Assembly (NCBI GenBank): GCA_963750895.1
Contig: CAVVSD010000006.1
Coordinates: 1,443,525-1,507,524, forward strand
Direction of reading: 5' to 3'
Source of the DNA: an uncultured Solirubrobacterales bacterium
GTDB taxonomy: Bacteria; Actinomycetota; Thermoleophilia; Solirubrobacterales; Solirubrobacteraceae
Length of the DNA: 64,000 bases
Below, piece by piece: positions 1 to 64,000 of this stretch (positions within the stretch are counted from its first letter, which is position 1; the number at the start of each line of letters is the position of its first letter). The position numbers were made by a program, and so were the translations under genes. Under the pieces are notes generated by a model that was given only the letters and a program-made list of their open reading frames with translations, did not search any database and was not told where the DNA came from.

Positions 1-79
1 GGCTGCCGGGCTCGTGGACGCCGCCGTTGAGGCGGAAGCGCAGCTCGTCGGCGCTCGAGGCGATGGTGATGTCGGTCAT
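1..79 (-). CDS. 5' end of an unidentified gene running off the window (MTDITIASSADELRFRLNGGVHEPGS...)
   Basis: ATG at 79 on the minus strand, open to the window edge. Only 26 codons are visible, so no family call. Confidence 0.25.
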   Translation of the reverse strand, partial: MTDITIASSADELRFRLNGGVHEPGS

Positions 80-157
80 GGGCGCAACACTCGCGGCGCG
101 CGGCGACCGCGCCTTCGCCCGTTGCGGCCATCCTGCGCGATGGCCCGTTCCGGCCAG

Positions 158-1531
158 CTAGAGCAGGCCGCGCTGGGTGGCGTAGGCGACGGCGGCGGCG
201 CGGGACGGCGTGCGGAGCTTCGCGCGGATGTTCGCGACGTGGCGGTGCACCGTGTGCGGGCTGAGGAACAGGCGCGCCGCGATCTGGGGGTCGCCGAGCC
301 CCTCGGCCACGAGCCGCAGGATCTCCGTCTCCCTCGGGCTGAGCTCCTCGGGGATCGCGTCGTCGGTGCGGGTCGCGCGCAGGCGGGCGAGCATGTCGCG
401 CGCCGCGCGAGCCTCGGCGGCAGCGCGGTCCGCGCGGCCGAGCGCCTGCAGCGCCTCGGCGAGCAGGAGGCGCGAGCGGGCCGCGTCGTAGGGCGCCGCG
501 CAGGCGGCGAACAGGTCGGCAGCGTCCTCGGCGGCACGGCGCGCGCCGTCGTGGTCGCCGGCCGCGGCGAGGACCTCGGCCCGCACGAACCGGCCGCGCC
601 CGCGCATGTACGGCGTGCCGAGCCGCGCGGCGTCGCGCTCGAGCTCGTCGGCGCCCGCGGTCGCCCCGTCGTGGTCGCCCGCGCGTGCGGACGCGCGCGC
701 CTTGAGCTCGAGCGCCGGGAAGCGGTCGAGGAGGCTCGCCTCGCCGGCGTTGCGCAGCACGCGGTCGGCGGCGTCGACCCCGGCCGACGGGTCGCCCGCC
801 TCGGTGTCCAGCTCGCCGAGGGCGAGGACGGCGCCGGGCAGCGGGACCGCCGACTCGTACAGCTCGCGCGCACCCACGCGATCGCCCTGCGACGCGCGCA
901 GCCGGCCCAGCCGCACCGCCGTCGACGCGGCCATCGCAGGGCGCGTGGTGCTCATGTCCCTGAGCGCGCTGGACAGCTCCTCCTCGGCGTCGCCCCAGTC
1001 GCCGCGCGTGGCCAGGACGTCGCCGTAGGCGGTGCGGCAGATGCCGAAGAAGTGGCGCCCGTTCCAGCGCGCCGACCACGTGTGCAGCGCGCGGCACCAC
1101 TGGCCGGCGCGGCCGAAGTCGCCGACGTTCGTGCAGACCGACACGGTGTGGCACAGGGCCCAGCCGGGCGCGACGATGAGGTCGAAGTCCTCGGCGATCG
1201 CGAGCGCCGCGCAGGCGTCGAGCCGGCGCAGCCCGTCCTCCACGTCGCCGCGGGCGACGAGCGCACTGCCGAGGACCGCGTTGCCCACGACCTCGACGCC
1301 GACGTCCCCGATCACCCTGGCCACCTCGATCGCCTCCTCCGCCTTGGCCAGCGCGGTGGCGGGATCGCCGTGCGCGAAGAGCGCGAGGTCGGCCGCCATG
1401 AGGAGGTTGTAGCCGTGCTCGGGGCAGGGAGGGCGGTCGCGCACGAGGTCCTCCGCGCGGCGCAGCCACGCGCCGGCGACGGCGTCGTCGCCGCGGAAGT
1501 CGAAGTGGTCCGATGCCAGCCACATCGCCAT
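158..1531 (-). CDS. LuxR-family transcriptional regulator with TPR-like helical repeats and a C-terminal LuxR/FixJ HTH; 5' end apparently disrupted
   Basis: C-terminus LSPRETEILRLVAEGLGDPQIAARLFLSPHTVHRHVANIRAKL is a classic LuxR HTH. Ala/Leu/Arg-rich repeats lie upstream. A further 60 matching codons sit in another frame up to an ATG at 1760. Confidence 0.8.
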   Translation of the reverse strand: MAMWLASDHFDFRGDDAVAGAWLRRAEDLVRDRPPCPEHGYNLLMAADLALFAHGDPATALAKAEEAIEVARVIGDVGVEVVGNAVLGSALVARGDVEDGLRRLDACAALAIAEDFDLIVAPGWALCHTVSVCTNVGDFGRAGQWCRALHTWSARWNGRHFFGICRTAYGDVLATRGDWGDAEEELSSALRDMSTTRPAMAASTAVRLGRLRASQGDRVGARELYESAVPLPGAVLALGELDTEAGDPSAGVDAADRVLRNAGEASLLDRFPALELKARASARAGDHDGATAGADELERDAARLGTPYMRGRGRFVRAEVLAAAGDHDGARRAAEDAADLFAACAAPYDAARSRLLLAEALQALGRADRAAAEARAARDMLARLRATRTDDAIPEELSPRETEILRLVAEGLGDPQIAARLFLSPHTVHRHVANIRAKLRTPSRAAAVAYATQRGLL

Positions 1532-1856
1532 CCGCGCGGCCCCGCACGAATCGCCGGCCTGGCGGTACGCGCGGAACGCGGCGCTCGCGCGCGGCGAACG
1601 TGGCGTCGAGGTCGCCCTGCCACCAGGCTGCCCAGCTCACGCCCTCCCACGCCGCGCCGCCGCCGGCCTCCGACGCCTGCTCGTAGTGGGCTCGCGCGTC
1701 GTCCCATGCGGCCCGCTCGAGCGCCGCGCGACCGAGAGCGAGCGGGTCGTCGCCGGGCATGGCGCGACCCTACCCGTCCGTGAGAGCCTGCTGGGAAACG
1801 GTTCGAAGTGTGCGCAAGCGGACATGTGACGAGCCACTGGGCCTACGCTCGACAGG

Positions 1857-2897
1857 GTGTCCACGACGTCCCCCGAGCATCACCCTGAGTCGCCGGACAC
1901 GCACGAGATCCCCAACGAGCTGGACACGCGCAGGCTCGTCCGTCGTGCGCTCGTCGTGGTCGTCGCGATCGTCGTCCTGGTGCTCATCGCGCTGCTCGCG
2001 CCGGGGCTGGGCTCGGTCCGCGCGATCCTCGAGCGCGCATCGCCCGGATGGATCGCGGTCGCGATCCTCCTCGAGGTGCTGTCGAGCCTCTCCTACGTGG
2101 CGATGTTCCGCCCGGCGTTCTGCCCGCGGATGTCGTGGCGCTCGACGTTCGAGATCTCGCTCTCGGAGATCGCCGTCGGCTCGATCGTCCCGGCGAGCGG
2201 CGCCGGCGGGGTCGCGCTCGGCGCCTGGATCCTCACGCGCTCCGGCATGCCCGTCGCGGTCGTCGCGCGGCGCAGCGTCGCGTTCCTGCTCATCAAGAGC
2301 TCCGTGAACTTCGTCGCGGTCGCGATCATCGGCGTCCTGCTGTGGCTCGGCGTCGGACCCGACCTCTCCCCCGCGCTGACCATCCTGGGCACGGCGATCT
2401 CCGTCGGCATCCTCGTGGGGGTCCCGGTCGTCGCCCGCGCGCTCGGGAAGGCGGGCGCACGCGGCGGGAAGAAGCTGCGCGCCGTCGCGACCGCGGTGTA
2501 CGACGGCGTCGGCGAGGCGGGGCGCCTGCTCAAGCAGGGGGACCCGCTGCTCATCGGCGGCGCGATCGGCTACTGGTTCTTCGACAACCTCGTGCTGCTG
2601 GCGACGTTCCACGCGTTCGGGCTCTCGCCGCCGCTGATCATCGTCCTCATGGCCTACCTGTGCGGCCAGCTCGGCGGCATCCTGCCGCTGCCCGGCGGCA
2701 TCGGGGGCATCGACGGCGGGCTCATCGGGACGCTCATCGTCTACGGCATCCCGGTCGCCGAGGCGACGGCCGCGGTCCTGGCCTACCGCGTCGTGCTGTT
2801 CTGGATCCCGCTCCTGATGGGCATCCCCGCCTGGTTCTTCCTGCGCCGGGGGCTCGACGACATCGCGCGCGAGGACCTCAAGGCCGTCGAGGCCTGA
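1857..2897 (+). CDS. UPF0104 / lysylphosphatidylglycerol-synthase-TM-region family integral membrane protein
   Basis: 346 aa with about 8 hydrophobic segments and the family-like glycine motif GQLGGILPLPGGIGGIDGGL near the C-terminus. Confidence 0.75.
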   Translation: MSTTSPEHHPESPDTHEIPNELDTRRLVRRALVVVVAIVVLVLIALLAPGLGSVRAILERASPGWIAVAILLEVLSSLSYVAMFRPAFCPRMSWRSTFEISLSEIAVGSIVPASGAGGVALGAWILTRSGMPVAVVARRSVAFLLIKSSVNFVAVAIIGVLLWLGVGPDLSPALTILGTAISVGILVGVPVVARALGKAGARGGKKLRAVATAVYDGVGEAGRLLKQGDPLLIGGAIGYWFFDNLVLLATFHAFGLSPPLIIVLMAYLCGQLGGILPLPGGIGGIDGGLIGTLIVYGIPVAEATAAVLAYRVVLFWIPLLMGIPAWFFLRRGLDDIAREDLKAVEA

Positions 2898-2905
2898 CCG
2901 CACGA

Positions 2906-2929
2906 CGCGCCCGCACGAAGGCGGGCGCG
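2906..2929. terminator. GC-rich hairpin between convergent genes (possible bidirectional terminator)
   Basis: cGCGCCCGC-acgaag-GCGGGCGCg gives a 9-bp perfect stem. It lies 9 nt after the 2897 stop and 21 nt before the 2950 stop. No U-tract. Confidence 0.35.
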
Positions 2930-2949
2930 CCGGTGGAGCGGGGTGCGGC

Positions 2950-3548
2950 TCAGGCGTCCGGACGCGTGCGGCGGCGCAGCACGACGCCACCCGCGAGCGA
3001 GCCGGCGCCGAGCAGCGCGACGAGGCCGGTGTCCATGCCCGTGTAGGGCAGGCTCGCGCCCGTGCTCGCCTCGACCGGCTGGGCCTTCGCCGTGGCGATC
3101 GGCGCCGAGGCGTGGACCTCGCCGGCGACGGCCGAGCTCGGCTTCGTGTGGTGCTTGCGGGCGGGCTTCTTCGGCCGGCTTCTTCTCAGGGACGGCCTGC
3201 GCGACCGGCTGCGGTGCGGGCGCGGCGGCCGGCGCCGGTGCCGGTGCCGGTGCCGGGGCGGGCGCCGGTGCGGCGGCGGGAGCCGGAGCCGGTGCGGGAG
3301 CCGGTGCCGGCGTGGGCGCCGGAGCCGGCGTGGGCGCCGGTGCGGGCGTCGGCGTCGGTGCCGGGCGTCGGCGTATCAGGGACGCACGTGCCGGGCTTCG
3401 TCGAGGACTCGTGCTGACCCTGAGGACAGGTGCACGCCGAGGCGATCGCGGGCTGGACCATCGCCCCGGCACCGGCCAGGGCCGGGATCGCGGCGGCGAG
3501 GATGGCGAGGCGGCGCACGGACGGGCGGGTGATGCTGTGGGGGGACAT
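2950..3548 (-). pseudogene. Small secreted Pro/Ala/Thr-rich LPXTG cell-wall-anchored protein, split over three reading frames
   Basis: AAGGAG lies 8 nt upstream of the ATG at 3548. Signal peptide MSPHSITRPSVRRLAILAAAIPALAGAGAMVQPAIASA (frame of ORF 3186..3593). APTPAPAP... repeat (frame of ORF 2783..3472). C-terminal ...ASTGASLPYTGMDTGLVALLGAGSLAGGVVLRRRTRPDA* (third frame, stop 2950-2952) is LPXTG plus TM plus basic tail. Confidence 0.6.
3225..3365 (-). repeat. In-frame GCCGGTGCC-type short tandem repeat encoding (A/T)P dipeptide repeats
   Basis: Runs of gccggtgccggtgccggtgcc / ggagccggcgtgggcgcc on the plus strand. They translate as APAPAPTPAP in one minus-strand frame. Confidence 0.6.
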
Positions 3549-3686
3549 GCGGTGTGCTCCTTGGGGGTGGACGGCGATCACGCTGAGGAGCATCTGTGGG
3601 GAGAGCGTGATGGTCGTCAGTACTGAGCTACCTCATTGTCCACCCGCCTGCCACTCAGTACCGAGGGCCACTGCGTAGGCCGCCGC

Positions 3687-4064
3687 CTACAGCGCCTGCC
3701 CCGCGCCCAGGAGGTTGCCCTCGCTGTCGCGGAACCAGATCGCGCGCTCCCCGCGCCCGCCCTTGCTGGGGTAGTTGCCCTCGACCTCCGTGATGTCGTC
3801 GACCTCGAGCGTCACCCCGCGTTCCCGGAGGTGGGCGGCGAACGCCTCGATGTCGTCGACCTCGAACCCCATCTGCGTGTGCGTCCCCGACGGCGCGCCG
3901 GCCGAGGTGAACAGCGCGAACTCCCCGCCCCCGGCGGGGGTGTAGAGCAGCCCGCCCGGCCGCTCCTCGGACGGCTCGAGCCCGAGGGTCTCGGCGTAGA
4001 AGGCCCGGGCCCTGTCCAGGTCCTGGGCGGGAAGGCGCGTGGCGACCTTGGCGGTGGCGAGCAT
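3687..4064 (-). CDS. VOC (glyoxalase/bleomycin-resistance/dioxygenase) family protein
   Basis: 125 aa from MLATAKVATRLPAQDLDRARAFYAETLGLEP..., typical VOC N-terminus. GGAG lies 8 nt upstream of the ATG at 4064. Confidence 0.8.
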   Translation of the reverse strand: MLATAKVATRLPAQDLDRARAFYAETLGLEPSEERPGGLLYTPAGGGEFALFTSAGAPSGTHTQMGFEVDDIEAFAAHLRERGVTLEVDDITEVEGNYPSKGGRGERAIWFRDSEGNLLGAGQAL

Positions 4065-4116
4065 GCGTGTCTCCTCTCGGTTCGGTCCCTTCAGGGACCG
4101 GTCGCGAGCCGCGGAC

Positions 4117-4545
4117 TCATCGGTCTCCAATTGAGAACGAGTCGTAGTAGCGTTTGCGCGCCGACCGTGCGGCACACGCGACGACGGGGCCGTCGCCCGT
4201 GACGGGCTCGAGGTAGAACACCTCGCAGCGACATGTCCGCGGTCAGCGTCGATGCCGCTGACGAATGCGATCACGTTGCGGCCCGTGACCCGCTCGGCCG
4301 CCTCGCGGAAGTCCCCCTCGCGGGCGTGTTGGAAGAACATGCGCGTCTCGCGCAGGCGCTGGTGCTCCCCCATCGCCACCATGGACTGCTCGGCCGGCGT
4401 GAGCGTGCGCTCCAGGCTGCAGATGACGTGTCCGGGCCCGCGAGTGCGTCCGGGCGCGAGCGGGGCCGCGGCCGAACAGCTCCTTGTAGAGCCGAACCAT
4501 CTCGTTCGAGAGCTCGAGCGAGACGTCGTTGCGGGCGTCAGACAT
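4117..4545 (-). pseudogene. DUF2294 (MpsC-like) family protein with two frame changes
   Basis: N-terminus MSDARNDVSLELSNEMVRLYKELFGRGP (ORF 4243..4545). Middle ...GHVICSLERTLTPAEQSMVAMGEHQRLRETRMFFQHAREGDFREAAERVTGRNVIAFVSGIDAD is in the frame of ORF 3687..4553. The tail EVFYLEPVTGDGP...* returns to the first frame (stop 4117-4119). Confidence 0.6.
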
Positions 4546-4616
4546 AGGGCCAACGTCCTCCCCCGTGCGTCCCGGCTTGCACCGCCGATGTTGCTGCCTT
4601 ACTCCGGCAAGTCCAG

Positions 4617-5030
4617 CTACCGGACCTCGCCGTCGGTGAGCGCGATCGCCTCGATCTCGATCTGCAGCTCCGGGAGGCCGAGGGCGGTGACGCCGACGAT
4701 CGTGTCCGCCGGCCAGGGGCGGGTGAAGTACCTGGCGCGCAGCTCGACGATCTTGGGGAAGTTCGCCATGTCGGTGAGGTAGATCGTCACCTTCACGATC
4801 TTGTCGAGCCCCGAGCCACCGGCCTCCAGGACGCGCCGGAGGTTCGCGAACGTCTGCTCGGCCTGCGCGTCGAAGTCGCCGACGCCGACGATGTTGCCCG
4901 CCTCGTCGATCGACGCCTGGCCGGAGACGATCACCAGGCCCCCCACCCGGTACCCGAGCGCGATGTTGAACTGGTCGAACGGATCCGGGTCGAGCCTGAT
5001 CCCGTGCGCGTCGAGTCTCCTGTCGGTCAT
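4617..5030 (-). CDS. RidA/YjgF/UK114 family protein
   Basis: 137 aa from MTDRRL...; GLVIVSGQASIDEAGNIVGVGDFDAQAEQTFANLRRVLEAGGSGLDKIVKVTIYL is family-typical. Confidence 0.8.
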   Translation of the reverse strand: MTDRRLDAHGIRLDPDPFDQFNIALGYRVGGLVIVSGQASIDEAGNIVGVGDFDAQAEQTFANLRRVLEAGGSGLDKIVKVTIYLTDMANFPKIVELRARYFTRPWPADTIVGVTALGLPELQIEIEAIALTDGEVR

Positions 5031-5458
5031 GTCCGCAGCTCCTCCGCCAACGCGATGATGATGCCGCCGGGACCGCTGAGGTAGCAGAGCCGGTACACGT
5101 CCTCGTACTGCGCCACCTCGCCGATGAGCTCGGCGCCGTGCGCCTGCATGCGGGCGACGACCTCGTCGATGTCGTCGACGGCGAACATGAGGCGGCGAAG
5201 GCCGAGCGTGTTCGGTGCCGTCGACCCGGGTTCGACGACGTCCGGCGCGTGGAACTTCGTCAGCTCGAGTCGGCTGTGACCGTCCGGCGTCCGCACGAAC
5301 GCGATCTCGACCCGGACGCCCTCGATCCCGACGACCTGGTCGACCCACGGTCCCTCGACGGCCGATCCCGATCCGTCGCCCTGGACCTCCATGCCGAGCT
5401 CCACGAAGTAGGCGACGGCAGCCTCGAGGTCGTCGACGACCACGCCGACGTGATCCAT
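5027..5458 (-). CDS. VOC family protein (glyoxalase-like)
   Basis: MDHVGVVVDDLEAAVAYFVELGMEV... An alternative GTG at 5473 would give a GTGA overlap with the upstream cupin stop. The stop overlaps the RidA start. Confidence 0.75.
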   Translation of the reverse strand: MDHVGVVVDDLEAAVAYFVELGMEVQGDGSGSAVEGPWVDQVVGIEGVRVEIAFVRTPDGHSRLELTKFHAPDVVEPGSTAPNTLGLRRLMFAVDDIDEVVARMQAHGAELIGEVAQYEDVYRLCYLSGPGGIIIALAEELRT

Positions 5459-5469
5459 GCGCTGGATCG

Positions 5470-5877
5470 TCACGACGCGTCGGTCCACCAGTCGCGCTCG
5501 CCCTCGACGTCCCCGCGCGGGTCCTCGCCGAGGTTGGGCGCGCCGATGACGAGGATCTCGAGGCCCTGCGGCCCGGCCTCGTAGCCGCGCCACGTCCCGG
5601 GCGGGACGCGCACCGCGTCCCACTCCTCGAGCTCGACGATCTCGTCGTCGAGCTTCATCCGCCCGCTCCCGCGCACGACCACGTACACCTCCTCCTGCGT
5701 CGCGTGCGTGTGGCCGTACGGAAAGCGATAGCCGGGCGGGACGCGCTGGTAGGTCAGGCCGGAGCGCTCGAGCTCGAGCGCCTTGGTCGCCGCGCGGAAC
5801 TCGAGGTCCGGCGGGCCGTCGAAGTTGGACCCGAGATCCTCCAGGTCCCTCTTGAGGTTCCTGAGCGTGAACGGCAC
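5470..5877 (-). CDS. Cupin domain protein
   Basis: 135 aa; PYGHTHATQEEVYVVVRGSGRMKLDDE...VRVPPGTWRGYEAG matches the two cupin motifs. Confidence 0.75.
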   Translation of the reverse strand: MPFTLRNLKRDLEDLGSNFDGPPDLEFRAATKALELERSGLTYQRVPPGYRFPYGHTHATQEEVYVVVRGSGRMKLDDEIVELEEWDAVRVPPGTWRGYEAGPQGLEILVIGAPNLGEDPRGDVEGERDWWTDAS

Positions 5878-5977
5878 GGCGCAATCCTAAGGTGCGACCA
5901 TCCCGAGATCAGGCGGGCACGCGAGCAGTCGGACTGAGGAACGATGAGTTCACGCGAGATGCCACGTCTCTAGGGTC

Positions 5978-6544
5978 ATGAGCGAGAGAAGAGTGGTTCT
6001 CAAGATGGTCCTGTCCCTCGACGGTTTCGCCACGTCCCTCGACGGGACCCATGACTGGATGTTCGAGTGGTTCGGCGACGACTCGAACGAGCGAAGCCTC
6101 CGGGCGCTCGAGGAAGCCGGCGTGCACGCGATGGGCCGCCGCAGCTACGAGATCATGGGCCCGCACTGGGCCGCGTCGGAGGGGCCGATCGCGACGGCGA
6201 TGAACGACAAGCCGAAGGCCGTCTTCTCGCACACCCTCGAAAGGGCGGAATGGGGACCGGCCGAGATCTTCGGGGACCTGAGCGCGGGCATCGCGGACCT
6301 GAAGGCCCGGGACGACGGCGGGACGGTCCTGGTCCATGGTGGTCCCGACTTCGCCAAGTCGCTGACGCGCCTGGGCCTCGTCGACGAGTTCCAGCTGTCG
6401 ACGGTCCCGATCGCGATCGGCGCGGGCCGCAGCCCGTTCGCGGACCTCCAGGAGCACCTGAAGCTCGACGTCGTCGACGAGCAACGCTTCCGAAGCGGAG
6501 CCCTCGCACAGACCCTGGTGCCGAGGCGAGACGCTCAGATGTAG
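5978..6544 (+). CDS. Dihydrofolate reductase family protein (RibD C-terminal domain type)
   Basis: 188 aa; VVLKMVLSLDGFATSLDG...GRRSYEIM...VLVHGGPDFAKSLTRLGLVDEFQLSTVPIAIGAGRSPF. Confidence 0.75.
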   Translation: MSERRVVLKMVLSLDGFATSLDGTHDWMFEWFGDDSNERSLRALEEAGVHAMGRRSYEIMGPHWAASEGPIATAMNDKPKAVFSHTLERAEWGPAEIFGDLSAGIADLKARDDGGTVLVHGGPDFAKSLTRLGLVDEFQLSTVPIAIGAGRSPFADLQEHLKLDVVDEQRFRSGALAQTLVPRRDAQM

Positions 6545-6547
6545 TAC
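6534..6547. repeat. Left copy of the putative att core (CTCAGATGTAGTAC)
   Basis: Contains the stop codon (CAG ATG TAG) of the DHFR-like gene. Confidence 0.5.
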
Positions 6548-7628
6548 GTCTGAGACCGGGTCAGTACGGGGCGCACGCTAACACGACGAGCGGCACGAAG
6601 TTGCTGCAAACCCGCATGTTCCGCGGAACCGCTGTTTCTGCATCTGATCGCGAGTGACCGACGGTTGCGTGGTCGTGTGGGGGTCGCGGATCGTTCAGAT
6701 CTAGATGCCGCGAGCGTCGTTCAGAGCCCGCTTCGGAGCTCTTCGACGACCAGGTGACCGACCGCCGGTCGGCCGCCGCGCACGGCAGACGATGGCGGGC
6801 GAGGGAAGCGCGACTAGCTCACTTTCCCCTCGCCGACTCAGCCCACCTTCGTACTACCGAGGCAAGGGAAGCTCGCCCCGGGGACGCCGGTGGCATCCTG
6901 CGCCGGCGCCGAGGAGCCCAGTTCGGCCAGTCAGGCCCGGGCCGGGGGAGCGCGCTCGAGTCACCGAGGGCGGCAGAGTGGCTGGCGGCAATGCCGGGCG
7001 CTCGCGTCATTCGGTGGCCGCGGCCGACGGGGCCTCAGACCGCGGTGCGGACGTCGCGGTAGTTGCTCGCTGTCCCTCTCGCGACCCCGTTCGTCTGTTG
7101 ACATGGGTAGTAGGCCGCTCTCGTCCCGCCCCGGCTGGGATTTCCGCCCGTTCTGAACGCGACCACCCGCCCCCTCCTAGAGGAGCGGTCAGGTGGTCGG
7201 ATTCGGTTCAAGGGCTCCAATGACTCGGGTCGGGACGAGAGCGGATGAGAAGGGAACGAGACGAGGGACGAAGCGGGACAAGGGATCCATGCATCTCAAG
7301 AGAGAGATGAGAGAGTTGAGAGAGAGGACGCGGAGGCCGGTGCTGAGGTGGCGGCGTAGACAGCGTTCGGTAAGAGTCGCCTTGGCGTAGAGCGCGTAAA
7401 GCGCGAGGAGTGTCGGTCGGCCTCCGGAGCATGGCCATGAAGCCGTCGGCGCTGGTCGGCAGCGGCCTTGGTTCCACGCGTGGCGACGAGCCGATTCTGA
7501 ACAGCCGCGGCACGCGCTCGCGCACGCCGGAGCTATGAAGTTTGCTGGCTAGCCGCGTCGCTGCCGCTTCCACGCGGTTGCGGAAGTGCGATGCGGTCGC
7601 AAGGGAACGTCACATGGCGTTGCGGTGG

Positions 7629-8162
7629 TCATCCGCCTTGGGGCCGCCCCACCGCGCAGACCGCGGGGACCGGGTGCAGGTCCTCGACCAGCATCCTGTC
7701 GACGGAGAATCCGCCCTCGCGTAGCCGGTCGGCCAGCGCATTCCCGAGGTCTGCGGCTCGCTCCGGCGCGAAGTGGCGTGCGTCCCAGAAGATGTAGAAC
7801 GCCCCGTCCCGGACCAGGTGCTCGCGCACTGCACTGAGCGCCGCCTTCGGCTGCAGCCAGAAGGGAGCGACGTTGAAGGCGAAGACCTTGTCGAAGTGCT
7901 GAGCGCCGAGGTCGGCGTCCTCCAGCGCGATGGCCTCGAGCATCGCCCTGCCCGCGTTGACGTGCTCGCGATTTCGCCGCGTGGCCATCTCGATCATCCT
8001 GGGCGAGCGGTCGATCGCGGTGATCGTTCCTGTCGCCAGCCGTTCGCAGACCAGGGAGACCGCGACCCCGTGGCCGCAGCCGACCTCGAGGAGGCGGTCC
8101 GCCGGGCGGACCTCCAGCGTGTCGACCGCCCAGACGAACCGCTCCGATGCCTTGCCGGCCAT
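7629..8162 (-). CDS. Class I SAM-dependent methyltransferase (island cargo)
   Basis: Motif I LLEVGCGHGVAV, then ITAIDRSPRMIE...FDKVFAFNV. The start is taken at MAGKASERF; the ORF track extends to 8354. Confidence 0.65.
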   Translation of the reverse strand: MAGKASERFVWAVDTLEVRPADRLLEVGCGHGVAVSLVCERLATGTITAIDRSPRMIEMATRRNREHVNAGRAMLEAIALEDADLGAQHFDKVFAFNVAPFWLQPKAALSAVREHLVRDGAFYIFWDARHFAPERAADLGNALADRLREGGFSVDRMLVEDLHPVPAVCAVGRPQGG

Positions 8163-8450
8163 GCCCCAGCAATAGCACCGTGCGCCCGTGAAGCCCATGC
8201 TGATCGACTCGATGAGCGTCTCGACGGACGGCTTCATCGCCGACCGCGAGGGCGAACCTGCGCGCGCGGGGAGCACATCGCCGATCGGAAGTAACTTCGG
8301 CGGCTGCTCCTCAGCGCAGCAGTAGCCGATCCCCTCGACTGCTTCATCGTCCAAGTGAGTCGAGTGCAGCGTCGCGGACTACCGCTACGCCGTCGCCAGC
8401 AACCGGACCGCTACTCGTCCAAGCGAGCGGTCGACCAGGCCGATAGCTCT

Positions 8451-9193
8451 TCAGCTCTCCGGGTTCGGCAGCAGCTCTGCCGACTTCGGGCCGGAGTCGG
8501 CGTAGGGGACGATCTGGTCGTCGTCGCCGTGCATGACCAGCACCGGGATCGTGATCTGCTTGAGGTCCTCGGTGAAGTCGGTCTGCGAGAACGCGACGAT
8601 GCAGTCTAGTGAGCCTTGATCCCGCCCATCATGCCTTGGCGCCACCAGTTCTCGATGATCGCCTCGGACGGCTCGCGGCCTTCGCGGTTGAAGCCGTAGA
8701 ACGGGCCGGCCGCGATCTCGCGGTAGAACTGCGAGCGGCGGCGTCGAGTCTGCCCTGCGGAAGTCGTCGAAGACCTCGATTGGCAGTGCCCTCCGGGTTG
8801 GCGTCGCTCTGGACCATGATCGGCGGGACGGCGTCGATCAGCACGGCCGGCGACGCGGTCCTGGCCGTGGCGGCGCGAGGTAGCGCGCGACCTCGCCGCC
8901 GCCGGTCGAGTGGCCGACGTGGACGGAGTCGCGCAAGTCGAGGTGCGTTGACCAGGGCGGCGAGGTCGTCGGCGTAGTGGTCCATGTCGTGGCCGTCGAA
9001 CACCTGCGTCGGAGCGCCCGTGCCCGCGACGGTCGTGCGCGACCACGCGATAGCCCTCGCTCAGAAAGAACATCACCTGCGCGTCCCAGTCGTCTGACGA
9101 CAGCGGCCAGCCGTGGCTGAAGACCATCGGCTGACCCGATCCCCAGTCCTTGTAGTAGATCTCCACGCCGTCGTTGGTGGTGATCGTGCTCAT
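8451..9193 (-). pseudogene. Alpha/beta hydrolase (non-haem haloperoxidase-like), multiply frameshifted and 3'-truncated
   Basis: Pieces sit in three frames. MSTITTNDGVEIYYKDWGSGQPMVFSHGWPLSSDDWDAQVMFFLSEGYRVVAHDRRGHGRS (ORF 8606..9385). FDGHDMDHYADDLAALV... and [19 protein letters not shown] (ORF 8629..9003). [17 protein letters not shown]...[13 protein letters not shown] followed by [39 protein letters not shown] (ORF 8451..8645). Confidence 0.7.
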
Positions 9194-9701
9194 GGGCGGG
9201 AACGTCCCATCGTTCGCCCGGCGGGTCAACAAGCCGAAGGTGACCGCCGGGCGAAGCTGGCGCATCGGCGCGATCACAGAAGGGTCAACGACCGCGTCGC
9301 TCCCTGGGTGGAGCAGCAGGCTGCGCGGGCGATCCGGCGGCGACCCCGAGAATCGCGAACTCGGTGTTGACCGGGATCGTCCCACCGCTCGGCGGATGGG
9401 CGAGGTTCAGCGACAGGCGTCCCTCGTCCAGCAGATCGACCACTGCTCTGCGCGAGAAGCGACAGCCAAGAACGTCGCCGCGTGGCTTCCGCCGCATGCC
9501 AGGCGACGCCAACGAGGCTGGCGCCCCGACGCGCCGAGCCGCTTGCGCTTTCGCCTGACAGCAGCAGCGAAGCGGGCCCGCGCGCCGCTATCGCACTGCG
9601 CGACAAGCAGCAGCGAGGCCGGATGCTGAGCCCCGTCCATTGCGACAGTGGCCGGATGTCCGTCGATCGCCGCTGTTGCTTCGAAGCGGCAGCGACACGC
9701 C

Positions 9702-10016
9702 TCAGCGCCCCGCGGATATCTCTTCGGGTCGCGGATCGCGCGCGAACATCGAGCGTCGTTGCGACGATGCGCCGAACGAGGCAAAGTTCGCCCGCGCCTG
9801 GCTGAGACTGATGTGGTTCGGTCCGCCCGGTGCGTCAGGCCCTCCGTCGCGGCGGTTGTTGTCCGCGCGGTCGTCCTCCCAGCCGCACACAGCGCAAGTC
9901 TCGTAGTGGGACACGTTCAGCAGTGTGAGACAGCGGCAGCACTCGCACGCATGACGCGGAGCCTCGGCCAGTTCACGCATGAGTCTCTCGGACACGTCCT
10001 TCGCCCACGCCGGCAT
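9702..10016 (-). CDS. Cysteine-rich CPCC-domain small protein (island cargo)
   Basis: ACECCRCLTL...YETCAVCGWEDD...GGPNHISLSQARANFASFG matches the CPCC pattern. An upstream fragment MFNRSRRFELDDGRPLVVQWSGERFGWTVYVPGD in another frame suggests a disrupted longer gene. Confidence 0.5.
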   Translation of the reverse strand: MPAWAKDVSERLMRELAEAPRHACECCRCLTLLNVSHYETCAVCGWEDDRADNNRRDGGPDAPGGPNHISLSQARANFASFGASSQRRSMFARDPRPEEISAGR

Positions 10017-10453
10017 GCTCTGGGGGCCGACGTAGAGGACGTCGCGCGGATCGGCGTCGCGGCCAACGTCGGAGCCTTGGTATCGCCGGGTACGTACACA
10101 GTCCAGCCGAATCGCTCGCCGCTCCACTGCACGACGAGTGGGCGTCCATCATCGAGCTCGAACCGTCTGGATCGATTGAACACGCCAAGAACGTTAGAGC
10201 GGGCCGCTCACGCTTCGCCTGACACGCCCGCGAGCACGGCAGCGCATCGCATATCGCGATGCGCGACGAGCACTAGTACGCAGCGGAGCGTTCCTTCGGC
10301 GCCCGGCGGGCTCGGAGCGACGACGCCATCGAGAGACGACTCGACGACATCAAACGGCGCTGCCCGACCTTCGATACACCACGAGACTCCGCCGTGACGG
10401 TGAGGTGGGCTCCGGCGCGCCGAAGGCACTAGCTCCACCGATGTCGCCGCGGC

Positions 10454-10708
10454 TTAGGGAAGGTCCTCCTCGGTGACGTGCGCCTCGCAGCCAAGGCGCT
10501 GCGCCTCCGAGACCGCGTTGGCGCAGTACGCCTTCACGGCGGGGCTCGCACCCTCTGCCCGTTCCACGTCGTCGGACTCGAACTCGTGGGACTCGGTTCC
10601 GTCGAGCTTCTCGGGGGTCGAATCCACGCCGGCGCCGGAACCCGCCCCGCAACCCCACAGGACAGCGAGGAGCGCGGCGAGCGACAGGCGACACGACCGC
10701 GACATCAC
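10454..10708 (-). CDS. Small putative lipoprotein (island cargo)
   Basis: MMSRSCRLSLAALLAVLWGC carries a lipobox-like LWGC, followed by an acidic mature part of about 60 aa. Confidence 0.45.
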   Translation of the reverse strand: MMSRSCRLSLAALLAVLWGCGAGSGAGVDSTPEKLDGTESHEFESDDVERAEGASPAVKAYCANAVSEAQRLGCEAHVTEEDLP

Positions 10709-10791
10709 GAACGGACCGTAGCCCGCAGGCCCGGACGAGGTCGCAGTCCCGCGCGCCCGCGATGTGCGCCGTCAGGCAGTGCAGCGGGCGG

Positions 10792-12086
10792 TTAGAAGCG
10801 GCGGAACGGGGCCCCCTGTTCAGCTTCGAGATCCCGCCGCGCCCGCTCGGCGCGCCGTTGTCCTCGGATACGCGGTCTCATCCACGGGCCGTACACCTCA
10901 TCGAGCACCGCCTCGACCTTCTCGTACGACTCGCGGAACAGATGCGTGTACAGCCCGGTGGTGCCCTGCGCCTTGTGGCCCATGAGCTGCTCGACCTCGT
11001 GGCGGCGGATGCCGCCGGCCGCCAGGACTGACGCGTACGTGTGCCGCAGTTGGTGCCACATGCGGCCCTGGCGGCGTAGGCCGCAGCGCTCGTATGCCGG
11101 CCCGAGGAACAGCGTCGACGGCAGCGTTTCATTCCAGGGCCCGTCCGACGTCGGGTGGGTGAACACGAAGCCTGTCGCCTGGCGGTGCCGGCCGAGCAGC
11201 TGCGCGACGCCGCTGTAGAGCGGCAGCTCGCGCTCGCTGTCGTACTTGCAGCGCACGATCGAGGGCTCGCGCTTGCCGCCCTCCCCAGCTCGCCTCCAGT
11301 ACAGCTGCCCGCGAAGGTCCAATCGGCCGGACCCGAAGTCCAGCCACTCCCACTTCAGGCCGAGCAGCTCGTTGCGCCTGAGGCCGCTCGTCAGCGCGAG
11401 CAGCACCATCCCGACGTACGGCTCGGGTGTCGCGTCGAGCAGCGCGTAGGCCTCGGACACCTCGAGGTACTTCGCCGGCTTGCGCCGGACGTTGAGGTCG
11501 AGGACGTCGTGGCGGCTGCCGCCGCGGTGGCGCGCGCGGGTCGGCGAGCGCAGCGGGTTGTTCGCGATGTGCCCCTGCGAGACGGCGTCGGTGAGCATCC
11601 CGGACAGCACCGTGAGCGAGGCCTTGGCGGTGCCCTCGGTGAGACCCGCGGCGATCTTCGTGCGCAGGTACTGCAGGAGCAGCGGCTGGTCGATCGCGCC
11701 GAGCGGCAGCTTGCCGAAGGCGGGCTGCAGGTGCCGGCGCCAATCGCCCTCGTACTTGTTGTACGTGAGCGGCGACATCCGACCGAGCTCCACCTGTGCG
11801 GCGATGCGCTCGAACCACGGGCCGGCGAACTCCTCGACGTCACCGGACGGCTCGGCGGCAGGACCTGGCCGTGGACCACCTTCTCGCGCAGCTCGGCCAG
11901 GCGGCGCTCGAAGTCGGCGAGGTCCGCGATTCGCCAGCCCTGCTCGAGGTAGCCGAGACGCCGCTCGACGCGGGCGACGCGCGCCTGCACCGTCGGGCGG
12001 CACGAGCACAGATCCGAGCGCAGCATCTGCCCGCGGGCCGACGCCGGGCAGCGCTTCGCGTGATGCAGCCGCAGCGAGCCGCGCAT
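10792..12086 (-). pseudogene. Tyrosine-type site-specific integrase, frameshifted near codon 75
   Basis: Catalytic region LTSGLRRNELLGLKWEWLDF ... HQLRHTYASVLAAGGIRRHEVEQLMGHKAQGTTGLYTHL (R, H-x-x-R, H, Y). The N-terminal 75 codons (MRGSLRLHHAKRC...LAELREKVVHGQVLP) are in the frame of ORF 11391..12086 and the rest in the frame of ORF 10792..12264. The junction is near 11855-11865. Confidence 0.75.
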
Positions 12087-12095
12087 CAGCGGGCC

Positions 12096-12371
12096 TCAGA
12101 AGCGCCGCGGCAGGCGCCGTTCGACGATGCGAATCGTCGTCTTCCGCGCGGGAACGCCGCGCGCGTCGCGGACGAGCCGCTCGACGTCCTCCTCGGCGAA
12201 GCGCACGTAGCGCCGGCCCGGCAGCTTGACGCGCGGCAGCACGCCCTCGCGCCCGAGCTTCCACACGTAGCGCTCGGTGTAGCCGAGGCGCTCGGCGACC
12301 TGCGCGGCGGTGAGCAGTCGACCCGTCGTGTCCACTGCTCGGAGAGCGGGGCGCGAAGCTGCATCCCGCAC
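12096..12371 (-). CDS. Excisionase / MerR-type HTH DNA-binding protein
   Basis: LLTAAQVAERLGYTERYVWKLGREGVLPRVKLPGRRYVRFAEEDVERLV is a typical Xis HTH_17 pattern. It sits immediately upstream of the integrase. Confidence 0.65.
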   Translation of the reverse strand: MRDAASRPALRAVDTTGRLLTAAQVAERLGYTERYVWKLGREGVLPRVKLPGRRYVRFAEEDVERLVRDARGVPARKTTIRIVERRLPRRF

Positions 12372-12470
12372 GGAGCGATCCTCATCTAGCTTGTCTCCTC
12401 GGCGTCGTCGGTTGCGACCCGAGGTCTCAGACTTCAGAAAGCGCCTCTTTGCAGGGCTTTCTCTGATATC

Positions 12471-12484
12471 CTCAGATGTAGTAC
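12471..12484. repeat. Right copy of the putative att core (CTCAGATGTAGTAC)
   Basis: Contains the stop codon and last four codons (ATG TAC TAC ATC TGA, minus strand) of the Rrf2 gene. Confidence 0.5.
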
Positions 12485-12867
12485 ATCGCCACGCCCGCCT
12501 CGCGCACCTCGCGCTCGACGACGTCGGCGATCGTGGTCCGCTCCATCACGGCGCGGGCCGCTGCCGCGGCCTCGGCGAGGACGCCCTCGGCGTCGCGGCC
12601 GAACGGGCCGTCGAGGAGCTCGACGATCTGCAGGATCGTCACGCTCGCCGGCTCGGTGGCGAACGCGTAGCCGCCCTTCACGCCCCGCTGGGAGCGCAGG
12701 ACGCCGCCGCGGCGGAGGACCGCGAAGAGCTGCTCGAGGAACTGGACCGGGATCTCCCGCCTGCGGGCGAGGTCGCCGATCGGCACCGGGGTCTCGGTAC
12801 CGCCCGAGCGTGCGAGCTCGGTGAGCGCCTTGATGGCGTAGGGAGACTTCGTGGTGACGGAGATCAC
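12472..12867 (-). CDS. Rrf2 family transcriptional regulator
   Basis: MISVTTKSPYAIKALTELAR...PIGDLARRREIPVQFLEQLFAVLRRGGVLRSQRGVKGGYAF. Confidence 0.85.
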   Translation of the reverse strand: MISVTTKSPYAIKALTELARSGGTETPVPIGDLARRREIPVQFLEQLFAVLRRGGVLRSQRGVKGGYAFATEPASVTILQIVELLDGPFGRDAEGVLAEAAAAARAVMERTTIADVVEREVREAGVAMYYI

Positions 12868-12941
12868 GCGCGTCAGAGCCTAGTGCGCGTGGCCCTGCAC
12901 GGGTGTAGCGTCCGGCTACTCGACACAGGGAGGCCTGTCTC

Positions 12942-14165
12942 ATGTGCGATGTGGTCGGGAAGGCGTACGCCGCCGGGCTGTCGCGCCGGGGGTTCCTCGG
13001 CGCGAGCGGGGCCGTCGCGGCCGGGGCGCTGCTCGCGGGGGTGCCGGCGGGGGCTGCGGCGCACGCCGCCGAGGGCCCGAAGGGGCCCGCCCCGGTGACG
13101 CTGGGCAAGCCCCTGCAGGGCTACCGCACGCGCGTGGTGCTGCTCGGGACGGCGGGCGGGCCGGTCTGGTGGCCGAACACCGACCGCAAGGGCATCTCGA
13201 CCGCGATCGCGGTCGGCGACCGCGTCTACCTCGTCGACTGCGGCGACGGGTTCGGGCACCGGTTCCGCCAGACCGACCTCGCGGGCCCAACCCTGCAGAC
13301 GTCGGGGGCCACGACGCTGAACCGGCTTCAGGGTGTCTTCCTCACCCACCTGCACTCCGACCACGTCATCGACTACGCGAGCATCCCGGTGCTCGGGCTC
13401 TTCGCCGGGCTGCAGCAGCCGCGGCCCGAGCCGGTCCACGCGTTCGGTCCCGGCAACCGCGGTCGGCTGCCCGACGTCCTGCCGCCGGGTCGCCCGGCGC
13501 CGCCGGTCATCAGCCCCGCGAACCCGACCCCGGGCACGGCGGAGATGACGGAGCTCCTCTACGCGGCGTTCGCGACCGACCTCAACGACCGCATGCGCGA
13601 CAGCGGCGCGCCCGACCCGCACACGCGCTTCGTGCCGCACGACATCGCGCTGCCGGCGGGCTCGAACGACCCGACGAAGCACCCACCTCCCCGCGTGTCG
13701 CCGTGGCTCGTCCACGAGGACGACGCCGTGAAGGTCACGGCGACGTTGGTGGACCACGGCCAGGTGTTCCCGTCGTTCGGCTTCCGCTTCGACACCGACG
13801 ACGGCTCGATCGTCATCTCGGGCGACACGGCGCCGTCCGACAACCTCGTCGAGCTCGCCCAGGGCGCCGACGTGCTCTGCCACGAGGTCATCGACCCTGC
13901 CTACATCCAGCTGCTGTTCGGCCCGCCGCCGTATCCGCCCGACGTTCAGGCGATCGTCGACCACCTCATCAACGCGCACACCACCATCGAGGACGTCGGC
14001 CCGATCGCCGATCGCGCGGGCGTGCCCACGCTCGTCCTGCACCACTACGTGCCGGGCAACGGCACCCGCGAGACCTGGATGCAGGCCCAGGCCACCTACT
14101 CCGGACAGCTCGTCGTGGGCGAGGACCTCATGCAGATCGGCGTCGGCGCCCGGACGAAGGCCTGA
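12942..14165 (+). CDS. MBL-fold metallo-hydrolase with a twin-arginine (Tat) signal peptide
   Basis: LSRRGFLGASGAVAAGALLAGVPAGAAAHA signal; THLHSDHV zinc motif. Divergent from the Rrf2 gene. Confidence 0.8.
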   Translation: MCDVVGKAYAAGLSRRGFLGASGAVAAGALLAGVPAGAAAHAAEGPKGPAPVTLGKPLQGYRTRVVLLGTAGGPVWWPNTDRKGISTAIAVGDRVYLVDCGDGFGHRFRQTDLAGPTLQTSGATTLNRLQGVFLTHLHSDHVIDYASIPVLGLFAGLQQPRPEPVHAFGPGNRGRLPDVLPPGRPAPPVISPANPTPGTAEMTELLYAAFATDLNDRMRDSGAPDPHTRFVPHDIALPAGSNDPTKHPPPRVSPWLVHEDDAVKVTATLVDHGQVFPSFGFRFDTDDGSIVISGDTAPSDNLVELAQGADVLCHEVIDPAYIQLLFGPPPYPPDVQAIVDHLINAHTTIEDVGPIADRAGVPTLVLHHYVPGNGTRETWMQAQATYSGQLVVGEDLMQIGVGARTKA

Positions 14166-14171
14166 GACGCG

Positions 14172-14203
14172 ACCGGCCGCCTCGGGTTCCCGAGGCGGCC
14201 GGT
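14172..14203. terminator. 14-bp perfect-stem hairpin between convergent genes (possible bidirectional terminator)
   Basis: ACCGGCCGCCTCGG-gttc-CCGAGGCGGCCGGT, 7 nt after the 14165 stop and 25 nt before the 14229 stop. No clear U-tract. Confidence 0.45.
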
Positions 14204-14228
14204 GGCACGACGTGACTGCGGAGGCGGC

Positions 14229-15377
14229 CTAGAGCCAGCCGCGCTCCGTCGCGATGAGGACGGCCTGGGCGCGGTCGACAGCGCCGAGCTTGCCGTAGAT
14301 GTTGTGGAGGTGCGTGCGGACCGTGGAGGTCGAGAGCTTCAGCTCCAGCGCGATCTGCTTGTAGACCTTGCCCTCGGCGAGGCGCTTGAGCACCTCGAGC
14401 TCGCGCCCGGACAGCGGGCACGGGTCGATCTGCCGGCGCTGGCCGGTCGTCGGGTAGGGCAGGTCGTACATGACCGTGCGCAGCTCCGCCGGGCCGAGGC
14501 CGATCGAACGGGCCGTCTTGAGCAGCTCCGTCGGCGACACCTGGCTGCCCTGCGCGTAGTGCGCGAGCATGTCCGCGAGGCGGACGAAGGCGGCCTCGCC
14601 GATCGCGTCGTCGGCGTGGTGGCGCTCGATGACCGAGGCGACGGCCTTCGGCAGGCCCCACCGGCGGGCGAGGACGCCGCCGACCAGCGCGTGGTCGACG
14701 CCGAGCTCACGACGCTCGCGGTGGATGCGCTCCTCGGGCGTGCGGGCGTCGCGGTGCACCTGGCCGGGGTAGCCGGGGTACGCGTGCATGAGGACGAGCT
14801 TGCCGACGTCGTGCAGCAGCGCGGTGACGATGAGCCGGTCGCGGTCCTCGTAGCCGACCTCCTGCGCGATGCGGTCGGCGGCGCGCTGCGTCGCGACGGC
14901 GTGCAGGCGGAAGCGCTCGGGCGCGGCGTCCCACACGGAGGAGCGCTCGAAGAAGTCGAAGGTGCGTGCGCGGGTGGCGAGCGTGTGGACGGCCTCGGGC
15001 GAGAGCAGCTCGACGGAGGTGACGATCGACTCCACGCGACCGCGCGACTTGCCCTCGACCTGGTTGGCGAGGCGCAGGACGGCGATCACCAGCGCGACGT
15101 CGGACTCGACGGCGGCGACGACCTCGCCGGCGGAGACGCGCTCCTGCGACACCACGCGCAGAAGACGGTTGCGAGACTCGGCGAGAGCGGGGAACGCCTC
15201 GAGCGCCTCGAAGGCGGCCGTGAGGCGGCGACCGTGACCTTCGTTGTGTCGCCGCGAAGCACCGGCGCCTGACGGGGGCGCGATCGGGCCTCGTGGGCTC
15301 GGGGCGGGGGTGGACATGTTTGGCGCTTCCCTGCTTTCTTGGGGTGGAGATCCGGGTGTGGAGTCGTGCGGGGGCAC
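14229..15377 (-). CDS. HDOD-domain protein fused to a C-terminal LuxR-type HTH
   Basis: HDOD-like core (VVAAVESDVALVIAVLRLANQ...LLHDVGKLVLMHAYPGY) plus LSGRELEVLKRLAEGKVYKQIALELKLSTSTVRTHLHNIYGKLG. The true start may lie downstream of 15377. Confidence 0.7.
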   Translation of the reverse strand: MPPHDSTPGSPPQESREAPNMSTPAPSPRGPIAPPSGAGASRRHNEGHGRRLTAAFEALEAFPALAESRNRLLRVVSQERVSAGEVVAAVESDVALVIAVLRLANQVEGKSRGRVESIVTSVELLSPEAVHTLATRARTFDFFERSSVWDAAPERFRLHAVATQRAADRIAQEVGYEDRDRLIVTALLHDVGKLVLMHAYPGYPGQVHRDARTPEERIHRERRELGVDHALVGGVLARRWGLPKAVASVIERHHADDAIGEAAFVRLADMLAHYAQGSQVSPTELLKTARSIGLGPAELRTVMYDLPYPTTGQRRQIDPCPLSGRELEVLKRLAEGKVYKQIALELKLSTSTVRTHLHNIYGKLGAVDRAQAVLIATERGWL

Positions 15378-15540
15378 GGCGGTCGTGACCTGTTTATCGG
15401 CAGGTCTAGACGCTTGTTTGAGCCCAACCGCCCCCGCGGGTGGCCAAGTGGCCGATCCGGGGGCCGCGCACTGCTACACCCACCCGCTCATGGGCAGGTC
15501 ACCCACCCATCAGGGCTGGCGATTTTGCCGCTGAGCGGCG

Positions 15541-16867
15541 CTATCGAGCCAGCGCCGCGTCGATGCGCCGGAGCGCCTCGTCGTGGCCCAGGACGGAGAG
15601 CGTCTCGAAGATCCCGGGCGACACCGTCGTGCCCGCGACCGCGACGCGCAGCGGCTGGTAGACCTCGCGCGGCTTGCAGCCCCGCCGCTCGAGGACGCCC
15701 TGCAGCGCCTGCTCGATCCCCTCGACGCCGAACGGCTGGACGCCGTCCAGCGCGGCGCGCGCATCGCGCAGCGCCTCGGCGCCTCCGTCGGAGAGCCACT
15801 TCTCGCGTGCCGCCGGGTCGTCGGCCGGCCCGTCGAAGATGAACCCGGCGAGCGGCCAGAAGTCCTCGAGGGTCTGGATCTTCTCGCGCGAGATCTCCAC
15901 GGCGTCGCGCAGGCCGCTCCGGCCGGTGTGGCGCTCGAGCCGGCCCGTGAGCTGCTCGCCGCTCAACGCACGGATGTACCGCCCGTTCAGCCAGCGGAGC
16001 TTCTGCTCGTCGAAGCGTGCGGGGTTGTGCGAGACGCGCGTGATGTCGAAGCGATCGACGAGCTGCTCGGTGCCGAGGATGGTCTCGTCGTCGGGGTCGC
16101 CCCAGCCGAGCAGCGCGAGGTAGTTGCGCACCGCCTCGGGGAGGTAGCCCGCCGCCCGCAGCTCCTGCACCGACGCCGCGCCGTGGCGCTTGGAGAGCTT
16201 CTTGCCGTCCGGCCCGTGCAGCAGCGGCATGTGCGCGAACAGCGGCGGCTCGGCGCCCATCGCCTCCATGACCAGCAGCTGCTTGGGCGTGTTGGAGAGG
16301 TGGTCCTCGCCGCGGACGACGTGCGTGAACGCGCCGTCGACGTCGTCCACGGCCACCGCGAAGTTGTAGAGGACGCTCCCGTCCGCCCGTGGCGATGACG
16401 GGGTCGTCCTGGTGGACGTTCGCGAACGTCGTGTCGCCGCGGATGACGTCGTGGACGACCGTGGTCCCGTCGTCGGGCACCCGCAGGCGGATGGCGCCGT
16501 GCTCCTCGGGCTCGCCGCGGAACCCGCGGTCGGCACCGTGGCGCTCCTTGTAGGCCTTGACGTCGTCGGCGGTCGCCGACGAGTGGTAGGCCAGCCCGCG
16601 GTCGAGCAGGTCGCGCAGCACCTCGGCGTGGCGGTCCGCGTGGCTCGTCTGGAAATCGGGCCCCTCGTCCCAGTCGAGCTCCAGCCAGCGCAGGGCGTCG
16701 AGGATCTGCTCGACGTTCTCGGGTGTCGAGCGCTCCCTGTCGGTATCTTCGATGCGCAGCACCAGGGCGCCGCCCGAACCGCGCGCCATGAGCCAGTTGT
16801 AGAGCGCCGTGCGCGCGCCGCCGATGTGCAGGGCGCCGGTGGGCGACGGAGCGAAGCGAACGCGCAT
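15541..16867 (-). pseudogene. gltX: Glutamate--tRNA ligase with a single internal frame change (possibly a sequence error)
   Basis: [26 protein letters not shown]... (HIGH motif) down to ...HQDDPVIA is in the frame of ORF 15488..19051. [37 protein letters not shown]...KLSKRHG (KMSK-like) is in the frame of ORF 15541..16980. The junction is near 16390. Confidence 0.85.
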
Positions 16868-16885
16868 GACCACCACGCTACAGCC

Positions 16886-17758
16886 ATGCTGATCGGTGCC
16901 CACGTGTCCCCTGCGGGCGGGCCGGCGAAGGCCCTCGAGCGCGGCGACGAGCGCGGCTGCCGGTCGATCCAGATCTTCAACCAGAGCCCGCGGCAGTGGA
17001 AGCCGCACGCCTACTCCGACGACCAGCTCGCCGAGTACCGCGAGGCGATCGAGAGCTCGGGCGTGGAGGCGGTGCTCATCCACGCCGTCTACCTGCTCAA
17101 CCCGGCCAGCGACGACCCCGACATCCGCGAGAAGTCGCTCGCATCGCTCACGACGTCGCTGCGCGTGGGCGACGCGCTGGGCGCGGCCGGCGTCGTGCTG
17201 CACCCCGGGTCGGCGCTGAAGGGCGAGGTCGGGCCGGCGATCAAGCGCGCCGGCGAGGTCGTGAAGGAGGCGCTGGCGGAGTCGGGGTCCTGCGAGCTGC
17301 ACCTCGAGGACACCGCGGGCGCCGGCGGCACGCTGGGCCGCACGTTCGAGGAGCTCGCCAAGCTCCTGCGCGCCTGCGGGCGCAGCAAGCGCCTCGGCGT
17401 GTGCCTCGACTCCTGCCACCTGCTGGCGTCCGGCTACGACGTGCGCACGATCGAGGGCGTCGACGACGTCCTCGAGCGCTTCGACGCCGAGGTCGGCCTG
17501 GAGAAGCTGCGCTCCCTGCATCTCAACGACTCCCTGCAGCCGCTGGGCTCCAACCGCGACCGTCACGCGCCCGTGGGGAAGGGCGAGATGGGCGAGGACG
17601 GCTGCGCGGCGTTCCTGTCCGCCCCGGCGTTCGACGACCTGCCCTGCATCCTCGAGACGTCGGGCGACGGCGACCCGCCGGGCGGCCCCGCGCGCGAGCA
17701 GATCAAGCTCACCGAGAAGCTGCGCAAGCGCGGTCGCAAGGCGCGTGGGCTGAGCTAG
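16886..17758 (+). CDS. nfo: Deoxyribonuclease IV (endonuclease IV)
   Basis: [20 protein letters not shown]...[11 protein letters not shown]...[10 protein letters not shown]...[10 protein letters not shown]...[14 protein letters not shown]...LHLNDS. Confidence 0.85.
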
Positions 17759-17767
17759 CGCCGGCGC

Positions 17768-18988
17768 ATGCGGCTGCTGCAGCCCCTGCGCCGTCGGGAC
17801 TTCGCGCTGCTGTTCGCCGGCAGCACGATCTCCCTCATCGGCGACGGCGTCTACACCGTCGCGCTCGCGTTCCAGGTCTACGCGCTCGACAACTCGCCGG
17901 GCGCCCTGTCGCTCGTGCTCCTCGCCTACTCGGCCGGGCTCGTCGTGTGCGCGCTCGTGGCGGGCGTCGTCGTCGACCGGGTCGACCGCCGCGCGGTCAT
18001 CATCGTCGCCGATGCGCTGCAGCTCGTCGCGATCCTCGCGATGGGCCTGCTGTCGGTCGCGGGCACGCTCGAGGTGTGGCACTGCGCGCTGCTCGCGGTG
18101 TTCGTCGGGGCGGGGACCGCCTTCGTCAAGCCCGCTGCGACCGCGCTGCTCCCCCATGTCGTGCCGAAGGACGAGATCGTCGCGGCGACGTCGCTGGAGC
18201 AGTCCGCGCAGCAGGCCTCCTACGCGCTGCTCGGCCCGGCGCTGGGCGGCGTCCTCGTCGGGGCCGCCGGGCCGGGGACCGCGCTGGTCATCGACGCCGC
18301 GACGTTCGCGGCCTCGATCGGCGCGGTGTCCCTCCTGCGCACCTCCGCGCGCCCGCCCGCCCGCGAGGAGCCGGGCGACGTCATCCGCGAGATCCGCGAG
18401 GGCATCGCATACGTCCGCGGGCGCCAGTGGCTCTGGGGGACGCTGCTCGCCGCGTGCATCGCGGTGATGTGCATCGAGGGCCCGGTCGAGATCGCCCTCC
18501 CCTACGTCATCAAGAACGACTGGGGCAACGGCGCGAGCACCTACGGGGCGCTGCTCGCCGTCGCCGGGTTCGCAGGCATCGGCGCCTCGCTGGTCTTCGG
18601 CGCCCGCGGCCTGCCCCGGAGGCCGGTGACGGCGATGATGGTGCTCTGGGTGATCGGCATGCTCTCGATCGCGGGCTTCGGGCTCGTCGACGGGCTCGCC
18701 GCGGCGATCCCCTTCGCGCTGCTGCTCGGGATCGGGAGCGCCGGCGACACGATCTGGTTCGCGCTGCTGCAGACGCGCGTCCCCGGCGAGCTGCTGGGCC
18801 GCGTGTCGAGCCTCGACTGGATGCTCTCGTTCGCCCTCCTGCCCGTCTCCTACGCCCTGGCCGGCCCGCTCGCGGCGGCGCTGGGTGCCCGCGAGCTGCT
18901 CGCCCTGGCGGCGCTCGCGGGCACCGCGGTGGCCATCGGTCTGTTCATCGCGCTGCCCGGCCTGCGGGACCGCTCCGCGGACGCATAG
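17768..18988 (+). CDS. MFS transporter
   Basis: 406 aa, about 12 TM segments, with a DRVDRR motif after TM2. Confidence 0.8.
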
Positions 18989-19007
18989 AGGAGTAGCGTG
19001 CTCCCGG

Positions 19008-19979
19008 ATGCGCGCCCCCATCACGCTCGGCCTGCACCTGCCGAAGTTCAACTACCCCGGCGTGGAGCCGGATGGGCTCTTCGACACGATCACGGACATC
19101 GCGAGGACCGCGGAGAGCTCGGGCTTCAGCACGATCACCGTCATGGACCACTTCCACCAGATCCCGCCGGTGGGAGACCGCACGCTGAACATGTTCGACG
19201 GGAACACGATGCTCGCGGCGATCGCGGCGCGCACCGAGAGGGTCAGCCTCGGGCTGCTCGTCGGCGGCGTGATGTACCGCAACCCCGCGCTCCTCGCGAA
19301 GATCACGACCGGCATCGACGTGATCTCGGGCGGCCGGGCCTTCCTCGGCGTCGGCGCGGCCTGGTTCGAGGAGGAGCACCTCGCCTACGGGTTCGACTTC
19401 CCCTCGCTCGGCTCGCGCTTCGAGCACCTCGAGGACGCCCTGAACATCGCGCGGGCGATGTTCGCGAGCCCCGAGTCCTCCTACGAGGGCAAGCACCACA
19501 GCATCAAGGACGCGCTGAACATCCCGCAGCCCCTGCGCGGCGACATCCCGATCGTCGTCGGCGGCAGCGGCGAGCGCAAGACGCTGCGCCTCGTCGCCAA
19601 GTACGCCGACGGCTGCAACGTCATGGGTGACGTCGACAAGATCCGCCATCTCATGGGCGTGCTCGAGGGCCACTGCGAGGACGTCGGTCGCGACCCGTCG
19701 GAGATCACCCGCACGCGGCTGGCCTCGCTGTACCTCGGCTCCAGCCACGAGGACGCGATGCGCCGGGTCGAGGAGGGCAAGGCGGACGGCTCGCTGCCCG
19801 AGCGCCGCATCCCGATGGTGATCGCGGGCGGCCCCGACGAGATCGCCGAGCAGCTCGGCGCGTTCGTGGAGGCCGGCATCGAGGGCTTCACGATCTCGCT
19901 GCCCGACGCGTCGGATCTCGAGATGGTCGAGCTGGCCGGCAAGACCATCGCGCCCCTCGTGGGGTCGCCGGTCGGCTGA
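19008..19979 (+). CDS. LLM-class (luciferase-like) F420/flavin-dependent oxidoreductase
   Basis: [18 protein letters not shown]...[12 protein letters not shown]...[42 protein letters not shown]. Confidence 0.8.
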
Positions 19980-20107
19980 ACGCCGGGTTGCACCGGCGCA
20001 CGCCGGCGCGCGACCGCCCACACTGCACGGGGACGAGGACCCGCGTGGATCAGGACGTCAAGGAGATCGAGGCTCCACCCGCAGCCGCCCCCGCCGCGGG
20101 GAGGTCG

Positions 20108-21710
20108 ATGAACGGGGACGGCGCGACGCCGCCTGCCGTCGCCGCGCCCGGGACGAAGCTGCCGATCATGAGCCGGCTGCGGCTCGGCCAGTGGGTCTCG
20201 ATCATCGTGGTCCTGCTCGGGGTCGTGCTCGTGGCCGGCGTGATCGTCGGCGCGTCGGCGCTGTCGCGCCAGATCGACTCCCGCAACGAGATCATCGAGC
20301 AGCTCGACCCTGCGCGGACGGCGTCCCTGCAGCTCGGCTCGGCGATCGTGGCCCAGCAGAACGGCCTTCGCGGCTTCGCCCTCAACGGCCTGGACTCGAG
20401 CCTCGACGCCTACACGCAGGCACGCGCGGACGCCGCGGACGTCACCCGGCGACTCACGGGCCTCGCCGAAGGAGAGCCCGGGCTCATAGCCAAGGTGACC
20501 GCGATCGGAACGCGCCATGGAGAGCTGGCGGACGGAGTTCGCGGAGCCGGGGATCGAGCGCATCCGCCGCGAGGGCCCGTCGCCGACCCCAGGGGACCGC
20601 GCGACGCGGTCGGCCGCCAGCTTCGCGCGCGTGACCGGCGCACTCGGCGCGCTGAATGCCGACATCGCGGCGCGACGCGCCGACGCGAAGTCCCGGCTCG
20701 ACGCCGCGACCCGGTCGACGACCGTGTCGTTCTTCGTCATCGCCGGCGCGCTCGCACTGGCGCTCGTCGCCGTCGCGCTCGCCATGAACCGAGCGATCAC
20801 CCGCCCGCTCGGGCGCCTCGCCGCCGACGCGCGGATCGTCTCCCGTGGCGACCTGGCGCACCGGCTCGCGGCCGACGGACCGGCCGACGTCGTCGGGCTG
20901 GCCGAGGACGTCGACTCGATGCGTCAGCGCATCCTGACCGACCTCTCGGAGGTCCGCGCCAGCCGCATGCAGCTCGAGGAGCAGGCGCAGGAGCTCGAGC
21001 TCAAGGCGCGCGACCTGGAGCGCTCCAACGCGGAGCTCGAGCAGTTCGCCTACGTCGCCTCCCACGACCTCCAGGAGCCCCTGCGCAAGGTCGCCAGCTT
21101 CTGCCAGCTCCTCCAACGCCGCTACGAGGGCCAGCTCGACGAACGCGCCGACCAGTACATCGGCTTCGCGGTCGACGGCGCCAAGCGCATGCAGAGCCTC
21201 ATCTCCGACCTCCTCGCGTTCTCACGCGTCGGGCGCGCCGACGCGCCGCTCGTGGAGGTCGCGCTCGACGACATCGCACAGACCGCGCAGGACAACCTCA
21301 CGTCGCGCGTCGAGCGCACCGGCGCGCGGATCGACGTCGGCCCGCTGCCGGTCGTCGACGGCGATCCCGTGCTCCTCGTCGCCGTCTTCCAGAACCTCAT
21401 CGGCAACGCGCTGAAGTTCCACGGTGATGACCCGCCGGTCGTGCACGTCAGCGCAGAGCGCGATGACGGGATGTGGACGATCACCTGCCGCGACGAGGGG
21501 ATCGGCATCGACCCCGAATACGCGGAGCGGATCTTCGCCATCTTCCAGCGCCTGCACCCCAAGGAGTCCTACGAGGGCACCGGGATCGGACTGGCGTTGT
21601 GTCGCAAGATCGTGGAGCATCACGGCGGTCGGATCTGGCTGGACACCGACATGCCGACCGGAGCGACGTTCCGGTTCACCCTGCCCGTACGACCAGAGAG
21701 GAGCGCGTGA
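20108..21710 (+). pseudogene. CHASE3-HAMP-HisKA-HATPase sensor histidine kinase with one frame change
   Basis: TM plus CHASE3-like region (AIVAQQNGLRGFALNGLDSSLDAYTQA) is in the frame of ORF 19988..21427. From MESWRTEFAEP... (20517) onward there are a second TM, HAMP, FAYVASHDLQEPLRKV and a GTGIGLALCRKIVEHHGG HATPase. One extra C appears at about 20515. An alternative start is at 20168. Confidence 0.75.
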
Positions 21711-22169
21711 ATGGAAGGCTTCGGCCCGCGACAACTCGCGGAACCGCGCAGCGTGCTTCTCGTCGAGGACGACCCGGGCGACGCGCTGATGGTCCGCGAG
21801 GCGCTCGAGACCTACGCGCCCGAGACGGACATCGCCGCCGTGGTGGACGGCGTCGATGCCCTCCGCTATCTACGCCAGGAGGACGAGTTCGCCGACACCT
21901 CGCGGCCCGATCTCGTGCTGCTCGACCTCAACATGCCGCGCAAGGACGGCCGCGAGGTGCTCGCCGAGATCAAGGCCGACCGCGATCTCTGCACGATCCC
22001 GGTGGTCGTGCTCACGACGTCGAGCGCGGCGCAGGACATCCGCCACAGCTACGAGCTGCACGCCAACGCATACGTGACGAAGCCGTCGGACTTCGACGAG
22101 TTCACGACCGTCGTGCGCTGCATCGAGCGCTTCTTCGGGCGCGTCGTGCAGCTGCCGCGGACCGCCTGA
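21711..22169 (+). CDS. Single-domain response regulator (REC only)
   Basis: VLLVEDDPGDA...PDLVLLDLNMPRKDGREVL...PVVVLTTS...ANAYVTKP. The ATG directly follows the kinase TGA. Confidence 0.85.
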   Translation: MEGFGPRQLAEPRSVLLVEDDPGDALMVREALETYAPETDIAAVVDGVDALRYLRQEDEFADTSRPDLVLLDLNMPRKDGREVLAEIKADRDLCTIPVVVLTTSSAAQDIRHSYELHANAYVTKPSDFDEFTTVVRCIERFFGRVVQLPRTA

Positions 22170-22173
22170 GCGG

Positions 22174-22731
22174 TCAGCCGCGGCCGAAGCGGCCGGTGAG
22201 GACCCCACGCGCGAGCGCGTGGTCGCCGATGGCGGTGCGCACCTCGTCGGGCGACGCGTCGTCGGCCAGGCCGAGCGGAGCGTCGAGCGCGTAGACCGCG
22301 AAGAGGTAGTCGTGGACCCCGTCGCCCTCCGGCGGGCACGGGCCCATCCAGTCGTCGTCACCGGCGCTGTTGGGCAGCTCGGTGCCGCCCTCGGGCTCCT
22401 CGTCCTCGGCCGCGCCGGTGACGGTCGGCGGGATCCCCACGACGGTCCAGTGCACGTAGTGCCCGGCCTTCGGGTCGTCGACGACGAGCGCGAGCTCCTT
22501 CGCGCCGCTCGGCACGCCCGACCACGACAGCTCGGGCGAGTCGTCGTCGCCGTCGCACGTGTAGCGCGTCGGGATCGTCGCCCCCTCGGCGAACGCGGTG
22601 CTGCGCACGGTCATCTCGGCGGGCGCCTCGGGGAGCGGCTTCGTCGCGTTCTCCCCTCCGCCGCCACCACCGCACGCGACGCTCGCGAACGCGACGAGCA
22701 CCAGCGCGAGCACGCACAGGAGCAGCGGCAT
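22174..22731 (-). CDS. YbhB/YbcL (PEBP/Raf-kinase-inhibitor-like) family lipoprotein
   Basis: Lipobox VAFASVAC-G; PEBP core DDSPELSWSGVP...LALVVDDPKAGHYVHW...HDYLFAVYALD. Confidence 0.8.
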   Translation of the reverse strand: MPLLLCVLALVLVAFASVACGGGGGGENATKPLPEAPAEMTVRSTAFAEGATIPTRYTCDGDDDSPELSWSGVPSGAKELALVVDDPKAGHYVHWTVVGIPPTVTGAAEDEEPEGGTELPNSAGDDDWMGPCPPEGDGVHDYLFAVYALDAPLGLADDASPDEVRTAIGDHALARGVLTGRFGRG

Positions 22732-22732
22732 C

Positions 22733-25700
22733 TCAGGCGGCGGCGGTCGGTGCGGCTGCCGCGGGCGCGTGCACGACCGCGGGGCCGAGGATCTGCTCCA
22801 GCTCGGCGCGCAGCGTCGGCGTCGGCGCGACCTTGAACGCGTTGCCGAGCCGCAGGGTCCGTGGATCGCCGGCGGACAGCAGGAGCTCCAGCACCACCTC
22901 CGACTCGCCCGGGAAGGAGCCGAGGAGGTCCTTCAGGTCGTCGATCGCGGAGGCGGGCAGGCGCGCGGCGTCCAGGCGGAGCTTGAGCGGCGGCGGGCCG
23001 AGGCGCCGCGTGCTCGCCTCGAGCTTGGCCTTCTCGATCTCCGCCTCGGACGGCTCGAAGCGCTCGACGGTCTGCGCCACGAGCGACGTCTTCGTCGCCT
23101 CCTTGTGGTCCACCCTGCCGCGCACGAGCACGACCGAGTCGACGCCCAGCGCGCCCTCGTACTCCCCGAGCGCCTTGCCGAAGACGATGACCTCGACCGA
23201 CCCCTCGAGGTCGTCGAGCGTCGCGAACATCATGTGGTCGCCGTTGCGCGTGCGGATCTTCTTGGCCTGCGTGATGATGCCGCCGGCGGTGACCCAGTCG
23301 CCGTCCTTGCGCTCGGCGAGCTCGGCGAGGCCGCAGTCCACCCGGACGCGCAGCGCCTCGCGGACCTGCTTGAGCGGGTGCGCGGAGATGAACAGGCCGA
23401 TCGACTCCTTCTCGATCGCCAGCATCTCGGGCTGGTCGAACTCCTCCGACGGGATCGGCGGGTGCTGGGGCGCGGCGAACGCCGCCATCGCGCCGCTCTC
23501 GGCGGCGGTGTCGTCGAAGAGACCGTCGAAGATCGAGCCCTGCCCGATCTGGGCGTCCTGCTGGCTCTTCTGCCCCGCGGCCTGCGCCTGCTCCAGCACG
23601 GAGAGCATGCCCTTGCGCGACGCGCCGGTGGAGCCGAACGCCCCGCACTTCACCAGGGCCTCGATGGCCTTCTTGTTCACCGCCCGTGCATCGACCCGCG
23701 CGCAGAACTCCCAGAGCGACTCGAAGTTCCCACCCTCGGCGCGGGCGGCCTTGATCGCCTCCACGGCCGCGTAGCCCACGCCCTTCACGGCGTCGAGCCC
23801 GAAGCGGATGTTGCCCTCGTCGACGACGAACTCGTGGTCGGAGAGGTTGACGTCGGGCGGCAGGATCTCGATGCCCATCGACTCCGCCTGGTTGGCGAAG
23901 AAGGGCACCTTGTCCTTCGTGTCCATGACGCTGGAGATCAGCGCCGCCATGTACTCGGCGGGGTAGTTCGCCTTCAGCCAGGCCGTGCGGTACGCGATGA
24001 GCGCGTAGCAGGCGGCGTGCGAGCGGTTGAACGAGTAGTCGGCCGACTTCTCGTTCGTCGTCCAGAGCCAGTCGATGACGGCGTCGCTCGTGCCGGACGC
24101 GCGGCAGCCCTCGCGGAACTCCGGCTCCAGCTGCGCCATCGCCGCGCGGTTCTTCTTGCCGATCGCCTTGCGCAGATCGTCGGCGCGCGCACCCGAGAAG
24201 CCCCCGATCTCCTTGGAGATCTGCATGGCCTGCTCCTGGTACAGGATCACGCCGTACGTCGGGCCGATGATCGGCTCCAGCCGCGGGTCGGGGAAGCTCA
24301 CTGCGTCCGGGTTGCGCTTGCCCCGCGCGTACGTGGGGATCTGGTCCATGGCGCCGGGGCGGTACAGGGCGTTGAGCGCGACGAGGTCGTCGAACTCCGT
24401 CGGGCGCACCTTGCGCAGCGCCTCCTGCATGCCCTCGGACTCGAACTGGAACACGCCCACCGAGTCCCCCCGCGCGAGCATCTCGTACGGACCCGGGTCG
24501 TCGAGCGGCAGGGTCGTCATGTCGGGCCGCTCGCCGGTGGAGCGGGCGATGATGTCGAGGGCGTCCTCGATGACGTCGAGGTTGCGCAGGCCCAGGAAGT
24601 CCATCTTGAGGAGGCCGAGCTCCTCGACGGGCTTCATGGAGTACTGCGTCACGGTCCGGTAGACGCGCTGCCCGTCCTCCCCCGTGCCGGCGTCGGCCAG
24701 CTGCAGCGGGACGATGTCGGTCAGCGGACGGTCGGCGATGACGACCGCCGCGGCGTGGATCGACGAGTTGCGCACGATCCCCTCGAGACCCTTCGCGACG
24801 TCGATGATCTGCTTCGCCGTCGGGTCGGAGTCGTAGGCGCCCCTGAGCGGCTCGCCGTCGCGCAGGCAGTCCTCGAAGCTCGGCGGCCGGCCCATGATCG
24901 GGTCGGGGATGAGCTTGGCCAGACGATCGCCCGCGCCGTAGTCGTGCCCGAGCACGCGGGCGGCGTCACGCGTCGCCGCGCGCGGGAACATCTTGCCGAA
25001 GGTGACGATCTGCGCGACCGACTCGCGCCCGTACTTCTGCGTCACGTAGCGCATGACGCGCTCGCGCCCGCGGACGGAGAAGTCGATGTCGATATCAGGC
25101 ATCGACACGCGCTCGGGGTTGAGGAACCGCTCGAACAGGAGCCCGTAGCGAAGGGGATCGACGTCCGTGATCTGCAGGCAGTACGCGACGAGGCTGCCGG
25201 CCGCGCTGCCTCGGCCGGGGCCGACGGCGATGCCGTTGTCCTTCGCGTACTTCACGAAGTCCCACACGATGAGGAAGTACGCGTCGAAGCCCATCCGGTT
25301 GACGACCTCGAGCTCCATCTCCATGCGCTCGATCGCCTCGGCCGGCGGCGGATCGCCGTAGCGCTGCCGCATGCCCTCCATCACCCGCTCGCGCAGATAG
25401 GCCTTCTCGTCCTCCCCCTCGGGGAGGTAGCGCGGGATGAGCTGGCGGCCGAGCTCGATCTCCGTGCTGCAGCGCTCGGCGATCTCGAGCGTCGAGGCGA
25501 GCGCCTCGGGCCACTCGGCGAACGACTGCGACATCTCCTCCGTGGACTTCAGGAAGAACTCGTTCGTCTCGAAGGTCATCTTCGGCGCCTGCAGCGTCGA
25601 CTTCGTCTGCACGCACAGCAGCGCCGTGTGGTGGTGGTAGTCCTCGCGCCCGAGGTAGTGGACGTCGGCCGTGCCGACGAGCGGGCGGCCGAGCTCGCGC

Positions 25701-26302
25701 GCGATCTGCACGATCCCCTCGTTCGCCTGGTCCTGCAGCGCGAGACCGTTCTTCTGCACCTCGAAGAACACGTTGTCGGACCCGAAGATGCCGAGCAGGT
25801 CCTGCGCGTGGGCGCGCGCATCGTCCATCCGACCGTCGGTGATCCGCTGGCAGAAGCGGCTGGCGAGGCAGCCGGTGAGGGCGATGATGCCCTTGCCGTG
25901 GCGCTCGAGCAGCCCGAGGTCGACGGTGGGCTTCCCGCGCTGGAGACCCTCGAGGAAGCCCGAGGACGACAGCCGCACGAGGTTGCGATAGCCCTCGTCG
26001 CTCTCCGCGAGGAGCGTGAGGTGATTGCGCTCCGTGCGGCCCGCGGACGGGTCGGCCTTGTGATCGTCGACGAGGTAGACCTCGCAGCCGACGATCGGCT
26101 TGATGCCGTGCTTCTTGGCGGCCTTGTAGAGCTCGACGGCGCCGTTCATGACGCCGTGATCGGTGAGCCCGAGCGCGGGCTGGCCGAAGGCTGCTGCGCG
26201 CGCGGCGAGATCGTCGATCTTGCATGCGCCGTCCAGCAGCGAGTACTCGGAGTGGACGTGGAGGTGGGCGACAGAGGGGCTGCTCACGACCGGACGGAGC
26301 AT
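22733..26302 (-). CDS. dnaE: DNA polymerase III alpha subunit (DnaE1 type)
   Basis: PHP start HLHVHSEYSLLDGA, full-length core of about 1190 aa and an OB-fold tail. The ORF track extends to a TTG at 26362. Confidence 0.9.
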   Translation of the reverse strand: MLRPVVSSPSVAHLHVHSEYSLLDGACKIDDLAARAAAFGQPALGLTDHGVMNGAVELYKAAKKHGIKPIVGCEVYLVDDHKADPSAGRTERNHLTLLAESDEGYRNLVRLSSSGFLEGLQRGKPTVDLGLLERHGKGIIALTGCLASRFCQRITDGRMDDARAHAQDLLGIFGSDNVFFEVQKNGLALQDQANEGIVQIARELGRPLVGTADVHYLGREDYHHHTALLCVQTKSTLQAPKMTFETNEFFLKSTEEMSQSFAEWPEALASTLEIAERCSTEIELGRQLIPRYLPEGEDEKAYLRERVMEGMRQRYGDPPPAEAIERMEMELEVVNRMGFDAYFLIVWDFVKYAKDNGIAVGPGRGSAAGSLVAYCLQITDVDPLRYGLLFERFLNPERVSMPDIDIDFSVRGRERVMRYVTQKYGRESVAQIVTFGKMFPRAATRDAARVLGHDYGAGDRLAKLIPDPIMGRPPSFEDCLRDGEPLRGAYDSDPTAKQIIDVAKGLEGIVRNSSIHAAAVVIADRPLTDIVPLQLADAGTGEDGQRVYRTVTQYSMKPVEELGLLKMDFLGLRNLDVIEDALDIIARSTGERPDMTTLPLDDPGPYEMLARGDSVGVFQFESEGMQEALRKVRPTEFDDLVALNALYRPGAMDQIPTYARGKRNPDAVSFPDPRLEPIIGPTYGVILYQEQAMQISKEIGGFSGARADDLRKAIGKKNRAAMAQLEPEFREGCRASGTSDAVIDWLWTTNEKSADYSFNRSHAACYALIAYRTAWLKANYPAEYMAALISSVMDTKDKVPFFANQAESMGIEILPPDVNLSDHEFVVDEGNIRFGLDAVKGVGYAAVEAIKAARAEGGNFESLWEFCARVDARAVNKKAIEALVKCGAFGSTGASRKGMLSVLEQAQAAGQKSQQDAQIGQGSIFDGLFDDTAAESGAMAAFAAPQHPPIPSEEFDQPEMLAIEKESIGLFISAHPLKQVREALRVRVDCGLAELAERKDGDWVTAGGIITQAKKIRTRNGDHMMFATLDDLEGSVEVIVFGKALGEYEGALGVDSVVLVRGRVDHKEATKTSLVAQTVERFEPSEAEIEKAKLEASTRRLGPPPLKLRLDAARLPASAIDDLKDLLGSFPGESEVVLELLLSAGDPRTLRLGNAFKVAPTPTLRAELEQILGPAVVHAPAAAAPTAAA

Positions 26303-26377
26303 AGGTGGGGACCCGGACGCCAAGGGGCGGGCGGGCGGGTTGCAGACCCGCCCCGCCCGCAATCTGCGAAGGACTTC

Positions 26378-28267
26378 CTAACCGCGGGGCGCGAGGCCCT
26401 GCACGCGGTCGAACCAGCCGAGCAGCGAGGTCGCCGCGGCCAGGTCGCCGATCGCGGTCGCCGGCTCCTCGTCGGCAGGCGGCTCGGCCTGCGCGAGCAG
26501 CGGCAGCGCGCCGCGGGAGGTGAGCGTCAGGACGGCGTCCGCGCCACCGACGGCGCCCTCGGCGACGACCGGCTCGCGTGTCGTCGTCGCCGCGACGACG
26601 GCGGACCGCCTGCCGTGCTCGTCGACGCGCAGGACGCGCAGGGGCGCACCGTTCTGCACCACGACGCGGCAGGTCTCGGACCCGGCCACGTGCACGGTCA
26701 CCGCGAACGTGTGGCCGAGGGTCCACTCGCCCGGGACCGCGCTCGCGAGGGCGCGGATGACCAGGCCGGGATCCAGGGGCACCCCCGCGGAGACGAGCTC
26801 GGCGAGCGCGAGGCGCCGGCGGCGCTTGCGTGCGAGCCGCGCCAGCGGGAGGAAGAAGCGCCGGGTGCCGGCCACGCGCAGCCCGCTGGGCCACAGCGGC
26901 GCGCCGCCGCCCGCGAGCGTCGCGAACTGCTTCGGGGTCGCCTCGAGCGAGAACTCCGCGTCGGGCGAGGAGCCGTCGCGCATGAGGACGCGGCCGCCGC
27001 CGTCGGCGGACAGCTCGACCCGCAGCGGGCCGAGCCCGTCGAGGTCGAGGTCGTAGACGAGGTCGCGGCGCACCGTGCGCGCCTGGTCGGGCAGCAGCTG
27101 CGTGACGAGGCGGGCCGCGGAGGCGCGGTCGCGCTCGTCGAGCGCCGAGATGGCCCACGAGAGCCACGGCGTCCGCGGGTGCTCGGCGCTGATGACGTAC
27201 GGGATGACCTGCTCCGGCAGGGGCGCCGGCTCGTCGACGCGGTCCCCGGCCGGCGGCTTCGGGACCACCGCTGCCACGAGGTCCTCGCGGTCGCCGCGCA
27301 GCTTCGCGAGCGCCTCGGCGAAGGGATCGACGCCGCCGGGCATCGGCTCGGCGGGCTCCGCAGGCTGCGCGACCTCCTGCTCGCGCAGCGCGCGAGCGGC
27401 CTCCTCGAGCCCCGGCAGATGGCGGACGGCCGCGATGTCCGCGCCCTCGTCGACCGACTCGGGCGCAGGCGCCTCGCCGAGGACCTCGGCGAGCCTGGCC
27501 TCGGCCTGCTCGCGGGCGAGCTCGGCCAGGTCGACGGTGGCCTTCTGCAGCTCGAGCTCCGCCGACAGGCGGTCGCGCTCCGCGGAGACCTCGGCGATCC
27601 GCGCCTCGAGCGCGTCGATGCGCGCGCCGAGCTCCTGCGCGGTGTCCTCGGCTCCGCGTGCGCGGCGCTCCATGACCGCGGCGATCTGCTCGCTGCGCTT
27701 CGCGCGGCGCTCGGCGATGACCGAGCGCTCGACGACCGTCGCGCCGGGCTCCGGCGGGGCCGGCTCCGTGGCGCGCAGGATGGCGGCGGCGATGCTGCCG
27801 CGCCCCGCGGCCGGCTCGTCCTCGCGGTCGAACCGCCCAGAGGGCGGCAGCGGCAGCTCGACGTCCGCGGGCGCAGCGTCGCCCGCCTGGTCGGCGAGCC
27901 GTCGCGCGATGACCGGCGTGGCGTCGAGCGTCAGCGGGAACTCGGCGTGGCCGAGACCGAGCGCGAGCCCCTCCTCGAGGTGGTCGACGAGATCCGCCGG
28001 CACCGCGAACGTCGCGCGGAAGGCCGTCGGGTCGTCCTGCGGCGCGGCGTCGAGCGCGACGAGCGCGTGGCGGCGCGCGCCGTCATCGATGAAGAGCACG
28101 GGCGGCGGACCGCCGGCGACCCCGCCCCAGACGCCCTCGACGACGACGAGCCCGGAGCCGTCCGGCCCTCCGGTTCGCGACGCGCGGACGTCCTCGACGA
28201 GTGGCATGTCGTCCACCTCGGGATCGAGCACGGACGGAACGCTAGTGGGAGCATCGGACGAGTTCAT
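26378..28267 (-). CDS. Hypothetical coiled-coil protein, paralogue A: N-terminal DDG-x-x-RH domain + Ala/Glu/Arg coiled coil + C-terminal ~280-aa shared module
   Basis: 629-aa intact ORF with coding-like GC3. It aligns along its length with ORF 28334..30136 and, at the C-terminus, with the tail of ORF 30384..33065. No TM segment or signal peptide. Confidence 0.7.
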   Translation of the reverse strand: MNSSDAPTSVPSVLDPEVDDMPLVEDVRASRTGGPDGSGLVVVEGVWGGVAGGPPPVLFIDDGARRHALVALDAAPQDDPTAFRATFAVPADLVDHLEEGLALGLGHAEFPLTLDATPVIARRLADQAGDAAPADVELPLPPSGRFDREDEPAAGRGSIAAAILRATEPAPPEPGATVVERSVIAERRAKRSEQIAAVMERRARGAEDTAQELGARIDALEARIAEVSAERDRLSAELELQKATVDLAELAREQAEARLAEVLGEAPAPESVDEGADIAAVRHLPGLEEAARALREQEVAQPAEPAEPMPGGVDPFAEALAKLRGDREDLVAAVVPKPPAGDRVDEPAPLPEQVIPYVISAEHPRTPWLSWAISALDERDRASAARLVTQLLPDQARTVRRDLVYDLDLDGLGPLRVELSADGGGRVLMRDGSSPDAEFSLEATPKQFATLAGGGAPLWPSGLRVAGTRRFFLPLARLARKRRRRLALAELVSAGVPLDPGLVIRALASAVPGEWTLGHTFAVTVHVAGSETCRVVVQNGAPLRVLRVDEHGRRSAVVAATTTREPVVAEGAVGGADAVLTLTSRGALPLLAQAEPPADEEPATAIGDLAAATSLLGWFDRVQGLAPRG

Positions 28268-28333
28268 CGCGACGCACCGTAACGAGGTGTGTTGTGCTCG
28301 TGGAGGACATTCGTCCAGCCACGAGGGCCCACG

Positions 28334-30136
28334 CTAATGCCGTGACGGCAGGCCCTGCGCCCGGTCCAGCAGCTCCAGCAACGTCGTCATGACGTCCTCC
28401 TCGCCCGACAGCCACGCGTCGTCGTCGTGCGGCGGGGCGACCCGCCCGAGCAGCGCCAGCAGCGCGGCGGGCGACGTGGTGAGCACCGCCCGCACGGCCC
28501 CGCCCGAGGGCGGCGCGCCGACGACCTGCAGGCGCTTGCCGGGCTCGGCCACGATGGTGATCGGCTCCTGCCCGGGCACGTCGACGGCGACGGCGAAGTC
28601 GCTCTCGCCGGTCCACGTCGGCCGCACGGCGACCGCAAGCGCCTGGAGGAGCAGCGCCGGCTCCGGCACCACGCCGGCGGCGGCCAGGTCGCCGAGATCC
28701 ACCGGGACCCGCCGCGACTTCAGCAGGCGGCGGAGCGCCCGCCGGGACCCGTGGACGCGCACGGCGCCGCCGAGCCGCCGCGGCGCCCCGCCTGCGCCGA
28801 GCGTCGCGAGCGCCGCCACCGGGCCCGAGAGGCGGAACGCCGGCTCGCCCGGCGCGTCCTCATCCTTCGGCGCGACCTCTCCCGTGCTCCCTCGCAGCGT
28901 GACGCGGTACGCGCCGACGCCGTCGAGATGGATGTCGTAGACGAGGCTCTCCCCCAGCGTGCGGGCGCCGTCGGGCAGCAGGGAGATCAGGAAGGCGCCG
29001 GCCGCGCGGATGTCCTCGGCGGCGAGCAGGTCGATCGCCCCCGCCAGCCACGCGACGCCCGAGCGACGCTCGGGGCCGAGGCTGTCGCCCTGCAGGACCT
29101 TGCGGTCCTCGGGCGCCACCCGCCGCAGCCGGGAGCGCGCCCGGCGGCCGGGGCTCATCGCGGCGAGGTTCATGGTGTTGCGCAGCGGGTCGAACGGGAT
29201 GACGTTGCCGCCCTCCTCCCCCGCGGCCGGCAGCGAGCGGGCCCGCAGCTGGGCGAGCGCGAGGTCGAACGGGTCCTCCCCCTCGTCGGCGGCCGCGGAC
29301 GCGTCCTCCGCACGCCGCTCGTCCGCCTGGTCGCGCAGAGCCCGGGCGATCTCGCCGAGCTCCTCCGTCCCGACACGACCCGCGCGGGCGACCGCCTCCC
29401 GCAGCCCGTCGCGTTCCTCGCGCACCGTCTCGAGCTCGGCCCGCACTGAGGTGAGCTCGTCGCGCGCCTCGTGCAGATCGCCGGCGGCGGCCTCGGCGTC
29501 GCCGCGCGCGGTGCGCAGCGCGGCCTGCAGCCCCTCCGTCTGGGCGGCGGACTCGCGCAGGCGGGCGAGCTGCTCGTGGAGGCCCGCGTTGCGGCGCTCC
29601 TCGGCCGCCTCGGCATCCTCGAGGTCCTCCCGGAGACGATCGCGCTCCGCCGTCACCTCGGCGAGGTGCGCCTCGAGCGCGCGCATCCGCTCGGCGAGAT
29701 CCTCGAGCCCCTGCTCGGCGCGCTTCGCGCGATGCTCGGCGAGCACGGCGCGGTCGATCACCTCGGCCGGGACCGGCGGCGCCTCGGCGGCGACGTCGCG
29801 CACCGGCGCCTGCGGCACGCTCGGGAGCGCCGCGGGGAGGCGGATCTCGGCGCCCGCGAGGGACAGCAGGAGCCCGTCCGCTCCGACGCCCGCGAGCGCG
29901 GGCGGCAGGTCGAACGCGGCGTGGAAGGTCGACGGGTCGCCGGACGCACGGGGAGCGAGTGCCGGGACGACGTGGCGCTGGTCACCGTCGTCGACGACGA
30001 GGATCGGCGCCGCGTCCGAGGGCGCATCGCGCCAGGTCCCGTGGACCGTGATGCGGACCGATCCGCCCCCGCCGAGACCGCGCACCACCGATGCGACGGC
30101 GACGGGCTCACTGTCCCTCGGGGCCTCTGGCTCCAC
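28334..30136 (-). CDS. Hypothetical coiled-coil protein, paralogue B (same architecture as 26378..28267)
   Basis: 600-aa intact ORF (GTG start). The C-terminal 283 aa are closely similar to the tail of the flippase gene, including an LRNTMNLAAMSPGRR stretch that is identical in both. Confidence 0.7.
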   Translation of the reverse strand: MEPEAPRDSEPVAVASVVRGLGGGGSVRITVHGTWRDAPSDAAPILVVDDGDQRHVVPALAPRASGDPSTFHAAFDLPPALAGVGADGLLLSLAGAEIRLPAALPSVPQAPVRDVAAEAPPVPAEVIDRAVLAEHRAKRAEQGLEDLAERMRALEAHLAEVTAERDRLREDLEDAEAAEERRNAGLHEQLARLRESAAQTEGLQAALRTARGDAEAAAGDLHEARDELTSVRAELETVREERDGLREAVARAGRVGTEELGEIARALRDQADERRAEDASAAADEGEDPFDLALAQLRARSLPAAGEEGGNVIPFDPLRNTMNLAAMSPGRRARSRLRRVAPEDRKVLQGDSLGPERRSGVAWLAGAIDLLAAEDIRAAGAFLISLLPDGARTLGESLVYDIHLDGVGAYRVTLRGSTGEVAPKDEDAPGEPAFRLSGPVAALATLGAGGAPRRLGGAVRVHGSRRALRRLLKSRRVPVDLGDLAAAGVVPEPALLLQALAVAVRPTWTGESDFAVAVDVPGQEPITIVAEPGKRLQVVGAPPSGGAVRAVLTTSPAALLALLGRVAPPHDDDAWLSGEEDVMTTLLELLDRAQGLPSRH

Positions 30137-30178
30137 GAGAGAACTGTATGTGGCGGAACGGCCGCCTGCGAGGGGTGA

Positions 30179-30352
30179 CTAGGCCGAAGCCGAGTCGCCG
30201 CGACGGGAGGAGAACAACAGGGCGCCAACGACGAGCACGAGCAGCCCGCCGATGCCGGCGAGCGCGCGGGACGGGAGCTTGCCGCCGTACTTGCGGCTGA
30301 CGTAGAACCTGCCGCCCTTCCAGACGGCCATGCCGAGCAGTCGATAGAACAT
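30179..30352 (-). CDS. Small (57 aa) single-pass membrane protein
   Basis: MFYRLLGMAVWKGGRFYVSRKYGGKLPSRALAGIGGLLVLVVGALLFSSRRGDSASA. GAGGA lies 5 nt upstream of the ATG. It sits between the flippase and paralogue B. Confidence 0.5.
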   Translation of the reverse strand: MFYRLLGMAVWKGGRFYVSRKYGGKLPSRALAGIGGLLVLVVGALLFSSRRGDSASA

Positions 30353-30383
30353 TGTCCTCAAACGTACCCCGGGCAGCGGCGGG

Positions 30384-33065
30384 CTATCCGCCCGGTGCGA
30401 CCCCGGCGGCCAGGCCCTGCGCGCGGTCGAGGAGCCGCAGGAGACGGCGGACCGCCTCCTCGTCGCCCGTCATCCACGCGTCGTCCCCTTCGGGCGCCGG
30501 TGCGGCCCCGACGAGCGCGAGGAGCGCGGGCGGCGTCGCGCCGATGACGGCGCGGACGTCGCCGCCCGAGGGCGGCGCCCCGACGACGTGCATGCCGCTG
30601 CCCGGCTCGGCGACGACCGTGATCGGGTCACGGTCGGGGCAGTCCACGACGACGGCGAAGCCGTGTCGCCCGATCCAGCGCGGCTCGACGCTCGCCGCGA
30701 CCGTCCGCAGGAGCAGCGAAGGGTCCGGTACCGGCCCGGCGGCGCCGGCGAGGTCGCTCAGCTCCACCGGCGGCCGGCGCGCCTCCACGAGCCTGACCAT
30801 CGCGGTCTGCGACCCCCACGTGCGCGCCTCGGCGAGCCGCCGCGGCGCGCTTCCCGCGCCCAGCGGCGCCAGGGTGGCGACGGAGCCGGCCACCCCGAAC
30901 GCGGCGCCGTCGCGACGCCCGTCCGCCACGGCGGCCACCGACCCCGCGCCATCGCGCAACGTCACCCGGTGGACGCCGAGACCCTGCAGGTCGATGTCGT
31001 AGACGAGCTCGCCGTCCAGTGTCCGCGCCGCATCGGGCAGCAGCCCGAGCAGCAGCGCGCCCGCGGCGTCGGCGTCCTCCTGTGCCAGCCGCCCGATCGA
31101 GCGCGAGAGCCACGGGCCACGCGCCGCCCGGGCCGGCACGAGCGCCCGCTCGACCGGCCGGCGATCGCCGGCGGGCAGGCGGCGGAGCCGCGATCGCTCC
31201 CGGCGGCCGGGGCTCATCGCCGCGAGGTTCATCGTGTTGCGCAGGGCGTCGGGCTGAGGGCCCGTTCGCAGCCACGCCAGCGCGAGATCGAGCCCGTCGG
31301 CGCCGACGAGCCCCTCGCGCATTCGCGCGCCCTCCGCGCGGGCGGCGTCCAGCTCACGCCGCGCCCGGCGCAGCGACGCCTCCAGCCCCGGATCGACGCC
31401 GCCTGCCTCCCGCTGGCGCGCCAGCTCCCGCGCGAGCTCCGCGACCCGCCGCCGCGCGACGTCGTGACGCTCGTCCGTCGCGAAGGCGGACACCGCCTCG
31501 GGCAGCGCCGCCGCGGGCGGAGCCGGCTCGCCGGGCGCCCCGGGGACGATCTCGTCGAGCCGCTCGCCGCGACGCAGCGAGCGCAGCGCGCCGGCGACCC
31601 TGGACGGCCCGACCTGCGCCACGCCGACGGCGACGGCGAGCGCCAGTCCGACGGACAGCCCGGCCGCGAGCCGCAGCGCGCCGGGCTCCACGACGAAGAA
31701 GACGGCGGTCATCCACGCGATCGCGGGCACCGAGCTGAGGATGGGCACGAGCACGCCACCGCGAAGCAGCGGCCCGATGCCGAGCCCCGTCGCACGACAC
31801 GCCAGCGGCAGCCTGGCCGGCGCGATGAGCGCGCTCGTCCCCAGGCTCCCGAGCGCAGCGCCGATCGCGCCGTACCGGGACACGAGCACGATGGACAGCG
31901 CGACGTTCGCGACGCCCTCGAACACCGCGAGCCGCGCGATCGTCCGCGCCCGGCCGAAGGCGATGAGGACCTTCTCGGCGGGCGCCGTCGTGAGCCCGAC
32001 GGTCTGCACGACCATGAGCACGCTGACGATCGACGCGGTCACCGCGGGCGCGCCGCTCCCCAGCCACGCATCGACCGCGTCGTGCGCGAAGACCGCGATC
32101 CCGAAGGCGAGCGGCAGCGTGATCTGCAGCGCCACGCGGGTGGCGAGGCTGAACCTCCGGCGCACCTCGTCGTGGAAGCCGCGCGTCCGCAGGTCGGCCA
32201 CCATCGGCAGCAGCAGGTCGATGAGCGGCAGGGTGAAGCTCTGCAGGCCCGACTGGAGGCGCACCGCCGCCGCGTACGGCGCGGCCTGGACGGCGCCGCG
32301 CACGGCCGCGATGACCACCGTGTCCATCCGCTGGCCGACGAAGGTCATGCTGTCGGCGAGGAGGACGAGCGTGCCGAAGCGCCACATGCCCTTCGCCGCC
32401 TCGACCGACCCGCGTGGCGGGAGCAGGACGACGCGCTGGGCGCGGCGCAGGAGCCACCCCATCACCAGGCCGCCCAGGACGAGCGAGCCGCCGTACGCGA
32501 TCGCGACCCCGATGACCCCGGCCCCGGTCTCGACGGCCAGCACCGCGCCCGCGGTGAACCCCACGCTCGAGACGACCCCGCCCACGCTGTAGAGGTCGTA
32601 GCGCTGCACGGACTGCAGCGCGGCGGCGTACGCCCAGGTCGGGAAGACCACGAGCATCGAGACGCCGAGCACCACCATGCCGACCGTGAAGTCGTGCCCG
32701 TAGCCCTCGGCGGCGAGACCGGGCAGCAGCACCCCGGCGAGCAGGGACACGACGGCCGCCGCGACGCCGAGCACGCCCAGGATCAGGACGGATCCGCCGA
32801 GGGACGCAGCGAAGGCCTCGCGGCGACCGGCCGCGTGCTGGTCGGCGAGCACCTTCGTGAGCCCGGCCGCGAAGCCGGTGAACACGAGGGTGAAGACCAT
32901 CGTGAACGTGAACATCACGGCCCACGTGCCGAACCCGGGCTCCCCGAGGCGCACGTAGAGGTAGGGCGTCAGGACGAGCAGCGTCAGCGCATAGAGCCCG
33001 CGTGCCCCGTAGGAGCTGAGCGCGTTGCGCGCGAACCTGGCTCCCTCGCGGCGGTCCTTCTGCAT
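30384..33065 (-). CDS. MOP-superfamily polysaccharide flippase (Wzx-like, ~480 aa, ~14 TM) fused to a ~400-aa cytoplasmic extension ending in the shared ~280-aa module
   Basis: The N-terminal part is hydrophobic throughout with polysaccharide-biosynthesis-protein-like spacing. From about residue 500 there is a linker and short coiled coil, then the module (30384-31244). Confidence 0.75.
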   Translation of the reverse strand: MQKDRREGARFARNALSSYGARGLYALTLLVLTPYLYVRLGEPGFGTWAVMFTFTMVFTLVFTGFAAGLTKVLADQHAAGRREAFAASLGGSVLILGVLGVAAAVVSLLAGVLLPGLAAEGYGHDFTVGMVVLGVSMLVVFPTWAYAAALQSVQRYDLYSVGGVVSSVGFTAGAVLAVETGAGVIGVAIAYGGSLVLGGLVMGWLLRRAQRVVLLPPRGSVEAAKGMWRFGTLVLLADSMTFVGQRMDTVVIAAVRGAVQAAPYAAAVRLQSGLQSFTLPLIDLLLPMVADLRTRGFHDEVRRRFSLATRVALQITLPLAFGIAVFAHDAVDAWLGSGAPAVTASIVSVLMVVQTVGLTTAPAEKVLIAFGRARTIARLAVFEGVANVALSIVLVSRYGAIGAALGSLGTSALIAPARLPLACRATGLGIGPLLRGGVLVPILSSVPAIAWMTAVFFVVEPGALRLAAGLSVGLALAVAVGVAQVGPSRVAGALRSLRRGERLDEIVPGAPGEPAPPAAALPEAVSAFATDERHDVARRRVAELARELARQREAGGVDPGLEASLRRARRELDAARAEGARMREGLVGADGLDLALAWLRTGPQPDALRNTMNLAAMSPGRRERSRLRRLPAGDRRPVERALVPARAARGPWLSRSIGRLAQEDADAAGALLLGLLPDAARTLDGELVYDIDLQGLGVHRVTLRDGAGSVAAVADGRRDGAAFGVAGSVATLAPLGAGSAPRRLAEARTWGSQTAMVRLVEARRPPVELSDLAGAAGPVPDPSLLLRTVAASVEPRWIGRHGFAVVVDCPDRDPITVVAEPGSGMHVVGAPPSGGDVRAVIGATPPALLALVGAAPAPEGDDAWMTGDEEAVRRLLRLLDRAQGLAAGVAPGG

Positions 33066-33141
33066 CAGTCCGGGAAACGGTATAACAGGAGGACCCGGTC
33101 CGGATAGGGCGGATCAGCAGCCAGGACGGCAAGGGAGCGCG

Positions 33142-33987
33142 ATGAGGCCAGCGACGGCAGAGACGACCCCGGTGGTGACGATCGTCGTCGTCGCGCACTC
33201 CGTCCGCGACGAACTGGAGCGCTGCTTCGCCTCGATCGGCCGGTACGCGGGCGTCCCGGTCGAGACGATCCTGGTCGACAACGCCTCCGACGACGACACG
33301 CTCGCATGGGTCGCCGAGGCACACCCGGAGGTCGCCGTCGTCGAGCTCGCCGAGAACGTCGGCGTCGCCGCACGCGACCACGGACTGCGGCGCGCGCGCG
33401 GCCGGTTCACGATGTTCCTGGACTCCGACGCCGCGCTGACCGCCGGGGCGCTCCCGGCGATGGTCGAGGCGATGGACGCCCACCCCGGCTGGGGGCTCGT
33501 CGGACCGCACCTCGTCGGGGACGAGGGCGAGCACCAGTTCTCCGCGCGGCGCTTCCCGCCGGTGCTCCTCCCCATCCTGCGCCGTCCGCCGCTCGGTCGG
33601 TTCTTCGAGCACCGGCGCACCGTCCGCCACCACCTCATGACGGAGATCGACCCGGCGCGGACCCGCGAGGTCCTCTACGTCCTGGGCGCGTGCCAGCTCT
33701 TCCGGACGTCGCTGGCGACGACCGCCGGCCCGTTCGACGACCGGGTGTTCCTCGGCTGGGACGACGCGGACTGGTGCATCCGCATCCGGGACGCCGGCGG
33801 CGCCGTCGTCTACTTCCCGGCGGCGACGGTCGTGCACTCCTACCGGCGGCTGACGAAGCAGCAGCCGGTGTCGCGCGCCGCGCTGCGCCAGCTCCGCGCC
33901 CACCTGCTCTTCCAGCGCACCTACCTGCTGCGACGCCCCGAGCTGGTGGCCCTGCAGCGGAGGCTCGACCGCCGGTGGGCCGCGTGA
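33142..33987 (+). CDS. Family 2 glycosyltransferase
   Basis: VVTIVVVAHSVRDELERCFASI...ILVDNASDDDT...FLDSDA (DXD). GGGAG lies upstream of the ATG at 33142. Confidence 0.8.
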   Translation: MRPATAETTPVVTIVVVAHSVRDELERCFASIGRYAGVPVETILVDNASDDDTLAWVAEAHPEVAVVELAENVGVAARDHGLRRARGRFTMFLDSDAALTAGALPAMVEAMDAHPGWGLVGPHLVGDEGEHQFSARRFPPVLLPILRRPPLGRFFEHRRTVRHHLMTEIDPARTREVLYVLGACQLFRTSLATTAGPFDDRVFLGWDDADWCIRIRDAGGAVVYFPAATVVHSYRRLTKQQPVSRAALRQLRAHLLFQRTYLLRRPELVALQRRLDRRWAA

Positions 33988-34800
33988 CGGACCCCACCGT
34001 CTCGGTGGTGATCGTGGCGTGGAAGGCGCGCGAGGACACCCTGCGCTGCCTCGCCTCGCTGCGCGAGCACGCCGGCGTCCCCTACGAGGCGATCGTCGTC
34101 GACGACGGCTCGGAGGACGGCACGCCCGAGGCGGTGCGCGCCGCGTTCCCCGAGGCCACGGTCCTGGCCCGCCGGCCGAACGCCGGGCTCGTCGCCGGGC
34201 GCAACGCGGCGCTGCCCCACGTCCGCGGCGCCTACGTGCTCATGCTCGACGCCGACACCGAGGTGCGGCCCGGCGCGATCCCGATGCTCCTGGGGGCGCT
34301 CGAGCGCGACGACCGCATCGGGCTCGTCGCGCCGCGCCTCGTCCACCCCGACGGCACGCTGCAGCTCTCGTGCCGGCGCTTCCCGCCGTTCCTCATCCCG
34401 CTCATGCGCCGCGGCCCGTACGCGCGCCTGCACGACGACCCGCCGCTGCACCGCTGGCACATGATGAAGGACTACGACCACCGCACCGAGCGGCCCGTCG
34501 CGTGGGTGATCGGCGCCGCGCAGATGTGGCGGGCCGACCTCCGCGCGGCGACTCGGGCCCTACGACCGCCTCGTGTCGTCCTACGGCGGCGAGGACCTCG
34601 ACTGGTGCCTGCGCGTGTGGGACGCCGGGCTCGAGGTCCGCTACGTGCCCGACGCGGAGGTCATGCACGTCTTCCAGCAGGCGACGCGCCGCTCGCCGTT
34701 CGGGCGCAAGAGCCTGCGCGCCCTGCGCGACTGGTACTACCTGCAGTGGAAGCACCGGTCGCTGCGCCGCGACCGGCGGCTGCTGCAGGCGAACGCCTGA
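33984..34800 (+). pseudogene. Family 2 glycosyltransferase with one frame change
   Basis: The GTG at 33984 overlaps the upstream stop (GTGA). VSVVIVAWKAREDTLRCLASL...IVVDDGSEDGT...MLDADT is in the frame of ORF 33306..34898. LGPYDRLVSSYGGEDLDWCLRVWDAGLEVRYVP... is in the frame of ORF 34573..34800. An extra base appears near 34551. Confidence 0.75.
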
Positions 34801-34803
34801 CGG

Positions 34804-36195
34804 CTAGGTCTTCGCGCGACCGGAGGTCGCGACCACGCCGCCCCCGCCCCCGGCGTGACGCCCGGGCTCCGCGGTCCACGGCGCCTGCACCTTGTTGAGC
34901 ACGACGCCGGGCGGCCAGGCGCCGACGAGCCACAGCTGCCGCCGCGCCGCGGCGACGCTCGAGGTCGTGCTCCGCGACGGATCGACGACGAGCAGCGTCC
35001 GCTCCGCGCGGGACGCGAGCAGGAGGCTGTCGGCGTGGCCCTCGACCGGCGGACCGTCGATGAGGACCCAGTCGTGGGTCTGCAGGAGGTGGTCGACGAG
35101 CTCGGAGAAGCGCTCCGGGCGCAGGCGCGCCGCGGCGTCCGACGGCGCGGGACCCGCTGGGATGACGGTCGCGCCGGATGGGTCGATGCCCACGGCGATG
35201 TCGTGCACCGTGCCGGTGCCGGCCATGAACTCCGCGAGGCCGAGCATCGGCTCGGTGTGCGAGCCGGCCAGGATCGGACCCGCCCCCGAGCGGCGCAGGT
35301 CCGCCTCGATGACGGCGACGGTGTCCCCGTCCCCGCGGATCGCACGGGCGAGGCCCGACGTGACCGTGCTCTTGCCCTCGCCGGGGCGCGCACTGGTCAT
35401 GACGACGGTCCGCGCCGGCTCTCCGGCGAGCTCCAGGTTGAGCTTGAGCAGCCGGAAGGCCTCGGCTCCCACGGCGTCCCGCGGCCCGCGGGTGAGCGGC
35501 ACCCGCCCGAGGATCGACATGTCCAGCAGCGTCTCGTCCGCGTCGGTGATGCGCGGGTGCTTGTCCAGACGATCGACGAGCAGTGCGACCACGCCCGCGA
35601 TGAGCGCGGACAGCAGCACGCCGAGCCCGATGTACAGCGGCACGTTCGGGCGGGCGGGATCGGTCGGCGCCGCGGCCGTCTCCACGAGGGTCGCCTTCGA
35701 GGGCGCGCTGTTCTGCGCCTGGAGCGTCGCCACGTGGGAGACGAACCCGCGCGCGTACACGTTCGCGGTGCGGGCCGCCGCCTCGGGCGTGCTCCCCTCC
35801 GCCGTGATCTGCAGCAGCCGCGTCTGCTCCACCGGCGCGAAGCTCATCCGCCCCAGCAGCTCCGTGCGCGACGGACGGCCGGGCAGCTCGGCCCGCACGC
35901 GATCCGCCACCGTGGCGCCGCTCGCGAGCGCCGCGTAGGTGCGCGCGATCTGCTGGCCGAAGTTCGTGTCGACGTTCTCCGCCTGATCGGTCTCCTGACC
36001 GCCGACGTAGATCGTCGCGGTCGACTCGTAGACCTTCGGGAGCGAGAGCGTGGCCAGGACCACCGCCGCGACGGCCACGACGAACATCGCCAGGAAGGCG
36101 ACGCGGCGGCGCCAGACGACGGCGAGGAGGTCCTCGAGATTCACGCTTCTCCCTCCGGCATCATTAGAGTCCATTTTACGGACTGTTGGGCTCAC
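34804..36195 (-). CDS. Polysaccharide co-polymerase (Wzz-type, 2 TM) fused to a BY-kinase-like P-loop ATPase
   Basis: The N-terminal chain-length-determinant region lies between two TM segments. Walker A SARPGEGKST, A' VIEADLRR, B VLIDGPPV. There are no tyrosines in the last 60 residues. Confidence 0.8.
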   Translation of the reverse strand: MSPTVRKMDSNDAGGRSVNLEDLLAVVWRRRVAFLAMFVVAVAAVVLATLSLPKVYESTATIYVGGQETDQAENVDTNFGQQIARTYAALASGATVADRVRAELPGRPSRTELLGRMSFAPVEQTRLLQITAEGSTPEAAARTANVYARGFVSHVATLQAQNSAPSKATLVETAAAPTDPARPNVPLYIGLGVLLSALIAGVVALLVDRLDKHPRITDADETLLDMSILGRVPLTRGPRDAVGAEAFRLLKLNLELAGEPARTVVMTSARPGEGKSTVTSGLARAIRGDGDTVAVIEADLRRSGAGPILAGSHTEPMLGLAEFMAGTGTVHDIAVGIDPSGATVIPAGPAPSDAAARLRPERFSELVDHLLQTHDWVLIDGPPVEGHADSLLLASRAERTLLVVDPSRSTTSSVAAARRQLWLVGAWPPGVVLNKVQAPWTAEPGRHAGGGGGVVATSGRAKT

Positions 36196-36209
36196 GTCCA
36201 GCCCCGCAC

Positions 36210-37605
36210 ATGCGACCCCTGCCGATCAGCGCCCATCTCGCCAGCCCCCGACGGCTGCTCCCCGTGGGCGCCGGCCTGCTCCTGGCGGTCCTGTGGCCGG
36301 TCACCGCGTACCGCGTCTCGCCGGTGCTGCTGCCCGCCGTGCTCGCGCTCTGCGGCCTCGCGGTCGTCGTCCTGCGCCGCCCCGCGGCCGGGGTCGCGGC
36401 GGTCCTCGCGCTGACCCCGCTGCAGAACCTGACGATCGGCGGCGTCCGGCCGATGAACCTCGTCATCCCCGCGATCGCGGCGGGCCTCGTCGGCCTCATC
36501 CTCCTGCGGCCTACGGAGCCGGTGCGCGGCCCCGGCTTCCTCCTGCAGGCCGGCCGCGCTCGCGATGGTCCTCGCCGGGCTGGCCTCGTCGCTCCTGGCG
36601 ATCGACCCCGCCCGGTCGGTCAACGACATGACCGTCCTGCTCGTCGCGGCGGCGCTGCTGTTCGTGACGATGGAGTGCGGACGCACGCGCGAGGACGTCC
36701 TGCTCATCGTCGCGGGCGCCGCGGCGGGGCTGCTCGTCGCGGCCGGGCACGGCCTGCTGCAGCAGGCGTCCGGGAGCTTCGAGGCCTTCACCGCCGACAC
36801 GAGCCTGGACACCATCGGGCGCATCCAGGGCGCCTTCGGCCACCCGAACGCGTACGGCAGCTTCCTCGCGCTCCTCATGCCCGTCGCCGGCGCGCTGGCC
36901 CTGACGCGCGCGGCGAGCGCGCCCATGCGGCTCCTCGGCGCCGCCGCGCTCGCGCTCGCCGTGCCCGCCATCGTCCTGAGCTACTCCCGCGGCGCGATCG
37001 GCGCGGTGGTCGTCGGGACGCTGCTCTGGCTCGCCTTCGCCCGCCCGCGCGCCGCGCTCGGGCTCGCCGCCCTCGTCGCGATCCTGGGGGTGTCCTTCGC
37101 GCCGTCGGTCGTCCAGGAGCGCTTCGCGGAGACCTCGTCGGACGTGCCGCTGCGCTCGGACATCTGGCACGCGGCGCTCGACATCTACTCCCAGCACCCC
37201 GTGTTCGGGGCGGGGCTCAGCAACTTCTCCGAGGCCTACGAGAGCCTGCCGGCGACGATCCCCGGCGGCGCGCAGCGGCGGCTCCTGCACGAGACGCAGC
37301 TGCTCGTCCCGCCCCACGCCCAGAACCTGTACCTGAACGTCCTGGCCGAGCAGGGGATCGTGGGCTTCGCCGCGCTCCTCGTGTTCCTCGTCACGACGCT
37401 GTGGGTGCTCGTCGCCGCCACGCGCAGCCGAGAACCCACCGCGCGGGTGCTCGCCATCGGGATCGGTGCCGGCCTGCTCGGCTTCCTGCTGCAGAGCGGG
37501 CTCGACGCGCTGCTGTTCGGCGAGCACGCGGCGCCGATCTTCGCCCTCGCGGGTGTCGGCGCATGCCTGCTGCGCCTCGCCCGCGAGGCCGACGCCGAGG
37601 CCTGA
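36210..37605 (+). pseudogene. O-antigen ligase/polymerase (Wzy/WaaL-like) family membrane protein with one frame change
   Basis: The N-terminal 3-4 TM are in the frame of ORF 36186..38339. The remainder (ORF 36565..37605) contains SYSRGAIGAVVVG...HAQNLYLNVLAEQGIVG, typical of the family. The junction is near 36545-36556. Confidence 0.7.
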
Positions 37606-37616
37606 GCCGGGCGGGG

Positions 37617-38354
37617 TCAGGCGACGGGCTTCGTCGCCTCGAGCGTCATGGCCTCGACGGTGTTCTGCCACGGGGGACCGTGGTTCTCGAGGCCGTTGAG
37701 CTCGGCATGCGGGCTGGATTCGAACTCACGGCGGGCGACGTCGACGAACCCGGCCTCCCGCAGCTTCGCCGCGAGGTCGTCCTCGTCGTAGACCCAGGCG
37801 TGGCCCCAGAGGCGCATGAAGTCGTTGAACATCTGGCAGGGACGCTCGTGCGTCTTGCCGCTGATCGCGTCGAGGAACGGGATGTACTGCTCGAGGCGCA
37901 TCTCCGGGTTGCGGTCCTCGTAGAGGGCGATGATCTTGCGCAGATCGGGGGTCGTGAGCCGCACGACGCCGCCGGGCCGCAGCACGCGGTACATCTCCGC
38001 GAGCGCACGCCGGCCGACGTCCTCGGGCACGTGCTCGATGACGTGCTCGCCGAACACGTACTGCATGCAGCCGTCGGGGAGCGGCATCCGGCGGGCCATG
38101 TCGAGGTACAGGTCGCCCCCGACGAGGTCGGAGTTCAGCCAGCCCGGGAGCGTCACGGGCCCCGAGCCGATCTGCAGCCGCGGCGCGGCCGTGTCGGCGA
38201 CGTAGCGGTCGACGATGCGCCGCCCGCGGACGTGGCCGTGGCTGAGGAAGAACGGCAGCGACCGCGCCCGGAGCCACGCGTGCGTCACCGCAGGCCGCTC
38301 GGCCGCTCGTCTGCCGACAGGGGTGCTCTTGAGGCGTGATATCGCGCTGGTCAT
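37617..38354 (-). CDS. Class I SAM-dependent methyltransferase (type 11-like)
   Basis: GEHVIEHVPEDVGRRALAEMYRVLRPGGVVRLTTPD. The start is taken at MTSAISRL; the ORF track extends to 38474. Confidence 0.7.
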   Translation of the reverse strand: MTSAISRLKSTPVGRRAAERPAVTHAWLRARSLPFFLSHGHVRGRRIVDRYVADTAAPRLQIGSGPVTLPGWLNSDLVGGDLYLDMARRMPLPDGCMQYVFGEHVIEHVPEDVGRRALAEMYRVLRPGGVVRLTTPDLRKIIALYEDRNPEMRLEQYIPFLDAISGKTHERPCQMFNDFMRLWGHAWVYDEDDLAAKLREAGFVDVARREFESSPHAELNGLENHGPPWQNTVEAMTLEATKPVA

Positions 38355-38465
38355 CAGGCGAAACTCTAGTTCCTGGCGCATAGGCGACGCCAGTCCGGTC
38401 TGCAAAAGAACGCTTTTCGGGTCGTCGAGCCTATCCCGCACGCTCCGTTTTCCGTAGTGTCTGAT

Positions 38466-38487
38466 TTGAAGCAACTTGGTGCTTCAA
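38466..38487. promoter_or_regulatory. Perfect 8-6-8 palindrome in the divergent promoter region upstream of the priming sugar transferase
   Basis: TTGAAGCA-acttgg-TGCTTCAA, 40 nt upstream of the ATG at 38528, within an AT-richer 170-nt intergenic region. Confidence 0.35.
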
Positions 38488-38527
38488 GGCGTGACAGAAC
38501 CCGCAACGGAAGGCCGCCAGACCCGAG

Positions 38528-40039
38528 ATGCCCGTTCGAGCCCGCCCAGCACCCTCGCGCCCGCTCGGGGGCTCGGGTCCTGTCGGGCACGGCGCTCCAC
38601 CGGGGCCGGCGCCACCCACGCCGAAACGCAGGCGCGAACGGCTGACGCTCGCCTTCGTGGCAGCGGACATCGGGGCGATGCTCGTCGCCGCGCTGACGGT
38701 CGCGCTCGTCGCGAAACCGATGCAGGCGGACCTGCTCCTGCTGCTCGCCGCGATCGTGCTGTCGTTCCTGGCGCTGGCGTTCAACGGGCTGTACGAGCAG
38801 GACGACGTCGGTCCCGGCCACTCCACGCCCGACGAGATCATGCGCATCGCGATCTCGGTCACGCTCGGCGCGTGGGCCGCATGCGTGATCGGCATGGTCG
38901 CGCGCTCCGCCGAGCTCGGCATCGTCGCCGCCTTCTGGATCGCCGCCCTCGTCGACGTCATCGCGCTGCGCGCGGTCACGCGGGCGATCTGCCAGCGCCG
39001 TGCGTGGTTCCGCCAGGGCGTCGTCGTCGTCGGCGCCGGCAGGGTCGGACACCTCGTCGCCGACAAGTACGGCAAGCACCCCGAGTTCGGGGTCGACGTC
39101 CTCGGCTTCGTCGACGACGACCCCCTGACGGAGATCCCGCTCGGCAGCACGCCGCCGCTCCTGGGCGGGCTCGACGACCTGCCCGACCTCATCCACCGCC
39201 TGCACGTGGACCGCGTCCTGGTCGCCTTCTCCCGGGAGAGCCCGGACGAGATGCTCACGGTGCTGCGCGCCGTCCGCACCTGCGACGTGCACCTGGACAT
39301 CGTCCCGCGCTACTTCGACCTCGTCGGCCCGAGCGCCACCATGCACCAGCTCGAGGGCGTGGGCATCGTCGGGCTCCCGCCGGCGCGGCCGTCGCGCCAT
39401 GCGCTGGCGGCCAAGCGGGCGCTCGACGTCGCGGTGTCCGGGGTGCTGCTCCTGGTGCTGGCACCGCTGCTCGTGCTGCTGTCGCTGCTCGTCCGGCTCG
39501 ACAGCCGCGGCCCCACCCTGTACCGGGGGCAGCGGATCGGGCGCGGCGGGCGCGAGATCGAGCTGCGGAAGTTCCGGACGATGCACCCGGATGCCGAAGC
39601 GCGGCTCGCCGAGCTGCTGACCGACGACGACACCCGGCGTGAGTTCGAGGCCACGCACAAGCTCGCACGCGACCCGCGGGTGACCCGGCTGGGCGGCTGG
39701 CTGCGGCAGACCTCGCTCGACGAGCTGCCCCAGCTGGTCAACGTCTTCCGCGGCGAGCTCTCGCTCGTCGGCCCCCGCCCCGTCACCAAGCACGAGTGGG
39801 ACCTGCGGTTCGGCACCGACTGCGCGCCCGCAGCGACGAATCTCCCCGGCTACTGGCACGTCGACGAGCTGCGGCCGGGGCTGACCGGCTACTGGCAGGT
39901 CAGCGGGCGCTCGGTCACGACGTTCGAGGAGCGCATGCGCCTGGACATGGGCTACCTGTCGAGCTGGTCGCTGCGCTTCGACCTCTACATCCTCGCCCGC
40001 ACGATCCGCGCCGTGCTGGCGCGCGACGGGGCCTACTAG
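38528..40039 (+). CDS. Exopolysaccharide-type polyprenyl-phosphate glycosyl-phosphotransferase (bacterial sugar transferase, WbaP/CpsE-like)
   Basis: N-terminal TM segments plus the C-terminal RLDSRGPTLYRGQRIGRGGREIELRKFRTM...DELPQLVNVFRGELSLVGPRP...PGLTGYWQVSGRS. Confidence 0.85.
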   Translation: MPVRARPAPSRPLGGSGPVGHGAPPGPAPPTPKRRRERLTLAFVAADIGAMLVAALTVALVAKPMQADLLLLLAAIVLSFLALAFNGLYEQDDVGPGHSTPDEIMRIAISVTLGAWAACVIGMVARSAELGIVAAFWIAALVDVIALRAVTRAICQRRAWFRQGVVVVGAGRVGHLVADKYGKHPEFGVDVLGFVDDDPLTEIPLGSTPPLLGGLDDLPDLIHRLHVDRVLVAFSRESPDEMLTVLRAVRTCDVHLDIVPRYFDLVGPSATMHQLEGVGIVGLPPARPSRHALAAKRALDVAVSGVLLLVLAPLLVLLSLLVRLDSRGPTLYRGQRIGRGGREIELRKFRTMHPDAEARLAELLTDDDTRREFEATHKLARDPRVTRLGGWLRQTSLDELPQLVNVFRGELSLVGPRPVTKHEWDLRFGTDCAPAATNLPGYWHVDELRPGLTGYWQVSGRSVTTFEERMRLDMGYLSSWSLRFDLYILARTIRAVLARDGAY

Positions 40040-40953
40040 GCCGTCGGCACCGAGAGGCGCAGCCGGCGCCCGGCGCCGGCGCGCGCGGCGGGGAGGCCCA
40101 GCGAGGACTCACGCAGCAGCGCGCGGGGATCGCACAGCGCCGAGCGGACCATCGGCCGGGCAGCGTCGCGCCAGCGGCCGCGCGAGGCGTAGACGCGGGC
40201 CGCCTTCGCGTCGAGCATCGCGTGCGCGCGCCGCTCGAGCCGGGTGCCGCGGCGCTCCGGGTGGCGCTCGAAGAAGCGCTCGACGATCCGCCGCGCATCG
40301 CGCATGCCGGCCTCGATCCTCGCCGTCAGCGCGTTGTCGTGCCGGCGGTAGAGCGTCGCGGTGCGCCGCTCCCCCACGACCCGCGCGTGCTCGAACGCGC
40401 GCAGGATGAAGTCCCAGTCCTGCGAGACGATCAGCTCGTCGTCCCAGTCGCCGGTGCGCTCCACGACCGCGCGCGGGAACAGCAGCGCGTGGGGCCGGAT
40501 GTTGACCCGGCCGAGCAGCGTCGCCTCCGCGAGCGCGCCCTGCTGGCGCGACACCATCGTCCACAGCGGACGCATCCGCTCGTCGCAGTAGGTCGTCGCG
40601 CCGTACGCGACGTGGTCCGCGCGGCCGTCGAGCAGGTCCAGGAGCCGCCGCGTGCTGCCGGGCTCGAGGAGGTCGTCGGCGTCGATGTAGCGCAGGTACG
40701 CGCCGCGGGCGGCGGCCTGACCGGCGGTGCGGGCGCGCGAGAGGCCGCCGTGGTCGACCCGGACGTGGCGCAGCCGCGGGTCGCGGACGTCCGCGAGGAG
40801 GTCGGCGATCGGCTGGTCGTTGCCGTCGTCGACGACGATGAGCTCGAGGTCGCAGCCCTCCTGGCCCAGGGCGCTCGCGACGGCGTCCCGCAGCCACGGG
40901 ACGTTCGGCCGCCACGCGGGCATCATGAGCGAGACGGTGGGCGCCGAGGTCAC
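40036..40953 (-). CDS. Family 2 glycosyltransferase (paralogue of 41705..42610)
   Basis: VSLMMPAWRPN...ELIVVDDGNDQP...YIDADD. The GTG at 40953 overlaps the upstream stop (GTGA). Confidence 0.75.
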   Translation of the reverse strand: MTSAPTVSLMMPAWRPNVPWLRDAVASALGQEGCDLELIVVDDGNDQPIADLLADVRDPRLRHVRVDHGGLSRARTAGQAAARGAYLRYIDADDLLEPGSTRRLLDLLDGRADHVAYGATTYCDERMRPLWTMVSRQQGALAEATLLGRVNIRPHALLFPRAVVERTGDWDDELIVSQDWDFILRAFEHARVVGERRTATLYRRHDNALTARIEAGMRDARRIVERFFERHPERRGTRLERRAHAMLDAKAARVYASRGRWRDAARPMVRSALCDPRALLRESSLGLPAARAGAGRRLRLSVPTA

Positions 40954-41699
40954 CCGCGCCGCCCCCCGAGCCTCGACCGGGCGGCGGCCCGCAGCCGCCG
41001 CGAGTCGGTGCGCACGGCGCGCGGCAGGAGCTGCAGCGACGGCTTGAGCGCGGGCTGCGCGTGGCGGATCGTGTGGAGCCCCGGATGCACGACGTCGGCC
41101 TGCGCCGGCGGCTCCGGGTCCAGCCCGAGCGCGGCGGCCCGCTCGTGCTCGATGAACAGCAGCGTGTTCTGGGCGTACCACGGCTCGACGGCGGGGTCGG
41201 TCCAGACCGCCGGCCGGACGACGTCGTGGACGCCGAAGCCCAGCTCCGCGAACCGCCCGATCCAGTGGCTCTGCCACTGCTCGTTGACGTGGTGTCTGCC
41301 GCCCTGGAAGGGGATCGCCGCGGAGAACAGCACGGCGGGCGCGTGACGGGTGAGCGAGCTCAGCAGCGTGTCGGCGGCGCCGGCGGGGAGGTGCTCGGCG
41401 ACCTCCAGGCAGAGCGCCAGGTCGAAGCCGCGGCCGAGATCGAGCGGCGTGCAGAGGTCGTGGGACACGAACAGGTCCGGCGCGACGGCCAGCGCCTCGA
41501 GCGCGACCCAGTCGCCGTCCACGCCCGTGACCTCCGTCGCGCCGCACTCGAGCGCGACGCTCGCCCAGGTGCCGATGCCGCACCCGACGTCGAGCACCGA
41601 CGACGCCCGCGTGAGCGCGAGCACCGCCGGCAGGATGCGCCGTGCGGAGCTGACGGAGCCCGCCTCGCGGACCTCGAAGAAGTGCTCGGTGTACGGCAC
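40950..41699 (-). CDS. Class I SAM-dependent methyltransferase
   Basis: VLDVGCGIGTWASVALECGATEVTGVDG...FDLALCLEVAEHLP. GTG start 5 nt after the upstream stop. Confidence 0.7.
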   Translation of the reverse strand: MPYTEHFFEVREAGSVSSARRILPAVLALTRASSVLDVGCGIGTWASVALECGATEVTGVDGDWVALEALAVAPDLFVSHDLCTPLDLGRGFDLALCLEVAEHLPAGAADTLLSSLTRHAPAVLFSAAIPFQGGRHHVNEQWQSHWIGRFAELGFGVHDVVRPAVWTDPAVEPWYAQNTLLFIEHERAAALGLDPEPPAQADVVHPGLHTIRHAQPALKPSLQLLPRAVRTDSRRLRAAARSRLGGRRG

Positions 41700-41704
41700 G
41701 GCGC

Positions 41705-42610
41705 TCAGGCGACCGCCGCGACCGCCGGCCGGGCGGGAGCGGTGCGCCGGTTCCCACGCGCCCACACTGCGGGCAGCGCCTGGCCGAACTCCGTGACCAC
41801 CGCGCGCGGGCTGCGGGCGGCCGCGTCGAGCACGAGCGGGACCGCCGTCGCGACGTGGCCGCGCTGCAGCGCGATGCGGGCGTCGCGGGCCCGCAGCATC
41901 CCCAGCGCACGCCGCTGGAGCCCCGTGCCCCGATGCTCGGGGTGGCGCTCGAAGAAGCGCTCGACGACCGCGCGGCGACCCTCGCTGCCCGCCGTCGTGT
42001 CCGCCGTCGCGGAGTCGCCATGGCGGCGGTAGAACACGCCGACGCCGTCCCCGCCGCGCACCTCGGCGTGCTCGACGGCGCGCAGGCAGAAGTCCCAGTC
42101 CTGGCACACGCGGAAGCTCGTGTCCCACGCGCCGGTGAGGTCGATGACCGCCCGCGGGAACAGCATCGCCGGCAGCCGCACGGGGAACTGGTTGAGCAGG
42201 CAGTCGACCAGCGCTGCGCCGCGGGTCCGGGCCGACATCGTCCAGATCGGCTCGAGGTGCTCGTCGCAGAAGACGGTCGCGAGGTAGGCCAGGACGTCGT
42301 CGCGCCCGTCGACGAGCTCGAGCAGACGCGCAGTGCTGTGCGGATGCAGGACGTCGTCGGCGTCGACGAAGCGCAGGTAGCGCCCGCGCGCGACGGCGAT
42401 GCCGGCGTTGCGCCCGGCGCACTCGCCGCCGTGCGGCACCCTGACGACGGAGAGCCGCGGATCGTCGAACCCGCGGAGCAGCGGGGCGACGGGGTCCTCG
42501 TTGCCGTCGTCGACGACGATCAGCTCGACGTCGGCACCGCGCTGGTCCAGCGCGCTGCGGACGGCGTCGGCGAGCCAGTCGCCGCGCGGCCTCCAGACCG
42601 GCATGACCAT
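41705..42610 (-). CDS. Family 2 glycosyltransferase
   Basis: VSMVMPVWRPRGDW...ELIVVDDGNEDP...FVDADD. An alternative ATG is at 42658. Confidence 0.75.
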   Translation of the reverse strand: MVMPVWRPRGDWLADAVRSALDQRGADVELIVVDDGNEDPVAPLLRGFDDPRLSVVRVPHGGECAGRNAGIAVARGRYLRFVDADDVLHPHSTARLLELVDGRDDVLAYLATVFCDEHLEPIWTMSARTRGAALVDCLLNQFPVRLPAMLFPRAVIDLTGAWDTSFRVCQDWDFCLRAVEHAEVRGGDGVGVFYRRHGDSATADTTAGSEGRRAVVERFFERHPEHRGTGLQRRALGMLRARDARIALQRGHVATAVPLVLDAAARSPRAVVTEFGQALPAVWARGNRRTAPARPAVAAVA

Positions 42611-42670
42611 GCTGACCAGCGGAGCCGTGGCGTTGCATTGACCAGTCAAGAGGTGCATCATCGCACCGGA

Positions 42671-43420
42671 ATGCTCTTGCGTCCACCTCTCGTGCTCGTC
42701 TACCACGGCGTCGGTGACGTTCCCGCAGAGCACGACCCGGACCGGCTCTTCGTCGCGACCCGGACCTTCATCGGGCAGATCCGCAGCCTGCGGCGTCGCG
42801 GCTACGGCTTCGTGACCGTCGCGCAGTTCGCGGAGCGGCTGCGCGGCGGGGCGCCGCTGGACGGGCGGTGCGCCGTCACGTTCGACGACGGCGGCGCCGA
42901 CAACGCCGAGGAGCTGGCGGCGGTGACGCAGTCCCTCGAGGTGCCGGTCACGCTCTACGTGTGCCCGGACCTGCTGGGCCGGCCGCACCCCTTCGTCGCG
43001 CCGGAGTCCGGGCGCCGGCTCATGGACGCCGACCAGCTGCGCGACCTCGCCCGCCTCCCCGGGATCGAGATCGGCTCGCACACGCGGACGCACCGCGACC
43101 TCTCGCGTGCGGACGTCAGCGAGGCCTTCGAGGAGATGTCGAGCTCGAAGACGGCGCTGGAGGAGCTCGTCGACCGCGAGGTCGTGAGCTTCGCCTACCC
43201 GTCGTGCGGCTACTCGGAGGACTGCCCCGCGGCGGCGGAGCTCGCGGGCTACACGAGCGCGGTCACCTGCGGACCGCGCGGCGGCCGCTCGCCGTACGAG
43301 CTGCGGCGGGACATGATCGGCACGCACGACAGGGGCCTGCGCTTCGCCTTGAAGTCGCGCGGCGCGGCCCATGCTGCCCGGCGCCCGAGGCGCTGGCTCA
43401 CCGAGGTACGGAGACCATGA
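42671..43420 (+). CDS. Polysaccharide deacetylase (CE4 / NodB homology) family protein
   Basis: LVYHGV...VTFDDGGADN...IGSHTRTHRDLS...FAYPSCGYS. Confidence 0.75.
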   Translation: MLLRPPLVLVYHGVGDVPAEHDPDRLFVATRTFIGQIRSLRRRGYGFVTVAQFAERLRGGAPLDGRCAVTFDDGGADNAEELAAVTQSLEVPVTLYVCPDLLGRPHPFVAPESGRRLMDADQLRDLARLPGIEIGSHTRTHRDLSRADVSEAFEEMSSSKTALEELVDREVVSFAYPSCGYSEDCPAAAELAGYTSAVTCGPRGGRSPYELRRDMIGTHDRGLRFALKSRGAAHAARRPRRWLTEVRRP

Positions 43421-44064
43421 TCACGAGGATCCAGAAGGCCGCCGAGTGGCGGATGCGGGGCATGGCCGCGGACGTGCGGCTCGCCGACTACCAGCCGTTC
43501 TTCCTGCCGACGGCCACACAGTGGACCGACGGGTACCGCGACGGCGGATGGGACTACCTCGCCGACCTCGTCGAGCGCCCGCGCTACAGCGTCATCCTCG
43601 GCTACCTCGACGTCCTGGGCGGGTGGCCGTCGATCCTCGACGTCGGCTGCGGCGCGGGGCTCATGCGCGAGCGCATCGGGGACCGTGCCTTCTCGAGCTA
43701 CGTCGGGATCGACATCGCCGAGGATGCGATCCGCGCGGCGGACGCGCTGGCCGACGAGAGCACGTCGTTCGTCCACGGCGATCTCGTGGACACCGACGTC
43801 GGCGAGCCCGGGTCCTTCGACGTCGCGATCTGCGAGGAGGTCCTCTACTGCGCGTCGGACCCCGACGCGCTGCTGCGGCGGGTGCACGAGCTCGTCCGCC
43901 CGGGCGGGCACCTGCTCACGTCGAGCATGCGGCACTGGGGCGACCTGGCGCTGCAGCGGATGATCGAGGAGCGCTTCGACCTCGTCGACAGCGTCGACGT
44001 GCGCAACCGCGGGTCGCGCGCCCGCCGGCGCGGGTGGCGCATCACGTGCCACCGTCGGCGTTGA
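43417..44064 (+). CDS. Class I SAM-dependent methyltransferase
   Basis: ILDVGCGAGLM...YVGIDIAEDAI...FDVAICEEVLYC...VRPGGHLL. ATGA overlap with the deacetylase stop. Confidence 0.7.
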   Translation: MITRIQKAAEWRMRGMAADVRLADYQPFFLPTATQWTDGYRDGGWDYLADLVERPRYSVILGYLDVLGGWPSILDVGCGAGLMRERIGDRAFSSYVGIDIAEDAIRAADALADESTSFVHGDLVDTDVGEPGSFDVAICEEVLYCASDPDALLRRVHELVRPGGHLLTSSMRHWGDLALQRMIEERFDLVDSVDVRNRGSRARRRGWRITCHRRR

Positions 44065-44998
44065 GCACGCGGACCGGCGCGCCGTCGAGCCACGCCTCGA
44101 TGTCCTCCACCGCCTCGGCGAACATCCCGCGGAAGGTCTCCTCGGTCGCGTAGCCCAGGTGCGGGGTCAGCAGCGTCCGCGGCGCGGTCCGCAGCGGGTG
44201 GCCGGGCGGCAGTGGCTCGACGTCGAAGACGTCCAGCCCCGCGCCGGCGATGGACCCCGTCGTCAGGGCGTCGAGGAGCGCGGGCTCCTCGACGATGGGG
44301 CCGCGCGACGTGTTGATGAGGAGCGCGTCGGGGCGCATGAGCCCGAGCTCGCGCGCCCCGAGCAGCCCGCGCGTGCGGTCGGACAGCTTCAGGTGGATCG
44401 AGACGACGTCCGACGTCCGCAGGAGGTCGTCGAGCTCGACCCGCGTGACGCCGACCTCGGCGGCGTCGGACGCCTGCAGGTTCGCGCTCCAGGCGACGAC
44501 GTCCATCCCGAACGCGAGGCCGACCGCCGCGACGCGGCGTCCCAGGCGCCCGAGCCCGAGCAGCCCGAGCCGCTTGCCGTCGAGGTCGCCCCCGGGCGAC
44601 TGCTGCCAGCCGCCGGCGCGGACCGCCGCGTCCTCCTCGCGCAGGTGCTTCACGAGGCCGAGGACGAGCGCCCACGTGAGCTCGGCGGTCGGACCCCCGC
44701 GGCTGCCCGTCCCGCAGACCACGACGCCGCGGTCGCGGGCCGCGTCGAGGTCGATCGACGCGTTCATCATCCCCGTCGTCACGAGGAGCCGCAGCGACGG
44801 CAGCCGGTCGAGCACCGCGCGCGGGAACGCGGTGCGCTCCCGCATCGCGACGACGACGTCGTACGGCGCCAGGCGCGCCGCCGGGTCGTCGAGGTGCTCG
44901 GCGATGAAGTCGACCTCGGCGCGGCCGTCCAGGCGCTCCCACGGGCCGAGCCCCCGCGCGACGGACCCGTAGTCGTCCAGGACCGCCACGCGGGTCAT
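44042..44998 (-). CDS. D-isomer-specific 2-hydroxyacid dehydrogenase family protein
   Basis: GKRLGLLGLGRLGRRVA (NAD fold), SIHLKL...INTSRGPIVEE...GAGLDVF..EPLP...TPHLGY. Confidence 0.8.
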   Translation of the reverse strand: MTRVAVLDDYGSVARGLGPWERLDGRAEVDFIAEHLDDPAARLAPYDVVVAMRERTAFPRAVLDRLPSLRLLVTTGMMNASIDLDAARDRGVVVCGTGSRGGPTAELTWALVLGLVKHLREEDAAVRAGGWQQSPGGDLDGKRLGLLGLGRLGRRVAAVGLAFGMDVVAWSANLQASDAAEVGVTRVELDDLLRTSDVVSIHLKLSDRTRGLLGARELGLMRPDALLINTSRGPIVEEPALLDALTTGSIAGAGLDVFDVEPLPPGHPLRTAPRTLLTPHLGYATEETFRGMFAEAVEDIEAWLDGAPVRVLNADGGT

Positions 44999-45002
44999 GC
45001 GG

Positions 45003-46322
45003 TCAACGCTCCGCGTTGGCCTCGCGCAGGCGGTGCGCCATGCGGGACTGCAGCGACCAGATCTCGATGAAGCCGGGCGACGCCTGCTGCGAGAAGAGGC
45101 CGCCGGACTGCGCGAAGGAGGCGAGCGACGCGTCGTACACCGCGTTGGGCGACGAGCGCGTCACGGCGCGGACCGAGCCCTTGTACAGCTTGAGCCCGAC
45201 GGTGCCCGTCACCTGCGCGTTCACACTCTCCATGTACGCGTCGAGGTCACCGCGCAGCGGCTCCCACCACAGCCCCGCGTACACGAGGTACGCCCACTGA
45301 CGGTCGAGCTGTGGCTTGAACTGGTTCTGGTGAATCGTGCCGACGAGCTTCTCGAGCTCGGCGTGCGCGGTGAGCAGGATCGTCGCGGCCGGCACCTCGT
45401 AGATGTCGCGCACCTTGAGGCCGACGATGCGGTCCTCGAGGTGGTCGACGATGCCGACGCCGTGGCGGATGCCGATCTCGGCCGCCTGCTCGAGCAGGTC
45501 CACGATGTCGAGGCGCACGCCGTTGAGCGCGACGGGCACGCCGCGCTCGAACCCGACCTCGACGATCTCCGCCTCGTCGGGCGCGTCCTCGGGCCGGGTC
45601 ACGAGCTGGAAGACGTCGTCCTCCGGCGCGTGCTCGATGTCCTCGATCCACTTGCCCTCCGAGGAGCGTCCCCAGAGGTTGTCGTCGATCGAGTAGGGCG
45701 CGGACTCCGTGCCGCCCTTGACCGGGATGCCGTGCTCGCGGGCGTACGCGATCTCCTCGTCGCGGCCCATCTGCCATCCGCGGACGGGCGCGATGACCTT
45801 CAGCTCGGGCGCGAGCGTCGCGATCGTCGCCTCGATGCGGACCTGGTCGTTGCCCTTGCCGGTGCAGCCGTGCGCGATCGTGTCGCACCCGGTCTGCCGC
45901 GCGATCTCGACGGCCCACTTGGCGATGAGCGGCCGGCCCAGCGCCGTGAACAGCGGGTAGCCGAGACCGTAGATCGCGTTGGCCTTGATGGCCGGGACGA
46001 TGAAGTCGTTGGCGAACTCCTCCCGCGCGTCGATCACGTGCGTCTCGATCGCGCCGAGGTCCTTCGCCTTGCCCTCCACCACCTCGTAGTCCTCACCCGG
46101 CTGCCCGAGATTCACCGTGAGAGTGACGACCTCGGCCTCGTACTCATCCTGGATCCACTTGAGCATCACACTCGTGTCCAACCCACCTGAGTACAGGAGG
46201 CAGACGCGGCTCACCTCGTCGTGGTTGGCCTCGTAGGAGGCGATCGCCTGCGCGCGGACGCGCTCGGCCGCCTGGCCGGGCGGCGGGATGGTGTGGGCGG
46301 AGGTGCGAGGTGCGTCGGTCAT
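45003..46322 (-). CDS. argG: Argininosuccinate synthase
   Basis: CLLYSGGLDTSVMLKW...HGCTGKGNDQVR...SIDDNLWGRS. Confidence 0.9.
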   Translation of the reverse strand: MTDAPRTSAHTIPPPGQAAERVRAQAIASYEANHDEVSRVCLLYSGGLDTSVMLKWIQDEYEAEVVTLTVNLGQPGEDYEVVEGKAKDLGAIETHVIDAREEFANDFIVPAIKANAIYGLGYPLFTALGRPLIAKWAVEIARQTGCDTIAHGCTGKGNDQVRIEATIATLAPELKVIAPVRGWQMGRDEEIAYAREHGIPVKGGTESAPYSIDDNLWGRSSEGKWIEDIEHAPEDDVFQLVTRPEDAPDEAEIVEVGFERGVPVALNGVRLDIVDLLEQAAEIGIRHGVGIVDHLEDRIVGLKVRDIYEVPAATILLTAHAELEKLVGTIHQNQFKPQLDRQWAYLVYAGLWWEPLRGDLDAYMESVNAQVTGTVGLKLYKGSVRAVTRSSPNAVYDASLASFAQSGGLFSQQASPGFIEIWSLQSRMAHRLREANAER

Positions 46323-47481
46323 ACCTGGCTTTCGGCATCGAGGGCGGCGCTTGCAGCCGCCGGAGGGCTTCCGTGAGCTCGTCGTCGGAGACGATGAGCG
46401 GCGGCAGGAGGCGGATGGTCGTGGGGCCGGTCGCGTTGAGCACGAGCCGGTGCTCGAGCAGCGCGCGGCGCACGACCTCGGGTGCGTCGCCGGTCTCGAG
46501 CTCGATCGCGAGCATGAGCCCGAGTCCGCGGGCGGCGGTCACGCGCGGCAGCTCGGCCAGCTCGTCGAGCAGCCGCGCGCCGAGGTCCTGCACGCGCTCG
46601 TGGAGCTCCGGATCGAGCAGGACGTCGAGCGCCGCGAGCGCCGCCACGGCCACGACCGGGCCGCCGGGGAACGTCGAGCCGTGGTCGCCGGGCTGCAGCA
46701 CGTCGGCGAGCCGCTCGCCGGTGATGAGCGCGCCGATCGGCAGGCCGCCGCCGAGCGCCTTGGCGGTCGTCAGCGCGTCGGGCACGACGCCGGAGGGCCC
46801 ATAGGCCCAGGGGTGTCCGGTGCGCCCGAGCCCGCACTGGATCTCGTCGAAGATGAGCGCGGCGCCGACGGCGTCGCACGCCTCGCGCGCCGCGGCGAGC
46901 ACCTCGTGGGGCAGCGGCCAGATGCCGCCCTCCCCCTGCACCGGCTCGATCAGGACCGCCGCCGTGCGCTCGTTCACCGCCGCGGTGATCGCCTCGGCCG
47001 TCGGCTCGACCGCGATGAACCCGGGCACGAGCGGCGCGAACGGCGCCTGCTTGGCCTCCTGCGGCGTGGCGCTCAGCGCGCCCATGGTCCGGCCGTGGAA
47101 CGCGCGGTGCGCGACCACGATGTCGCCACCGCGCTTGGCCTTGCGGGCGAGCTTGAGCGCCGCCTCGACCGCCTCGGCGCCGGAGTTCGTGAAGAACACG
47201 CGACCGCCGAGCGAGCTCTCCGCCAGGCGGTCGGCCAGCCGCGCCATCGGCTCGGTGTAGAAGAGGTTGCCGACGTGGATGAGGCGGCCCGCCTGCTCCT
47301 GGATCGCCTTCACCACCGCCGGATGGCAGTGCCCGACGCTGGACACGGAGATCCCGGCCAGGAAGTCGAGGTACTCGTTGCCCTCGGCGTCCCACAGGCG
47401 CACGCCCTCGCCCCGGACGAACTCGACCGGGTAGCGCGCGTAGGTGGTCGCGAGGTGGGTGTCGTAGCTCGCCGTGCTCAT
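46319..47481 (-). CDS. argD: Acetylornithine aminotransferase; the last ~10 codons are reached only after a frame change
   Basis: LDFLAGISVSSVGHCHP...FDEIQCGLGRTG...TTAKALGGG. The listed ORF (46144..47481) runs 180 nt into argG. In the neighbouring frame ...ALDAESQV-TGA ends at 46319 in an ATGA overlap with the argG start. Confidence 0.8.
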
Positions 47482-48332
47482 GCCGCCGCCCTGATCTTGG
47501 TTCCCATGCCCGCGTCCGTGAACAGCTCCATGAGCATGGAGTGCGGGACGCGGCCGTCAACGATGTGCGCGTAGGTGACGCCGCCGTGGATCGCGTCCAG
47601 GCAGGCCTGCAGCTTGGGGCGCATGCCGCCGGCGATGCCCGGCAGCGCGGCGGTCACCTCGTCGGCGCCGGCCTCGGAGATGACCGAGGCCGGGTCGGAC
47701 GGATCGCGCAGCCAGCCGGGGACGTCGGTGAGGAACATGACCTTGTAGGCGCGCAGGGCGCGGGCGACCGCGGCGGCCGCCTCGTCGGCGTTGACGTTGT
47801 AGGAGTTGCCCTCGCGGTCGGCGCCGACGGACGCCACGACCGGGATGTAGTCCTGCGCGATGTGCAGCAGGACGTCGACGTCGACGCGCTCGATCTTGCC
47901 GACGAAGCCGATGTCCTCGCCGCCGGGCGCGGTCTGGCGCGCGACGCGGAACAGCGACCCGTCGTCCCCGCACAGCCCCACGGCGGGCTGGCCGTGGCGG
48001 TTCAGGCGCAGGACGATGTCCTTGTTCACCTTCCCGACGAGCACCATCTTGGCCACCTCCACGGTCGCCTCGTCGCTCACCCGCAGCCCGCTGATGAACT
48101 CGACCGGCAGGCCGAGCTTGTTCATGTACGCGGTGATCTCCGGGCCGCCGCCGTGCACCACGACGGGACGCAGGCCGACGTACTTCAGGAGCACCACGTC
48201 GCGCGCGAAGTCCTCGCGCAGCGCCGGGTCCTCCATCGCCGCCCCGCCGTACTTGATGACCACCGTCTGGCCGGCGAACTCCCGCATGTACGGGAGCGCC
48301 TCCAGGAGCGTTCCTACGTCCCGGCCGTTCAC
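47478..48332 (-). CDS. argB: Acetylglutamate kinase
   Basis: VVIKYGGAAM...VVVHGGGPEI...NVNADEAA. The GTG start is in a GTGA overlap with the argJ stop, and the stop is in an ATGA overlap with the argD start. Confidence 0.85.
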   Translation of the reverse strand: MNGRDVGTLLEALPYMREFAGQTVVIKYGGAAMEDPALREDFARDVVLLKYVGLRPVVVHGGGPEITAYMNKLGLPVEFISGLRVSDEATVEVAKMVLVGKVNKDIVLRLNRHGQPAVGLCGDDGSLFRVARQTAPGGEDIGFVGKIERVDVDVLLHIAQDYIPVVASVGADREGNSYNVNADEAAAAVARALRAYKVMFLTDVPGWLRDPSDPASVISEAGADEVTAALPGIAGGMRPKLQACLDAIHGGVTYAHIVDGRVPHSMLMELFTDAGMGTKIRAAA

Positions 48333-49570
48333 GTTGTGTACTCCGCGTTGATCGTCACGTAGCCGTGGCCGAGGTCGGAGAAGAAGACCTCGGTCTCCGC
48401 TCCCTCGCCGGGCAGCCGCACCTCGTACTCCACCTCGTCGCGCGTGACGGCGGCGGCCAGCTCGCCGAGGTCGAAGCGCCCCGCGGCGCCACCCCGGCAG
48501 ACCTGCACGCCCTCGATCGCGATGTCGAGCGGGAGCGACGTCGTGCTCGGCAGCGCCGCGCCGACCGCCTGCGCGATGCGCCCCCAGTTGGGGTCGCCGC
48601 CGTGCAGGGCCGTCTTGACGAGCGGCGAGTTCGCGACGGCCCGCGCGGCGCGCTCCGCGGCCACGCCGTCGCCGCCGCGCACCACGACGCGGCCGACGCG
48701 GCCGGCACCCTCGCCGTCGCGGACGATGAGCAGCGCGAGGTCGCGCAGCACGGCGTCGAGCGCCTCCCCGAAGCGCAGCTCGTCCTCGGACTCGGGAGCG
48801 ACGGTCACGTCGCTCGCGCCCGAGCACTGCAGGATCACGGTGTCGTTCGTGGAGAGCTGGCCGTCGACGGAGATGCGCTCGAACGAGCGCTTCACGCAGA
48901 CGCCGAGCAGGAGGTCGGCGGTCTCGGGCGACAGGACGGCGTCGGTCTGCACGAAGCACAGCATCGTCGCGAACCCCGGCTGGATCATGCCCGCGCCCTT
49001 GGCCTGGGCGGTGAGGCGCACCGTGCCGGACGGCAGCTGCACCTCGACGCACGCGCGCTTGGCGAACGCGTCGGTCGTGCGGATCGCGTCCGCGAAGTCC
49101 TCGGCGCCGTCGCGGCGCAGCTCGCCGTGGGCGCGCGCCAGGCCGCGGATCATCGCCTGGCCGTCGAGCTGCACGCCGATGACGCCGGTGGACGCGACGG
49201 CGACCTGGTCCTCGCGCACCCCGCCCACCATGCCCGCGGCGCCCTGCACGCGCGCGGCCTGCTCGAAGCCGAAGTTGCCGGTCGCGGCGTTCGCGTTGCC
49301 CGAGTTGGCGGCGATGGTGCGGATCGCGTCCAGGCGCGTGCGCTTGCGGCACAGCTCGACCGGAGCGGCGACGACGGACGAGGCGGTGAAGCGCGCCGCA
49401 CTCGTGGTCTCCGGCTCGACGCTGATCATGAGGCCCAGATCGAGCCCCTCGGGCTTGAGCCCGGCGTGGACGCCGGAGGCGCGGAAGCCGCCCGGCAGGA
49501 GGCCGTCGTCGAGAGGCGTGACGTGCGGGTGCGTCGTGCTCCAGCGCGACGGCCCAGGTGCCGCGGTCAC
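48329..49570 (-). CDS. argJ: Bifunctional glutamate N-acetyltransferase / amino-acid acetyltransferase
   Basis: AKGAGMIQPGFATMLCFVQTD (autoprocessing T) ... GGDPNWGRI ... YVTINAEYTT*. The GTG start is in a GTGA overlap with the argC stop. Confidence 0.85.
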   Translation of the reverse strand: MTAAPGPSRWSTTHPHVTPLDDGLLPGGFRASGVHAGLKPEGLDLGLMISVEPETTSAARFTASSVVAAPVELCRKRTRLDAIRTIAANSGNANAATGNFGFEQAARVQGAAGMVGGVREDQVAVASTGVIGVQLDGQAMIRGLARAHGELRRDGAEDFADAIRTTDAFAKRACVEVQLPSGTVRLTAQAKGAGMIQPGFATMLCFVQTDAVLSPETADLLLGVCVKRSFERISVDGQLSTNDTVILQCSGASDVTVAPESEDELRFGEALDAVLRDLALLIVRDGEGAGRVGRVVVRGGDGVAAERAARAVANSPLVKTALHGGDPNWGRIAQAVGAALPSTTSLPLDIAIEGVQVCRGGAAGRFDLGELAAAVTRDEVEYEVRLPGEGAETEVFFSDLGHGYVTINAEYTT

Positions 49571-50604
49571 GCGGGGACCCCGGCGGGCTCCGCCACGGGG
49601 CCCAGGCCCTCGGTCTCCGGCCGGCCGAACATGAGGTTCAGCGACTGCACGGCCTGCGAGGACGTGCCCTTCCAGAGGTTGTCGATCGCCGCGAAGACGA
49701 AGACCTTGCCGGTCCGCGGCTCGGCGTGCACGTGGATGCGGCACAGGTTCGTCTCGCGCACGTCGCGCACGCCCGGCGGCCGGTCGGTCAGCTCGACGAA
49801 CGGCTCGTCGGCGTACGCCGCGACGTAGCGCTCGAGCAGCTCCTGCTGGCTCAGCCGCCGCGTCGTCGTGACGTAGCAGGACAGCAGCTCGCCCTGGTCG
49901 AGCGGCAGGAGGTGCGGGACGAACGTCGCCGCGACGGGCATCCCGTACGCGCGCAGCTCCTGGTCGATCTCCGGGGAGTGGCGGTGCCCCGCGACCCCGT
50001 ACGGCGAGACGTTCTCGTCGACGGAGACGAAGTGCGTGCGCTGGGTCGCGCCGCGCCCCGCGCCGGAGACGCCGGTCTTCGCGTCGATGACGACGTCGGC
50101 CACGAGACCCTCGCCGCCGAGCGGCGCGAGGCCGAGCAGCGCCGCCGTCGGGAAGCACCCGGGGCCGGCGACGATGTCGGCGTCGGCGATCTGCGCCCGG
50201 TAGCGCTCGGGGAGGCCGTACACGCCGGTGCCGAACAGCTCCGGCGCCTGGTGCTCGCCGTACCACTCGTCGTAGGTCGCCCGGTCGCGCAGGCGGAAGT
50301 CGGCGCTGAGGTCGACGACGCGCACGCCCCGCCGGCGCAGCTCGGCGACGACGGGCGACGCCGCGCCGTGGGGGTAGGCGACGATCGCCGCGTCCACGGC
50401 GGCGTGGCGGTCGAGGTCGAGCTCCTCGAGCACCATCGGCACGCGGTGGTGCGGATAGAGGTCGTCCAAGGGGACGCCGACGTCCGATCGCGAGGTGACG
50501 GCGGCGAGCTCGAAGTGCGGATGGCGGTGCAGGATGCGGGCGGCCAGCGCCCCCGCGTAGCCCGACCCGCCGGCGACCAGGACCGTCTCACCCACGCAGC
50601 TCAC
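49567..50604 (-). CDS. argC: N-acetyl-gamma-glutamyl-phosphate reductase
   Basis: VLVAGGSGYAG...GPGCFPTAALL...DNLWKGTSSQAVQ. The GTG start at 50604 (or 50595) overlaps the pheT 3' end. Confidence 0.85.
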   Translation of the reverse strand: MSCVGETVLVAGGSGYAGALAARILHRHPHFELAAVTSRSDVGVPLDDLYPHHRVPMVLEELDLDRHAAVDAAIVAYPHGAASPVVAELRRRGVRVVDLSADFRLRDRATYDEWYGEHQAPELFGTGVYGLPERYRAQIADADIVAGPGCFPTAALLGLAPLGGEGLVADVVIDAKTGVSGAGRGATQRTHFVSVDENVSPYGVAGHRHSPEIDQELRAYGMPVAATFVPHLLPLDQGELLSCYVTTTRRLSQQELLERYVAAYADEPFVELTDRPPGVRDVRETNLCRIHVHAEPRTGKVFVFAAIDNLWKGTSSQAVQSLNLMFGRPETEGLGPVAEPAGVPA

Positions 50605-53002
50605 CTCCCAGCTCGTCGCGCAGCGCCGCGACGATCGCGTCGCGCACGGGCGCGACGTCCTCGTCGGTGAGCGTGCGGTCGGCGGCCCGGAAGGTGAGGG
50701 CGAACGCCAGCGACCGTCGCCCCTCGCCCGCCTGGGCGCCCGTGTACACGTCGAAGACCTCCGCCCCGGTCAGGAGCGCGCCGCCCGCCCCGCGGATGAC
50801 CTCGGCCGCGCGCCCCGCGGGCACGTCCACCGGCAGGATCACGGCGAGGTCCTGACGCAGCGGCGGGTAGCTGACGACGTCCGCGTAGCCGGCCGGCTCG
50901 GGGACCGCGTCGATGACCTTGCCCAGGTCCAGCGCGAACGCCGCGACGGGCTGCTCGATGTCCCAGGTCGCGGCGACGAGCGGATGCACCTCGCCGACGA
51001 AGCCCAGGCGCACGTCGCCCGCGCGGACCTCGGCGCTGCGGCCGGGATGCAGGAAGGGCCACGACGCGGGCGCCACCGACCAGTCGACGCGCAGCGTGTC
51101 CAGGACGGCCGCGACGAGGGCGGATGCGGCGAAGATGTCGGCGGTCCCGGCGGCCGGGCCCCACGATCTCGGCGTCAGGCGCCCCGTGATCAGCGCGGCG
51201 AGCGCGTGGTGCTCGTCGGCCGGCTCCGTCTCGCTCGCGCGGTAGACGGCGGCGGACTCGAACAGGCCGAGGTCGCGGTGGCCGCGGGCCATGTTCGCGG
51301 CCGCGGCGTCCAGCAGCGAGCCGAGGATCGTCGGGCGCAGGATGGCCTGCGCCTCGCTCATCGGGTTCTCCACCTCGACGACGTCCCGGAGGGCGCTGTC
51401 CTGCGGGATGCGCAGGCGGTCGAGCAGCGCGCGCTCGGCGAAGCTCCAGCCCGCGATCTCGTAGAGGCCGCGGCCGACGAGGACGTCCTCCGCGCGCCGC
51501 CGGATCCGCTGGGCCGGCGTGAGCACGCCGATCGCGCCCTTGCGCGACGGCAGCGTCGCGGGGAGGTTCTCGTTGACGCCGTGCAGGCGCGCGATCTCCT
51601 CCACGAGATCCGCCTCGCGGGTGACGTCCTCGCGGCGCCAGTACGGCACCGTCACGTCGAGCCCGTCGTCCGCGTCGGCCACGCCGAAGCCGAGCGCCCG
51701 CAGGTGCTCGGACTGCTCCTCGCGCGGGATCGGGATGCCGAGGAGCCGCTCGACGCGCGCCTCGCGCAGCCGCAGGACCGCGGGCTCCGGTCCGGCGAAG
51801 CCGCCGACGTCGATCGTGCCCGGCAGCAGCCGCGCGCCCGCGTGCTCGACGAGCAGCGCGGAGGCGACCGCCTGCGCGTCCATGGTCTGCTCGGGCGCGA
51901 GGCCCTTCTCGTAGCGGGAGCTGGCCTCGGTGCGCAGGACGAGCTTGTTCGACGTCGCGTTGATCGACGGGCCGTGCCAGTTGGCGACCTCGAGGAGCAC
52001 GCGCGTCGTCGTCTCGGAGACCTCGGAGCGGTCGCCGCCCATGATCCCGGCGATCGAGGTCGGGCCCTCGTCGTCGGCGATGAGGCAGTCGGCGGGGCCG
52101 AGCGTGCGGACCTGGTCGTCGAGCGTGACGACCTGCTCACCCTCCTGGGCGCGGCGCACGACGAGTCGCCCACCGGCGACGCGGTCGAGGTCGAACGCGT
52201 GCAGCGGCTGCCCGGTCAGCAGCATCACGTAGTTCGTGATGTCGACGACGTTGTTGATCGGCCGCTGTCCCGCCGCCGACAGGCGCGCCTTGAGCCACAG
52301 CGGCGACGGGCCGATCGTGACGTCCTCGAACACGCGCGCGGTGAACCGCGGGCAGAGGTCCGGCGACTGCACCTCGACCGTCACGGGCAGATCGCCGTCG
52401 GCCGAGCCCGGGTCGGTCGCCCAGGGCGGCTCGGAGAGCGGCGCGCCGGTGGCGGCGTGGACCTCGCGCGCGACGCCGTAGAGACCGAGCTCGTCCGGCC
52501 GGTTGGGCGTGGCCTCGAGGTCGAGCACCTCGGTCCCGAGCGGCAGGACCTCCTCCAGCGGCTGCCCCGGCCGCAGCCCGTCGGGCTCCAGGACCATGAT
52601 CCCGGCGTGGTCGGCGCCGATCTCGAGCTCGTCCTCGGCGAGGATCATCCCCTCGGAGACCTGGCCGCGCAGCTTGGCCTTCTTGAGCTTGACCCCGCCC
52701 GGCATGATCGCGCCGGGCCGCGCGACGGCGACCGTCTGGCCGGCGGCGACGTTCGGCGCGCCGCACACGATGTGGGCGGGCTCGTCCTCGCCGACGTCGA
52801 CGGTGCAGACCTTCAGGCGGTCGGCGTCGGGATGCTGCTCGGCGGTGAGCACGCGGCCGATGACGAAGCGGTCGTGCGCGCCCACGCCGCGCGTCGCGAT
52901 CCCCGCGACCTCGGTCCCGGTCATCTCCAGGCGCTCGGCCAGCTGGGCGGTGGAGATGTCGGGCGAGCAGTGCTCGCGCAGCCATTCGACGGGGACGTGC
53001 AT
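50588..53002 (-). CDS. pheT: Phenylalanine--tRNA ligase beta subunit
   Basis: MHVPVEWLREH...tRNA-binding OB (VCTVDVG..IVCGAPNV), B3/4, B5 and FDX-ACB-like tail. The start shares one base with the pheS stop (TGATG). Confidence 0.9.
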   Translation of the reverse strand: MHVPVEWLREHCSPDISTAQLAERLEMTGTEVAGIATRGVGAHDRFVIGRVLTAEQHPDADRLKVCTVDVGEDEPAHIVCGAPNVAAGQTVAVARPGAIMPGGVKLKKAKLRGQVSEGMILAEDELEIGADHAGIMVLEPDGLRPGQPLEEVLPLGTEVLDLEATPNRPDELGLYGVAREVHAATGAPLSEPPWATDPGSADGDLPVTVEVQSPDLCPRFTARVFEDVTIGPSPLWLKARLSAAGQRPINNVVDITNYVMLLTGQPLHAFDLDRVAGGRLVVRRAQEGEQVVTLDDQVRTLGPADCLIADDEGPTSIAGIMGGDRSEVSETTTRVLLEVANWHGPSINATSNKLVLRTEASSRYEKGLAPEQTMDAQAVASALLVEHAGARLLPGTIDVGGFAGPEPAVLRLREARVERLLGIPIPREEQSEHLRALGFGVADADDGLDVTVPYWRREDVTREADLVEEIARLHGVNENLPATLPSRKGAIGVLTPAQRIRRRAEDVLVGRGLYEIAGWSFAERALLDRLRIPQDSALRDVVEVENPMSEAQAILRPTILGSLLDAAAANMARGHRDLGLFESAAVYRASETEPADEHHALAALITGRLTPRSWGPAAGTADIFAASALVAAVLDTLRVDWSVAPASWPFLHPGRSAEVRAGDVRLGFVGEVHPLVAATWDIEQPVAAFALDLGKVIDAVPEPAGYADVVSYPPLRQDLAVILPVDVPAGRAAEVIRGAGGALLTGAEVFDVYTGAQAGEGRRSLAFALTFRAADRTLTDEDVAPVRDAIVAALRDELGGELRG

Positions 53003-54036
53003 CAGCCGAACTGCTCCAGGACGCGGAGGTCGTTGTCGTACAGCAGCCGGAGGTCGGGGATGCCGTGCTTGAGCATGGCGATCCGCTCGATCCCCATGCC
53101 GAAGGCGAAGCCCGACAGGTGCTCGGCGTCGTAGCCGACGTGCCCGAAGACGTTGGGGTCGACCATGCCGGCGCCCAGGATCTCCAGCCAGCCGGTGTCC
53201 CTGCACACCGGACAGCGGGTGCCGGGCACGTGCACCATGAAGCAGGAGATGTCGACCTCGACGCTGGGCTCGGTGAAGGGGAAGAAGTGCGGGCGCAGCC
53301 GGATCTCGCGGTCGGGACCGAAGATCGCCCGCGCGAACGCCAGCAGCGTCCCCTTCAGGTCCGTGAGCGTGATGTCGGTGTCGACCGCGAGGCCCTCCAC
53401 CTGGTGGAACTGCGGCGTGTGCGTCGCGTCGTTGTCGCGCCGGTAGGTGCGGCCCGGGATGACGACGTAGAGCGGCGGGTCCGACGCCGCCATCGCGCGG
53501 ATCTGCATCGGCGACGTGTGGGTGCGCAGCACCGCGTCGTCGGCCGTGTAGAACGTGTCGGTCCGCGCCCGCGCGGGATGCGCCGGGCTGTGGTTCAGCG
53601 CGTCGAAGTTGTTGTAGACGCTCTCGACCTCCGGCCCCTCGAGCACCTGGAAGCCCAGGCCGAGGAAGACGTCCTCGATCTCCCGCCGCGTCTGGGTCAG
53701 CAGGTGCAGGCGCCCGACGGGCTGCGGCGGCGTGCCGGGCAGCGTGACGTCGACGCGGTCGCGCTCGAGGCGCTGCTCGAGCTCGGCCTCGGCGAGCCGC
53801 GCCTGGGTCTCCTCGATCGAGCGCGTGATCGCCTGGCGCGCCTCGTTGGCCGCGCGGCCGACGGCGCCGCGCTCCTCGGGCGGCAGCTCGGCGACGGTGC
53901 GCAGGAGGTTGGGCAGCTCCGCGCGCCGACCGAGCCACTGGACCCGCAGCTCCTCGAGGCGCTCCGTCGTCGCGGCCTCGGCGACCGCGGCCTCCGCCTG
54001 GGCCCGCAGATCGGCGATGTGGTCGAGCGTGCTCAT
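53002..54036 (-). CDS. pheS: Phenylalanine--tRNA ligase alpha subunit
   Basis: HPARARTDTFY...TSPMQIR...FFPFTEPSVEVD...GMGIERIAMLKHGI. Confidence 0.9.
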   Translation of the reverse strand: MSTLDHIADLRAQAEAAVAEAATTERLEELRVQWLGRRAELPNLLRTVAELPPEERGAVGRAANEARQAITRSIEETQARLAEAELEQRLERDRVDVTLPGTPPQPVGRLHLLTQTRREIEDVFLGLGFQVLEGPEVESVYNNFDALNHSPAHPARARTDTFYTADDAVLRTHTSPMQIRAMAASDPPLYVVIPGRTYRRDNDATHTPQFHQVEGLAVDTDITLTDLKGTLLAFARAIFGPDREIRLRPHFFPFTEPSVEVDISCFMVHVPGTRCPVCRDTGWLEILGAGMVDPNVFGHVGYDAEHLSGFAFGMGIERIAMLKHGIPDLRLLYDNDLRVLEQFG

Positions 54037-54729
54037 CCGCGGGGCACCCTAGAGAACTCGTACAGGGCGACGGTCGCCGCCATCGCGGCGTTCAGCGAGT
54101 CGCCCGTGATCGGGATGTGCGCCGCCCGCGTGCACTGCGCGACCGTCTCGGCGTCGAGGCCGGTGCGCTCCGCGCCGACGACGATCGTCGCGTCCGACGG
54201 GCCCTGCAGCGCCTCGCCCTCGCGCATGACGAGCGCGACCGTCTCGCCGGGCAGGTCGGCGATCGCCGACGCGCGCGCGAGCGGCAGGGAGAAGATCGCG
54301 CCCATCGACGCCCGGACGGCCTTCGGGCCGTACGGGATCCGCGCAGCCGGGGCCGATCACGACGCTGCCGGCGCCGAAGGACAGCGCGGCGCGCAGCACG
54401 GTGCCGACGTTGCCCGGATCGCGCACGCCCCAGAGCGCCACGCAGCGCGGTCCGGCCGGCTGGGTGAAGCGCTGCTCGAAGACGCCGATCGTCCGTGTCC
54501 CCGACCCCAGCGCGGACGCGTCCGCGAGGAGCCCCGGCTCGACCTCCTCACCGTCGAGCCGGCTGCCCGCCGCCGCGAGCAGGTGCACCGGCCGCCAGCC
54601 GGCCGCGGTGGCCGCCCGCACGAGGTCCTCGCCCTCGGCCACGAACAGCCCCGTCCGCGCCCGCTCGCGCCGCGCGGCGAGCTTGCGGATCTCCTTGAGC
54701 TTGGGGTTGTGGGGGCTCGTGATGGTCAT
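54033..54729 (-). pseudogene. TrmH/SpoU-family RNA 2'-O-methyltransferase with one frame change
   Basis: N-terminus ...ALWGVRDPGNVGTVLRAALSFGAGSVVIGPGCADP (ORF 54049..54729). C-terminus YGPKAVRASMGAIFSLP...IPITGDSLNAAMAATVALYE (ORF 54033..54305). An extra base appears near 54333. The stop is in an ATGA overlap with the pheS start. Confidence 0.75.
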
Positions 54730-54764
54730 AAAAAAGGGCGCCGTCCCTGAGGGAGTCGGCGCCC
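54730..54764 (-). terminator. Intrinsic terminator downstream of rplT
   Basis: Minus strand: GGGCGCCGacTCCC-tca-GGGA-CGGCGCCC followed by TTTTTT. It starts 29 nt after the rplT stop, and the T-tract abuts the next ATG (54729). Confidence 0.7.
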
Positions 54765-54793
54765 GTGAGGTGCTCGGTGTGGCGGTCTCGGGA

Positions 54794-55153
54794 TCAGGCC
54801 GCCGACGCCTCGCGGGCTGCGTCCACGAATCGGCGGAAGGTCTCGGGGTCGCGCACGGCGATGTCGGCGAGGACCTTGCGGTCCAGCTCGATGCCGGCGA
54901 GCGAGAGGCCGTGGATGAACGTCCCGTAGCTCATGCCGTTGAGGCGGGCTGCGGCGTTGATCCGGGTGATCCAGAGGCGGCGGAAGTCGCGCTTGCGGTT
55001 GCGGCGATCGCGGTACGCGTACGCGTCCGCCTTCATCAGCGCTTCCTTGGCGTGCTTGTAGTGGGCGTGCGCGTCGCCGCGGTAGCCCTTCGCCCGCTCG
55101 AGTGTCGCGCGGCGCTTCTTGCGTGCGTTGACGGAGCGCTTGACGCGGGTCAC
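54794..55153 (-). CDS. rplT: 50S ribosomal protein L20
   Basis: [14 protein letters not shown]...[15 protein letters not shown]...[26 protein letters not shown] start in a GTGA overlap with rpmI. Confidence 0.95.
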
Positions 55154-55353
55154 TTGGTCTTCGCTCCCAGCAGCTTCTTCACGCGCTTGGCGTCCTCGTC
55201 CGCGAGGATCACAGGACGGCCGAGGTGGCGCTTCCGCTTCGGTGACTTCTTCTCGAGAATGTGGCTCGTGAAGGCGTGGCGGGCCTTGACCTTGCCGCCG
55301 CCGGTCACCTTGAAGCGCTTCTTCGCGCCGGAGTGGGTCTTCATCTTGGGCAT
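55150..55353 (-). CDS. rpmI: 50S ribosomal protein L35
   Basis: [37 protein letters not shown]. Confidence 0.95.
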
Positions 55354-55393
55354 GACGAGCGGGTCAGGATAGCTGACCCGCTCGCCGCGCCAC

Positions 55394-56107
55394 TCAGGTG
55401 GTGTCGGGAGTCGTGTCCGGCGTGGTGTCGGGCGTGCTCTCGATGTCGCCGGTGCCGTTGGTGGCGTCGCCGTTCAGGCTGACGCCCTCCTCGGCGACCG
55501 GCTCCCCGTCGGCATCGCCCTCCGCACCCTCTTCGTCCTCGCCGAGAGTGCCGGCGAGCACGGCCTTCGAGGGGCCGAGCATCATCGTCATGTTGCGACC
55601 GTCCTGCTGGGGACGCTGCTCCACCACCGCGAGCTCGGAGAGCTCGTCGGCCAGGCGGTCCAGGATCTCCTGCCCGCGCTCCGGATGCGTGACCTCGCGC
55701 CCGCGGAACATGATCGTGACCTTGACCTTGTCCTTGTGGCGGAGGAAGCGCTCGACGTGCCCCTTCTTGGTGGCGTAGTCGTGCGCCGCGATCTTCGGGC
55801 GGAACTTGATCTCGCGTATGACGATGTTCTGCTGGCGCTTGCGCGCCTGCTTCTGCTTCTGAGCCTGCTCGTACTTGTACTTCGAGTAGTCGAGCACCCG
55901 CACGACTGGCGGGCGGGCCTCAGCAGCGACCTCGACCAGGTCGAGATCGCGGTCTTGTGCGTAGCGAAGGGCCTCGTCGGTGCGCATGACACCGATCTGA
56001 GCTCCCTGCTCGTCGATAAGCCGCACCTCGGGGACTCGGATCCTGTCGTTGATCCGGGTCTGATCCCGCTCGGGCGGGCGCCGGTCGAAACGTCTCGGTA
56101 CCGGCAC
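55394..56107 (-). CDS. infC: Translation initiation factor IF-3 with an acidic ~50-aa C-terminal extension
   Basis: [17 protein letters not shown]...DLDLVEV...[14 protein letters not shown]...[12 protein letters not shown]...[15 protein letters not shown] heads the listed ORF; the true start is uncertain, since IF-3 genes often use unusual starts. Confidence 0.9.
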
Positions 56108-56190
56108 TAGCGTTGGATGGCGTGCGTCAAGCCGATGGCGAGCACGCGTGCGTTTGAACGTGTGTCAACACGCATCAGTCTAACACCGAG

Positions 56191-56569
56191 TCAACGTCGG
56201 AGTGCGGCTTCGAGCCCGGCCTGGACGAACCGCGGGCCCCAGCCCTCCCGGACCTCGACCACGGAGCGCGCGCTGCGGGCCATCGCGTGGCGCCTCGGAC
56301 CGATCGGATCCCTCGATCGCGAGGACCGAGCCGTCCTTCGCCAGCCAGACCAGATCGAGGGCGAAGCGCATGCCGAAGGTGTGCACCGAGCGGGTCCGCG
56401 GGAGCAGCAGCCCGTGCTCGCCCGGGAGGTCCTCCAGGGCGGCCAGTCCGCGCAGCCGGGCGAACGGCCCGGCGGCCACGTGGACGGTGAGCCCGTCCTC
56501 CAGGACGACGGCCGGCAGCGCGTCGAGACGACGCCGCCAGAGCCCGCTCCCGCCGGCCTCGGAGGTCAA
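56191..56569 (-). pseudogene. DUF192 family protein with one frame change
   Basis: FARLRGLAALEDLPGEHGLLLPRTRSVHTFGMRFALDLVWLAKDGSVLAIE (ORF 56180..56569), then DPIGPRRHAMARSARSVVEVREGWGPRFVQAGLEAALRR* in the next frame (stop 56191-56193). The TTG start is in a TTGA overlap with the thrS stop. Confidence 0.6.
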
Positions 56570-58494
56570 CCTTCCCGCCGCGCCACCCGGTCGGCGAGGC
56601 GGGCGACGAGGTCGGCCACCGGCTCGGATCCCTGATCGCCCTCGTGCCGTGCGCGGACGGAGACGGTGCCCTGCTCCGCCTCGCGGTCGCCCACCACGAG
56701 CATGAAGGGGACCTTGCGCAGCTCGGCCTCGCGGATCTTGCGCCCGACCGACTCCGCGCGGTCGTCGATCTCGGCCCGGAGCCCGGCGGCGTGCAGCGCG
56801 GCCAGCACGTCACGGCCGGCGTCGACGTGACGGTCGGCGATCGGGAGGACCGCGGCCTGCACCGGCGCCAGCCAGAGCGGGAACTCGCCGGCGTAGTGCT
56901 CGGTGAGGATCCCGATGAAGCGCTCGAAGGACCCCAGGAGCGCGCGGTGGATCATCACCGGGCGGTGCTCGGCGTCGTCCGCCCCGATGTAGTGGATGCC
57001 GAAGCGCTCGGGCATCGACTCGTCGTACTGCACCGTCCCGAGCTGCCACGACCGGCCGATCGAGTCGGTCATGTGCAGGTCGATCTTCGGGCCGTAGAAG
57101 GCGCCGTCGCCCTCGTTGACCTCGTACGCGAGCCCGCGCGCGTCGAGCGCCTGGGCGAGCGCGGCCTCCGCGCGGTCCCACATGTCGTCGGTGCCGATCC
57201 GCTTCTCGGGGCGCGTCGACAGCTCGAGCTTGGGCTCGAAGCCGAAGAGGTCGTAGATCGCGAAGCCGAACTCCAGGCAGCGGATGACCTCGTCCTGGAC
57301 CTGCTCGGGCGTGCAGAAGATGTGCGCGTCGTCCTGCGTGATGTGGCGGACCCGCAGGAGCCCGTGCAGCGTGCCGCTCGGCTCGTGGCGGTGCACGAGG
57401 CCCTGCTCGGAGTACCGGACGGGCAGCTCGCGGTAGGAGCGGCGCTCGGCGGCGTAGAGCTGGATGTGCGCCGGGCAGTTCATGGGCTTGAGGCCCATGG
57501 GTCGCTCCTCGACCTCCGTGAAGTACATGTTGTCGCGGTACACGTCCCAGTGCCCGCTGGTCTTGAAGAGGTCGAGGTCGTAGAGGATCGGCGTCTTGAC
57601 CTCGCGGTAGCCGCGCGCGGCGTTCTCCTCGCGCCAGACCTCGGTGAGGGCGTTCCACACCGCCATGCCCCGGGGCAGCCAGAACGGCGAGCCGGGGCTG
57701 AGCTCGGAGAACATGAACAGGCCCAGCTCGCGGCCGAGCTTGCGGTGGTCGCGGGCGCGGGCCTCCTCGAGGCGCTTGAGGTGCTCGTCGAGCTCGGCCT
57801 GCGTGAAGAAGGCGGTGCCGTAGACGCGCGTGAGCATCTGGCGGTTCGCGTCGCCCCGCCAGTACGCGCCCGCGACGCTCAGGAGCTTGAACGCGCCGAT
57901 GCGGCCGGTGCCGGGCGCGTGCGGGCCGCGGCAGAGGTCCGTGAACGGGCCGTTGCGGTAGAGCGAGACCGTCTCGACGCCTTCGTTGGCGATGAGGTCC
58001 TCGACGAGCTCGACCTTGTACGGCTGGTCCTCGGCCCTGAAGCGCTCGAGCGCGACGTCGGTGGTCACGTCCTCGCGGAGGAAGGGCTCGTCCGCCTTGA
58101 CGTGCTCGCGCATGCGCTCCTCGATGCGCGGGAGGTCGTCCTCCGACAGCGACACGCCGGGCGGGAACTCGAAGTCGTAGTAGAAGCCGCCGTCGATCGG
58201 CGGTCCGATGGAGATCTTCACCCCGGGATACAGCTCGAGGACCGCCGTGGCGAGCACGTGCGCCGCGTCGTGGCGGATGAGCTCGAGCGCGTCGTCGCCG
58301 TCGCGCTTCGTGAGGATCCGGATCTCCTGGTCCTCGCGCAGCGGCGCGGAGAGGTCGCGCAGGGCGCCGTTGTCGCGGACGGCGAGCGCCGCCCGGGCGA
58401 GGCCCGGGCCGATCGCGCCGGCGGCGTCGGCGCCGGTGGCGCCGTCGGGCAGCTCGAGCGTCGCTCCGTCGGGAAGGGTGACCTGCATCGTCAA
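56566..58494 (-). CDS. thrS: Threonine--tRNA ligase
   Basis: 642 aa with a TGS domain start, HRKLGRELGLF, class II core and anticodon-binding tail. Confidence 0.95.
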   Translation of the reverse strand: MTMQVTLPDGATLELPDGATGADAAGAIGPGLARAALAVRDNGALRDLSAPLREDQEIRILTKRDGDDALELIRHDAAHVLATAVLELYPGVKISIGPPIDGGFYYDFEFPPGVSLSEDDLPRIEERMREHVKADEPFLREDVTTDVALERFRAEDQPYKVELVEDLIANEGVETVSLYRNGPFTDLCRGPHAPGTGRIGAFKLLSVAGAYWRGDANRQMLTRVYGTAFFTQAELDEHLKRLEEARARDHRKLGRELGLFMFSELSPGSPFWLPRGMAVWNALTEVWREENAARGYREVKTPILYDLDLFKTSGHWDVYRDNMYFTEVEERPMGLKPMNCPAHIQLYAAERRSYRELPVRYSEQGLVHRHEPSGTLHGLLRVRHITQDDAHIFCTPEQVQDEVIRCLEFGFAIYDLFGFEPKLELSTRPEKRIGTDDMWDRAEAALAQALDARGLAYEVNEGDGAFYGPKIDLHMTDSIGRSWQLGTVQYDESMPERFGIHYIGADDAEHRPVMIHRALLGSFERFIGILTEHYAGEFPLWLAPVQAAVLPIADRHVDAGRDVLAALHAAGLRAEIDDRAESVGRKIREAELRKVPFMLVVGDREAEQGTVSVRARHEGDQGSEPVADLVARLADRVARREG

Positions 58495-58500
58495 TGGAAT

Positions 58501-59419
58501 CTAGTCGGACGACACGCTCGCGGCTCCAGAGATCCGCGAGGCGCGCGAGGCGATGGCTGGACGGCTTCGCGTCGGTCAGCGGGCGCGCGCCCCCGGTGAA
58601 CGCGACCAGGGGCTCGCCGGCGAGGACGTCCTCCGGCTGGTCGGCCTGGGCCGCGCGCTCGCGCAGGCCCTCGAGCGGGAGCTCGCGGCTCGACGCGGCG
58701 ATGATGACGTTGCCGCCCTCCCTGCCGCGCAGCAGTCGCCGCGGGGCGAGCACGACGCCGTGGCGGAACGCCGCCAGCAGCGTCGCGGCGCCGGCGCGGG
58801 CGAGCTCCAGCGGCGGGATGTCGATGACGTTGAGCACGCACAGCCCGCCGGGGCGCAGCACCCGGCGGACCTCCCGCGCGAACTCCACGGTCGTGAGGTG
58901 CGCGGGCACGAGCGGGCCGTCGAACGCATCGACGACGACCGCGTCGGCCGACCGCTCGGGCAGCGCGGCGAGCAGCTCCCTCCCGTCCCCCACGCGCACC
59001 CGCATCCGGGCCGACGTGCGCAGCCCGAGCGCGTCGCGGGCGACGTCGACGAGGCCGCCGTCGCGCTCGAACGTCACCGAGCGCGACCCCGGCCGCGTCG
59101 CGGACAGGTAGCGCGGCAGCGTGAAGCCGCCGCCGCCGACGTGGACCGCGTGCAGCGGCTCGCCGGGCGGCGCGTGCAGGTCGAGGAGGTCGCCGATCCG
59201 GCGGACGTAGGCGAAGTCCAGGCGCGTGAGGTCGTCGAGGTCGACGTAGGAGGACTCCTGGCCGTCGACGAGCAGCAGCCTGCCCCCGGGGTGGCGACGG
59301 TCGACGCGCACCTCGGCGCGCCCGAACTCCGTGTCCCGCGTCATCGCGTCCGGGTGGTTGGCGCGCCGCGCCGGACGGCCTTCGCGGCTGCGCTTCGAGG
59401 AGCGGCGGGCGCCGGCCAT
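58501..59419 (-). CDS. Spermidine-synthase-like class I methyltransferase-fold protein (3' end uncertain)
   Basis: LLVDGQESSYVDLDD...VHVGGGGFTLPRY...VVVDAFDGPLVPAHLTTVEF...LRPGGLCVLNV. The frame has no stop until 56810, deep inside thrS. The nearest plausible stop is an out-of-frame TAG at 58501-58503. Confidence 0.55.
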
Positions 59420-59443
59420 CGCGGGCAAACTAGCTTCCTGCGC

Positions 59444-60517
59444 ATGGACACCGCCGCGCTGCGCGCCGAGTTCCCGGTCCTGGACCGGTTCACCTACCTG
59501 AACGCCGGCACCGCCGGTCCCTGGCCGCACGCGGCATCGGTCGCCCTGCGCGAGAGCGTCGAGGCGGGCGAGCGCGACGGCCGGCTCCTCGAGTGGTTCA
59601 TGGGCGGCCGCGACCTCGGCGAGCGCCTGCGCGCCGCGTACGCCGCGCTCCTCGGCGCGCCGCCGGAGGAGGTCGCGCTCACGTCGTGCACGAGCGACGG
59701 CATCGCGCGCGTCCTGGGCGGGCTCGAGCTCGCCCCCGGCGACGAGATCATCACCTCCGAGGGCGAGCACCCCGGGCTGCTCGGCCCGCTGGCCGCCGCG
59801 ATCGCGCAGCGCGGGGTGACGGTCCGCGAGGTGCCGTTCGCGCGCGTCGCCGACGAGGTCGGACCCGCGACGCGGCTCGTCGCCTGCTCGCACGTGCACT
59901 GGGCGACCGGCGAGGTCGCGCCCACGGCGCTCGCGGACCTCGACGTCCCGGTCCTGCTCGACGGCGCGCAGGGCATCGGCGCGGTGCCCGTCCGGGTGCG
60001 CGAGCTGGGCTGCGCGTTCTACGCGGGGTCGGGGCAGAAGTGGATGTGCGGGCCCGTCGGCACGGGGATGCTGTGGGTCGATCCGGCGTGGCAGGAGCGC
60101 GTCGTCCAGCGCGGGCCCACCTACCTGAACCTCGACGCCCCGAACGCCGGCCTCGCCGCGGGGCTGCAGCCCGATGCGCGCCGGTACGACACGCCGTCGC
60201 TCGGGACCGAGCGGGTCGCAGCGGCGCTCGCGTCGCACGACGTCCTCGCCGCCGCGGGCTGGGATGCGGTGCACGCGCGCGCGGCCGGCCTGGCCGCGAC
60301 GCTGGCGACGGCGCTCGCCGACGCCGGGCACGAGGTCCTCCCGCGCGGGAACACGACGCTCGTCACCTGGCGCGCCGACGATCCCGTCGCCGGGCGCGAG
60401 CGCGCCACGGAGCGCGGCATCCTCATCCGCGACATCCCCAACCAGCCGTGGCTGCGCGCCTCCACGGGCGCCTGGAACGACGAGAACGACCTGCAGCAGC
60501 TCCTCGACGCGCTATAA
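59444..60517 (+). CDS. Class V aminotransferase / cysteine-desulfurase-like PLP enzyme
   Basis: 357 aa; FTYLNAGTAGP...LVACSHVHWATGEV...FYAGSGQKWMCGPVGTGMLWV (PLP lysine context). Confidence 0.75.
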   Translation: MDTAALRAEFPVLDRFTYLNAGTAGPWPHAASVALRESVEAGERDGRLLEWFMGGRDLGERLRAAYAALLGAPPEEVALTSCTSDGIARVLGGLELAPGDEIITSEGEHPGLLGPLAAAIAQRGVTVREVPFARVADEVGPATRLVACSHVHWATGEVAPTALADLDVPVLLDGAQGIGAVPVRVRELGCAFYAGSGQKWMCGPVGTGMLWVDPAWQERVVQRGPTYLNLDAPNAGLAAGLQPDARRYDTPSLGTERVAAALASHDVLAAAGWDAVHARAAGLAATLATALADAGHEVLPRGNTTLVTWRADDPVAGRERATERGILIRDIPNQPWLRASTGAWNDENDLQQLLDAL

Positions 60518-61077
60518 CCGAAGCGGATGCGCTCGACCGCTGCCGCCGGGCCGCGGCCGAGCGCCCGCGCCGACGCGTAGCCCTCGCCGCGCAGCCCGGC
60601 GCCGGACCGCAGTCGCCGCCGCAGCACCTGCCAGGAGCGCTCGTGGCGCGCCATCCCGCGCGACGACACGGGCCGCCTGCCCCGCGCCCGCTGGGCGGCC
60701 TGCGCCTGCGCGGGATCGACGTCGAGGAACAGCGCGTGGCACGGCCGCCCGGCCCGCGACGCCAGCCGTGCGAGCGCGCGCCGCACGCGCGGCCGGGTCC
60801 CGGTCTCGTGGACGACGACCGCCGGGCCGGCGCCCGAGACGGCGCGCACGACCCGGACCAGATGCCCGGCGTGCACGAGCGGGCGCACCAGCGTCTCCCA
60901 CCGCCCGCGGACACCCAGGTCGCGCAGGCGGCGGCGGACGTCGTCGGAGTCGAGCACGACCACGTCGGGCCCCGTCGCGGTGCGCCGCAGGAACGTCGTC
61001 TTGCCGGATCCGGGCAGCCCGGCGACGAGGAGGACGGCCCCGGCTTCGTAGACCAGCTCGCGCTGCACCCCGCCCAC
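60121..61077 (-). CDS. P-loop (AAA_33-like) kinase/ATPase; only the first ~185 codons look genuine
   Basis: Walker A VAGLPGSGKTTF. The ORF as listed overlaps the convergent aminotransferase by about 400 nt, so the real 3' end is probably near 60515 and has been lost by a frame change. Confidence 0.5.
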   Translation of the reverse strand: MGGVQRELVYEAGAVLLVAGLPGSGKTTFLRRTATGPDVVVLDSDDVRRRLRDLGVRGRWETLVRPLVHAGHLVRVVRAVSGAGPAVVVHETGTRPRVRRALARLASRAGRPCHALFLDVDPAQAQAAQRARGRRPVSSRGMARHERSWQVLRRRLRSGAGLRGEGYASARALGRGPAAAVERIRFGYSASRSCCRSFSSFQAPVEARSHGWLGMSRMRMPRSVARSRPATGSSARQVTSVVFPRGRTSCPASASAVASVAARPAARACTASQPAAARTSCDASAAATRSVPSDGVSYRRASGCSPAARPAFGASRFR

Positions 61078-61102
61078 GATGGCGGGCGTTCCTGAACGGA
61101 AC

Positions 61103-61420
61103 CTAGGAGGCCTCTGCGTCGTCGAGCTCGAGGAACTCCGGCGCGATCCAGACGGTCCAGCCGCGGACCTGGTCGGCGTCCGTCTCCTCGTGCACCCGGA
61201 TCAGCCCGCAGTCGCGCAGCCGCCGCATGGCCTCGCGCAGGTCGCCCTGGCCGATGTCCCAGGACGACCACTCGAGCGTGGCGCGCAGGTCGTCGCCCAT
61301 GTGCAGCAGCGCCTGGACGAGGACGCGGAGGTCGTCGTCGCGGATGGCGGGGTCGAGGCTCACCGCGTGGATGAGCGTCTCTCGGATCGCGCGCAGCGCG
61401 GGAGTACCGGGAGCGGGCAT
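61103..61420 (-). CDS. Small hypothetical protein, possibly winged-helix (105 aa)
   Basis: MPAPGTPALRAIRETLIHAV...LREAMRRLRDCGLIRVHEE... Divergent from the acetyltransferase gene. The family is not recognised. Confidence 0.4.
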   Translation of the reverse strand: MPAPGTPALRAIRETLIHAVSLDPAIRDDDLRVLVQALLHMGDDLRATLEWSSWDIGQGDLREAMRRLRDCGLIRVHEETDADQVRGWTVWIAPEFLELDDAEAS

Positions 61421-61502
61421 GAACGATCCATCGTCGCAGCCCGCGCGCGTGATCGACCGCAATTGGGCGGATGGACGATGTCCGCGGGCATAGGCTCCGG
61501 CG

Positions 61503-62318
61503 ATGGACCTGACGGCCGTCAGCGGGGCGCGGCTGGCCGACGACCTCCGCGTGCTCGGCGTGCGGCCCGGCGGCGTGCTCATGGTGCACACGCGGATGAG
61601 CGCACTGGGGTGGGTGATCGGCGGCACCGAGACGATCGTGCGCGCGCTGCTCGAGGTCCTGGGCCCGGACGGCACGCTCGTCGTCTACGCGTCGTGGCAG
61701 GAGCACGTGTACCGCGCCGAGGACCGTCCGGCGGAGCACCGCGAGGCCTACGCCGCCGCCCCGCCGGCGTTCGATCCGGCGACGGGCGAGGTGGACCGCG
61801 ACTACGGCCGGCTGCCCGAGCGCGTGCGCACGTGGCCCGGGGCGCTGCGCAGCGCCCACCCGGAGGCGAGCGTCGCGGCGATCGGCGCGCGCGCCGCCTG
61901 GATCACCGGCGAGCACCCCGACGACGACGGCTACGGCGCGCGCAGCCCGTTCGCGCGCCTCGTGGAGGCCGACGGGCAGGTGCTCATGCTCGGCGCACCG
62001 CTCGACACCGTCACGCTCCTGCACCATGCGGAGGCCGTGGCACGCGTTCCCGGCAAGCGGACGGTGACCTACCGGGTGACGCTCGCCGGGGACGGCGGCC
62101 TGCGCGAGCGCACCTACACGGACATCGACACGTCGCTCGGCGCCTTCCCCTACGACACGCTCGGTCTCGAGGAGGACGAGTTCGCCGTCATCGCACGCGC
62201 GGCGCTCGACGCCGGCATCGGGGTGCGCGGGACCGTCGGCGACGGGGAGTCGCACCTCTTCCCCGCCCCCGCGCTGACGGCGTTCGCGGTCGCGTGGATG
62301 GAAGAGCGCTTCGCGTGA
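61503..62318 (+). CDS. Aminoglycoside N(3)-acetyltransferase family protein (AAC(3)-like)
   Basis: GGVLMVHTRMSALGWVIGGTETIVRALLEVLGPDGTLVVYASW...LMLGAPLDTVTLLHHAE. Confidence 0.75.
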   Translation: MDLTAVSGARLADDLRVLGVRPGGVLMVHTRMSALGWVIGGTETIVRALLEVLGPDGTLVVYASWQEHVYRAEDRPAEHREAYAAAPPAFDPATGEVDRDYGRLPERVRTWPGALRSAHPEASVAAIGARAAWITGEHPDDDGYGARSPFARLVEADGQVLMLGAPLDTVTLLHHAEAVARVPGKRTVTYRVTLAGDGGLRERTYTDIDTSLGAFPYDTLGLEEDEFAVIARAALDAGIGVRGTVGDGESHLFPAPALTAFAVAWMEERFA

Positions 62319-63514
62319 CCCGGCGGGGTCTTCCCGCGGTCCTCGCGGCCGCGCTCCTCGCCGTGCTCGCACCGGGCGCCCGAGCGGCATGGACCGCGCC
62401 GGAGACGGCGACGGGCGCCGGCGTCGCGGCGTCGCCCTCGGTGGACGTCGACGCGGCCGGTCGCCTCGCGCTGTCCTACACGCGACGGCGCGACGGGCGC
62501 ACGCGCGTCGAGCTGCGCCGCGGGTCGCTGCGCAGCGGCCTGCACGGAGCGCCGGTGCTCCTGGACCGCGACGCGGACCGGCCGGCGACGACGAGCGTGA
62601 AGCTCGACGGCGCCAACGGCCAGACCCTGACCGCCTGGGACGAGGGCGTGCCGCTCTCGTCGTCCGCGGTCCTCAGTCGGCGCGACGGCACCCCGCTCGT
62701 GCCGCTCGGTCCGTTCGCCACCGCCGTCGCGCCGTACGCGATCCGTGCGTCCGACGGCTCGCTGCGCCTCGTGCTCCACGGCAGCTCGGGCCTCGGCGTC
62801 CTGCGCCCGCAGGGGGAGCGACTCGACCTGCCCGCCGCGGGTCGCGACGCCCGCGTCGCGATCACGCCGCGCGGCGAGGTGATCGCCGCGTGGACGGACA
62901 ACGGCCGCCTGCGGATCGCCGCCGCGCCGCCCGAGGGGACGTTCGGCGCGCCGGTCACGGTCCCGACGACCGGCAGCCCGAGCATGCCGCGACTCGCGGC
63001 CGGCCCGGACGACCGCGTGCTCGTCGCGTGGCTGGACCGCACGGCGGCCGGGACGGGCGTGCAGGCCGTCTCGCGATCGCCGGAGGGGACGCTCGGCCCG
63101 CCGGTCGCGCTCGCCCGCGCGACCGAGGACGCACGCGCGCCGGCCCTCGTCGCGGCAGCGAACGGCGAGCCCCTGCTCGCCTACGTCGACGGCGGCGGCG
63201 TCCTCCGCCTGCGGCGCATGCGACCGGACGGCACGCCCATCGGCCCCGCCGCGCGGATCAGCGGCAGCACGGAGCGCACGAACGGCGCGGCGCTGGCGGT
63301 CACGCCGTCCGCCACGCAGGTCGTGTGGTCGACGGCGACGTCGGTGCGCGCGCGCAGGATCGCCTCCGGAGGCGCGCGCGGCCGGGTCCAGGTCCTCGCG
63401 CCCGCAGGGGCCGACGACGCGGAGGTCCCGGTCGCTGCGGGCGGCAGCACGGGCGGCGCCGCCGCCGCCTGGGTGGCGGGCGGGCGGGTCCGGCTCGTCC
63501 GCGAGCGCGGCTGA
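62315..63514 (+). CDS. Secreted repeat protein (~6 beta-propeller-like repeats)
   Basis: The GTG at 62315 is in a GTGA overlap with the upstream stop. Signal peptide RRGLPAVLAAALLAVLAPGARA-AW. Recurring ~45-aa units end in x-[VL]-x-[AV]-W (VIAAWTDNGRLRIAAAPPEGTFGAPV, VLVAWLDRTAAGTGVQAVSRSPEGTLGPPV, and others). Confidence 0.6.
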   Translation: MTRRGLPAVLAAALLAVLAPGARAAWTAPETATGAGVAASPSVDVDAAGRLALSYTRRRDGRTRVELRRGSLRSGLHGAPVLLDRDADRPATTSVKLDGANGQTLTAWDEGVPLSSSAVLSRRDGTPLVPLGPFATAVAPYAIRASDGSLRLVLHGSSGLGVLRPQGERLDLPAAGRDARVAITPRGEVIAAWTDNGRLRIAAAPPEGTFGAPVTVPTTGSPSMPRLAAGPDDRVLVAWLDRTAAGTGVQAVSRSPEGTLGPPVALARATEDARAPALVAAANGEPLLAYVDGGGVLRLRRMRPDGTPIGPAARISGSTERTNGAALAVTPSATQVVWSTATSVRARRIASGGARGRVQVLAPAGADDAEVPVAAGGSTGGAAAAWVAGGRVRLVRERG

Positions 63515-63577
63515 GCTAGCGTACGTCGCTGGTTTGCCCGATGAGCACTGAGACGAGTTACTGGCGACGCGCTGGAT

Positions 63578-64000
63578 CTAGGCCAGCTGGTTGGCCGTGC
63601 TCGGCGAGAAGGTCGGTGATCTCGCTGTCCAGCGTGGCGATCCGCTGGTTGTGGTTGTAGATGTAGTACTGTGAGTTCGTGGATACAGCGAGTGGGCGAT
63701 GCGATGAGCGAGGCTGTCACCGAGATCGATGTGCTTGAGGTGGCGCAGCACCTGCTGGCGGTCGCAGCGCAGCACAGCGGCGTCGGCGACAGGGTCGTGC
63801 TGGTATATGGGCGAGAAGTCGTGTTGGTTTGCGTGCGGTCGGGGATGAAGCGATGGCGCTGCAGCTGGAGAGTCCGAGCTGCGGACGAGCTCGGGTTGAT
63901 GGGAGGGCTGAGATGCTCTCGGTCGGTGAGGACAACCTCGGCGATCGAGATGCGTCGCCTGCGTCGCTCTGTCTGGGCCTCGGCGGTGGCGTTCGCGATG
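63578..64000 (-). other. AT-richer segment with broken ORFs; possible insertion-sequence/transposase remnant
   Basis: There is a composition drop after 63515. Minus-strand fragments lie in different frames (VLRCDRQQVLRHLKHIDLGDSLAHRI; NSQYYIYNHNQRIATLDSEITDLLAEHGQ). The second resembles the coiled linker of IS110-type transposases, but the match is weak. Confidence 0.25.

Follow-up and report, generated by a model that had tools for sequence, protein, structure and literature searches.

A small, very probably site-specific, genomic island at the 3' end of an Rrf2-family gene in an uncultured Solirubrobacterales bacterium

Within the window, i.e. the whole stretch of 64,000 nucleotides analysed here, positions 6534–12484 very probably represent a small site-specific genomic island that arose when its integrase recombined an attP site with an attB site at the end of an Rrf2-family regulator gene. 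An integrative island bounded by a 14-bp repeat had been proposed in the initial annotation of this DNA, and both related islands bounded by the same core and an empty site agree with this proposal. The island is real but of an ordinary kind, and its biology follows the logic known from e14 in icd and from tRNA islands. The region contains the following features:

5978–6544, plus strand: RibD_C/DHFR-like reductase in the chromosomal flank (Pfam RibD_C, 5.2e-18)
6534–6547: attL core, formed by the displaced Rrf2 3' end with its original TGA (minus strand)
6548–6562: inverted repeat GTCTGAGACCGGGTC of the P' arm, immediately adjoining the core
6826–7246: structured repeat of ~420 nt, followed by a purine-rich tail (~7247–7340)
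7629–8204, minus strand: SAM-dependent methyltransferase, reading intact (Pfam Methyltransf_12/25/11)
8444–9193, minus strand: alpha/beta-hydrolase with a broken frame (an intact 274-aa ORF in the sister assembly L050)
9702–10127, minus strand: Cys_rich_CPCC domain protein (Pfam PF14206, 2.5e-20)
10454–10708, minus strand: small lipoprotein-like protein with a signal peptide and Cys
10792–12086, minus strand: tyrosine integrase (Pfam Phage_integrase and Phage_int_M)
12096–12371, minus strand: excisionase/recombination directionality factor (Pfam HTH_17, 4.7e-9)
12372–12470: P arm, with the inverted-repeat partner GACCCGAGGTCTCAGAC (12416–12432) and the motif TTTGCAGGGCTTT (12448–12460)
12471–12484: attR core, which gives Rrf2 its working last codons (Y-Y-I) and TGA
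12472–12867, minus strand: Rrf2-family regulator, the target gene (Pfam Rrf2, 6.8e-25; TIGR00738, 84 bits)

Island ends, occupied sites and the recombination module

The inserted DNA lies between two direct repeats, attL and attR, the latter within the Rrf2 gene, and spans 5,937 bp from core start to core start. The 14-mer CTCAGATGTAGTAC lies at 6534–6547 and 12471–12484, as originally annotated, and is indeed rare, with just these two copies on both strands of the entire 5.71-Mb assembly; shuffled windows gave an expectation of 0 matches even with one mismatch tolerated. Equally confirmed were the perfect 10-bp inverted repeats, GTCTGAGACC (6548–6557) being the exact reverse complement of GGTCTCAGAC (12423–12432). 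These repeats reach ~15–17 nt: the left one reads GTCTGAGACC..GGGTC, and the right one (12416–12432) is complementary to it except for an insertion of 2 nt. The sequence GACCCGG (minus strand) within the P' arm repeat is conserved next to the core in the islands of G002, L018 and L033, and the P-arm motif is conserved in those of G002, L017 and L065. The attL core is also present in L050, and short-read contigs (X1 record 2, X2 record 11) span the attL junction. With a GC content of 69.0% (vs 72.4% and 73.0% in the 6-kb left and right flanks) the interior is AT-richer, as had been noted, but the change is a modest dip without a sharp boundary.

The initial annotation had called for a search for an empty site in relatives and had named the lack of such a variant, or a 14-mer common genome-wide, as speaking against an island. 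The congener G001 was found to have the Rrf2 end without an island: its site reads GGTCAGATGTGGTACATCG, with flanks 96–97% identical to those of the window, and the 14-mer is not common genome-wide. Five other loci are occupied (G002, L017, L018, L033 and the metagenome contig L065), with integrases that are 54–85% identical, and homologous repeats bound the islands of G002, L018 and L033. The G002 island occupies the same site, with int/xis genes 82–86% identical at the nucleotide level and unrelated cargo, and cargo differs among the four occupied loci whose islands were annotated. The 5.2-kb island of L018 encodes a STAND ATPase and a PDC-S45 candidate defence protease, and that of L034 carries AAA_21 and SIR2_2. 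The Rrf2-end site is a hotspot, to which related integrases have brought different cargo in other genomes. At L033, a P'-core-P junction indicates two tandem elements. A conserved large gene downstream of int was considered, but the proteins at this position in G002 (604 aa) and L033 (571 aa) are unrelated and without family match. In ~30 metagenome contigs with a conserved Rrf2 end, tblastn detected no related int/xis genes, and the far flanks were all different. With respect to the history of the island, the closest relative, G001, lacks it and the more distant G002 has one; loss and independent gain are both compatible with these data, though int divergence exceeds flank divergence (82–86% vs 90–94% identity).

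The integrase and excisionase genes had been placed at the right end of the island, and profile matches identify both. The integrase is 82–85% identical in amino acid sequence to the intact 431-aa protein of G002, and its catalytic motifs RRNE, HQLRH and GH...LYTH (the Arg-His-Arg-Tyr set) are readable in the tblastn alignment. The excisionase scores 30.2 bits with NCBIfam TIGR01764 'excise' (cutoff 28.8) and matches PHROG excisionase families; a 99-aa ORF at 12086–12385, also considered for this role, is without Pfam match and represents the wrong frame of the HTH_17 gene. As read from the sequence, the integrase would join the island attP to an attB consisting of the last Rrf2 codons (M-Y-Y-I-stop), with crossover predicted within ATGTAGTAC, and CTCAGA/TCTGAG around the core as well as GTCTGAGACC..GGGTC on both arms are putative integrase binding sites. 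The HTH_17 protein encoded upstream of int would direct excision. Read-through from Rrf2, which lies upstream of xis-int in the same direction, could feed expression of these genes, since they follow immediately downstream in the same orientation and no terminator-like site separates them from Rrf2; a simple scan of the island for promoters and terminators found nothing. Four soil metagenome runs, available as contigs with an island-specific depth of only ~4x, yielded no credible excised-circle or empty-site joint, the junction candidates at this depth being short-sided joints that look spurious.

It is possible, though rather doubtful, that the island is a fixed, decaying remnant with a frameshifted integrase and a wrecked hydrolase, which could no longer be excised. 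In the window, integrase residues 1–83 are in one frame and 84–431 in another, with one base missing near 11837/11838 relative to G002, and the hydrolase shows ~12 frame breaks or indels relative to G006. The integrase is also frame-broken in L050, and no excision junction was seen, an observation of little power given metagenome contigs at such low depth. Yet the two assemblies of this species break int at different places (the window at ~11837, L050 at ~11344, 11369 and 11482), either one reading in frame across the breaks of the other, and L050 has the very base that the window lacks. Moreover, the hydrolase is an intact ORF in L050, and the window also splits the essential gltX gene, 4 kb away, over two frames, whereas L050 has it intact. 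Short-read (Logan) contigs side with L050 against the window at six indel sites (6667, 6944, 7257/8, 7417, 7527 and 8872), and a JGI metagenome contains an intact 431-aa integrase allele (P0002) that is 94–96% identical. Integrase frameshift and broken hydrolase are thus probably assembly errors, which means that the island may still be mobile. As a note of caution, apparent gene decay in islands of long-read MAGs can be a polishing artefact in cases where the reads include abundant homologues from other organisms. Metagenome word depth over the hydrolase is 200–660x, as compared with ~4x for island-specific DNA.

Cargo and a structured repeat

The cargo of the window island is without clear defence signature: the sole PADLOC match in the island, mad2, is a generic methyltransferase-domain match. 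The methyltransferase, called as 189 aa in L050, shares 88% amino acid identity over 191 aa with a reading frame of G025, which belongs to a different family. The small lipoprotein-like ORF has gene-like GC3 and is called as 83 aa in L050, but found no family match. PHROGs detected nothing on the island except the integrase and excisionase plus one match of unknown function (the CPCC protein), i.e. no phage or satellite genes. Domains of a relaxase, a coupling protein or a T4SS were found neither in the island ORFs (Pfam) nor among the L050 gene calls, and genes typical of AICEs (RepSA/RepAM/prim-pol, FtsK/SpoIIIE-like Tra) are absent from the Pfam results on the island ORFs.

Between attL and the cargo lies the ~420-nt repeat, which is common to the G002 island and to islands with other integrases. 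Within one Solirubrobacterales genus (g1), the only genus in which it was found, it accompanies small islands whose integrases belong to two or more unrelated lineages; searches of other genera and viral contigs did not find it, and the islands of L017, L018 and L033–L036 do not have it. For alignment A2, RNAalifold predicts 134 pairs, 11 of them compensatory, and column shuffling gave z = -6.9 for one strand and -7.6 for the other; the repeat folds equally well on both, and its purine-rich tail is non-conserved. Rfam gave no match at E <= 0.1 on either strand over 4000–14000, a range that includes the left portion of the island, where there are no genes. The idea that other copies of the repeat accompany recombinases arranged in a trio was abandoned, their neighbours being one integrase and housekeeping genes. 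Tentatively, the repeat might represent a novel structured element with a function of its own, acting as an RNA or, in single-stranded DNA, as a cis site (for example an origin of transfer or replication). If so, it would be the only shared 'core', besides int and att, of otherwise cargo-only islands.

A related proposal is that the island is an integrative mobilizable element moved by a helper conjugative element, with the repeat or the GACCCGG motifs serving as cis transfer site. TrwC relaxase genes immediately precede those of more distant integrase relatives (54–55% identical), the island itself lacks transfer genes, and in this genus the repeat is common to islands with different integrases, all of which would suit a passenger of this kind. 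Against it stand the absence of a relaxase, a coupling protein or a recognizable oriT, the islands mentioned above in which the repeat is missing, and the fact that the repeat fits an RNA or a MITE-like repeat equally well. Altogether we regard mobilization by a helper as unlikely.

The target gene and its DHFR-like neighbour

All islands with integrases of this family share the core ATGTAGTAC, which lies within the Rrf2 codons M-Y-Y-I. The island brings its own copy of the last Rrf2 codons, such that Rrf2 stays whole at attR and the displaced end is found at attL. In G002, attR reads ..TTAAATGTAGTAC with a new TAA stop and attL reads ..CTCAGATGTAGTAC with the old TGA; similarly, the L018 repeat GATGTACTACATCT supplies Rrf2 with TAG, and its copy on the far side has TGA. 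Overall, the substitute stop is TAA or TAG in G002, L017, L018 and L033, and the displaced copies keep TGA in several cases. Rrf2 adjoins an HDOD-LuxR gene in G000, G001, G002, L017, L018 and L033, as it also does in most metagenome contigs of sufficient length. A tRNA or tmRNA target was considered and rejected, since ARAGORN found no such gene in 3000–16000 and the conserved 73-nt and 65-nt BLAST pieces are parts of protein genes. The unpublished genome G005 figured solely among the hits of this BLAST search and underlies none of the conclusions.

The initial annotation had interpreted the site as one where two convergent genes shared their stop codons. The ORFs at 5978–6544 and 12472–12867 bear out that the left repeat copy holds the TAG of the DHFR-like gene and the right copy the TGA of Rrf2, with the last four codons and TAG of the DHFR-like gene in or adjoining the left att core. 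Removing the island does produce a convergent overlap, albeit of 10 nt (core positions 2–11) rather than the 11 nt first given. That the island entered a pre-existing tail-to-tail overlap of the two genes is nevertheless very unlikely. It is true that island deletion leaves ORFs overlapping by 10 nt in both G000 and its sister L050, and that the flank seen at attL is normally the chromosomal DNA into which an element inserted. However, no DHFR-like gene lies beside Rrf2 in G001, G002, L017, L018, L033 or ~33 metagenome contigs, where the DNA beyond the core differs each time, and the core used by this island family stays the same regardless of the far side. Moreover, the DHFR-like orthologues of G001 and G012 stop four codons earlier, the former ending VPKR-stop at a locus ~350 kb away, whereas in G000 the native stop is lost and the frame continues as VPRR-DAQM-stop into the core. 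With its own stop gone and its frame running on into the core, the DHFR-like gene would overlap Rrf2 as a by-product of a junction at the core edge and not as part of a conserved target. A shared DHFR/Rrf2 overlap is refuted as a general definition of the target; judging from these sequence comparisons, what is recognized is the Rrf2 gene end alone, with the DHFR-like gene outside it. Finally, a merely coincidental repeat, or one duplicated at the target site of a transposon, without any site-specific element, conceivable for a repeat as short as 14 bp by itself, is refuted by the shuffles and the mere two copies in 5.7 Mb, by the same core bounding other islands with homologous integrases, by the empty site in G001 and by the absence of a transposase from the island.

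Known systems and significance

The closest parallels are e14 and phage 21, which integrate in the 3' end of the isocitrate dehydrogenase gene icd and restore the gene (PMC6379469, PMC12884075), with a substitute icd end that may deviate slightly from the one replaced (PMC6379469). Here as in E. coli, a tyrosine integrase inserts inside the 3' end of a protein gene, the element brings a substitute end that keeps the gene functional, and a pseudo-fragment, the displaced end, is left at the opposite junction; here too the new end differs, with TAA or TAG replacing TGA at the four loci named above. In contrast to e14, with its duplicated segment of 163 bp, only 9–14 bp are duplicated here (four codons plus stop). 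Further differences from e14 and phage 21 are the regulator gene as target, the small size of the element (5–6 kb) without phage genes, the uncultured Solirubrobacterales host and an integrase not close to lambdoid ones (best PDB E-value 1e-5). Given the icd precedents, the initial annotation overstated the rarity of targets at a protein-coding 3' end. By TIGER-based counts, tRNA/tmRNA genes and intergenic DNA together harbour 56.6% of islands, and many others lie in protein genes (PMC12884075), which makes the Rrf2 end a minority but known case. With tRNA/tmRNA islands of the Islander/TIGER type the present islands share tandem arrays and hotspots with changing cargo, yet their target is a protein-coding gene.

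AICEs of the pSAM2 type and TrwC-relaxase IMEs likewise have actinobacterial hosts and an int-xis module at one end adjoining att, and integrase relatives at 54–55% identity provide the link to TrwC relaxases. Unlike these elements, the islands of the window, G002, L018 and L033 are without replication gene, FtsK-like Tra and relaxase. As in defence-island or cargo hotspots, one attB takes interchangeable cargo, which in L018 and L034 includes candidate defence genes, whereas the methyltransferase, hydrolase, CPCC protein and small lipoprotein of the window have no clear defence signature.

We found no literature linking Rrf2, attB and integrase. Our data describe a previously undescribed integrase/attB pair with ends defined to the base pair, from an almost unstudied order of soil actinobacteria, in which attB is the 3' end of Rrf2 with the core ATGTAGTAC. 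This end is a hotspot for varied cargo, and some of its occupants bring candidate defence genes. Integrase/attB pairs of this kind are useful both for integrating DNA into hard-to-engineer Actinomycetota and for finding the limits of islands in MAGs.

The island and its ends

The 14-mer CTCAGATGTAGTAC is found at 6534-6547 (attL core) and 12471-12484 (attR core), as reported in the initial annotation, and at no other site of the whole 5.71-Mb, 72.7% GC assembly; dinucleotide-preserving shuffles gave 0 matches with one mismatch permitted. The left copy forms the end of a RibD_C/DHFR-like ORF (5978-6544) and the right copy the end of an Rrf2 ORF (12472-12867, minus strand), while the DNA between them is lower in GC (69.0%) than that outside (72.4% and 73.0%). 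The 10-bp inverted repeats described at 6548-6557 and 12423-12432 are present as well, but are in fact longer, i.e. GTCTGAGACC..GGGTC with its complement at 12416-12432. Integrase and excisionase genes do lie near the right, Rrf2-side end, from which the island reads as follows.

Features of the island, read on the minus strand from the Rrf2 side
attR core, first element, Rrf2 side
P arm, 99 nt, with a conserved TTTGCAGGGCTTT motif
12096-12371, minus, excisionase (xis; HTH_17, TIGR01764 over its cutoff)
12086-10792, minus, tyrosine integrase (int)
10454-10708, minus, small lipoprotein-like protein
9702-10127, minus, Cys_rich_CPCC protein
~9193-8444, minus, alpha/beta-hydrolase
~8204-7629, minus, SAM-dependent methyltransferase
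gene-free stretch of ~1.1 kb, including a 420-nt structured repeat
P' arm, then attL core, at the far end of the island from Rrf2

A 99-aa ORF in another frame, considered as the excisionase, has no family match. Domain, gene-call and phage-family searches of the island found neither a relaxase gene nor genes for replication, transfer or phage structure, and none of the ICE, IME, AICE or prophage features looked for there was present. Our comparisons show an island that has an int/xis module, carries a copy of the target's gene end at either border and leaves the target gene whole. The logic is the one known from e14 and phage 21 in icd (PMC6379469) and from tRNA/tmRNA islands (PMC4383910); protein-coding genes are a known minority of island targets (PMC12884075), and a literature search returned no paper tying Rrf2 to attB.

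The Rrf2 end as attachment site

The initial annotation had placed the insertion where the convergent DHFR-like and Rrf2 genes shared their stops. In the hypothetical empty site the two ORFs would overlap, by 10 nt rather than 11; the idea of shared stops as the general target, however, has to be abandoned. By sequence comparison, the overlap is a lineage-specific junction at the core edge and not a feature recognised by the integrase, because in none of the relatives examined does a DHFR-like gene adjoin Rrf2, because its orthologues stop earlier (VPKR-stop in the congener G001, where the gene has 93% nucleotide identity and is found ~350 kb distant within one contig; VPRR-stop in the genome G012) and because in the window's own genome the native stop is gone, homology ending at 6529 and the frame running on into the core as D-A-Q-M-stop. 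Downstream of the G012 orthologue (locus L011, ~2050-2150) there are head-to-tail ~40-nt units with a GACGGGGTCTGACCCCGTC hairpin. The window also carries a 135-aa cupin gene (5470-5877, minus strand) with 86-92% DNA identity to copies in many genomes, from different families of the order and sometimes several per genome; this gene is unusually conserved or recently spread.

The empty site sought in relatives is found in G001, where the Rrf2 end, flanked by DNA 96-97% identical to that of the window (part of a soil Solirubrobacterales MAG), reads ..GGTCAGATGTGGTACATCG.. without interruption or island. In a second congener, G002, this position is occupied by a related island, with int and xis 82-86% identical to the window's in nucleotides, a P' arm and 420-nt repeat at 71-74% identity, and an unrelated cargo, a secreted 604-aa protein of no family. 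Its Rrf2-side junction is TTAAATGTAGTAC, which creates a new TAA stop, and its far junction is CTCAGATGTAGTAC, with the old TGA retained. The occupied loci L018 and L033 show the same junction pattern. In L018, whose 5.2-kb island carries a STAND ATPase and a protease matching the PADLOC candidate PDC-S45 (4e-57), the island supplies a TAG and the TGA remains at the far side. In L033, two elements are separated by a P'-core-P hybrid att site (12881-13131), which indicates a tandem arrangement at the Rrf2 hotspot; tblastn found no int/xis in the second, which has a P arm. L017 and the metagenome contig L065 are additional occupied sites. The comparison shows repeated use of the attB at the Rrf2 end, by islands that differ in cargo.

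A search with a degenerate form of the Rrf2 end yielded 38 metagenome contigs, ~33 of them with an orthologous Rrf2 (63-80% protein identity, identical TCAGATGTAGTACATCGC end), usually adjoined by an HDOD-LuxR gene. In ~30 contigs tblastn detected no related int/xis at this end, and the sequence directly past the core differs in every one. Since the identity segments of individual islands intersect in ATGTAGTAC, we infer that strand exchange must fall within this segment. The integrase family occurs in 3/401 sampled genomes of the order and in ~70 protein clusters from soil metagenomes; members at 54-55% identity lie behind TrwC relaxases, not Rrf2. Another metagenome contig, L079, has the core at 7139 and, at a distance of 1.1 kb from this Rrf2 end, a tyrosine integrase that shares only 27% identity with the family. 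A second integrase lineage may use this attB. Between Rrf2 and the HDOD-LuxR gene, the window has a TAT-signal metallo-beta-lactamase-fold gene (12869-14166), which is present in the sister assembly L050 and replaced by 44 and 22 bp in G001 and G002, respectively; it is a second lineage-specific insertion at the Rrf2 locus.

Frame damage within the island

Compared with G002, the window's int is short by one base near 11837, and its hydrolase has ~12 indels relative to a homologue in the genome G006, which could mean that the island has truly decayed. We consider it fairly probable, however, that the damage is mostly assembly error and that the integrase is probably intact. Essential gltX is also split in the window, with the glutamyl-tRNA synthetase catalytic domain (15488-16999, minus strand) lying in two frames, which indicates single-base assembly errors in the MAG. 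L050, from the same species and 98-99% identical, with the same island, att cores and DHFR junction, has gltX as an intact 441-aa ORF, an intact 274-aa hydrolase and the base near 11837; its int has three other single-base insertions, where the window is in frame. At 6667, 6944, 7257/8, 7417, 7527 and 8872, Logan short-read contigs (up to three runs) have the sequence of L050 and not that of the window, and at two indel sites in the 420-nt repeat (~6944, ~7154) L050, unlike the window, has the length of the other copies. Between 8000 and 9500, comparison of the window with L050 gives 108 substitutions and 23 indels, with a ~290-nt block missing, as against differences of <1% in the flanks. This stretch coincides with the hydrolase gene, where metagenome depth is 50-150 times the island's (200-660x versus ~4x for island-specific DNA), and its divergence plausibly comes from faulty polishing, with homologous reads of other organisms mixed in. 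An intact 431-aa int allele, 94-96% identical, is found in a JGI contig. On all these grounds assembly error is rated over true decay, which appears rather unlikely. No excision junction was detected in the metagenome contigs, a low-power test at ~4x island-specific depth.

The 420-nt repeat and a possible integration cycle

Copies of the 420-nt repeat
Window, 6826-7246, tail to ~7340
L013:5558-5986
L020:6373-6795
L021:6193-6616
L022:6421-6853
L023:6451-6890
L024:6597-7012
Window's genome, additional copy, C7:172866-173236

G001 and G002 hold 6 other full copies (74-80% identity to the window's), and a covariance-model search added one in G002 and one in the window's genome. With 2-5 copies per genome, the repeat was found in the genus g1 only, in 3/201 family genomes by BLAST and in 3/121 relatives by a 5'-domain covariance model; Rfam, viral contigs and the other islands of the window's integrase family gave no match. 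Conservation is blockwise with indel lengths not divisible by three, RNAalifold predicts 134 pairs (11 with compensatory changes), and the consensus energy lies ~7 sd under that of column shuffles on either strand. A purine-rich stretch of non-conserved sequence follows all 7/7 aligned copies. Most copies lie beside small islands, or within them, whose tyrosine integrases belong to two unrelated lineages. The copies other than the window's adjoin integrases only ~25% identical to its own, whose insertion points follow DAHP synthase and FAD-protein genes and which are accompanied by SIR2-like or TumE cargo. An RNA, a transfer or replication site, or a MITE are candidates for its nature.

In a possible cycle, CTCAGA/TCTGAG around the overlap would serve as core-type sites and the GTCTGAGACC..GGGTC inverted repeats as arm-type sites, with excision presumably depending on Xis. 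Because no terminator-like site was found in an island scan, transcription of Rrf2 might read through into xis-int. The hypervariable far flank of Rrf2 would be what repeated arrivals, tandem accretion (seen in L033) and partial deletions have left behind.

Follow-up and report, generated by a model that had tools for sequence, protein, structure and literature searches.

The 64-kb stretch of DNA analysed here (the window) encodes a protein, P3, that is a genuine Wzx/MOP-family flippase with a ~330-residue C-terminus derived from a gene of the P2 type, P2 itself being encoded close by. In the captured piece, what is left of a coiled coil is joined to two short conserved motifs and two SCP2-fold domains in tandem. 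We propose, with moderate confidence, that P3 is a flippase whose P2-type tandem SCP2 tail binds a lipid or polyprenyl carrier. The parts of P3 are as follows.

30384–33065, minus strand: P3, an 893-aa fusion in which a linker joins a Wzx/MOP flippase to a tandem SCP2-like module (ORF list and Pfam)
31575–33065, minus strand: flippase domain of P3, residues 1 to ~497 (Pfam and a crude hydropathy scan)
31116–31574, minus strand: linker of P3, residues 498–650, with the coiled-coil remnant and two motifs
31266–31298, minus strand, in P3: linker motif D-x-[LF]-x-x-ALA-x-LR, invariant in alignment A5
31179–31244, minus strand, in P3: linker motif LRNTMNLAAMSPGRRERSRLRR, invariant in alignment A5
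30771–31115, minus strand: SCP2-like domain 1 of P3, residues ~651–765 (AF2 model and Foldseek)
30411–30728, minus strand: SCP2-like domain 2 of P3, residues ~780–885 (AF2 model and profile match)

Residues 12–409 of P3 match the Pfam families Polysacc_synt, Polysacc_synt_3 and MurJ: PF01943 (Polysacc_synt) at E=1e-10 and 41.8 bits against a gathering score of 28.2, PF13440 at 33.5 bits against a threshold of 23, and PF03023 at 32.8 bits against 27.4. A crude hydropathy scan, as opposed to a dedicated topology predictor, marks ~13–14 hydrophobic segments within residues 24–482, and the protein is Arg-rich both at its N-terminus and in the stretch past the last TM segment (RSLRRGER). MOP flippases have 12–14 TM helices, and both the N- and the C-terminus lie inside. 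On the basis of this N-in/C-in topology, the positive-inside rule and the hydropathy scan, we infer that the C-terminus of P3, and hence the module, is cytoplasmic. Stand-alone Wzx/Polysacc_synt flippases of the Solirubrobacterales (~506 aa) are 44–56% identical to P3 residues 1 to ~495 and match the same Pfam families; they stop right past the last TM helix, whereas P3 continues into the tail. We found ~110 such homologous flippases of ~506 aa ending where the flippase domain of P3 ends, and tail-bearing flippases only in P3 (with P0158 and contig L009), in the source of locus L008 and in P0159.

The initial annotation had described P3 as a flippase fusion, and the fusion is real. An independent metagenome contig (L009) aligns to the window without a single gap along 3110 bp that span the junction and cover P3 residues 338–893. 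In locus L004, P0159 is an intact 809-aa orthologue that keeps the fusion architecture, with a shorter linker in which both motifs are retained. A third locus, L008, has the order P3 tail, small ORF, P2. The tail is intact in three lineages down to 56–57% identity with all family-invariant residues preserved, and its dN/dS is ~0.27, the value for P2 being 0.20. As judged from these comparisons, purifying selection has maintained the fusion in at least three diverged lineages. Metagenome loci were collected in two scans: the first, with the full-length fusion alignment, returned none, and the second, anchored on the LRNTMNLAAMSP motif, returned six.

Downstream of P3 on the same strand lie the genes that carry the other copies of the module, together with a small ORF and dnaE.

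28334–30136, minus strand: P2, 600 aa, with an N-terminal domain of ~110 aa, a coiled coil at ~residues 125–285, the linker motifs and the tandem module
28346–29053, minus strand: tandem SCP2-like module of P2, ~residues 362–597
26378–28267, minus strand: P1, 629 aa, a diverged paralogue of P2 with a like architecture
26390–27172, minus strand: module of P1, ~residues 367–626, with a ~21-aa insertion in SCP2-like domain 2
30179–30352, minus strand: small ORF of 57 aa between P3 and P2, with one TM helix and an N-terminal YRLLGxAVWKG motif
22733–26362, minus strand: dnaE (DNA polymerase III alpha), starting 15 bp past the P1 stop codon

All three ORFs first annotated as carrying the module are thus present, on the minus strand and upstream of dnaE. 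They had been called neighbouring genes, which holds for their strand and their position upstream of dnaE; P3 and P2, however, are separated by the conserved 57-aa ORF. Homology of the three tails is well beyond chance. P2 and the P3 tail align at E=1e-62 with 53% identity over 331 aa, P1 and P2 at E=4e-40, and P1 and the P3 tail at E=3e-17. The common module is C-terminal and ~240–280 aa long, and tblastn finds exactly three copies of it in the window. Every landmark motif listed earlier for the module appears in the alignments, including the two limited to two copies. The view that the homology is one of ORF ends stands in so far as the tails are alignable, but P1 and P2 are homologous throughout, from the N-terminal domain through the coiled coil to the tail, and the region common to P2 and P3 begins upstream of the module as originally drawn, at P2 residue 268 and P3 residue 569. 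Within that region the motif LRNTMNLAAMSPGRRxRSRLRR is invariant; P1 has no such motif. Residues 125–280 of P2 give coiled-coil-type matches in Pfam and NCBIfam, and NCBIfam gives nothing beyond coiled-coil noise on the window proteins.

Each half of the module had been guessed to have an SCP2-type fold, and several lines of evidence now agree with this. An AF2 model built on alignment A3 (ma96eb17e81c3) has a pLDDT of 92.4 and a pTM of 0.89, and contains two H-H-E-E-E-E-H-E-H units; it replaced an earlier run on a shallow 10-sequence alignment that had a pLDDT of 63 and a weak second half. Domain 1 of P3 is modelled with a pLDDT above 95. The model and the Foldseek matches display the N-terminal helices, five-stranded sheet and C-terminal helix of the SCP2 fold, and nearly all Foldseek matches in the PDB are SCP2-fold domains at a probability of ~1.0. 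The top matches are the C-terminal domains of SdsA1/YjcS and of Eis, UbiJ-SCP2 and the SCP2 proteins of human and yeast; the N-terminal domains of MycE/SpnK are likewise among the matches. When the module profile is searched against PDB sequences, SCP2/nsLTP is the only meaningful match (E=0.006; 2c0l, 1qnd, 1c44), and it falls on domain 2, where the beta-strands and the helix after them align in register. A phmmer search of PDB sequences with the P3 tail gives no match, so that the family profile is needed to reach SCP2. The Pfam SCP2 model matches P1 below threshold (14.3 bits versus 21.3, residues 404–455) and does not match P2 or P3. Family members do better: the first half of P0043 scores 33.8 bits with Pfam SCP2, above threshold, and the second halves of P0040, P0027 and P0035 score 27.2–31.5 bits with Alkyl_sulf_C, whose gathering score is 27. 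The two halves also align with each other (E ~3e-6, hhalign). By its fold the module belongs to the SCP2 superfamily, which takes in Pfam SCP2, Alkyl_sulf_C and related families, and, as modelled, it is an internally duplicated tandem of SCP2-fold domains. Conservation falls on aromatic and aliphatic residues, Gly and Pro (W, L, P, Y, G), and no catalytic-type polar residues are conserved in the module alignment. The module also holds a very basic helix, GSRRALRRLLKSRR, from which several basic residues have been lost in the P3 lineage.

P3 marks one edge of a polysaccharide island that is Wzx/Wzy-dependent and primed by polyprenyl phosphate; the genes of the island, assigned by Pfam, are the following.

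33025–44998, mixed strands: Wzx/Wzy-type polysaccharide island, ~12 kb, between argG and P3
33025–33987, plus strand: GT2
~33975–34797, plus strand: GT2, frameshifted
34804–36195, minus strand: Wzz/BY-kinase-like (Wzz plus P-loop protein)
36565–37605, plus strand: Wzy_C
37617–38474, minus strand: methyltransferase
38528–40039, plus strand: Bac_transf
within 41705–43372, minus strand: GT2
44042–44998, minus strand: 2-hydroxyacid dehydrogenase
45003–46322, minus strand: argG, the far border of the island

Bac_transf, three GT2 genes, Wzy_C and Wzz with a P-loop protein within 12 kb place P3 in the context of a Wzx/Wzy-dependent pathway. Loci L001, L002 and L015 have no island between argG and the small ORF. 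To judge from gene order, the island was inserted beside P1/P2, and its flippase acquired the tail of a P2-type gene.

P1 and P2 belong to a family of ~700 representatives at 50% identity, in which a small N-terminal domain is followed by a coiled coil that varies in length and by two SCP2 domains; nearly all of the family cluster entries that we looked up are labelled 'hypothetical protein'. Word-indexed searches with the tail and with the A3 module profile reached only 9–10 close relatives, and an exhaustive profile search was used for the architectures; the best 150 of the ~700 representatives were listed, and 57 long members were scanned with Pfam. None of these 57 carries a flippase domain, and no metallo-beta-lactamase domain was found in them or in P1, P2 or P3. 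A pattern scan of genome contigs yielded only two loci because the patterns are narrow. In most loci examined, which are of Solirubrobacterales type, the family gene lies between argG with the small membrane-protein gene on one side and dnaE on the other, and the small ORF, family gene and dnaE are 15–80 bp apart. Adjacency to dnaE is seen in L001, L002, L004, L005, L006, L011–L013 and L015, and the member in L016 lies away from dnaE. Orthologues of P2 (85–98% identity) occur in L001, L002, L009 and L012, those of P1 in L001, L002, L004, L011, L012 and L013, and homologues of the small ORF, unchanged in position, in L001, L002, L007, L008–L014, L015 and L017. Since the family sits between argG and dnaE in genomes without nearby polysaccharide genes, synteny rules out P1 and P2 as polysaccharide accessory genes; on this comparison they are resident paralogues of an uncharacterised family. 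The suggestion of a three-gene functional set in the service of the flippase is not supported, for the same reason and given the inserted state of the island and the lack of a flippase domain in all 57 members.

What, then, might the tail do? SCP2 folds enclose hydrophobic ligands. For UbiJ it has been proposed that the SCP2 domain adsorbs on the cytoplasmic face of the membrane and holds polyprenyl tails there (PMC9499169). Given the ligand-enclosing fold and this polyprenyl precedent, the appended module most likely lies at the inner face of the membrane and binds a lipid, and by analogy lipid or polyprenyl-carrier binding is the likeliest of its possible roles. UbiJ, which acts with UbiK in the E. 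coli ubiquinone metabolon (6h6n/6h6o/6h6p), combines SCP2 with coiled-coil-forming helices, as does the family described here, and is among the best structural matches of the module (TM 0.5–0.55, identity ~15%). However, UbiJ begins with its single SCP2 domain and ends in a short helix that binds UbiK, whereas here two C-terminal SCP2-like domains follow a long coiled coil or a flippase, the reverse order. A Pfam scan of the window found no ubi genes near P1–P3, and the likeness to UbiJ is one of fold only. SCP2/nsLTP proteins (PF02036; 1c44, 1qnd, 2c0l) likewise have the same fold and a profile match, with P0043 above the Pfam threshold, but in our case the domain is present twice in tandem and attached to either a coiled coil or a membrane transporter, and the window proteins are sub-threshold. 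In the alkylsulfatases SdsA1, YjcS and Pisa1, the C-terminal domain (PF14864, Alkyl_sulf_C) takes part in binding the alkyl chain of the sulfatase's own substrate. This domain is the top Foldseek match and passes threshold on domain 2 of several family members; the alkylsulfatases have a metallo-beta-lactamase catalytic domain, whereas the window proteins are without one and thus fall outside the class.

If the appended module does bind a lipid at the cytoplasmic membrane face, the best candidate ligands would be the polyprenyl-phosphate carrier or the lipid-linked repeat unit, the latter being the expected product of the island's Bac_transf and GT2 enzymes. The P3 module could then present substrate to the flippase or gate it, and in the free P1 and P2 proteins it may form the end by which a coiled-coil protein engages lipid or membrane. 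The fusion hints at how the flippase might handle its lipid carrier. Several observations count against this reading. Some SCP2-fold domains (Eis, the alkylsulfatase C-terminal domain, the MycE/SpnK N-terminal domain) are structural or oligomerisation elements and not carriers, and these are among the Foldseek matches of the module. P1, P2 and P3 fall below the Pfam SCP2 threshold; the fusion is rare (none of 57 members, against ~110 tail-less flippases); and basic residues of the conserved helix are lost in the P3 lineage. In most loci, moreover, the family is linked to dnaE and not to envelope genes, which lends no independent support to a polyprenyl ligand. A more specific version of lipid binding, which we regard as doubtful, is that the tandem SCP2 unit acts in the cytoplasm as a dedicated chaperone of polyprenyl-phosphate-linked lipids. 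As part of a Wzx fusion it would take up the finished lipid-linked repeat unit for hand-off to the flippase, or recycle free carrier; free proteins would act as coiled-coil lipid-handling tethers.

Flippases with cytoplasmic appendages are known in mycobacteria, where MviN/MurJ (Rv3910), a lipid II flippase, has a cytoplasmic pseudokinase appendage that regulates the pathway; the appendage includes the pseudokinase and an extracellular carbohydrate-binding domain, and works via PknB phosphorylation and FhaA (PMC12599244). MviN and P3 are both MOP-superfamily flippases with a C-terminal cytoplasmic non-catalytic extension, the cytoplasmic place of that of P3 being predicted, and MviN shows, by analogy, that regulatory appendages on such flippases have precedent. 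The appendage of P3, however, is a tandem SCP2 fold on a Wzx-type flippase. Pfam finds no Pkinase-type match in the P3 tail, which sets P3 apart from the MviN/MurJ-pseudokinase (ActPs3) class. Among the papers searched there is no flippase with an SCP2 appendage, in agreement with the initial annotation.

The MviN example also lends itself to another explanation, unlikely in our view yet to be taken seriously, namely that the module serves chiefly in protein–protein docking or oligomerisation and tethers the flippase to a coiled-coil scaffold, with lipid binding secondary or absent. Pairing of the P3 module with another copy of itself, or with the modules of P1 and P2, would then position or cluster the export of polysaccharide. 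As long coiled-coil proteins, P1 and P2 have an architecture typical of scaffolds, the module is common to all three adjoining genes, the fold is structural or oligomeric in the MycE/SpnK, Eis and alkylsulfatase domains matched by Foldseek, and the cytoplasmic appendage of M. tuberculosis MviN recruits a regulator (PMC12599244). Locus L004, however, has the fusion without any free P2, and a P2 partner is therefore not required; the conserved positions, mostly core-type hydrophobics and glycines, do not point to a conserved interface.

The position of the family beside dnaE raises the question of whether it is tied to replication or the cell cycle, for example as a tether to membrane or nucleoid that is expressed with dnaE. 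On this view the flippase fusion would be a tolerated by-product of island insertion or deletion beside P2, and the tail would be harmless or merely stabilising. The linkage of small ORF, family gene and dnaE in most loci with gaps of 15–80 bp, the clear insertion of the island, the L004 fusion that fills the exact place of the small ORF and P2 as after a deletion, and the very basic helix in the module all fit such a history. We nevertheless consider it improbable: the dN/dS of the tail, 0.27, is near that of P2, the three lineages hold it intact to 56–57% identity with the invariant residues kept, gene adjacency within a single order of bacteria says little about a common function, and the L016 member lies away from dnaE. 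Finally, a reading in which the fusion ORF stems from a misassembly or a frameshift that joins a flippase gene to a separate module gene is effectively refuted. P0158 (99% identical; from contig L003, which is 98.6% identical) does end at 611 aa with a separate 181-aa gene called downstream, and the second GT2 gene of the window is itself frameshifted. We dismiss the P0158 truncation because L003 is riddled with indels (50 in 21.8 kb, among them four in dnaE and deletions of one base in five further genes) and because L009 agrees with the window at the junction. P0159, moreover, is an intact fusion.

The preferred reading remains that of a flippase with a lipid-binding tandem SCP2 tail. The window presents a clean case of domain capture, in which an inserted island took a domain from a resident gene at its border, and the analysis defines a sizeable unannotated family, combining a coiled coil with tandem SCP2 domains, in an abundant order of soil actinobacteria. 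Should the chaperone version prove true, P3 would have the first built-in substrate-delivery device on a polysaccharide flippase, and P1/P2 with the small TM protein would represent a new class of bacterial coiled-coil lipid-handling tethers. How Wzx flippases acquire and recognise their lipid-linked substrates, and whether accessory proteins deliver them or gate the transporter, is poorly understood, and a fusion retained by selection provides a testable handle on the process.

Three minus-strand genes upstream of dnaE, P1, P2 and P3, share a C-terminal region of ~240-280 aa, the module, and in P3 the module is fused to a flippase. As the initial annotation had claimed, the three tails are homologous (P2 and P3, E=1e-62, 53% identity over 331 aa; P1 and P2, E=4e-40; P1 and P3, E=3e-17), and all the landmark motifs that it listed are found in the module alignments; the window holds exactly three copies. 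Its G+C content is ~75%, and its dnaE product shares 96-97% identity with the dnaE products of two Solirubrobacterales MAGs.

Features of the three genes and their neighbours
22733-26362, minus strand: dnaE, downstream of P1, P2 and P3
26378-28267, minus strand: P1, 629 aa
27940-28170, minus strand: small N-terminal domain of P1 (aa ~34-110), with the shared G-x-W motif
28334-30136, minus strand: P2, 600 aa
29807-30136, minus strand: small N-terminal domain of P2 (aa 1-110), with the shared G-x-W motif
30179-30352, minus strand: small ORF of 57 aa with MFYRLLGMAVWKGG... and one TM helix, between P3 and P2
30384-33065, minus strand: P3, 893 aa
33025-44998, strand not applicable: the island, a classical Wzx/Wzy-dependent cluster upstream of P3
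45.0-50.5 kb, minus strand: argG, argD, argB, argJ and argC, beyond the island

P1 and P2 align end to end, a full-length similarity overlooked in the initial annotation, and are therefore complete paralogues. Each has a ~110-aa N-terminal domain, a ~150-aa coiled coil, a linker and the module. The N-terminal domain, which has no Pfam or NCBIfam match, is common to P1, P2 and most members of the family (the proteins carrying the module) and contains the G-x-W motif with the consensus V...G.W...L......F..P; the coiled coil draws SMC/Rad50/filament-type noise matches in both databases. The small ORF that separates P3 from P2, also previously overlooked, encodes a candidate membrane partner for the coiled-coil/SCP2 proteins; its homologues are found directly upstream of the family gene at many related loci, the distant L015, L017 and L007 among them. 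A 1894-aa ORF at 22598-28282 on the plus strand, antisense to dnaE and P1, is no gene and is typical of the spurious long ORFs of very high-GC DNA.

Against Pfam, the sole SCP2 match of the window proteins is sub-threshold (P1 aa 404-455, E=0.054). An exhaustive search with the module profile yielded 697 representatives at 50% identity, of which 537 reached E<=1e-10. These proteins are 250-1190 aa long, and the module is C-terminal in every member checked except P0140. When 57 long family members were scanned against Pfam, Alkyl_sulf_C was matched by 10 (best E=2.4e-7) and SCP2 by six (best E=4.5e-8), and beyond these there was coiled-coil noise only. SCP2 matches the first half of the module (family member P0043, 33.8 bits vs a gathering score of 21.3) and Alkyl_sulf_C the second (P0040, P0027 and P0035, 27.2-31.5 bits vs 27). 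Searched against all PDB sequences, a profile of 33 module sequences (A3) matched only sterol carrier protein 2/nonspecific lipid-transfer protein at a meaningful E (0.006), in register with the second half. The two halves align with each other in register by profile-profile comparison (E ~3e-6, probability 74-88%), so the module is an internal duplication. Family-conserved positions are W, L, P, Y and G, and the family alignment of the module contains no conserved catalytic-type polar residues.

The AlphaFold2 model made from A3 (pLDDT 92.4, pTM 0.89) consists of two successive H-H-E-E-E-E-H-E-H units. Foldseek matches in the PDB are mainly SCP2-fold domains, each with probability ~1.0: the C-terminal domains of the alkylsulfatases SdsA1, YjcS and Pisa1, UbiJ-SCP2 (TM 0.5-0.55), yeast and human SCP2, the Eis C-terminal domain, TT1886 and AF1534; an earlier, weaker model gave a similar picture. 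MycE/SpnK methyltransferases were matched as well. The predicted structure thus places the module in the SCP2 fold class, and together with the Pfam and A3 matches it bears out, at both fold and family-profile level, the SCP2 relationship first suspected from sequence patterns.

The three module types differ in detail. A strikingly basic helix closes the first SCP2-like domain (GSRRALRRLLKSRR in P2, aa 463-476). Its counterpart in P3 (aa 751-764, 30771-30815) is GSQTAMVRLVEARR, with several basic residues lost; the reduced form also occurs in the related locus L008, and the basic residues are retained in P0159, a fusion protein from locus L004. The loss in the P3 lineage may reflect relaxed membrane or anion binding after tethering by the flippase. 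P1-type modules carry a ~21-residue insertion (RRSAVVAATTTREPVVAEGAV; P1 aa ~553-575, 26540-26610) in a loop of the second domain, which P2- and P3-type modules lack. The motif LRNTMNLAAMSPGRRxRSRLRR (31179-31244 in P3, 29149-29214 in P2) is invariant in P2-type and fused proteins and absent from P1-type and distant members; this basic motif could be a targeting or interaction peptide.

P3 aa 12-409 score above the Pfam thresholds for Polysacc_synt, Polysacc_synt_3 and MurJ, and ~110 homologous flippases of ~506 aa terminate where the P3 linker starts. The reported fusion proved to be real. On the independent JGI contig L009 (3110 bp), which aligns to window 32056-28947 at 98.8% identity with zero gaps, P3 aa 338-893 are encoded without a break in frame, with the small ORF and P2 coming next. 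In a third source, L008, a P3-type tail (89% identity) precedes the small ORF, which in turn precedes P2. The far more distant L004 encodes an intact 809-aa flippase-module protein, P0159 (flippase 64% and module 57% identical to P3, with a shorter linker). The P3 tail has a dN/dS of 0.27 between the window and L008 (dS=0.23), and the adjacent P2 of 0.20. We conclude that the fusion, which is rare, is genuine and under purifying selection.

An artefact had been suggested by P0158, a protein near-identical to P3 yet only 611 aa long, from L003 (ENA ERZ25039586 contig_11916), which is of the same species as the window (98.6% nucleotide identity). L003 differs from the window by 50 indels in 21.8 kb, four of them in dnaE; Wzz/BYK and P3 have two single-base deletions each, others fall in Wzy and in both GT2 genes, and the indels split all of these genes. 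This is the signature of an error-prone consensus, gene calls such as P0158 are unreliable, and the artefact reading was rejected on the evidence of L009, L008 and L004.

From the P3 side, the island comprises two GT2 genes, a Wzz plus P-loop (BY-kinase-like) protein, a Wzy_C polymerase/ligase, a methyltransferase, a Bac_transf initiating phosphoglycosyl transferase, another GT2 and a dehydrogenase. The window sequence is not error-free: the second GT2 gene (~33975-34797, plus strand) switches frame at ~34545-34549 in the window and is intact in L003 and L004 (272-274 aa). Either the gene is a true pseudogene or the window assembly has a 1-bp error there.

L001 and L002, closely related loci from MAGs, and the metagenome loci L010-L013 have the order small ORF, P2-like gene, P1-like gene, dnaE, with no flippase; in L001 (8001-9019) and L002 (7924-8917) argG lies ~1 kb upstream of the small ORF, with no island. 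More distant loci (L005, L006, L007, L015 and L017) have a single family gene downstream of argG, often preceded by the small ORF and, in all but L017, followed by dnaE, which in L006 (8626-13137) has a 1503-aa product containing an intein (Pfam Intein_splicing). Linkage to dnaE is not universal: in L016 (6001-8130) the 709-aa member P0153 is near neither argG nor dnaE, and its neighbours are unrelated genes, LigD and a sulfotransferase among them. From the gene orders in the other loci we conclude that P1 and P2 are residents, independent of polysaccharide synthesis, and that the ~12-kb island, which has P3 at its border, was inserted between argG and the small ORF/P2. The proposed three-gene set in the service of the flippase is not supported, as P1/P2-type genes occur without flippase or island in relatives.

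In L004 the fusion stands in place of the small ORF and P2, both missing, directly before a P1 orthologue (61% identity) and then dnaE, exactly the arrangement that a deletion joining the flippase gene to mid-P2 would give. The window lineage has the fusion plus an intact P2, and in a neighbour-joining tree the two fused modules branch off basally in the P2-type clade. The simplest reading, we infer, is that the island flippase captured a P2-type C-terminal half once, the island then having spread or been retained.

The TM helices of MOP flippases are even in number, and both ends of the protein are cytoplasmic. In P3 the N-terminus and the segment after the last TM helix are Arg-rich, so the module is most likely cytoplasmic and membrane-held. 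Hydrophobic ligands are enclosed by SCP2 folds. For the SCP2 domain of UbiJ, both the holding of polyprenyl tails and adsorption on the membrane have been proposed (PMC9499169). The P3 tail would bind lipid at the inner leaflet and would then feed or gate the flippase. We put moderate confidence in this lipid-engaging role, the most economical explanation; a polyprenyl-phosphate carrier or lipid-linked repeat unit would be the most attractive ligand, a more tentative proposal. That the tail is instead a docking domain for the P1/P2 coiled-coil proteins seems rather unlikely, P2 being missing from L004. Still less probable is a by-product of the insertion, with the family function tied to dnaE and the fusion merely tolerated, given the selection signal on the tail and conservation of the fusion in three lineages. 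An artefactual fusion is extremely improbable.

With the reverse domain order and no ubi gene context, the module does not belong to the UbiJ family, and its proteins, without an MBL domain, are not alkylsulfatases. Nor is P3 of the type of MviN, a flippase-pseudokinase that sets a precedent for a regulatory cytoplasmic appendage on a MOP flippase (PMC12599244). The literature searched contained no description of an SCP2 appendage on a MOP flippase or of a coiled-coil plus tandem-SCP2 family, and the cluster members looked up that carry a source name are all annotated 'hypothetical protein'. The appendage of P3 is of a new type for a MOP flippase, and the family presents the predicted SCP2 fold in a new, widespread and unannotated architecture.

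Follow-up and report, generated by a model that had tools for sequence, protein, structure and literature searches.

Tandem coiled-coil proteins with a predicted SCP2-fold tail, encoded beside dnaE in a Solirubrobacterales bacterium

What is the role of two large tandem coiled-coil proteins encoded between a sugar flippase and dnaE in an uncultured Solirubrobacterales bacterium? Their genes, A (26378..28267, minus strand; 629 aa from the first ATG) and B (28334..30136, minus strand; 600 aa from a GTG start), lie in the window, i.e., the whole stretch of 64,000 nucleotides that was analysed (GCA_963750895.1 CAVVSD010000006.1:1443525-1507524). An initial annotation of this DNA described them as intact collinear paralogues and speculated that they act as scaffold or positioning factors for envelope polysaccharide export, with a logic similar to that of DivIVA/Wag31.

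Two paralogues and their modules

Both genes are open reading frames with a GC3 of 0.94 (GC by codon position 0.83-0.85, 0.54, and 0.94), and their products are collinear end to end (BLASTP E 4e-40, 31% identity), as had been described. Against three orthologous loci, dN/dS is 0.21-0.25 for A and 0.20-0.25 for B, the orthologues of A in L004, L008, and L010 are 80-91% identical, and homologues of B reach 99% identity. A and B are real tandem paralogous genes under purifying selection, and both are intact. Their starts might be located downstream of those listed, by up to 20 codons in A, which would have 609 aa if it started at the Met aligned with residue 1 of its orthologue, and by up to 13 codons in B. 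The frame changes attributed to many neighbouring genes were not confirmed: 15 genes of the related locus L004 were compared with the window, and the single one broken across frames is that of the histidine kinase, near position 20512.

No transmembrane (TM) segment or signal peptide was found in A and B, whose top 19-residue Kyte-Doolittle means are 1.56 and 1.69, respectively, and Pfam and NCBIfam searches returned no family at cut-off for either protein. Their sequences support, in agreement with the initial annotation, large, intact, and soluble coiled-coil proteins without a recognisable enzymatic domain, and all the motifs that it quoted were located in both. The modules of A follow the order beta-sandwich, short coiled coil, Pro/Ala/Glu linker, and tandem SCP2 tail, and those of B the order beta-sandwich, coiled coil, basic motif, and tandem SCP2 tail.

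The N-terminal domain of B (residues 11-100; 29837..30106, minus strand) is predicted in the AF2 model m1195ea8f6340 as a seven-strand beta-sandwich (strands 12-21, 27-35, 45-49, 54-59, 70-77, 89-93, and 96-99; pLDDT 83-96 as ten-residue block means), with which residues ~22-112 of A (27932..28204, minus strand) align. The motifs VxGxW and DP[ST]xFxAxFx[VL]P are found in both proteins, together with P[VI]Lx[IV]DDGxxRH (A 57-67, B 45-55). Conservation of DDGxxRH is confined to the A/B subclade and it is, therefore, rejected as a catalytic motif; in this domain, the 13 full-length members sampled share no invariant residues other than V, V, G, W, and L. The remote homology search that had been suggested as a check yielded no informative relative: Foldseek gave weak matches only, the best being the CBM21 of PTG (E 0.012, TM 0.35-0.39), the Ig-like region of MHC class I heavy chains matches equally well, and neither a relative in a PDB sequence search nor a Pfam CBM21 match in A/B was found. 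The likeness to CBM21 and Ig-like sandwiches appears to be one of generic fold, a seven-strand sandwich, and the domain as modelled is without a specific structural relative.

The coiled coil of B (residues 125-290; 29267..29764, minus strand), supported by heptad periodicity, opens with VIDRAVLAEHRAKRAEQ (29711-29761, minus strand), which is better conserved in the family than any other sequence motif and is unchanged across seven diverse members; in the form VLAE[RH]RA[KR]R, the start of the coiled coil is a family-wide motif. Over residues 125-255 of B, the power at period 3.5 is 106.6 vs 11.1 in shuffled sequences (p<0.001). The helical/coiled-coil segment of A (residues 178-262; 27482..27736, minus strand), which starts with VVERSVIAERRAKRSEQ, gives a marginal signal (32.7 vs 11.4, p=0.053), and the heptad score of residues 201-230 exceeds the 99th percentile of shuffles. 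Both proteins share V[IL]AE[RH]RAKR[SA]EQ (A 178-194, B 126-142) and AEV[ST]AERDRL (A 225-234, B 159-168). The rod of A comprises ~60-85 residues and is followed by a linker recognised by its composition (residues 263-356; 27200..27481, minus strand; A 19%, P 16%, E 14%), which contains the conserved DPFAEALAKLR and in which no heptad signal was found. Therefore, of the 150-200 aa of heptad-like sequence ascribed to both proteins, the claim is valid for B only, where the signal is strong. B also carries a B-type-specific basic motif, DPLRNTMNLAAMSPGRRARSRLRR (residues 316-339; 29120..29191, minus strand), with a second copy in the flippase (31179-31250), and NTMNLAAM was one of the peptide patterns with which further B-type loci were recovered.

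The shared tail module that had been noticed after the coiled coil is present in A, in B, and in the flippase ORF 30384-33065; its tandem SCP2 fold had not been seen in the initial annotation. In B, it spans residues 351-600 (28337..29086, minus strand; supported by AF2, Foldseek, Pfam, and hhalign), and in A, 273 aa (26381..27199, minus strand) that share 38-39% identity with the B tail and are included in alignments A2 and A4. The AF2 model of the B tail (pLDDT 93.1, pTM 0.89) contains two alpha/beta repeats, each made of helices, 4-5 strands, and a terminal helix, and agrees with the SCP2 fold, for which an alpha/beta arrangement of helices against a five-strand sheet is expected; the two halves align in register (hhalign E 0.0065). 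Foldseek matched it, with probability 1.0, to the SdsA1 C-terminal domain (top, E 1.9e-4), UbiJ-SCP2 (2.2e-4), and SCP2, and also to Eis, MycE, and SpnK, and a PDB profile search with the tail returned SCP2 chains exclusively (E 0.3). In Pfam, the SCP2 superfamily is represented by SCP2 (PF02036), Alkyl_sulf_C (PF14864), SCP2_2 (PF13530), and MDMPI_C (PF07398). Pfam SCP2 is matched by 63/87 family tails (E<=0.01, best 7e-7) and Alkyl_sulf_C by 47/87, and homologue P0274 passes the SCP2 gathering cut-off (25.9 vs 21.3 bits). A matches SCP2 weakly at residues 404-455 (14.3 bits vs the 21.3 cut-off), and the B tail reaches 17.7 bits vs 27 for Alkyl_sulf_C. As judged from these models and profiles, the shared tail (~250 aa) consists of two SCP2 (lipid-carrier) folds in tandem, and this predicted fold suggests that the tail engages a hydrophobic ligand or the membrane instead of acting as a scaffold alone. 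Without taking part in lipid transport, SCP2-like domains can also serve for oligomerisation or as auxiliary modules, e.g., in Eis, MycE, and SpnK.

Small membrane-protein gene, synteny, and flippase fusion

A conserved gene of 57 aa, identified by tblastn and translation, is located between the flippase and B (30179..30352, minus strand) and, with a dN/dS of 0.15-0.27, evolves under purifying selection as well. Its product has an amphipathic, aromatic, and basic N-terminal segment, MFYRLLGMAVWKGGRFYVSRKY, and one Gly/Ala-rich TM helix (residues ~30-48; Kyte-Doolittle maximum 2.41, vs the lower values of A and B), and Pfam assigned it to no family. A gene of this kind, for a single-pass protein of 53-60 aa, immediately precedes the coiled-coil gene in 16/16 flanked loci (L001-L016), and in L017 an A-type gene is present and the small gene is absent from the 13.4-kb contig. 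From this adjacency, the 57-aa protein is likely a membrane partner or anchor of the coiled-coil proteins. The initial annotation had overlooked this gene.

The family comprises 951 clusters at 50% identity and is widespread in metagenomes. The concern that it would turn out to be a widespread family that already had a name proved unfounded in the second respect, as it is unnamed and has so far been attributed only to (soil) Solirubrobacterales. Full-length members have 560 to 1188 aa and a rod of variable length, and in all of them the tail forms the C-terminus. The gene order in the 16/16 flanked loci is argG or 2-hydroxyacid dehydrogenase, small gene, coiled-coil gene(s), and dnaE, the latter being seen wherever the locus is long enough. 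In the window, dnaE, encoding the DNA polymerase III alpha subunit, is the conserved downstream neighbour (22733..26362, minus strand), and its start is probably at 26302, where the alignment with L004 dnaE begins (97% identity from residue 1). The conserved place beside dnaE could mean a different biology.

Upstream of the small gene, the ORF 30384..33065 (minus strand) encodes a Wzx/MurJ-type (MOP) flippase of 893 aa, which matches Pfam Polysacc_synt (41.8 bits, cut-off 28.2), Polysacc_synt_3 (33.5), and MurJ (32.8) over residues 12-409 and has ~12-13 hydrophobic segments N-terminal to residue 485. Its TM domain (31611-33065) is followed by a helical linker (31137-31610) and a B-type tandem SCP2 tail (30387-31136), all on the minus strand; this tail is 55% identical to that of B and 32% to that of A, and residues ~540-890 share 48% identity with B 168-580 (window 31451-30411). 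The flippase, which flips polyprenyl-linked sugars, is the only fusion partner of the tail outside the family. The polysaccharide genes of the window form a 13.7-kb Wzx/Wzy island inserted at the locus, with genes for Wzz/P-loop, Wzy, GT2, and Bac_transf proteins. In the three closest genomes (L004, L008, and L010), no polysaccharide cluster is found at this locus, and B and A immediately follow the genes for the 2-hydroxyacid dehydrogenase and the small protein. The fusion was found in two lineages only, the window (with the 99%-identical contig L019) and P0027/L017, in which it lies directly upstream of the A-type gene. Flippase tails share 55-64% identity with B tails and 58% with each other; the fusion is old.

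Known systems and competing readings

The SCP2 fold of the tail is common to UbiJ, one of its two best Foldseek matches, which belongs with UbiK to the ubiquinone metabolon of E. coli (6h6o, 6h6n, and 6h6p; TM 0.53-0.61 against the B tail, target-normalised), and UbiJ further resembles A/B in that its SCP2 domain goes together with a coiled coil and with a small protein as partner. The length of UbiJ is roughly a third of that of A/B. However, its single SCP2 is N-terminal, whereas in A/B the coiled coil precedes two SCP2 copies and a beta-sandwich is added, UbiK is a soluble coiled coil whereas the small partner at the A/B locus is a TM protein, and sequence identity with the tail is just 12-16%, which is no significant similarity. 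Moreover, the window has no ubi genes near A/B, which are surrounded by arg genes, a 2-hydroxyacid dehydrogenase, polysaccharide genes, and dnaE. Membership in the UbiJ family was rejected due to the reversed order, the duplicated SCP2, and the lack of a ubiE-ubiJ-ubiB context. The same fold is found in SCP2 and alkylsulfatase C-terminal domains (PF02036, PF14864; SdsA1, 2cfu), but these are single and occur on their own or as parts of enzymes (thiolase, MBL-fold sulfatase), whereas A/B carry two copies at the end of a coiled-coil rod, as does the flippase at the end of its own chain.

The presence on the adjacent flippase of a B-type tail and of a portion of the coiled coil, its retention upstream of an A-type gene in the diverged L017 lineage, and the composition of the island would suit a scaffold for envelope-polysaccharide export that organises Wzx, Wzy, and the BY-kinase via the shared tail. 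As a role for the whole family this seems improbable, because the TM domain of the window's flippase had no match in any of the 16 flanked loci, the three closest genomes lack the island, the 142 top representatives retrieved with the tail each have at most one hydrophobic segment, and a metagenome scan gave no fusion beyond the two lineages. What survives of the idea is local: the flippase shares the tail and part of the coiled coil and, therefore, a physical link to the export machinery is plausible in this genome. On the sequences surveyed, the link of the family to a sugar flippase is special to this genome and one other lineage, and a use of the tail in polysaccharide export would be secondary and lineage-specific at best. 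The neighbourhood of dnaE, often 40-120 nt from the family gene and in the window with no terminator-like site in between, together with weak matches of the rod to SMC and Rad50, might instead suggest a chromosome- or replisome-associated protein, e.g., a tether or organiser with a functional coupling to DNA polymerase III alpha. Nevertheless, an opposite-strand GntR gene (L005-L007) or ~8 kb of unrelated genes (L002) separate both partners elsewhere, and the linkage thus looks like backbone synteny, comparable to that of the arg operon upstream. SMC, Rad50, and archaeal SMC-related proteins match the Ala/Glu/Arg-rich antiparallel-type coiled coil only (E 3.5e-6 to 0.4; 8-26 bits vs cut-offs of 300-1087), without ATPase heads or hinge, and their membership was rejected; A/B contain neither an ATPase head nor an HTH or any other DNA-binding domain, and their globular C-terminus is predicted as a lipid-carrier fold, so that a replisome role appears very doubtful.

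Coiled-coil proteins of the DivIVA/Scy/FilP kind are in wide use across Actinomycetota. Like A/B, the DivIVA/Wag31, Scy, and FilP proteins of this related phylum are cytoplasmic coiled coils without enzymatic domains, and a cytoskeletal or polarity scaffold of this kind, with ends that serve as protein-protein modules and bind no lipid, would agree with the long coiled coils of very variable length and with the use of SCP2-like domains for oligomerisation in the Foldseek matches Eis and MycE. However, those proteins have neither SCP2 or beta-sandwich ends nor a conserved small membrane-protein gene, and the DivIVA/Wag31 logic put forward earlier finds no DivIVA domain in A or B (PF05103, no match even at E<=1), whose N-terminus is a predicted beta-sandwich; DivIVA/Wag31 membership was rejected on both grounds. 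No cytoskeletal family scores above cut-off (Filament E 0.15, DivIC 0.38), lamin rod matches to the B coiled coil are equally far below, the rod of A is short, and neither the pairing with a membrane protein nor the fusion to the flippase would be accounted for. This scaffold is, hence, an unlikely reading.

A predicted lipid-binding tether

The reading that we favour, tentatively and with somewhat less than even confidence, is that the A/B family is a membrane-proximal, lipid-binding, and possibly isoprenoid-binding coiled-coil tether. A and B would be cytoplasmic because they have neither signal peptide nor TM segment and because the same module is found at the C-terminus of a Wzx-type flippase, the termini of P. 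aeruginosa Wzx having been experimentally mapped to the cytoplasm (PMC2932511). There, they may form elongated coiled-coil dimers (A-A, B-B, or A-B), held near the membrane by the putative small partner. The N-terminal beta-sandwich, at the opposite end of the rod, could bind a partner, and the tandem SCP2 module would hold a hydrophobic ligand, for which the most plausible candidate is an isoprenoid chain, e.g., a polyprenyl phosphate or menaquinone. The hint of an isoprenoid comes from the flippase fusion and from the likeness to UbiJ: in the model proposed for that protein, the SCP2 domain accommodates the polyprenyl tails carried by ubiquinone intermediates and works at the membrane together with a coiled coil (PMC9499169).

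In this genome, where the Wzx/Wzy island came to lie beside the locus, the B-type tail of the flippase and the ~110 residues that precede it might capture the lipid carrier where the flippase opens to the cytoplasm or, alternatively, dock the flippase onto B or A. For the family as a whole, the tether would function close to the membrane, with its SCP2 tail occupied by a lipid that may be an isoprenoid.

Two paralogous genes of an unnamed protein family

Two minus-strand ORFs precede dnaE in the window, gene A (26378-28267, 629 aa) and gene B (28334-30136, 600 aa). As proposed in the initial annotation, they are collinear paralogues, which align over their whole length with 31% identity (BLASTP E 4e-40), carry all of the motifs quoted there, and lack a transmembrane segment. 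Both are genuine genes, as indicated by a codon-position GC of 0.83-0.85, 0.54, and 0.94, typical of genuine genes in this sequence (GC of the window sequence, 72-77%), by orthologues with up to 99% identity, and by dN/dS values (Nei-Gojobori, against three orthologous loci) of 0.21-0.25 for A and 0.20-0.25 for B, with 0.07-0.10 for dnaE. Many neighbouring genes had been thought to carry frame changes, which the comparison does not bear out: just one of 15 neighbours is split between frames when compared with a close relative. This is a histidine-kinase gene (20165-21707, plus strand), which occupies two reading frames near 20512 relative to its 561-aa orthologue in the related locus L004, residues 1-46 of which have no match in the window; the split reflects either a frameshift or an assembly error.

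Neither protein reaches the cut-off of any Pfam or NCBIfam model. Sub-threshold matches to KIF21A, Leu_zip, SMC, Rad50, EzrA, and DivIC in these libraries were dismissed as compositional coiled-coil noise. A PDB sequence search with full-length B retrieved just lamin and myosin rods (E>0.1), and the names of the relatives in NCBI and JGI are, in every case, "hypothetical protein". A three-part architecture is conserved in distant homologues, which have 28-38% identity and lengths of 655-1025 aa: a beta-sandwich is followed by a coiled coil and by a C-terminal module of 250 aa.

The N-terminal ~100 residues are predicted by AF2 to form a seven-strand beta-sandwich (mean pLDDT of 83-96 in ten-residue blocks over residues 11-100). 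The DDGxxRH motif that had been taken to define this domain is present in the subclade of A and B but is not invariant across the family. Foldseek returned generic sandwiches alone for the N-terminal model (CBM21, E 0.012; Ig-like domains of MHC class I chains), and a PDB profile search with the domain gave nothing meaningful. A profile search with the same domain recovered 152 proteins, none of them named and mostly well short of full length, and those that could be attributed were all from Solirubrobacteraceae; thus, the search ties the domain to no named family, even remotely.

At the start of the coiled coil stands V[IV]D[RP]AVLAERRARRAE, which is better conserved than any other sequence motif of the family. 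A long heptad coiled coil had been proposed for both paralogues, and this stands for B, where residues 125-255 show a period-3.5 power of 106.6 versus 11.1 in shuffles, but in A the heptad segment is short and marginal (residues 178-262, p=0.053) and is succeeded by a Pro/Ala/Glu linker of ~95 residues. The rod length is highly variable, with full-length members ranging from 560 to 1188 aa.

The C-terminal tail is modelled by AF2 as two successive alpha/beta units (pLDDT 93.1, pTM 0.89). Its best Foldseek matches are the C-terminal domain of the alkylsulfatase SdsA1 (1.9e-4) and UbiJ-SCP2 (2.2e-4; TM up to 0.61, target-normalised); SCP2 itself is matched as well, as are SCP2-like domains in Eis and MycE. 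A PDB profile search retrieved SCP2 chains only (E 0.3), and Pfam matches among the family tails are to SCP2 in 63 of 87 and to Alkyl_sulf_C in 47 of 87, with one homologue, P0274, scoring above the SCP2 gathering threshold. Moreover, the two halves of the tail align in register (hhalign, E 0.0065). On the basis of these models and matches, the tail is predicted to be a tandem SCP2 fold, and it falls within the SCP2 superfamily by fold and, at the family level, by HMM. What is shared with other SCP2-fold proteins is the fold, which is here placed on a coiled-coil rod. The proteins do not belong to the UbiJ, DivIVA, or SMC families, as they lack defining features of these.

An exhaustive profile search with the tail recovered 951 cluster representatives at 50% identity (E<=1e-3), 460 of them with E<=1e-30, in which the tail is almost always C-terminal, and every taxon-labelled match belongs to Solirubrobacterales or Solirubrobacteraceae. 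A contig search with the N-terminal/motif alignment, limited to the exact pattern VID[RH][AS]VLAE, likewise gave Solirubrobacterales only, a range that is thus a lower bound. The family is not represented in Pfam or NCBIfam. Free-standing 250-aa tail proteins were considered as a separate family and rejected, as on long contigs they lie immediately behind a coiled-coil ORF located in the same slot between argG and dnaE, or share 4 nt with it, so that split gene calls are the most likely explanation. Two ORFs were called in place of the coiled-coil gene on three contigs from long-read MAGs (L005, 6046-8747; L006, 6217-9317; L007, 6844-8753), with an overlap of 4 nt in the first two contigs and 1 nt in the third and with a separate tail product of 248-438 aa; these calls represent either a genuine split or an assembly frameshift error.

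A fixed genomic position and a small membrane protein

In all 16 related loci with flanking sequence (L001-L016), an arg operon ending in argG is followed by an ORF of 53-60 aa, the coiled-coil gene or genes, and dnaE. In the closest clade, a 2-hydroxyacid dehydrogenase gene comes after argG, and dnaE is at times preceded by a GntR gene (L005-L007) or by ~8 kb of unrelated genes (L002). The tandem duplication that gave B and A is confined to the clade of the window (L003/L004, L008, and L010), and a single longer gene is found in the other loci.

The family is genetically coupled to the tiny membrane protein encoded by the small ORF. In the window, this ORF (30179-30352, minus strand), missed in the initial annotation, encodes 57 aa with a conserved N-terminus of amphipathic and aromatic character, M-x-Y-[RK]-LLG-x-x-VW, and then one Gly/Ala-rich transmembrane helix; its dN/dS is 0.15-0.27, and its product matches no Pfam family. 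Promoter, terminator, and Rfam scans revealed nothing between the genes. The TTG start listed for dnaE (26362, minus strand) probably lies upstream of the true one; a 97%-identical orthologue aligns, from its residue 1, at 26302, which would leave 75 nt to the stop codon of A. Elsewhere, the window contains an aminoglycoside 3-N-acetyltransferase-family gene (61494-62315, plus strand), an LPG_synthase_TM-family membrane protein (1830-2894, plus strand), and two minus-strand LuxR-type regulators, one with TPR repeats and one with HDOD and HD domains (158-1636 and 14232-15473).

A flippase fusion in a polysaccharide island

Between the dehydrogenase gene and the small ORF, the window carries an inserted 13.7-kb Wzx/Wzy-type polysaccharide island (30384-44059), with three copies of GT2, several methyltransferases, Bac_transf, Wzy_C, a Wzz/P-loop BY-kinase-like protein, and a MOP flippase. 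The arg operon and dehydrogenase gene extend to 44060, and the small ORF begins at 30352; the corresponding gap between dehydrogenase gene and small ORF is just 31-55 nt in L004, L008, and L010. The flippase gene (30384-33065, minus strand) ends 31 nt from the small ORF. Past its transmembrane domain, the flippase continues with a helical stretch and the strongly basic, B-specific motif D[AP]LRNTMNLAAMSPGRR[AE]RSRLRR. A tandem SCP2 tail of B type comes last, which is 55% identical to the tail of B and 32% to that of A; residues 168-580 of B align with the flippase at 48% identity. The C-terminal part of one paralogue has been grafted onto a flippase. The basic motif (24 residues, minus strand; 29120-29191 in B and 31179-31250 in the flippase) is nearly identical in both proteins and recurs in homologues of B type; A-type and single-copy members lack it. 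It is possibly a membrane-binding or regulatory segment.

A second fusion of a flippase to a B-type tail occurs in one other lineage only, in the homologue P0027 (L017, 3069-7445). There, an A-type gene and dnaE come directly after the fusion gene, and the 13.4-kb contig contains neither a small ORF nor a full-length B gene, which suggests that the B gene was once the insertion site of the island or was replaced by it. The identity between the two flippase tails is just 58%, and thus the fusion is old and has been maintained. The link to the flippase is local and not family-wide: the transmembrane domain of the window's flippase has no match in the 16 loci, there is never more than one hydrophobic segment in the 142 top tail-bearing representatives, and a metagenome scan with the flippase for further fusions added nothing but a 99%-identical contig and matches to the tail alone. 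Literature searches returned no description of the family or of an SCP2-Wzx fusion, and no paper among the ten best-ranked brought the SCP2 domain together with Wzx or a flippase; the fusion of a Wzx flippase with a tandem SCP2 module thus appears not to have been described before.

Possible roles at the membrane

The A and B proteins may form elongated coiled-coil dimers, which the small protein and/or the tail would hold at the cytoplasmic face of the membrane, where the SCP2 modules could carry a hydrophobic ligand, possibly an isoprenoid; this is a tentative reading, to which somewhat less than even weight can be given. The isoprenoid is suggested by the presence of UbiJ-SCP2 among the two best structural matches and by the fact that the only foreign protein to which the tail is fused transports polyprenyl-linked sugars. 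The SCP2 domain of UbiJ has been proposed to hold polyprenyl tails and operates at the membrane together with a coiled coil (PMC9499169), and the mapped Wzx of P. aeruginosa has a cytoplasmic C-terminus (PMC2932511). However, SCP2-like domains may also serve for oligomerisation alone, as they do in Eis and MycE. In a bolder and rather unlikely version, the family and its 57-aa partner would make up a hitherto unknown system that handles polyprenyl lipids (carrier lipid or menaquinone) in the cytoplasm and in which the tandem SCP2 module, at one end of the rod, would lift the isoprenoid chain from the bilayer, as an independently evolved functional analogue of UbiJ-UbiK. If so, the flippase fusions would be a natural experiment, with a lipid-holding module wired directly to a Wzx transporter.

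The scaffold for polysaccharide export envisaged in the initial annotation is contradicted as a general role by the 16 loci without polysaccharide genes and survives only as a lineage-specific secondary use, for which the probability is quite low. A role linked to replication or the chromosome is equally improbable: dnaE is a constant neighbour, but genes intervene in four loci, no DNA-binding or ATPase domain is found, and the fold is that of lipid carriers. A cytoskeletal scaffold similar to DivIVA or FilP, also unlikely if slightly less so, has no family match in its favour and would leave both the membrane-protein partner and the flippase fusion unexplained.

Solirubrobacterales are an abundant, poorly cultivated order of soil bacteria, and their cell biology is little known. 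The family is real, large, unnamed, under purifying selection, and fixed in one genomic position within this little-studied order, and none of the libraries and papers searched describes its architecture, tandem SCP2 module, small membrane partner, or flippase fusion. With the family defined, annotators can name several hundred "hypothetical proteins", and experimenters have a concrete, testable hypothesis, namely lipid or isoprenoid binding at the membrane. Moreover, if the module binds the polyprenyl carrier, the fusion would inform how MOP flippases are presented with the substrate lipid.
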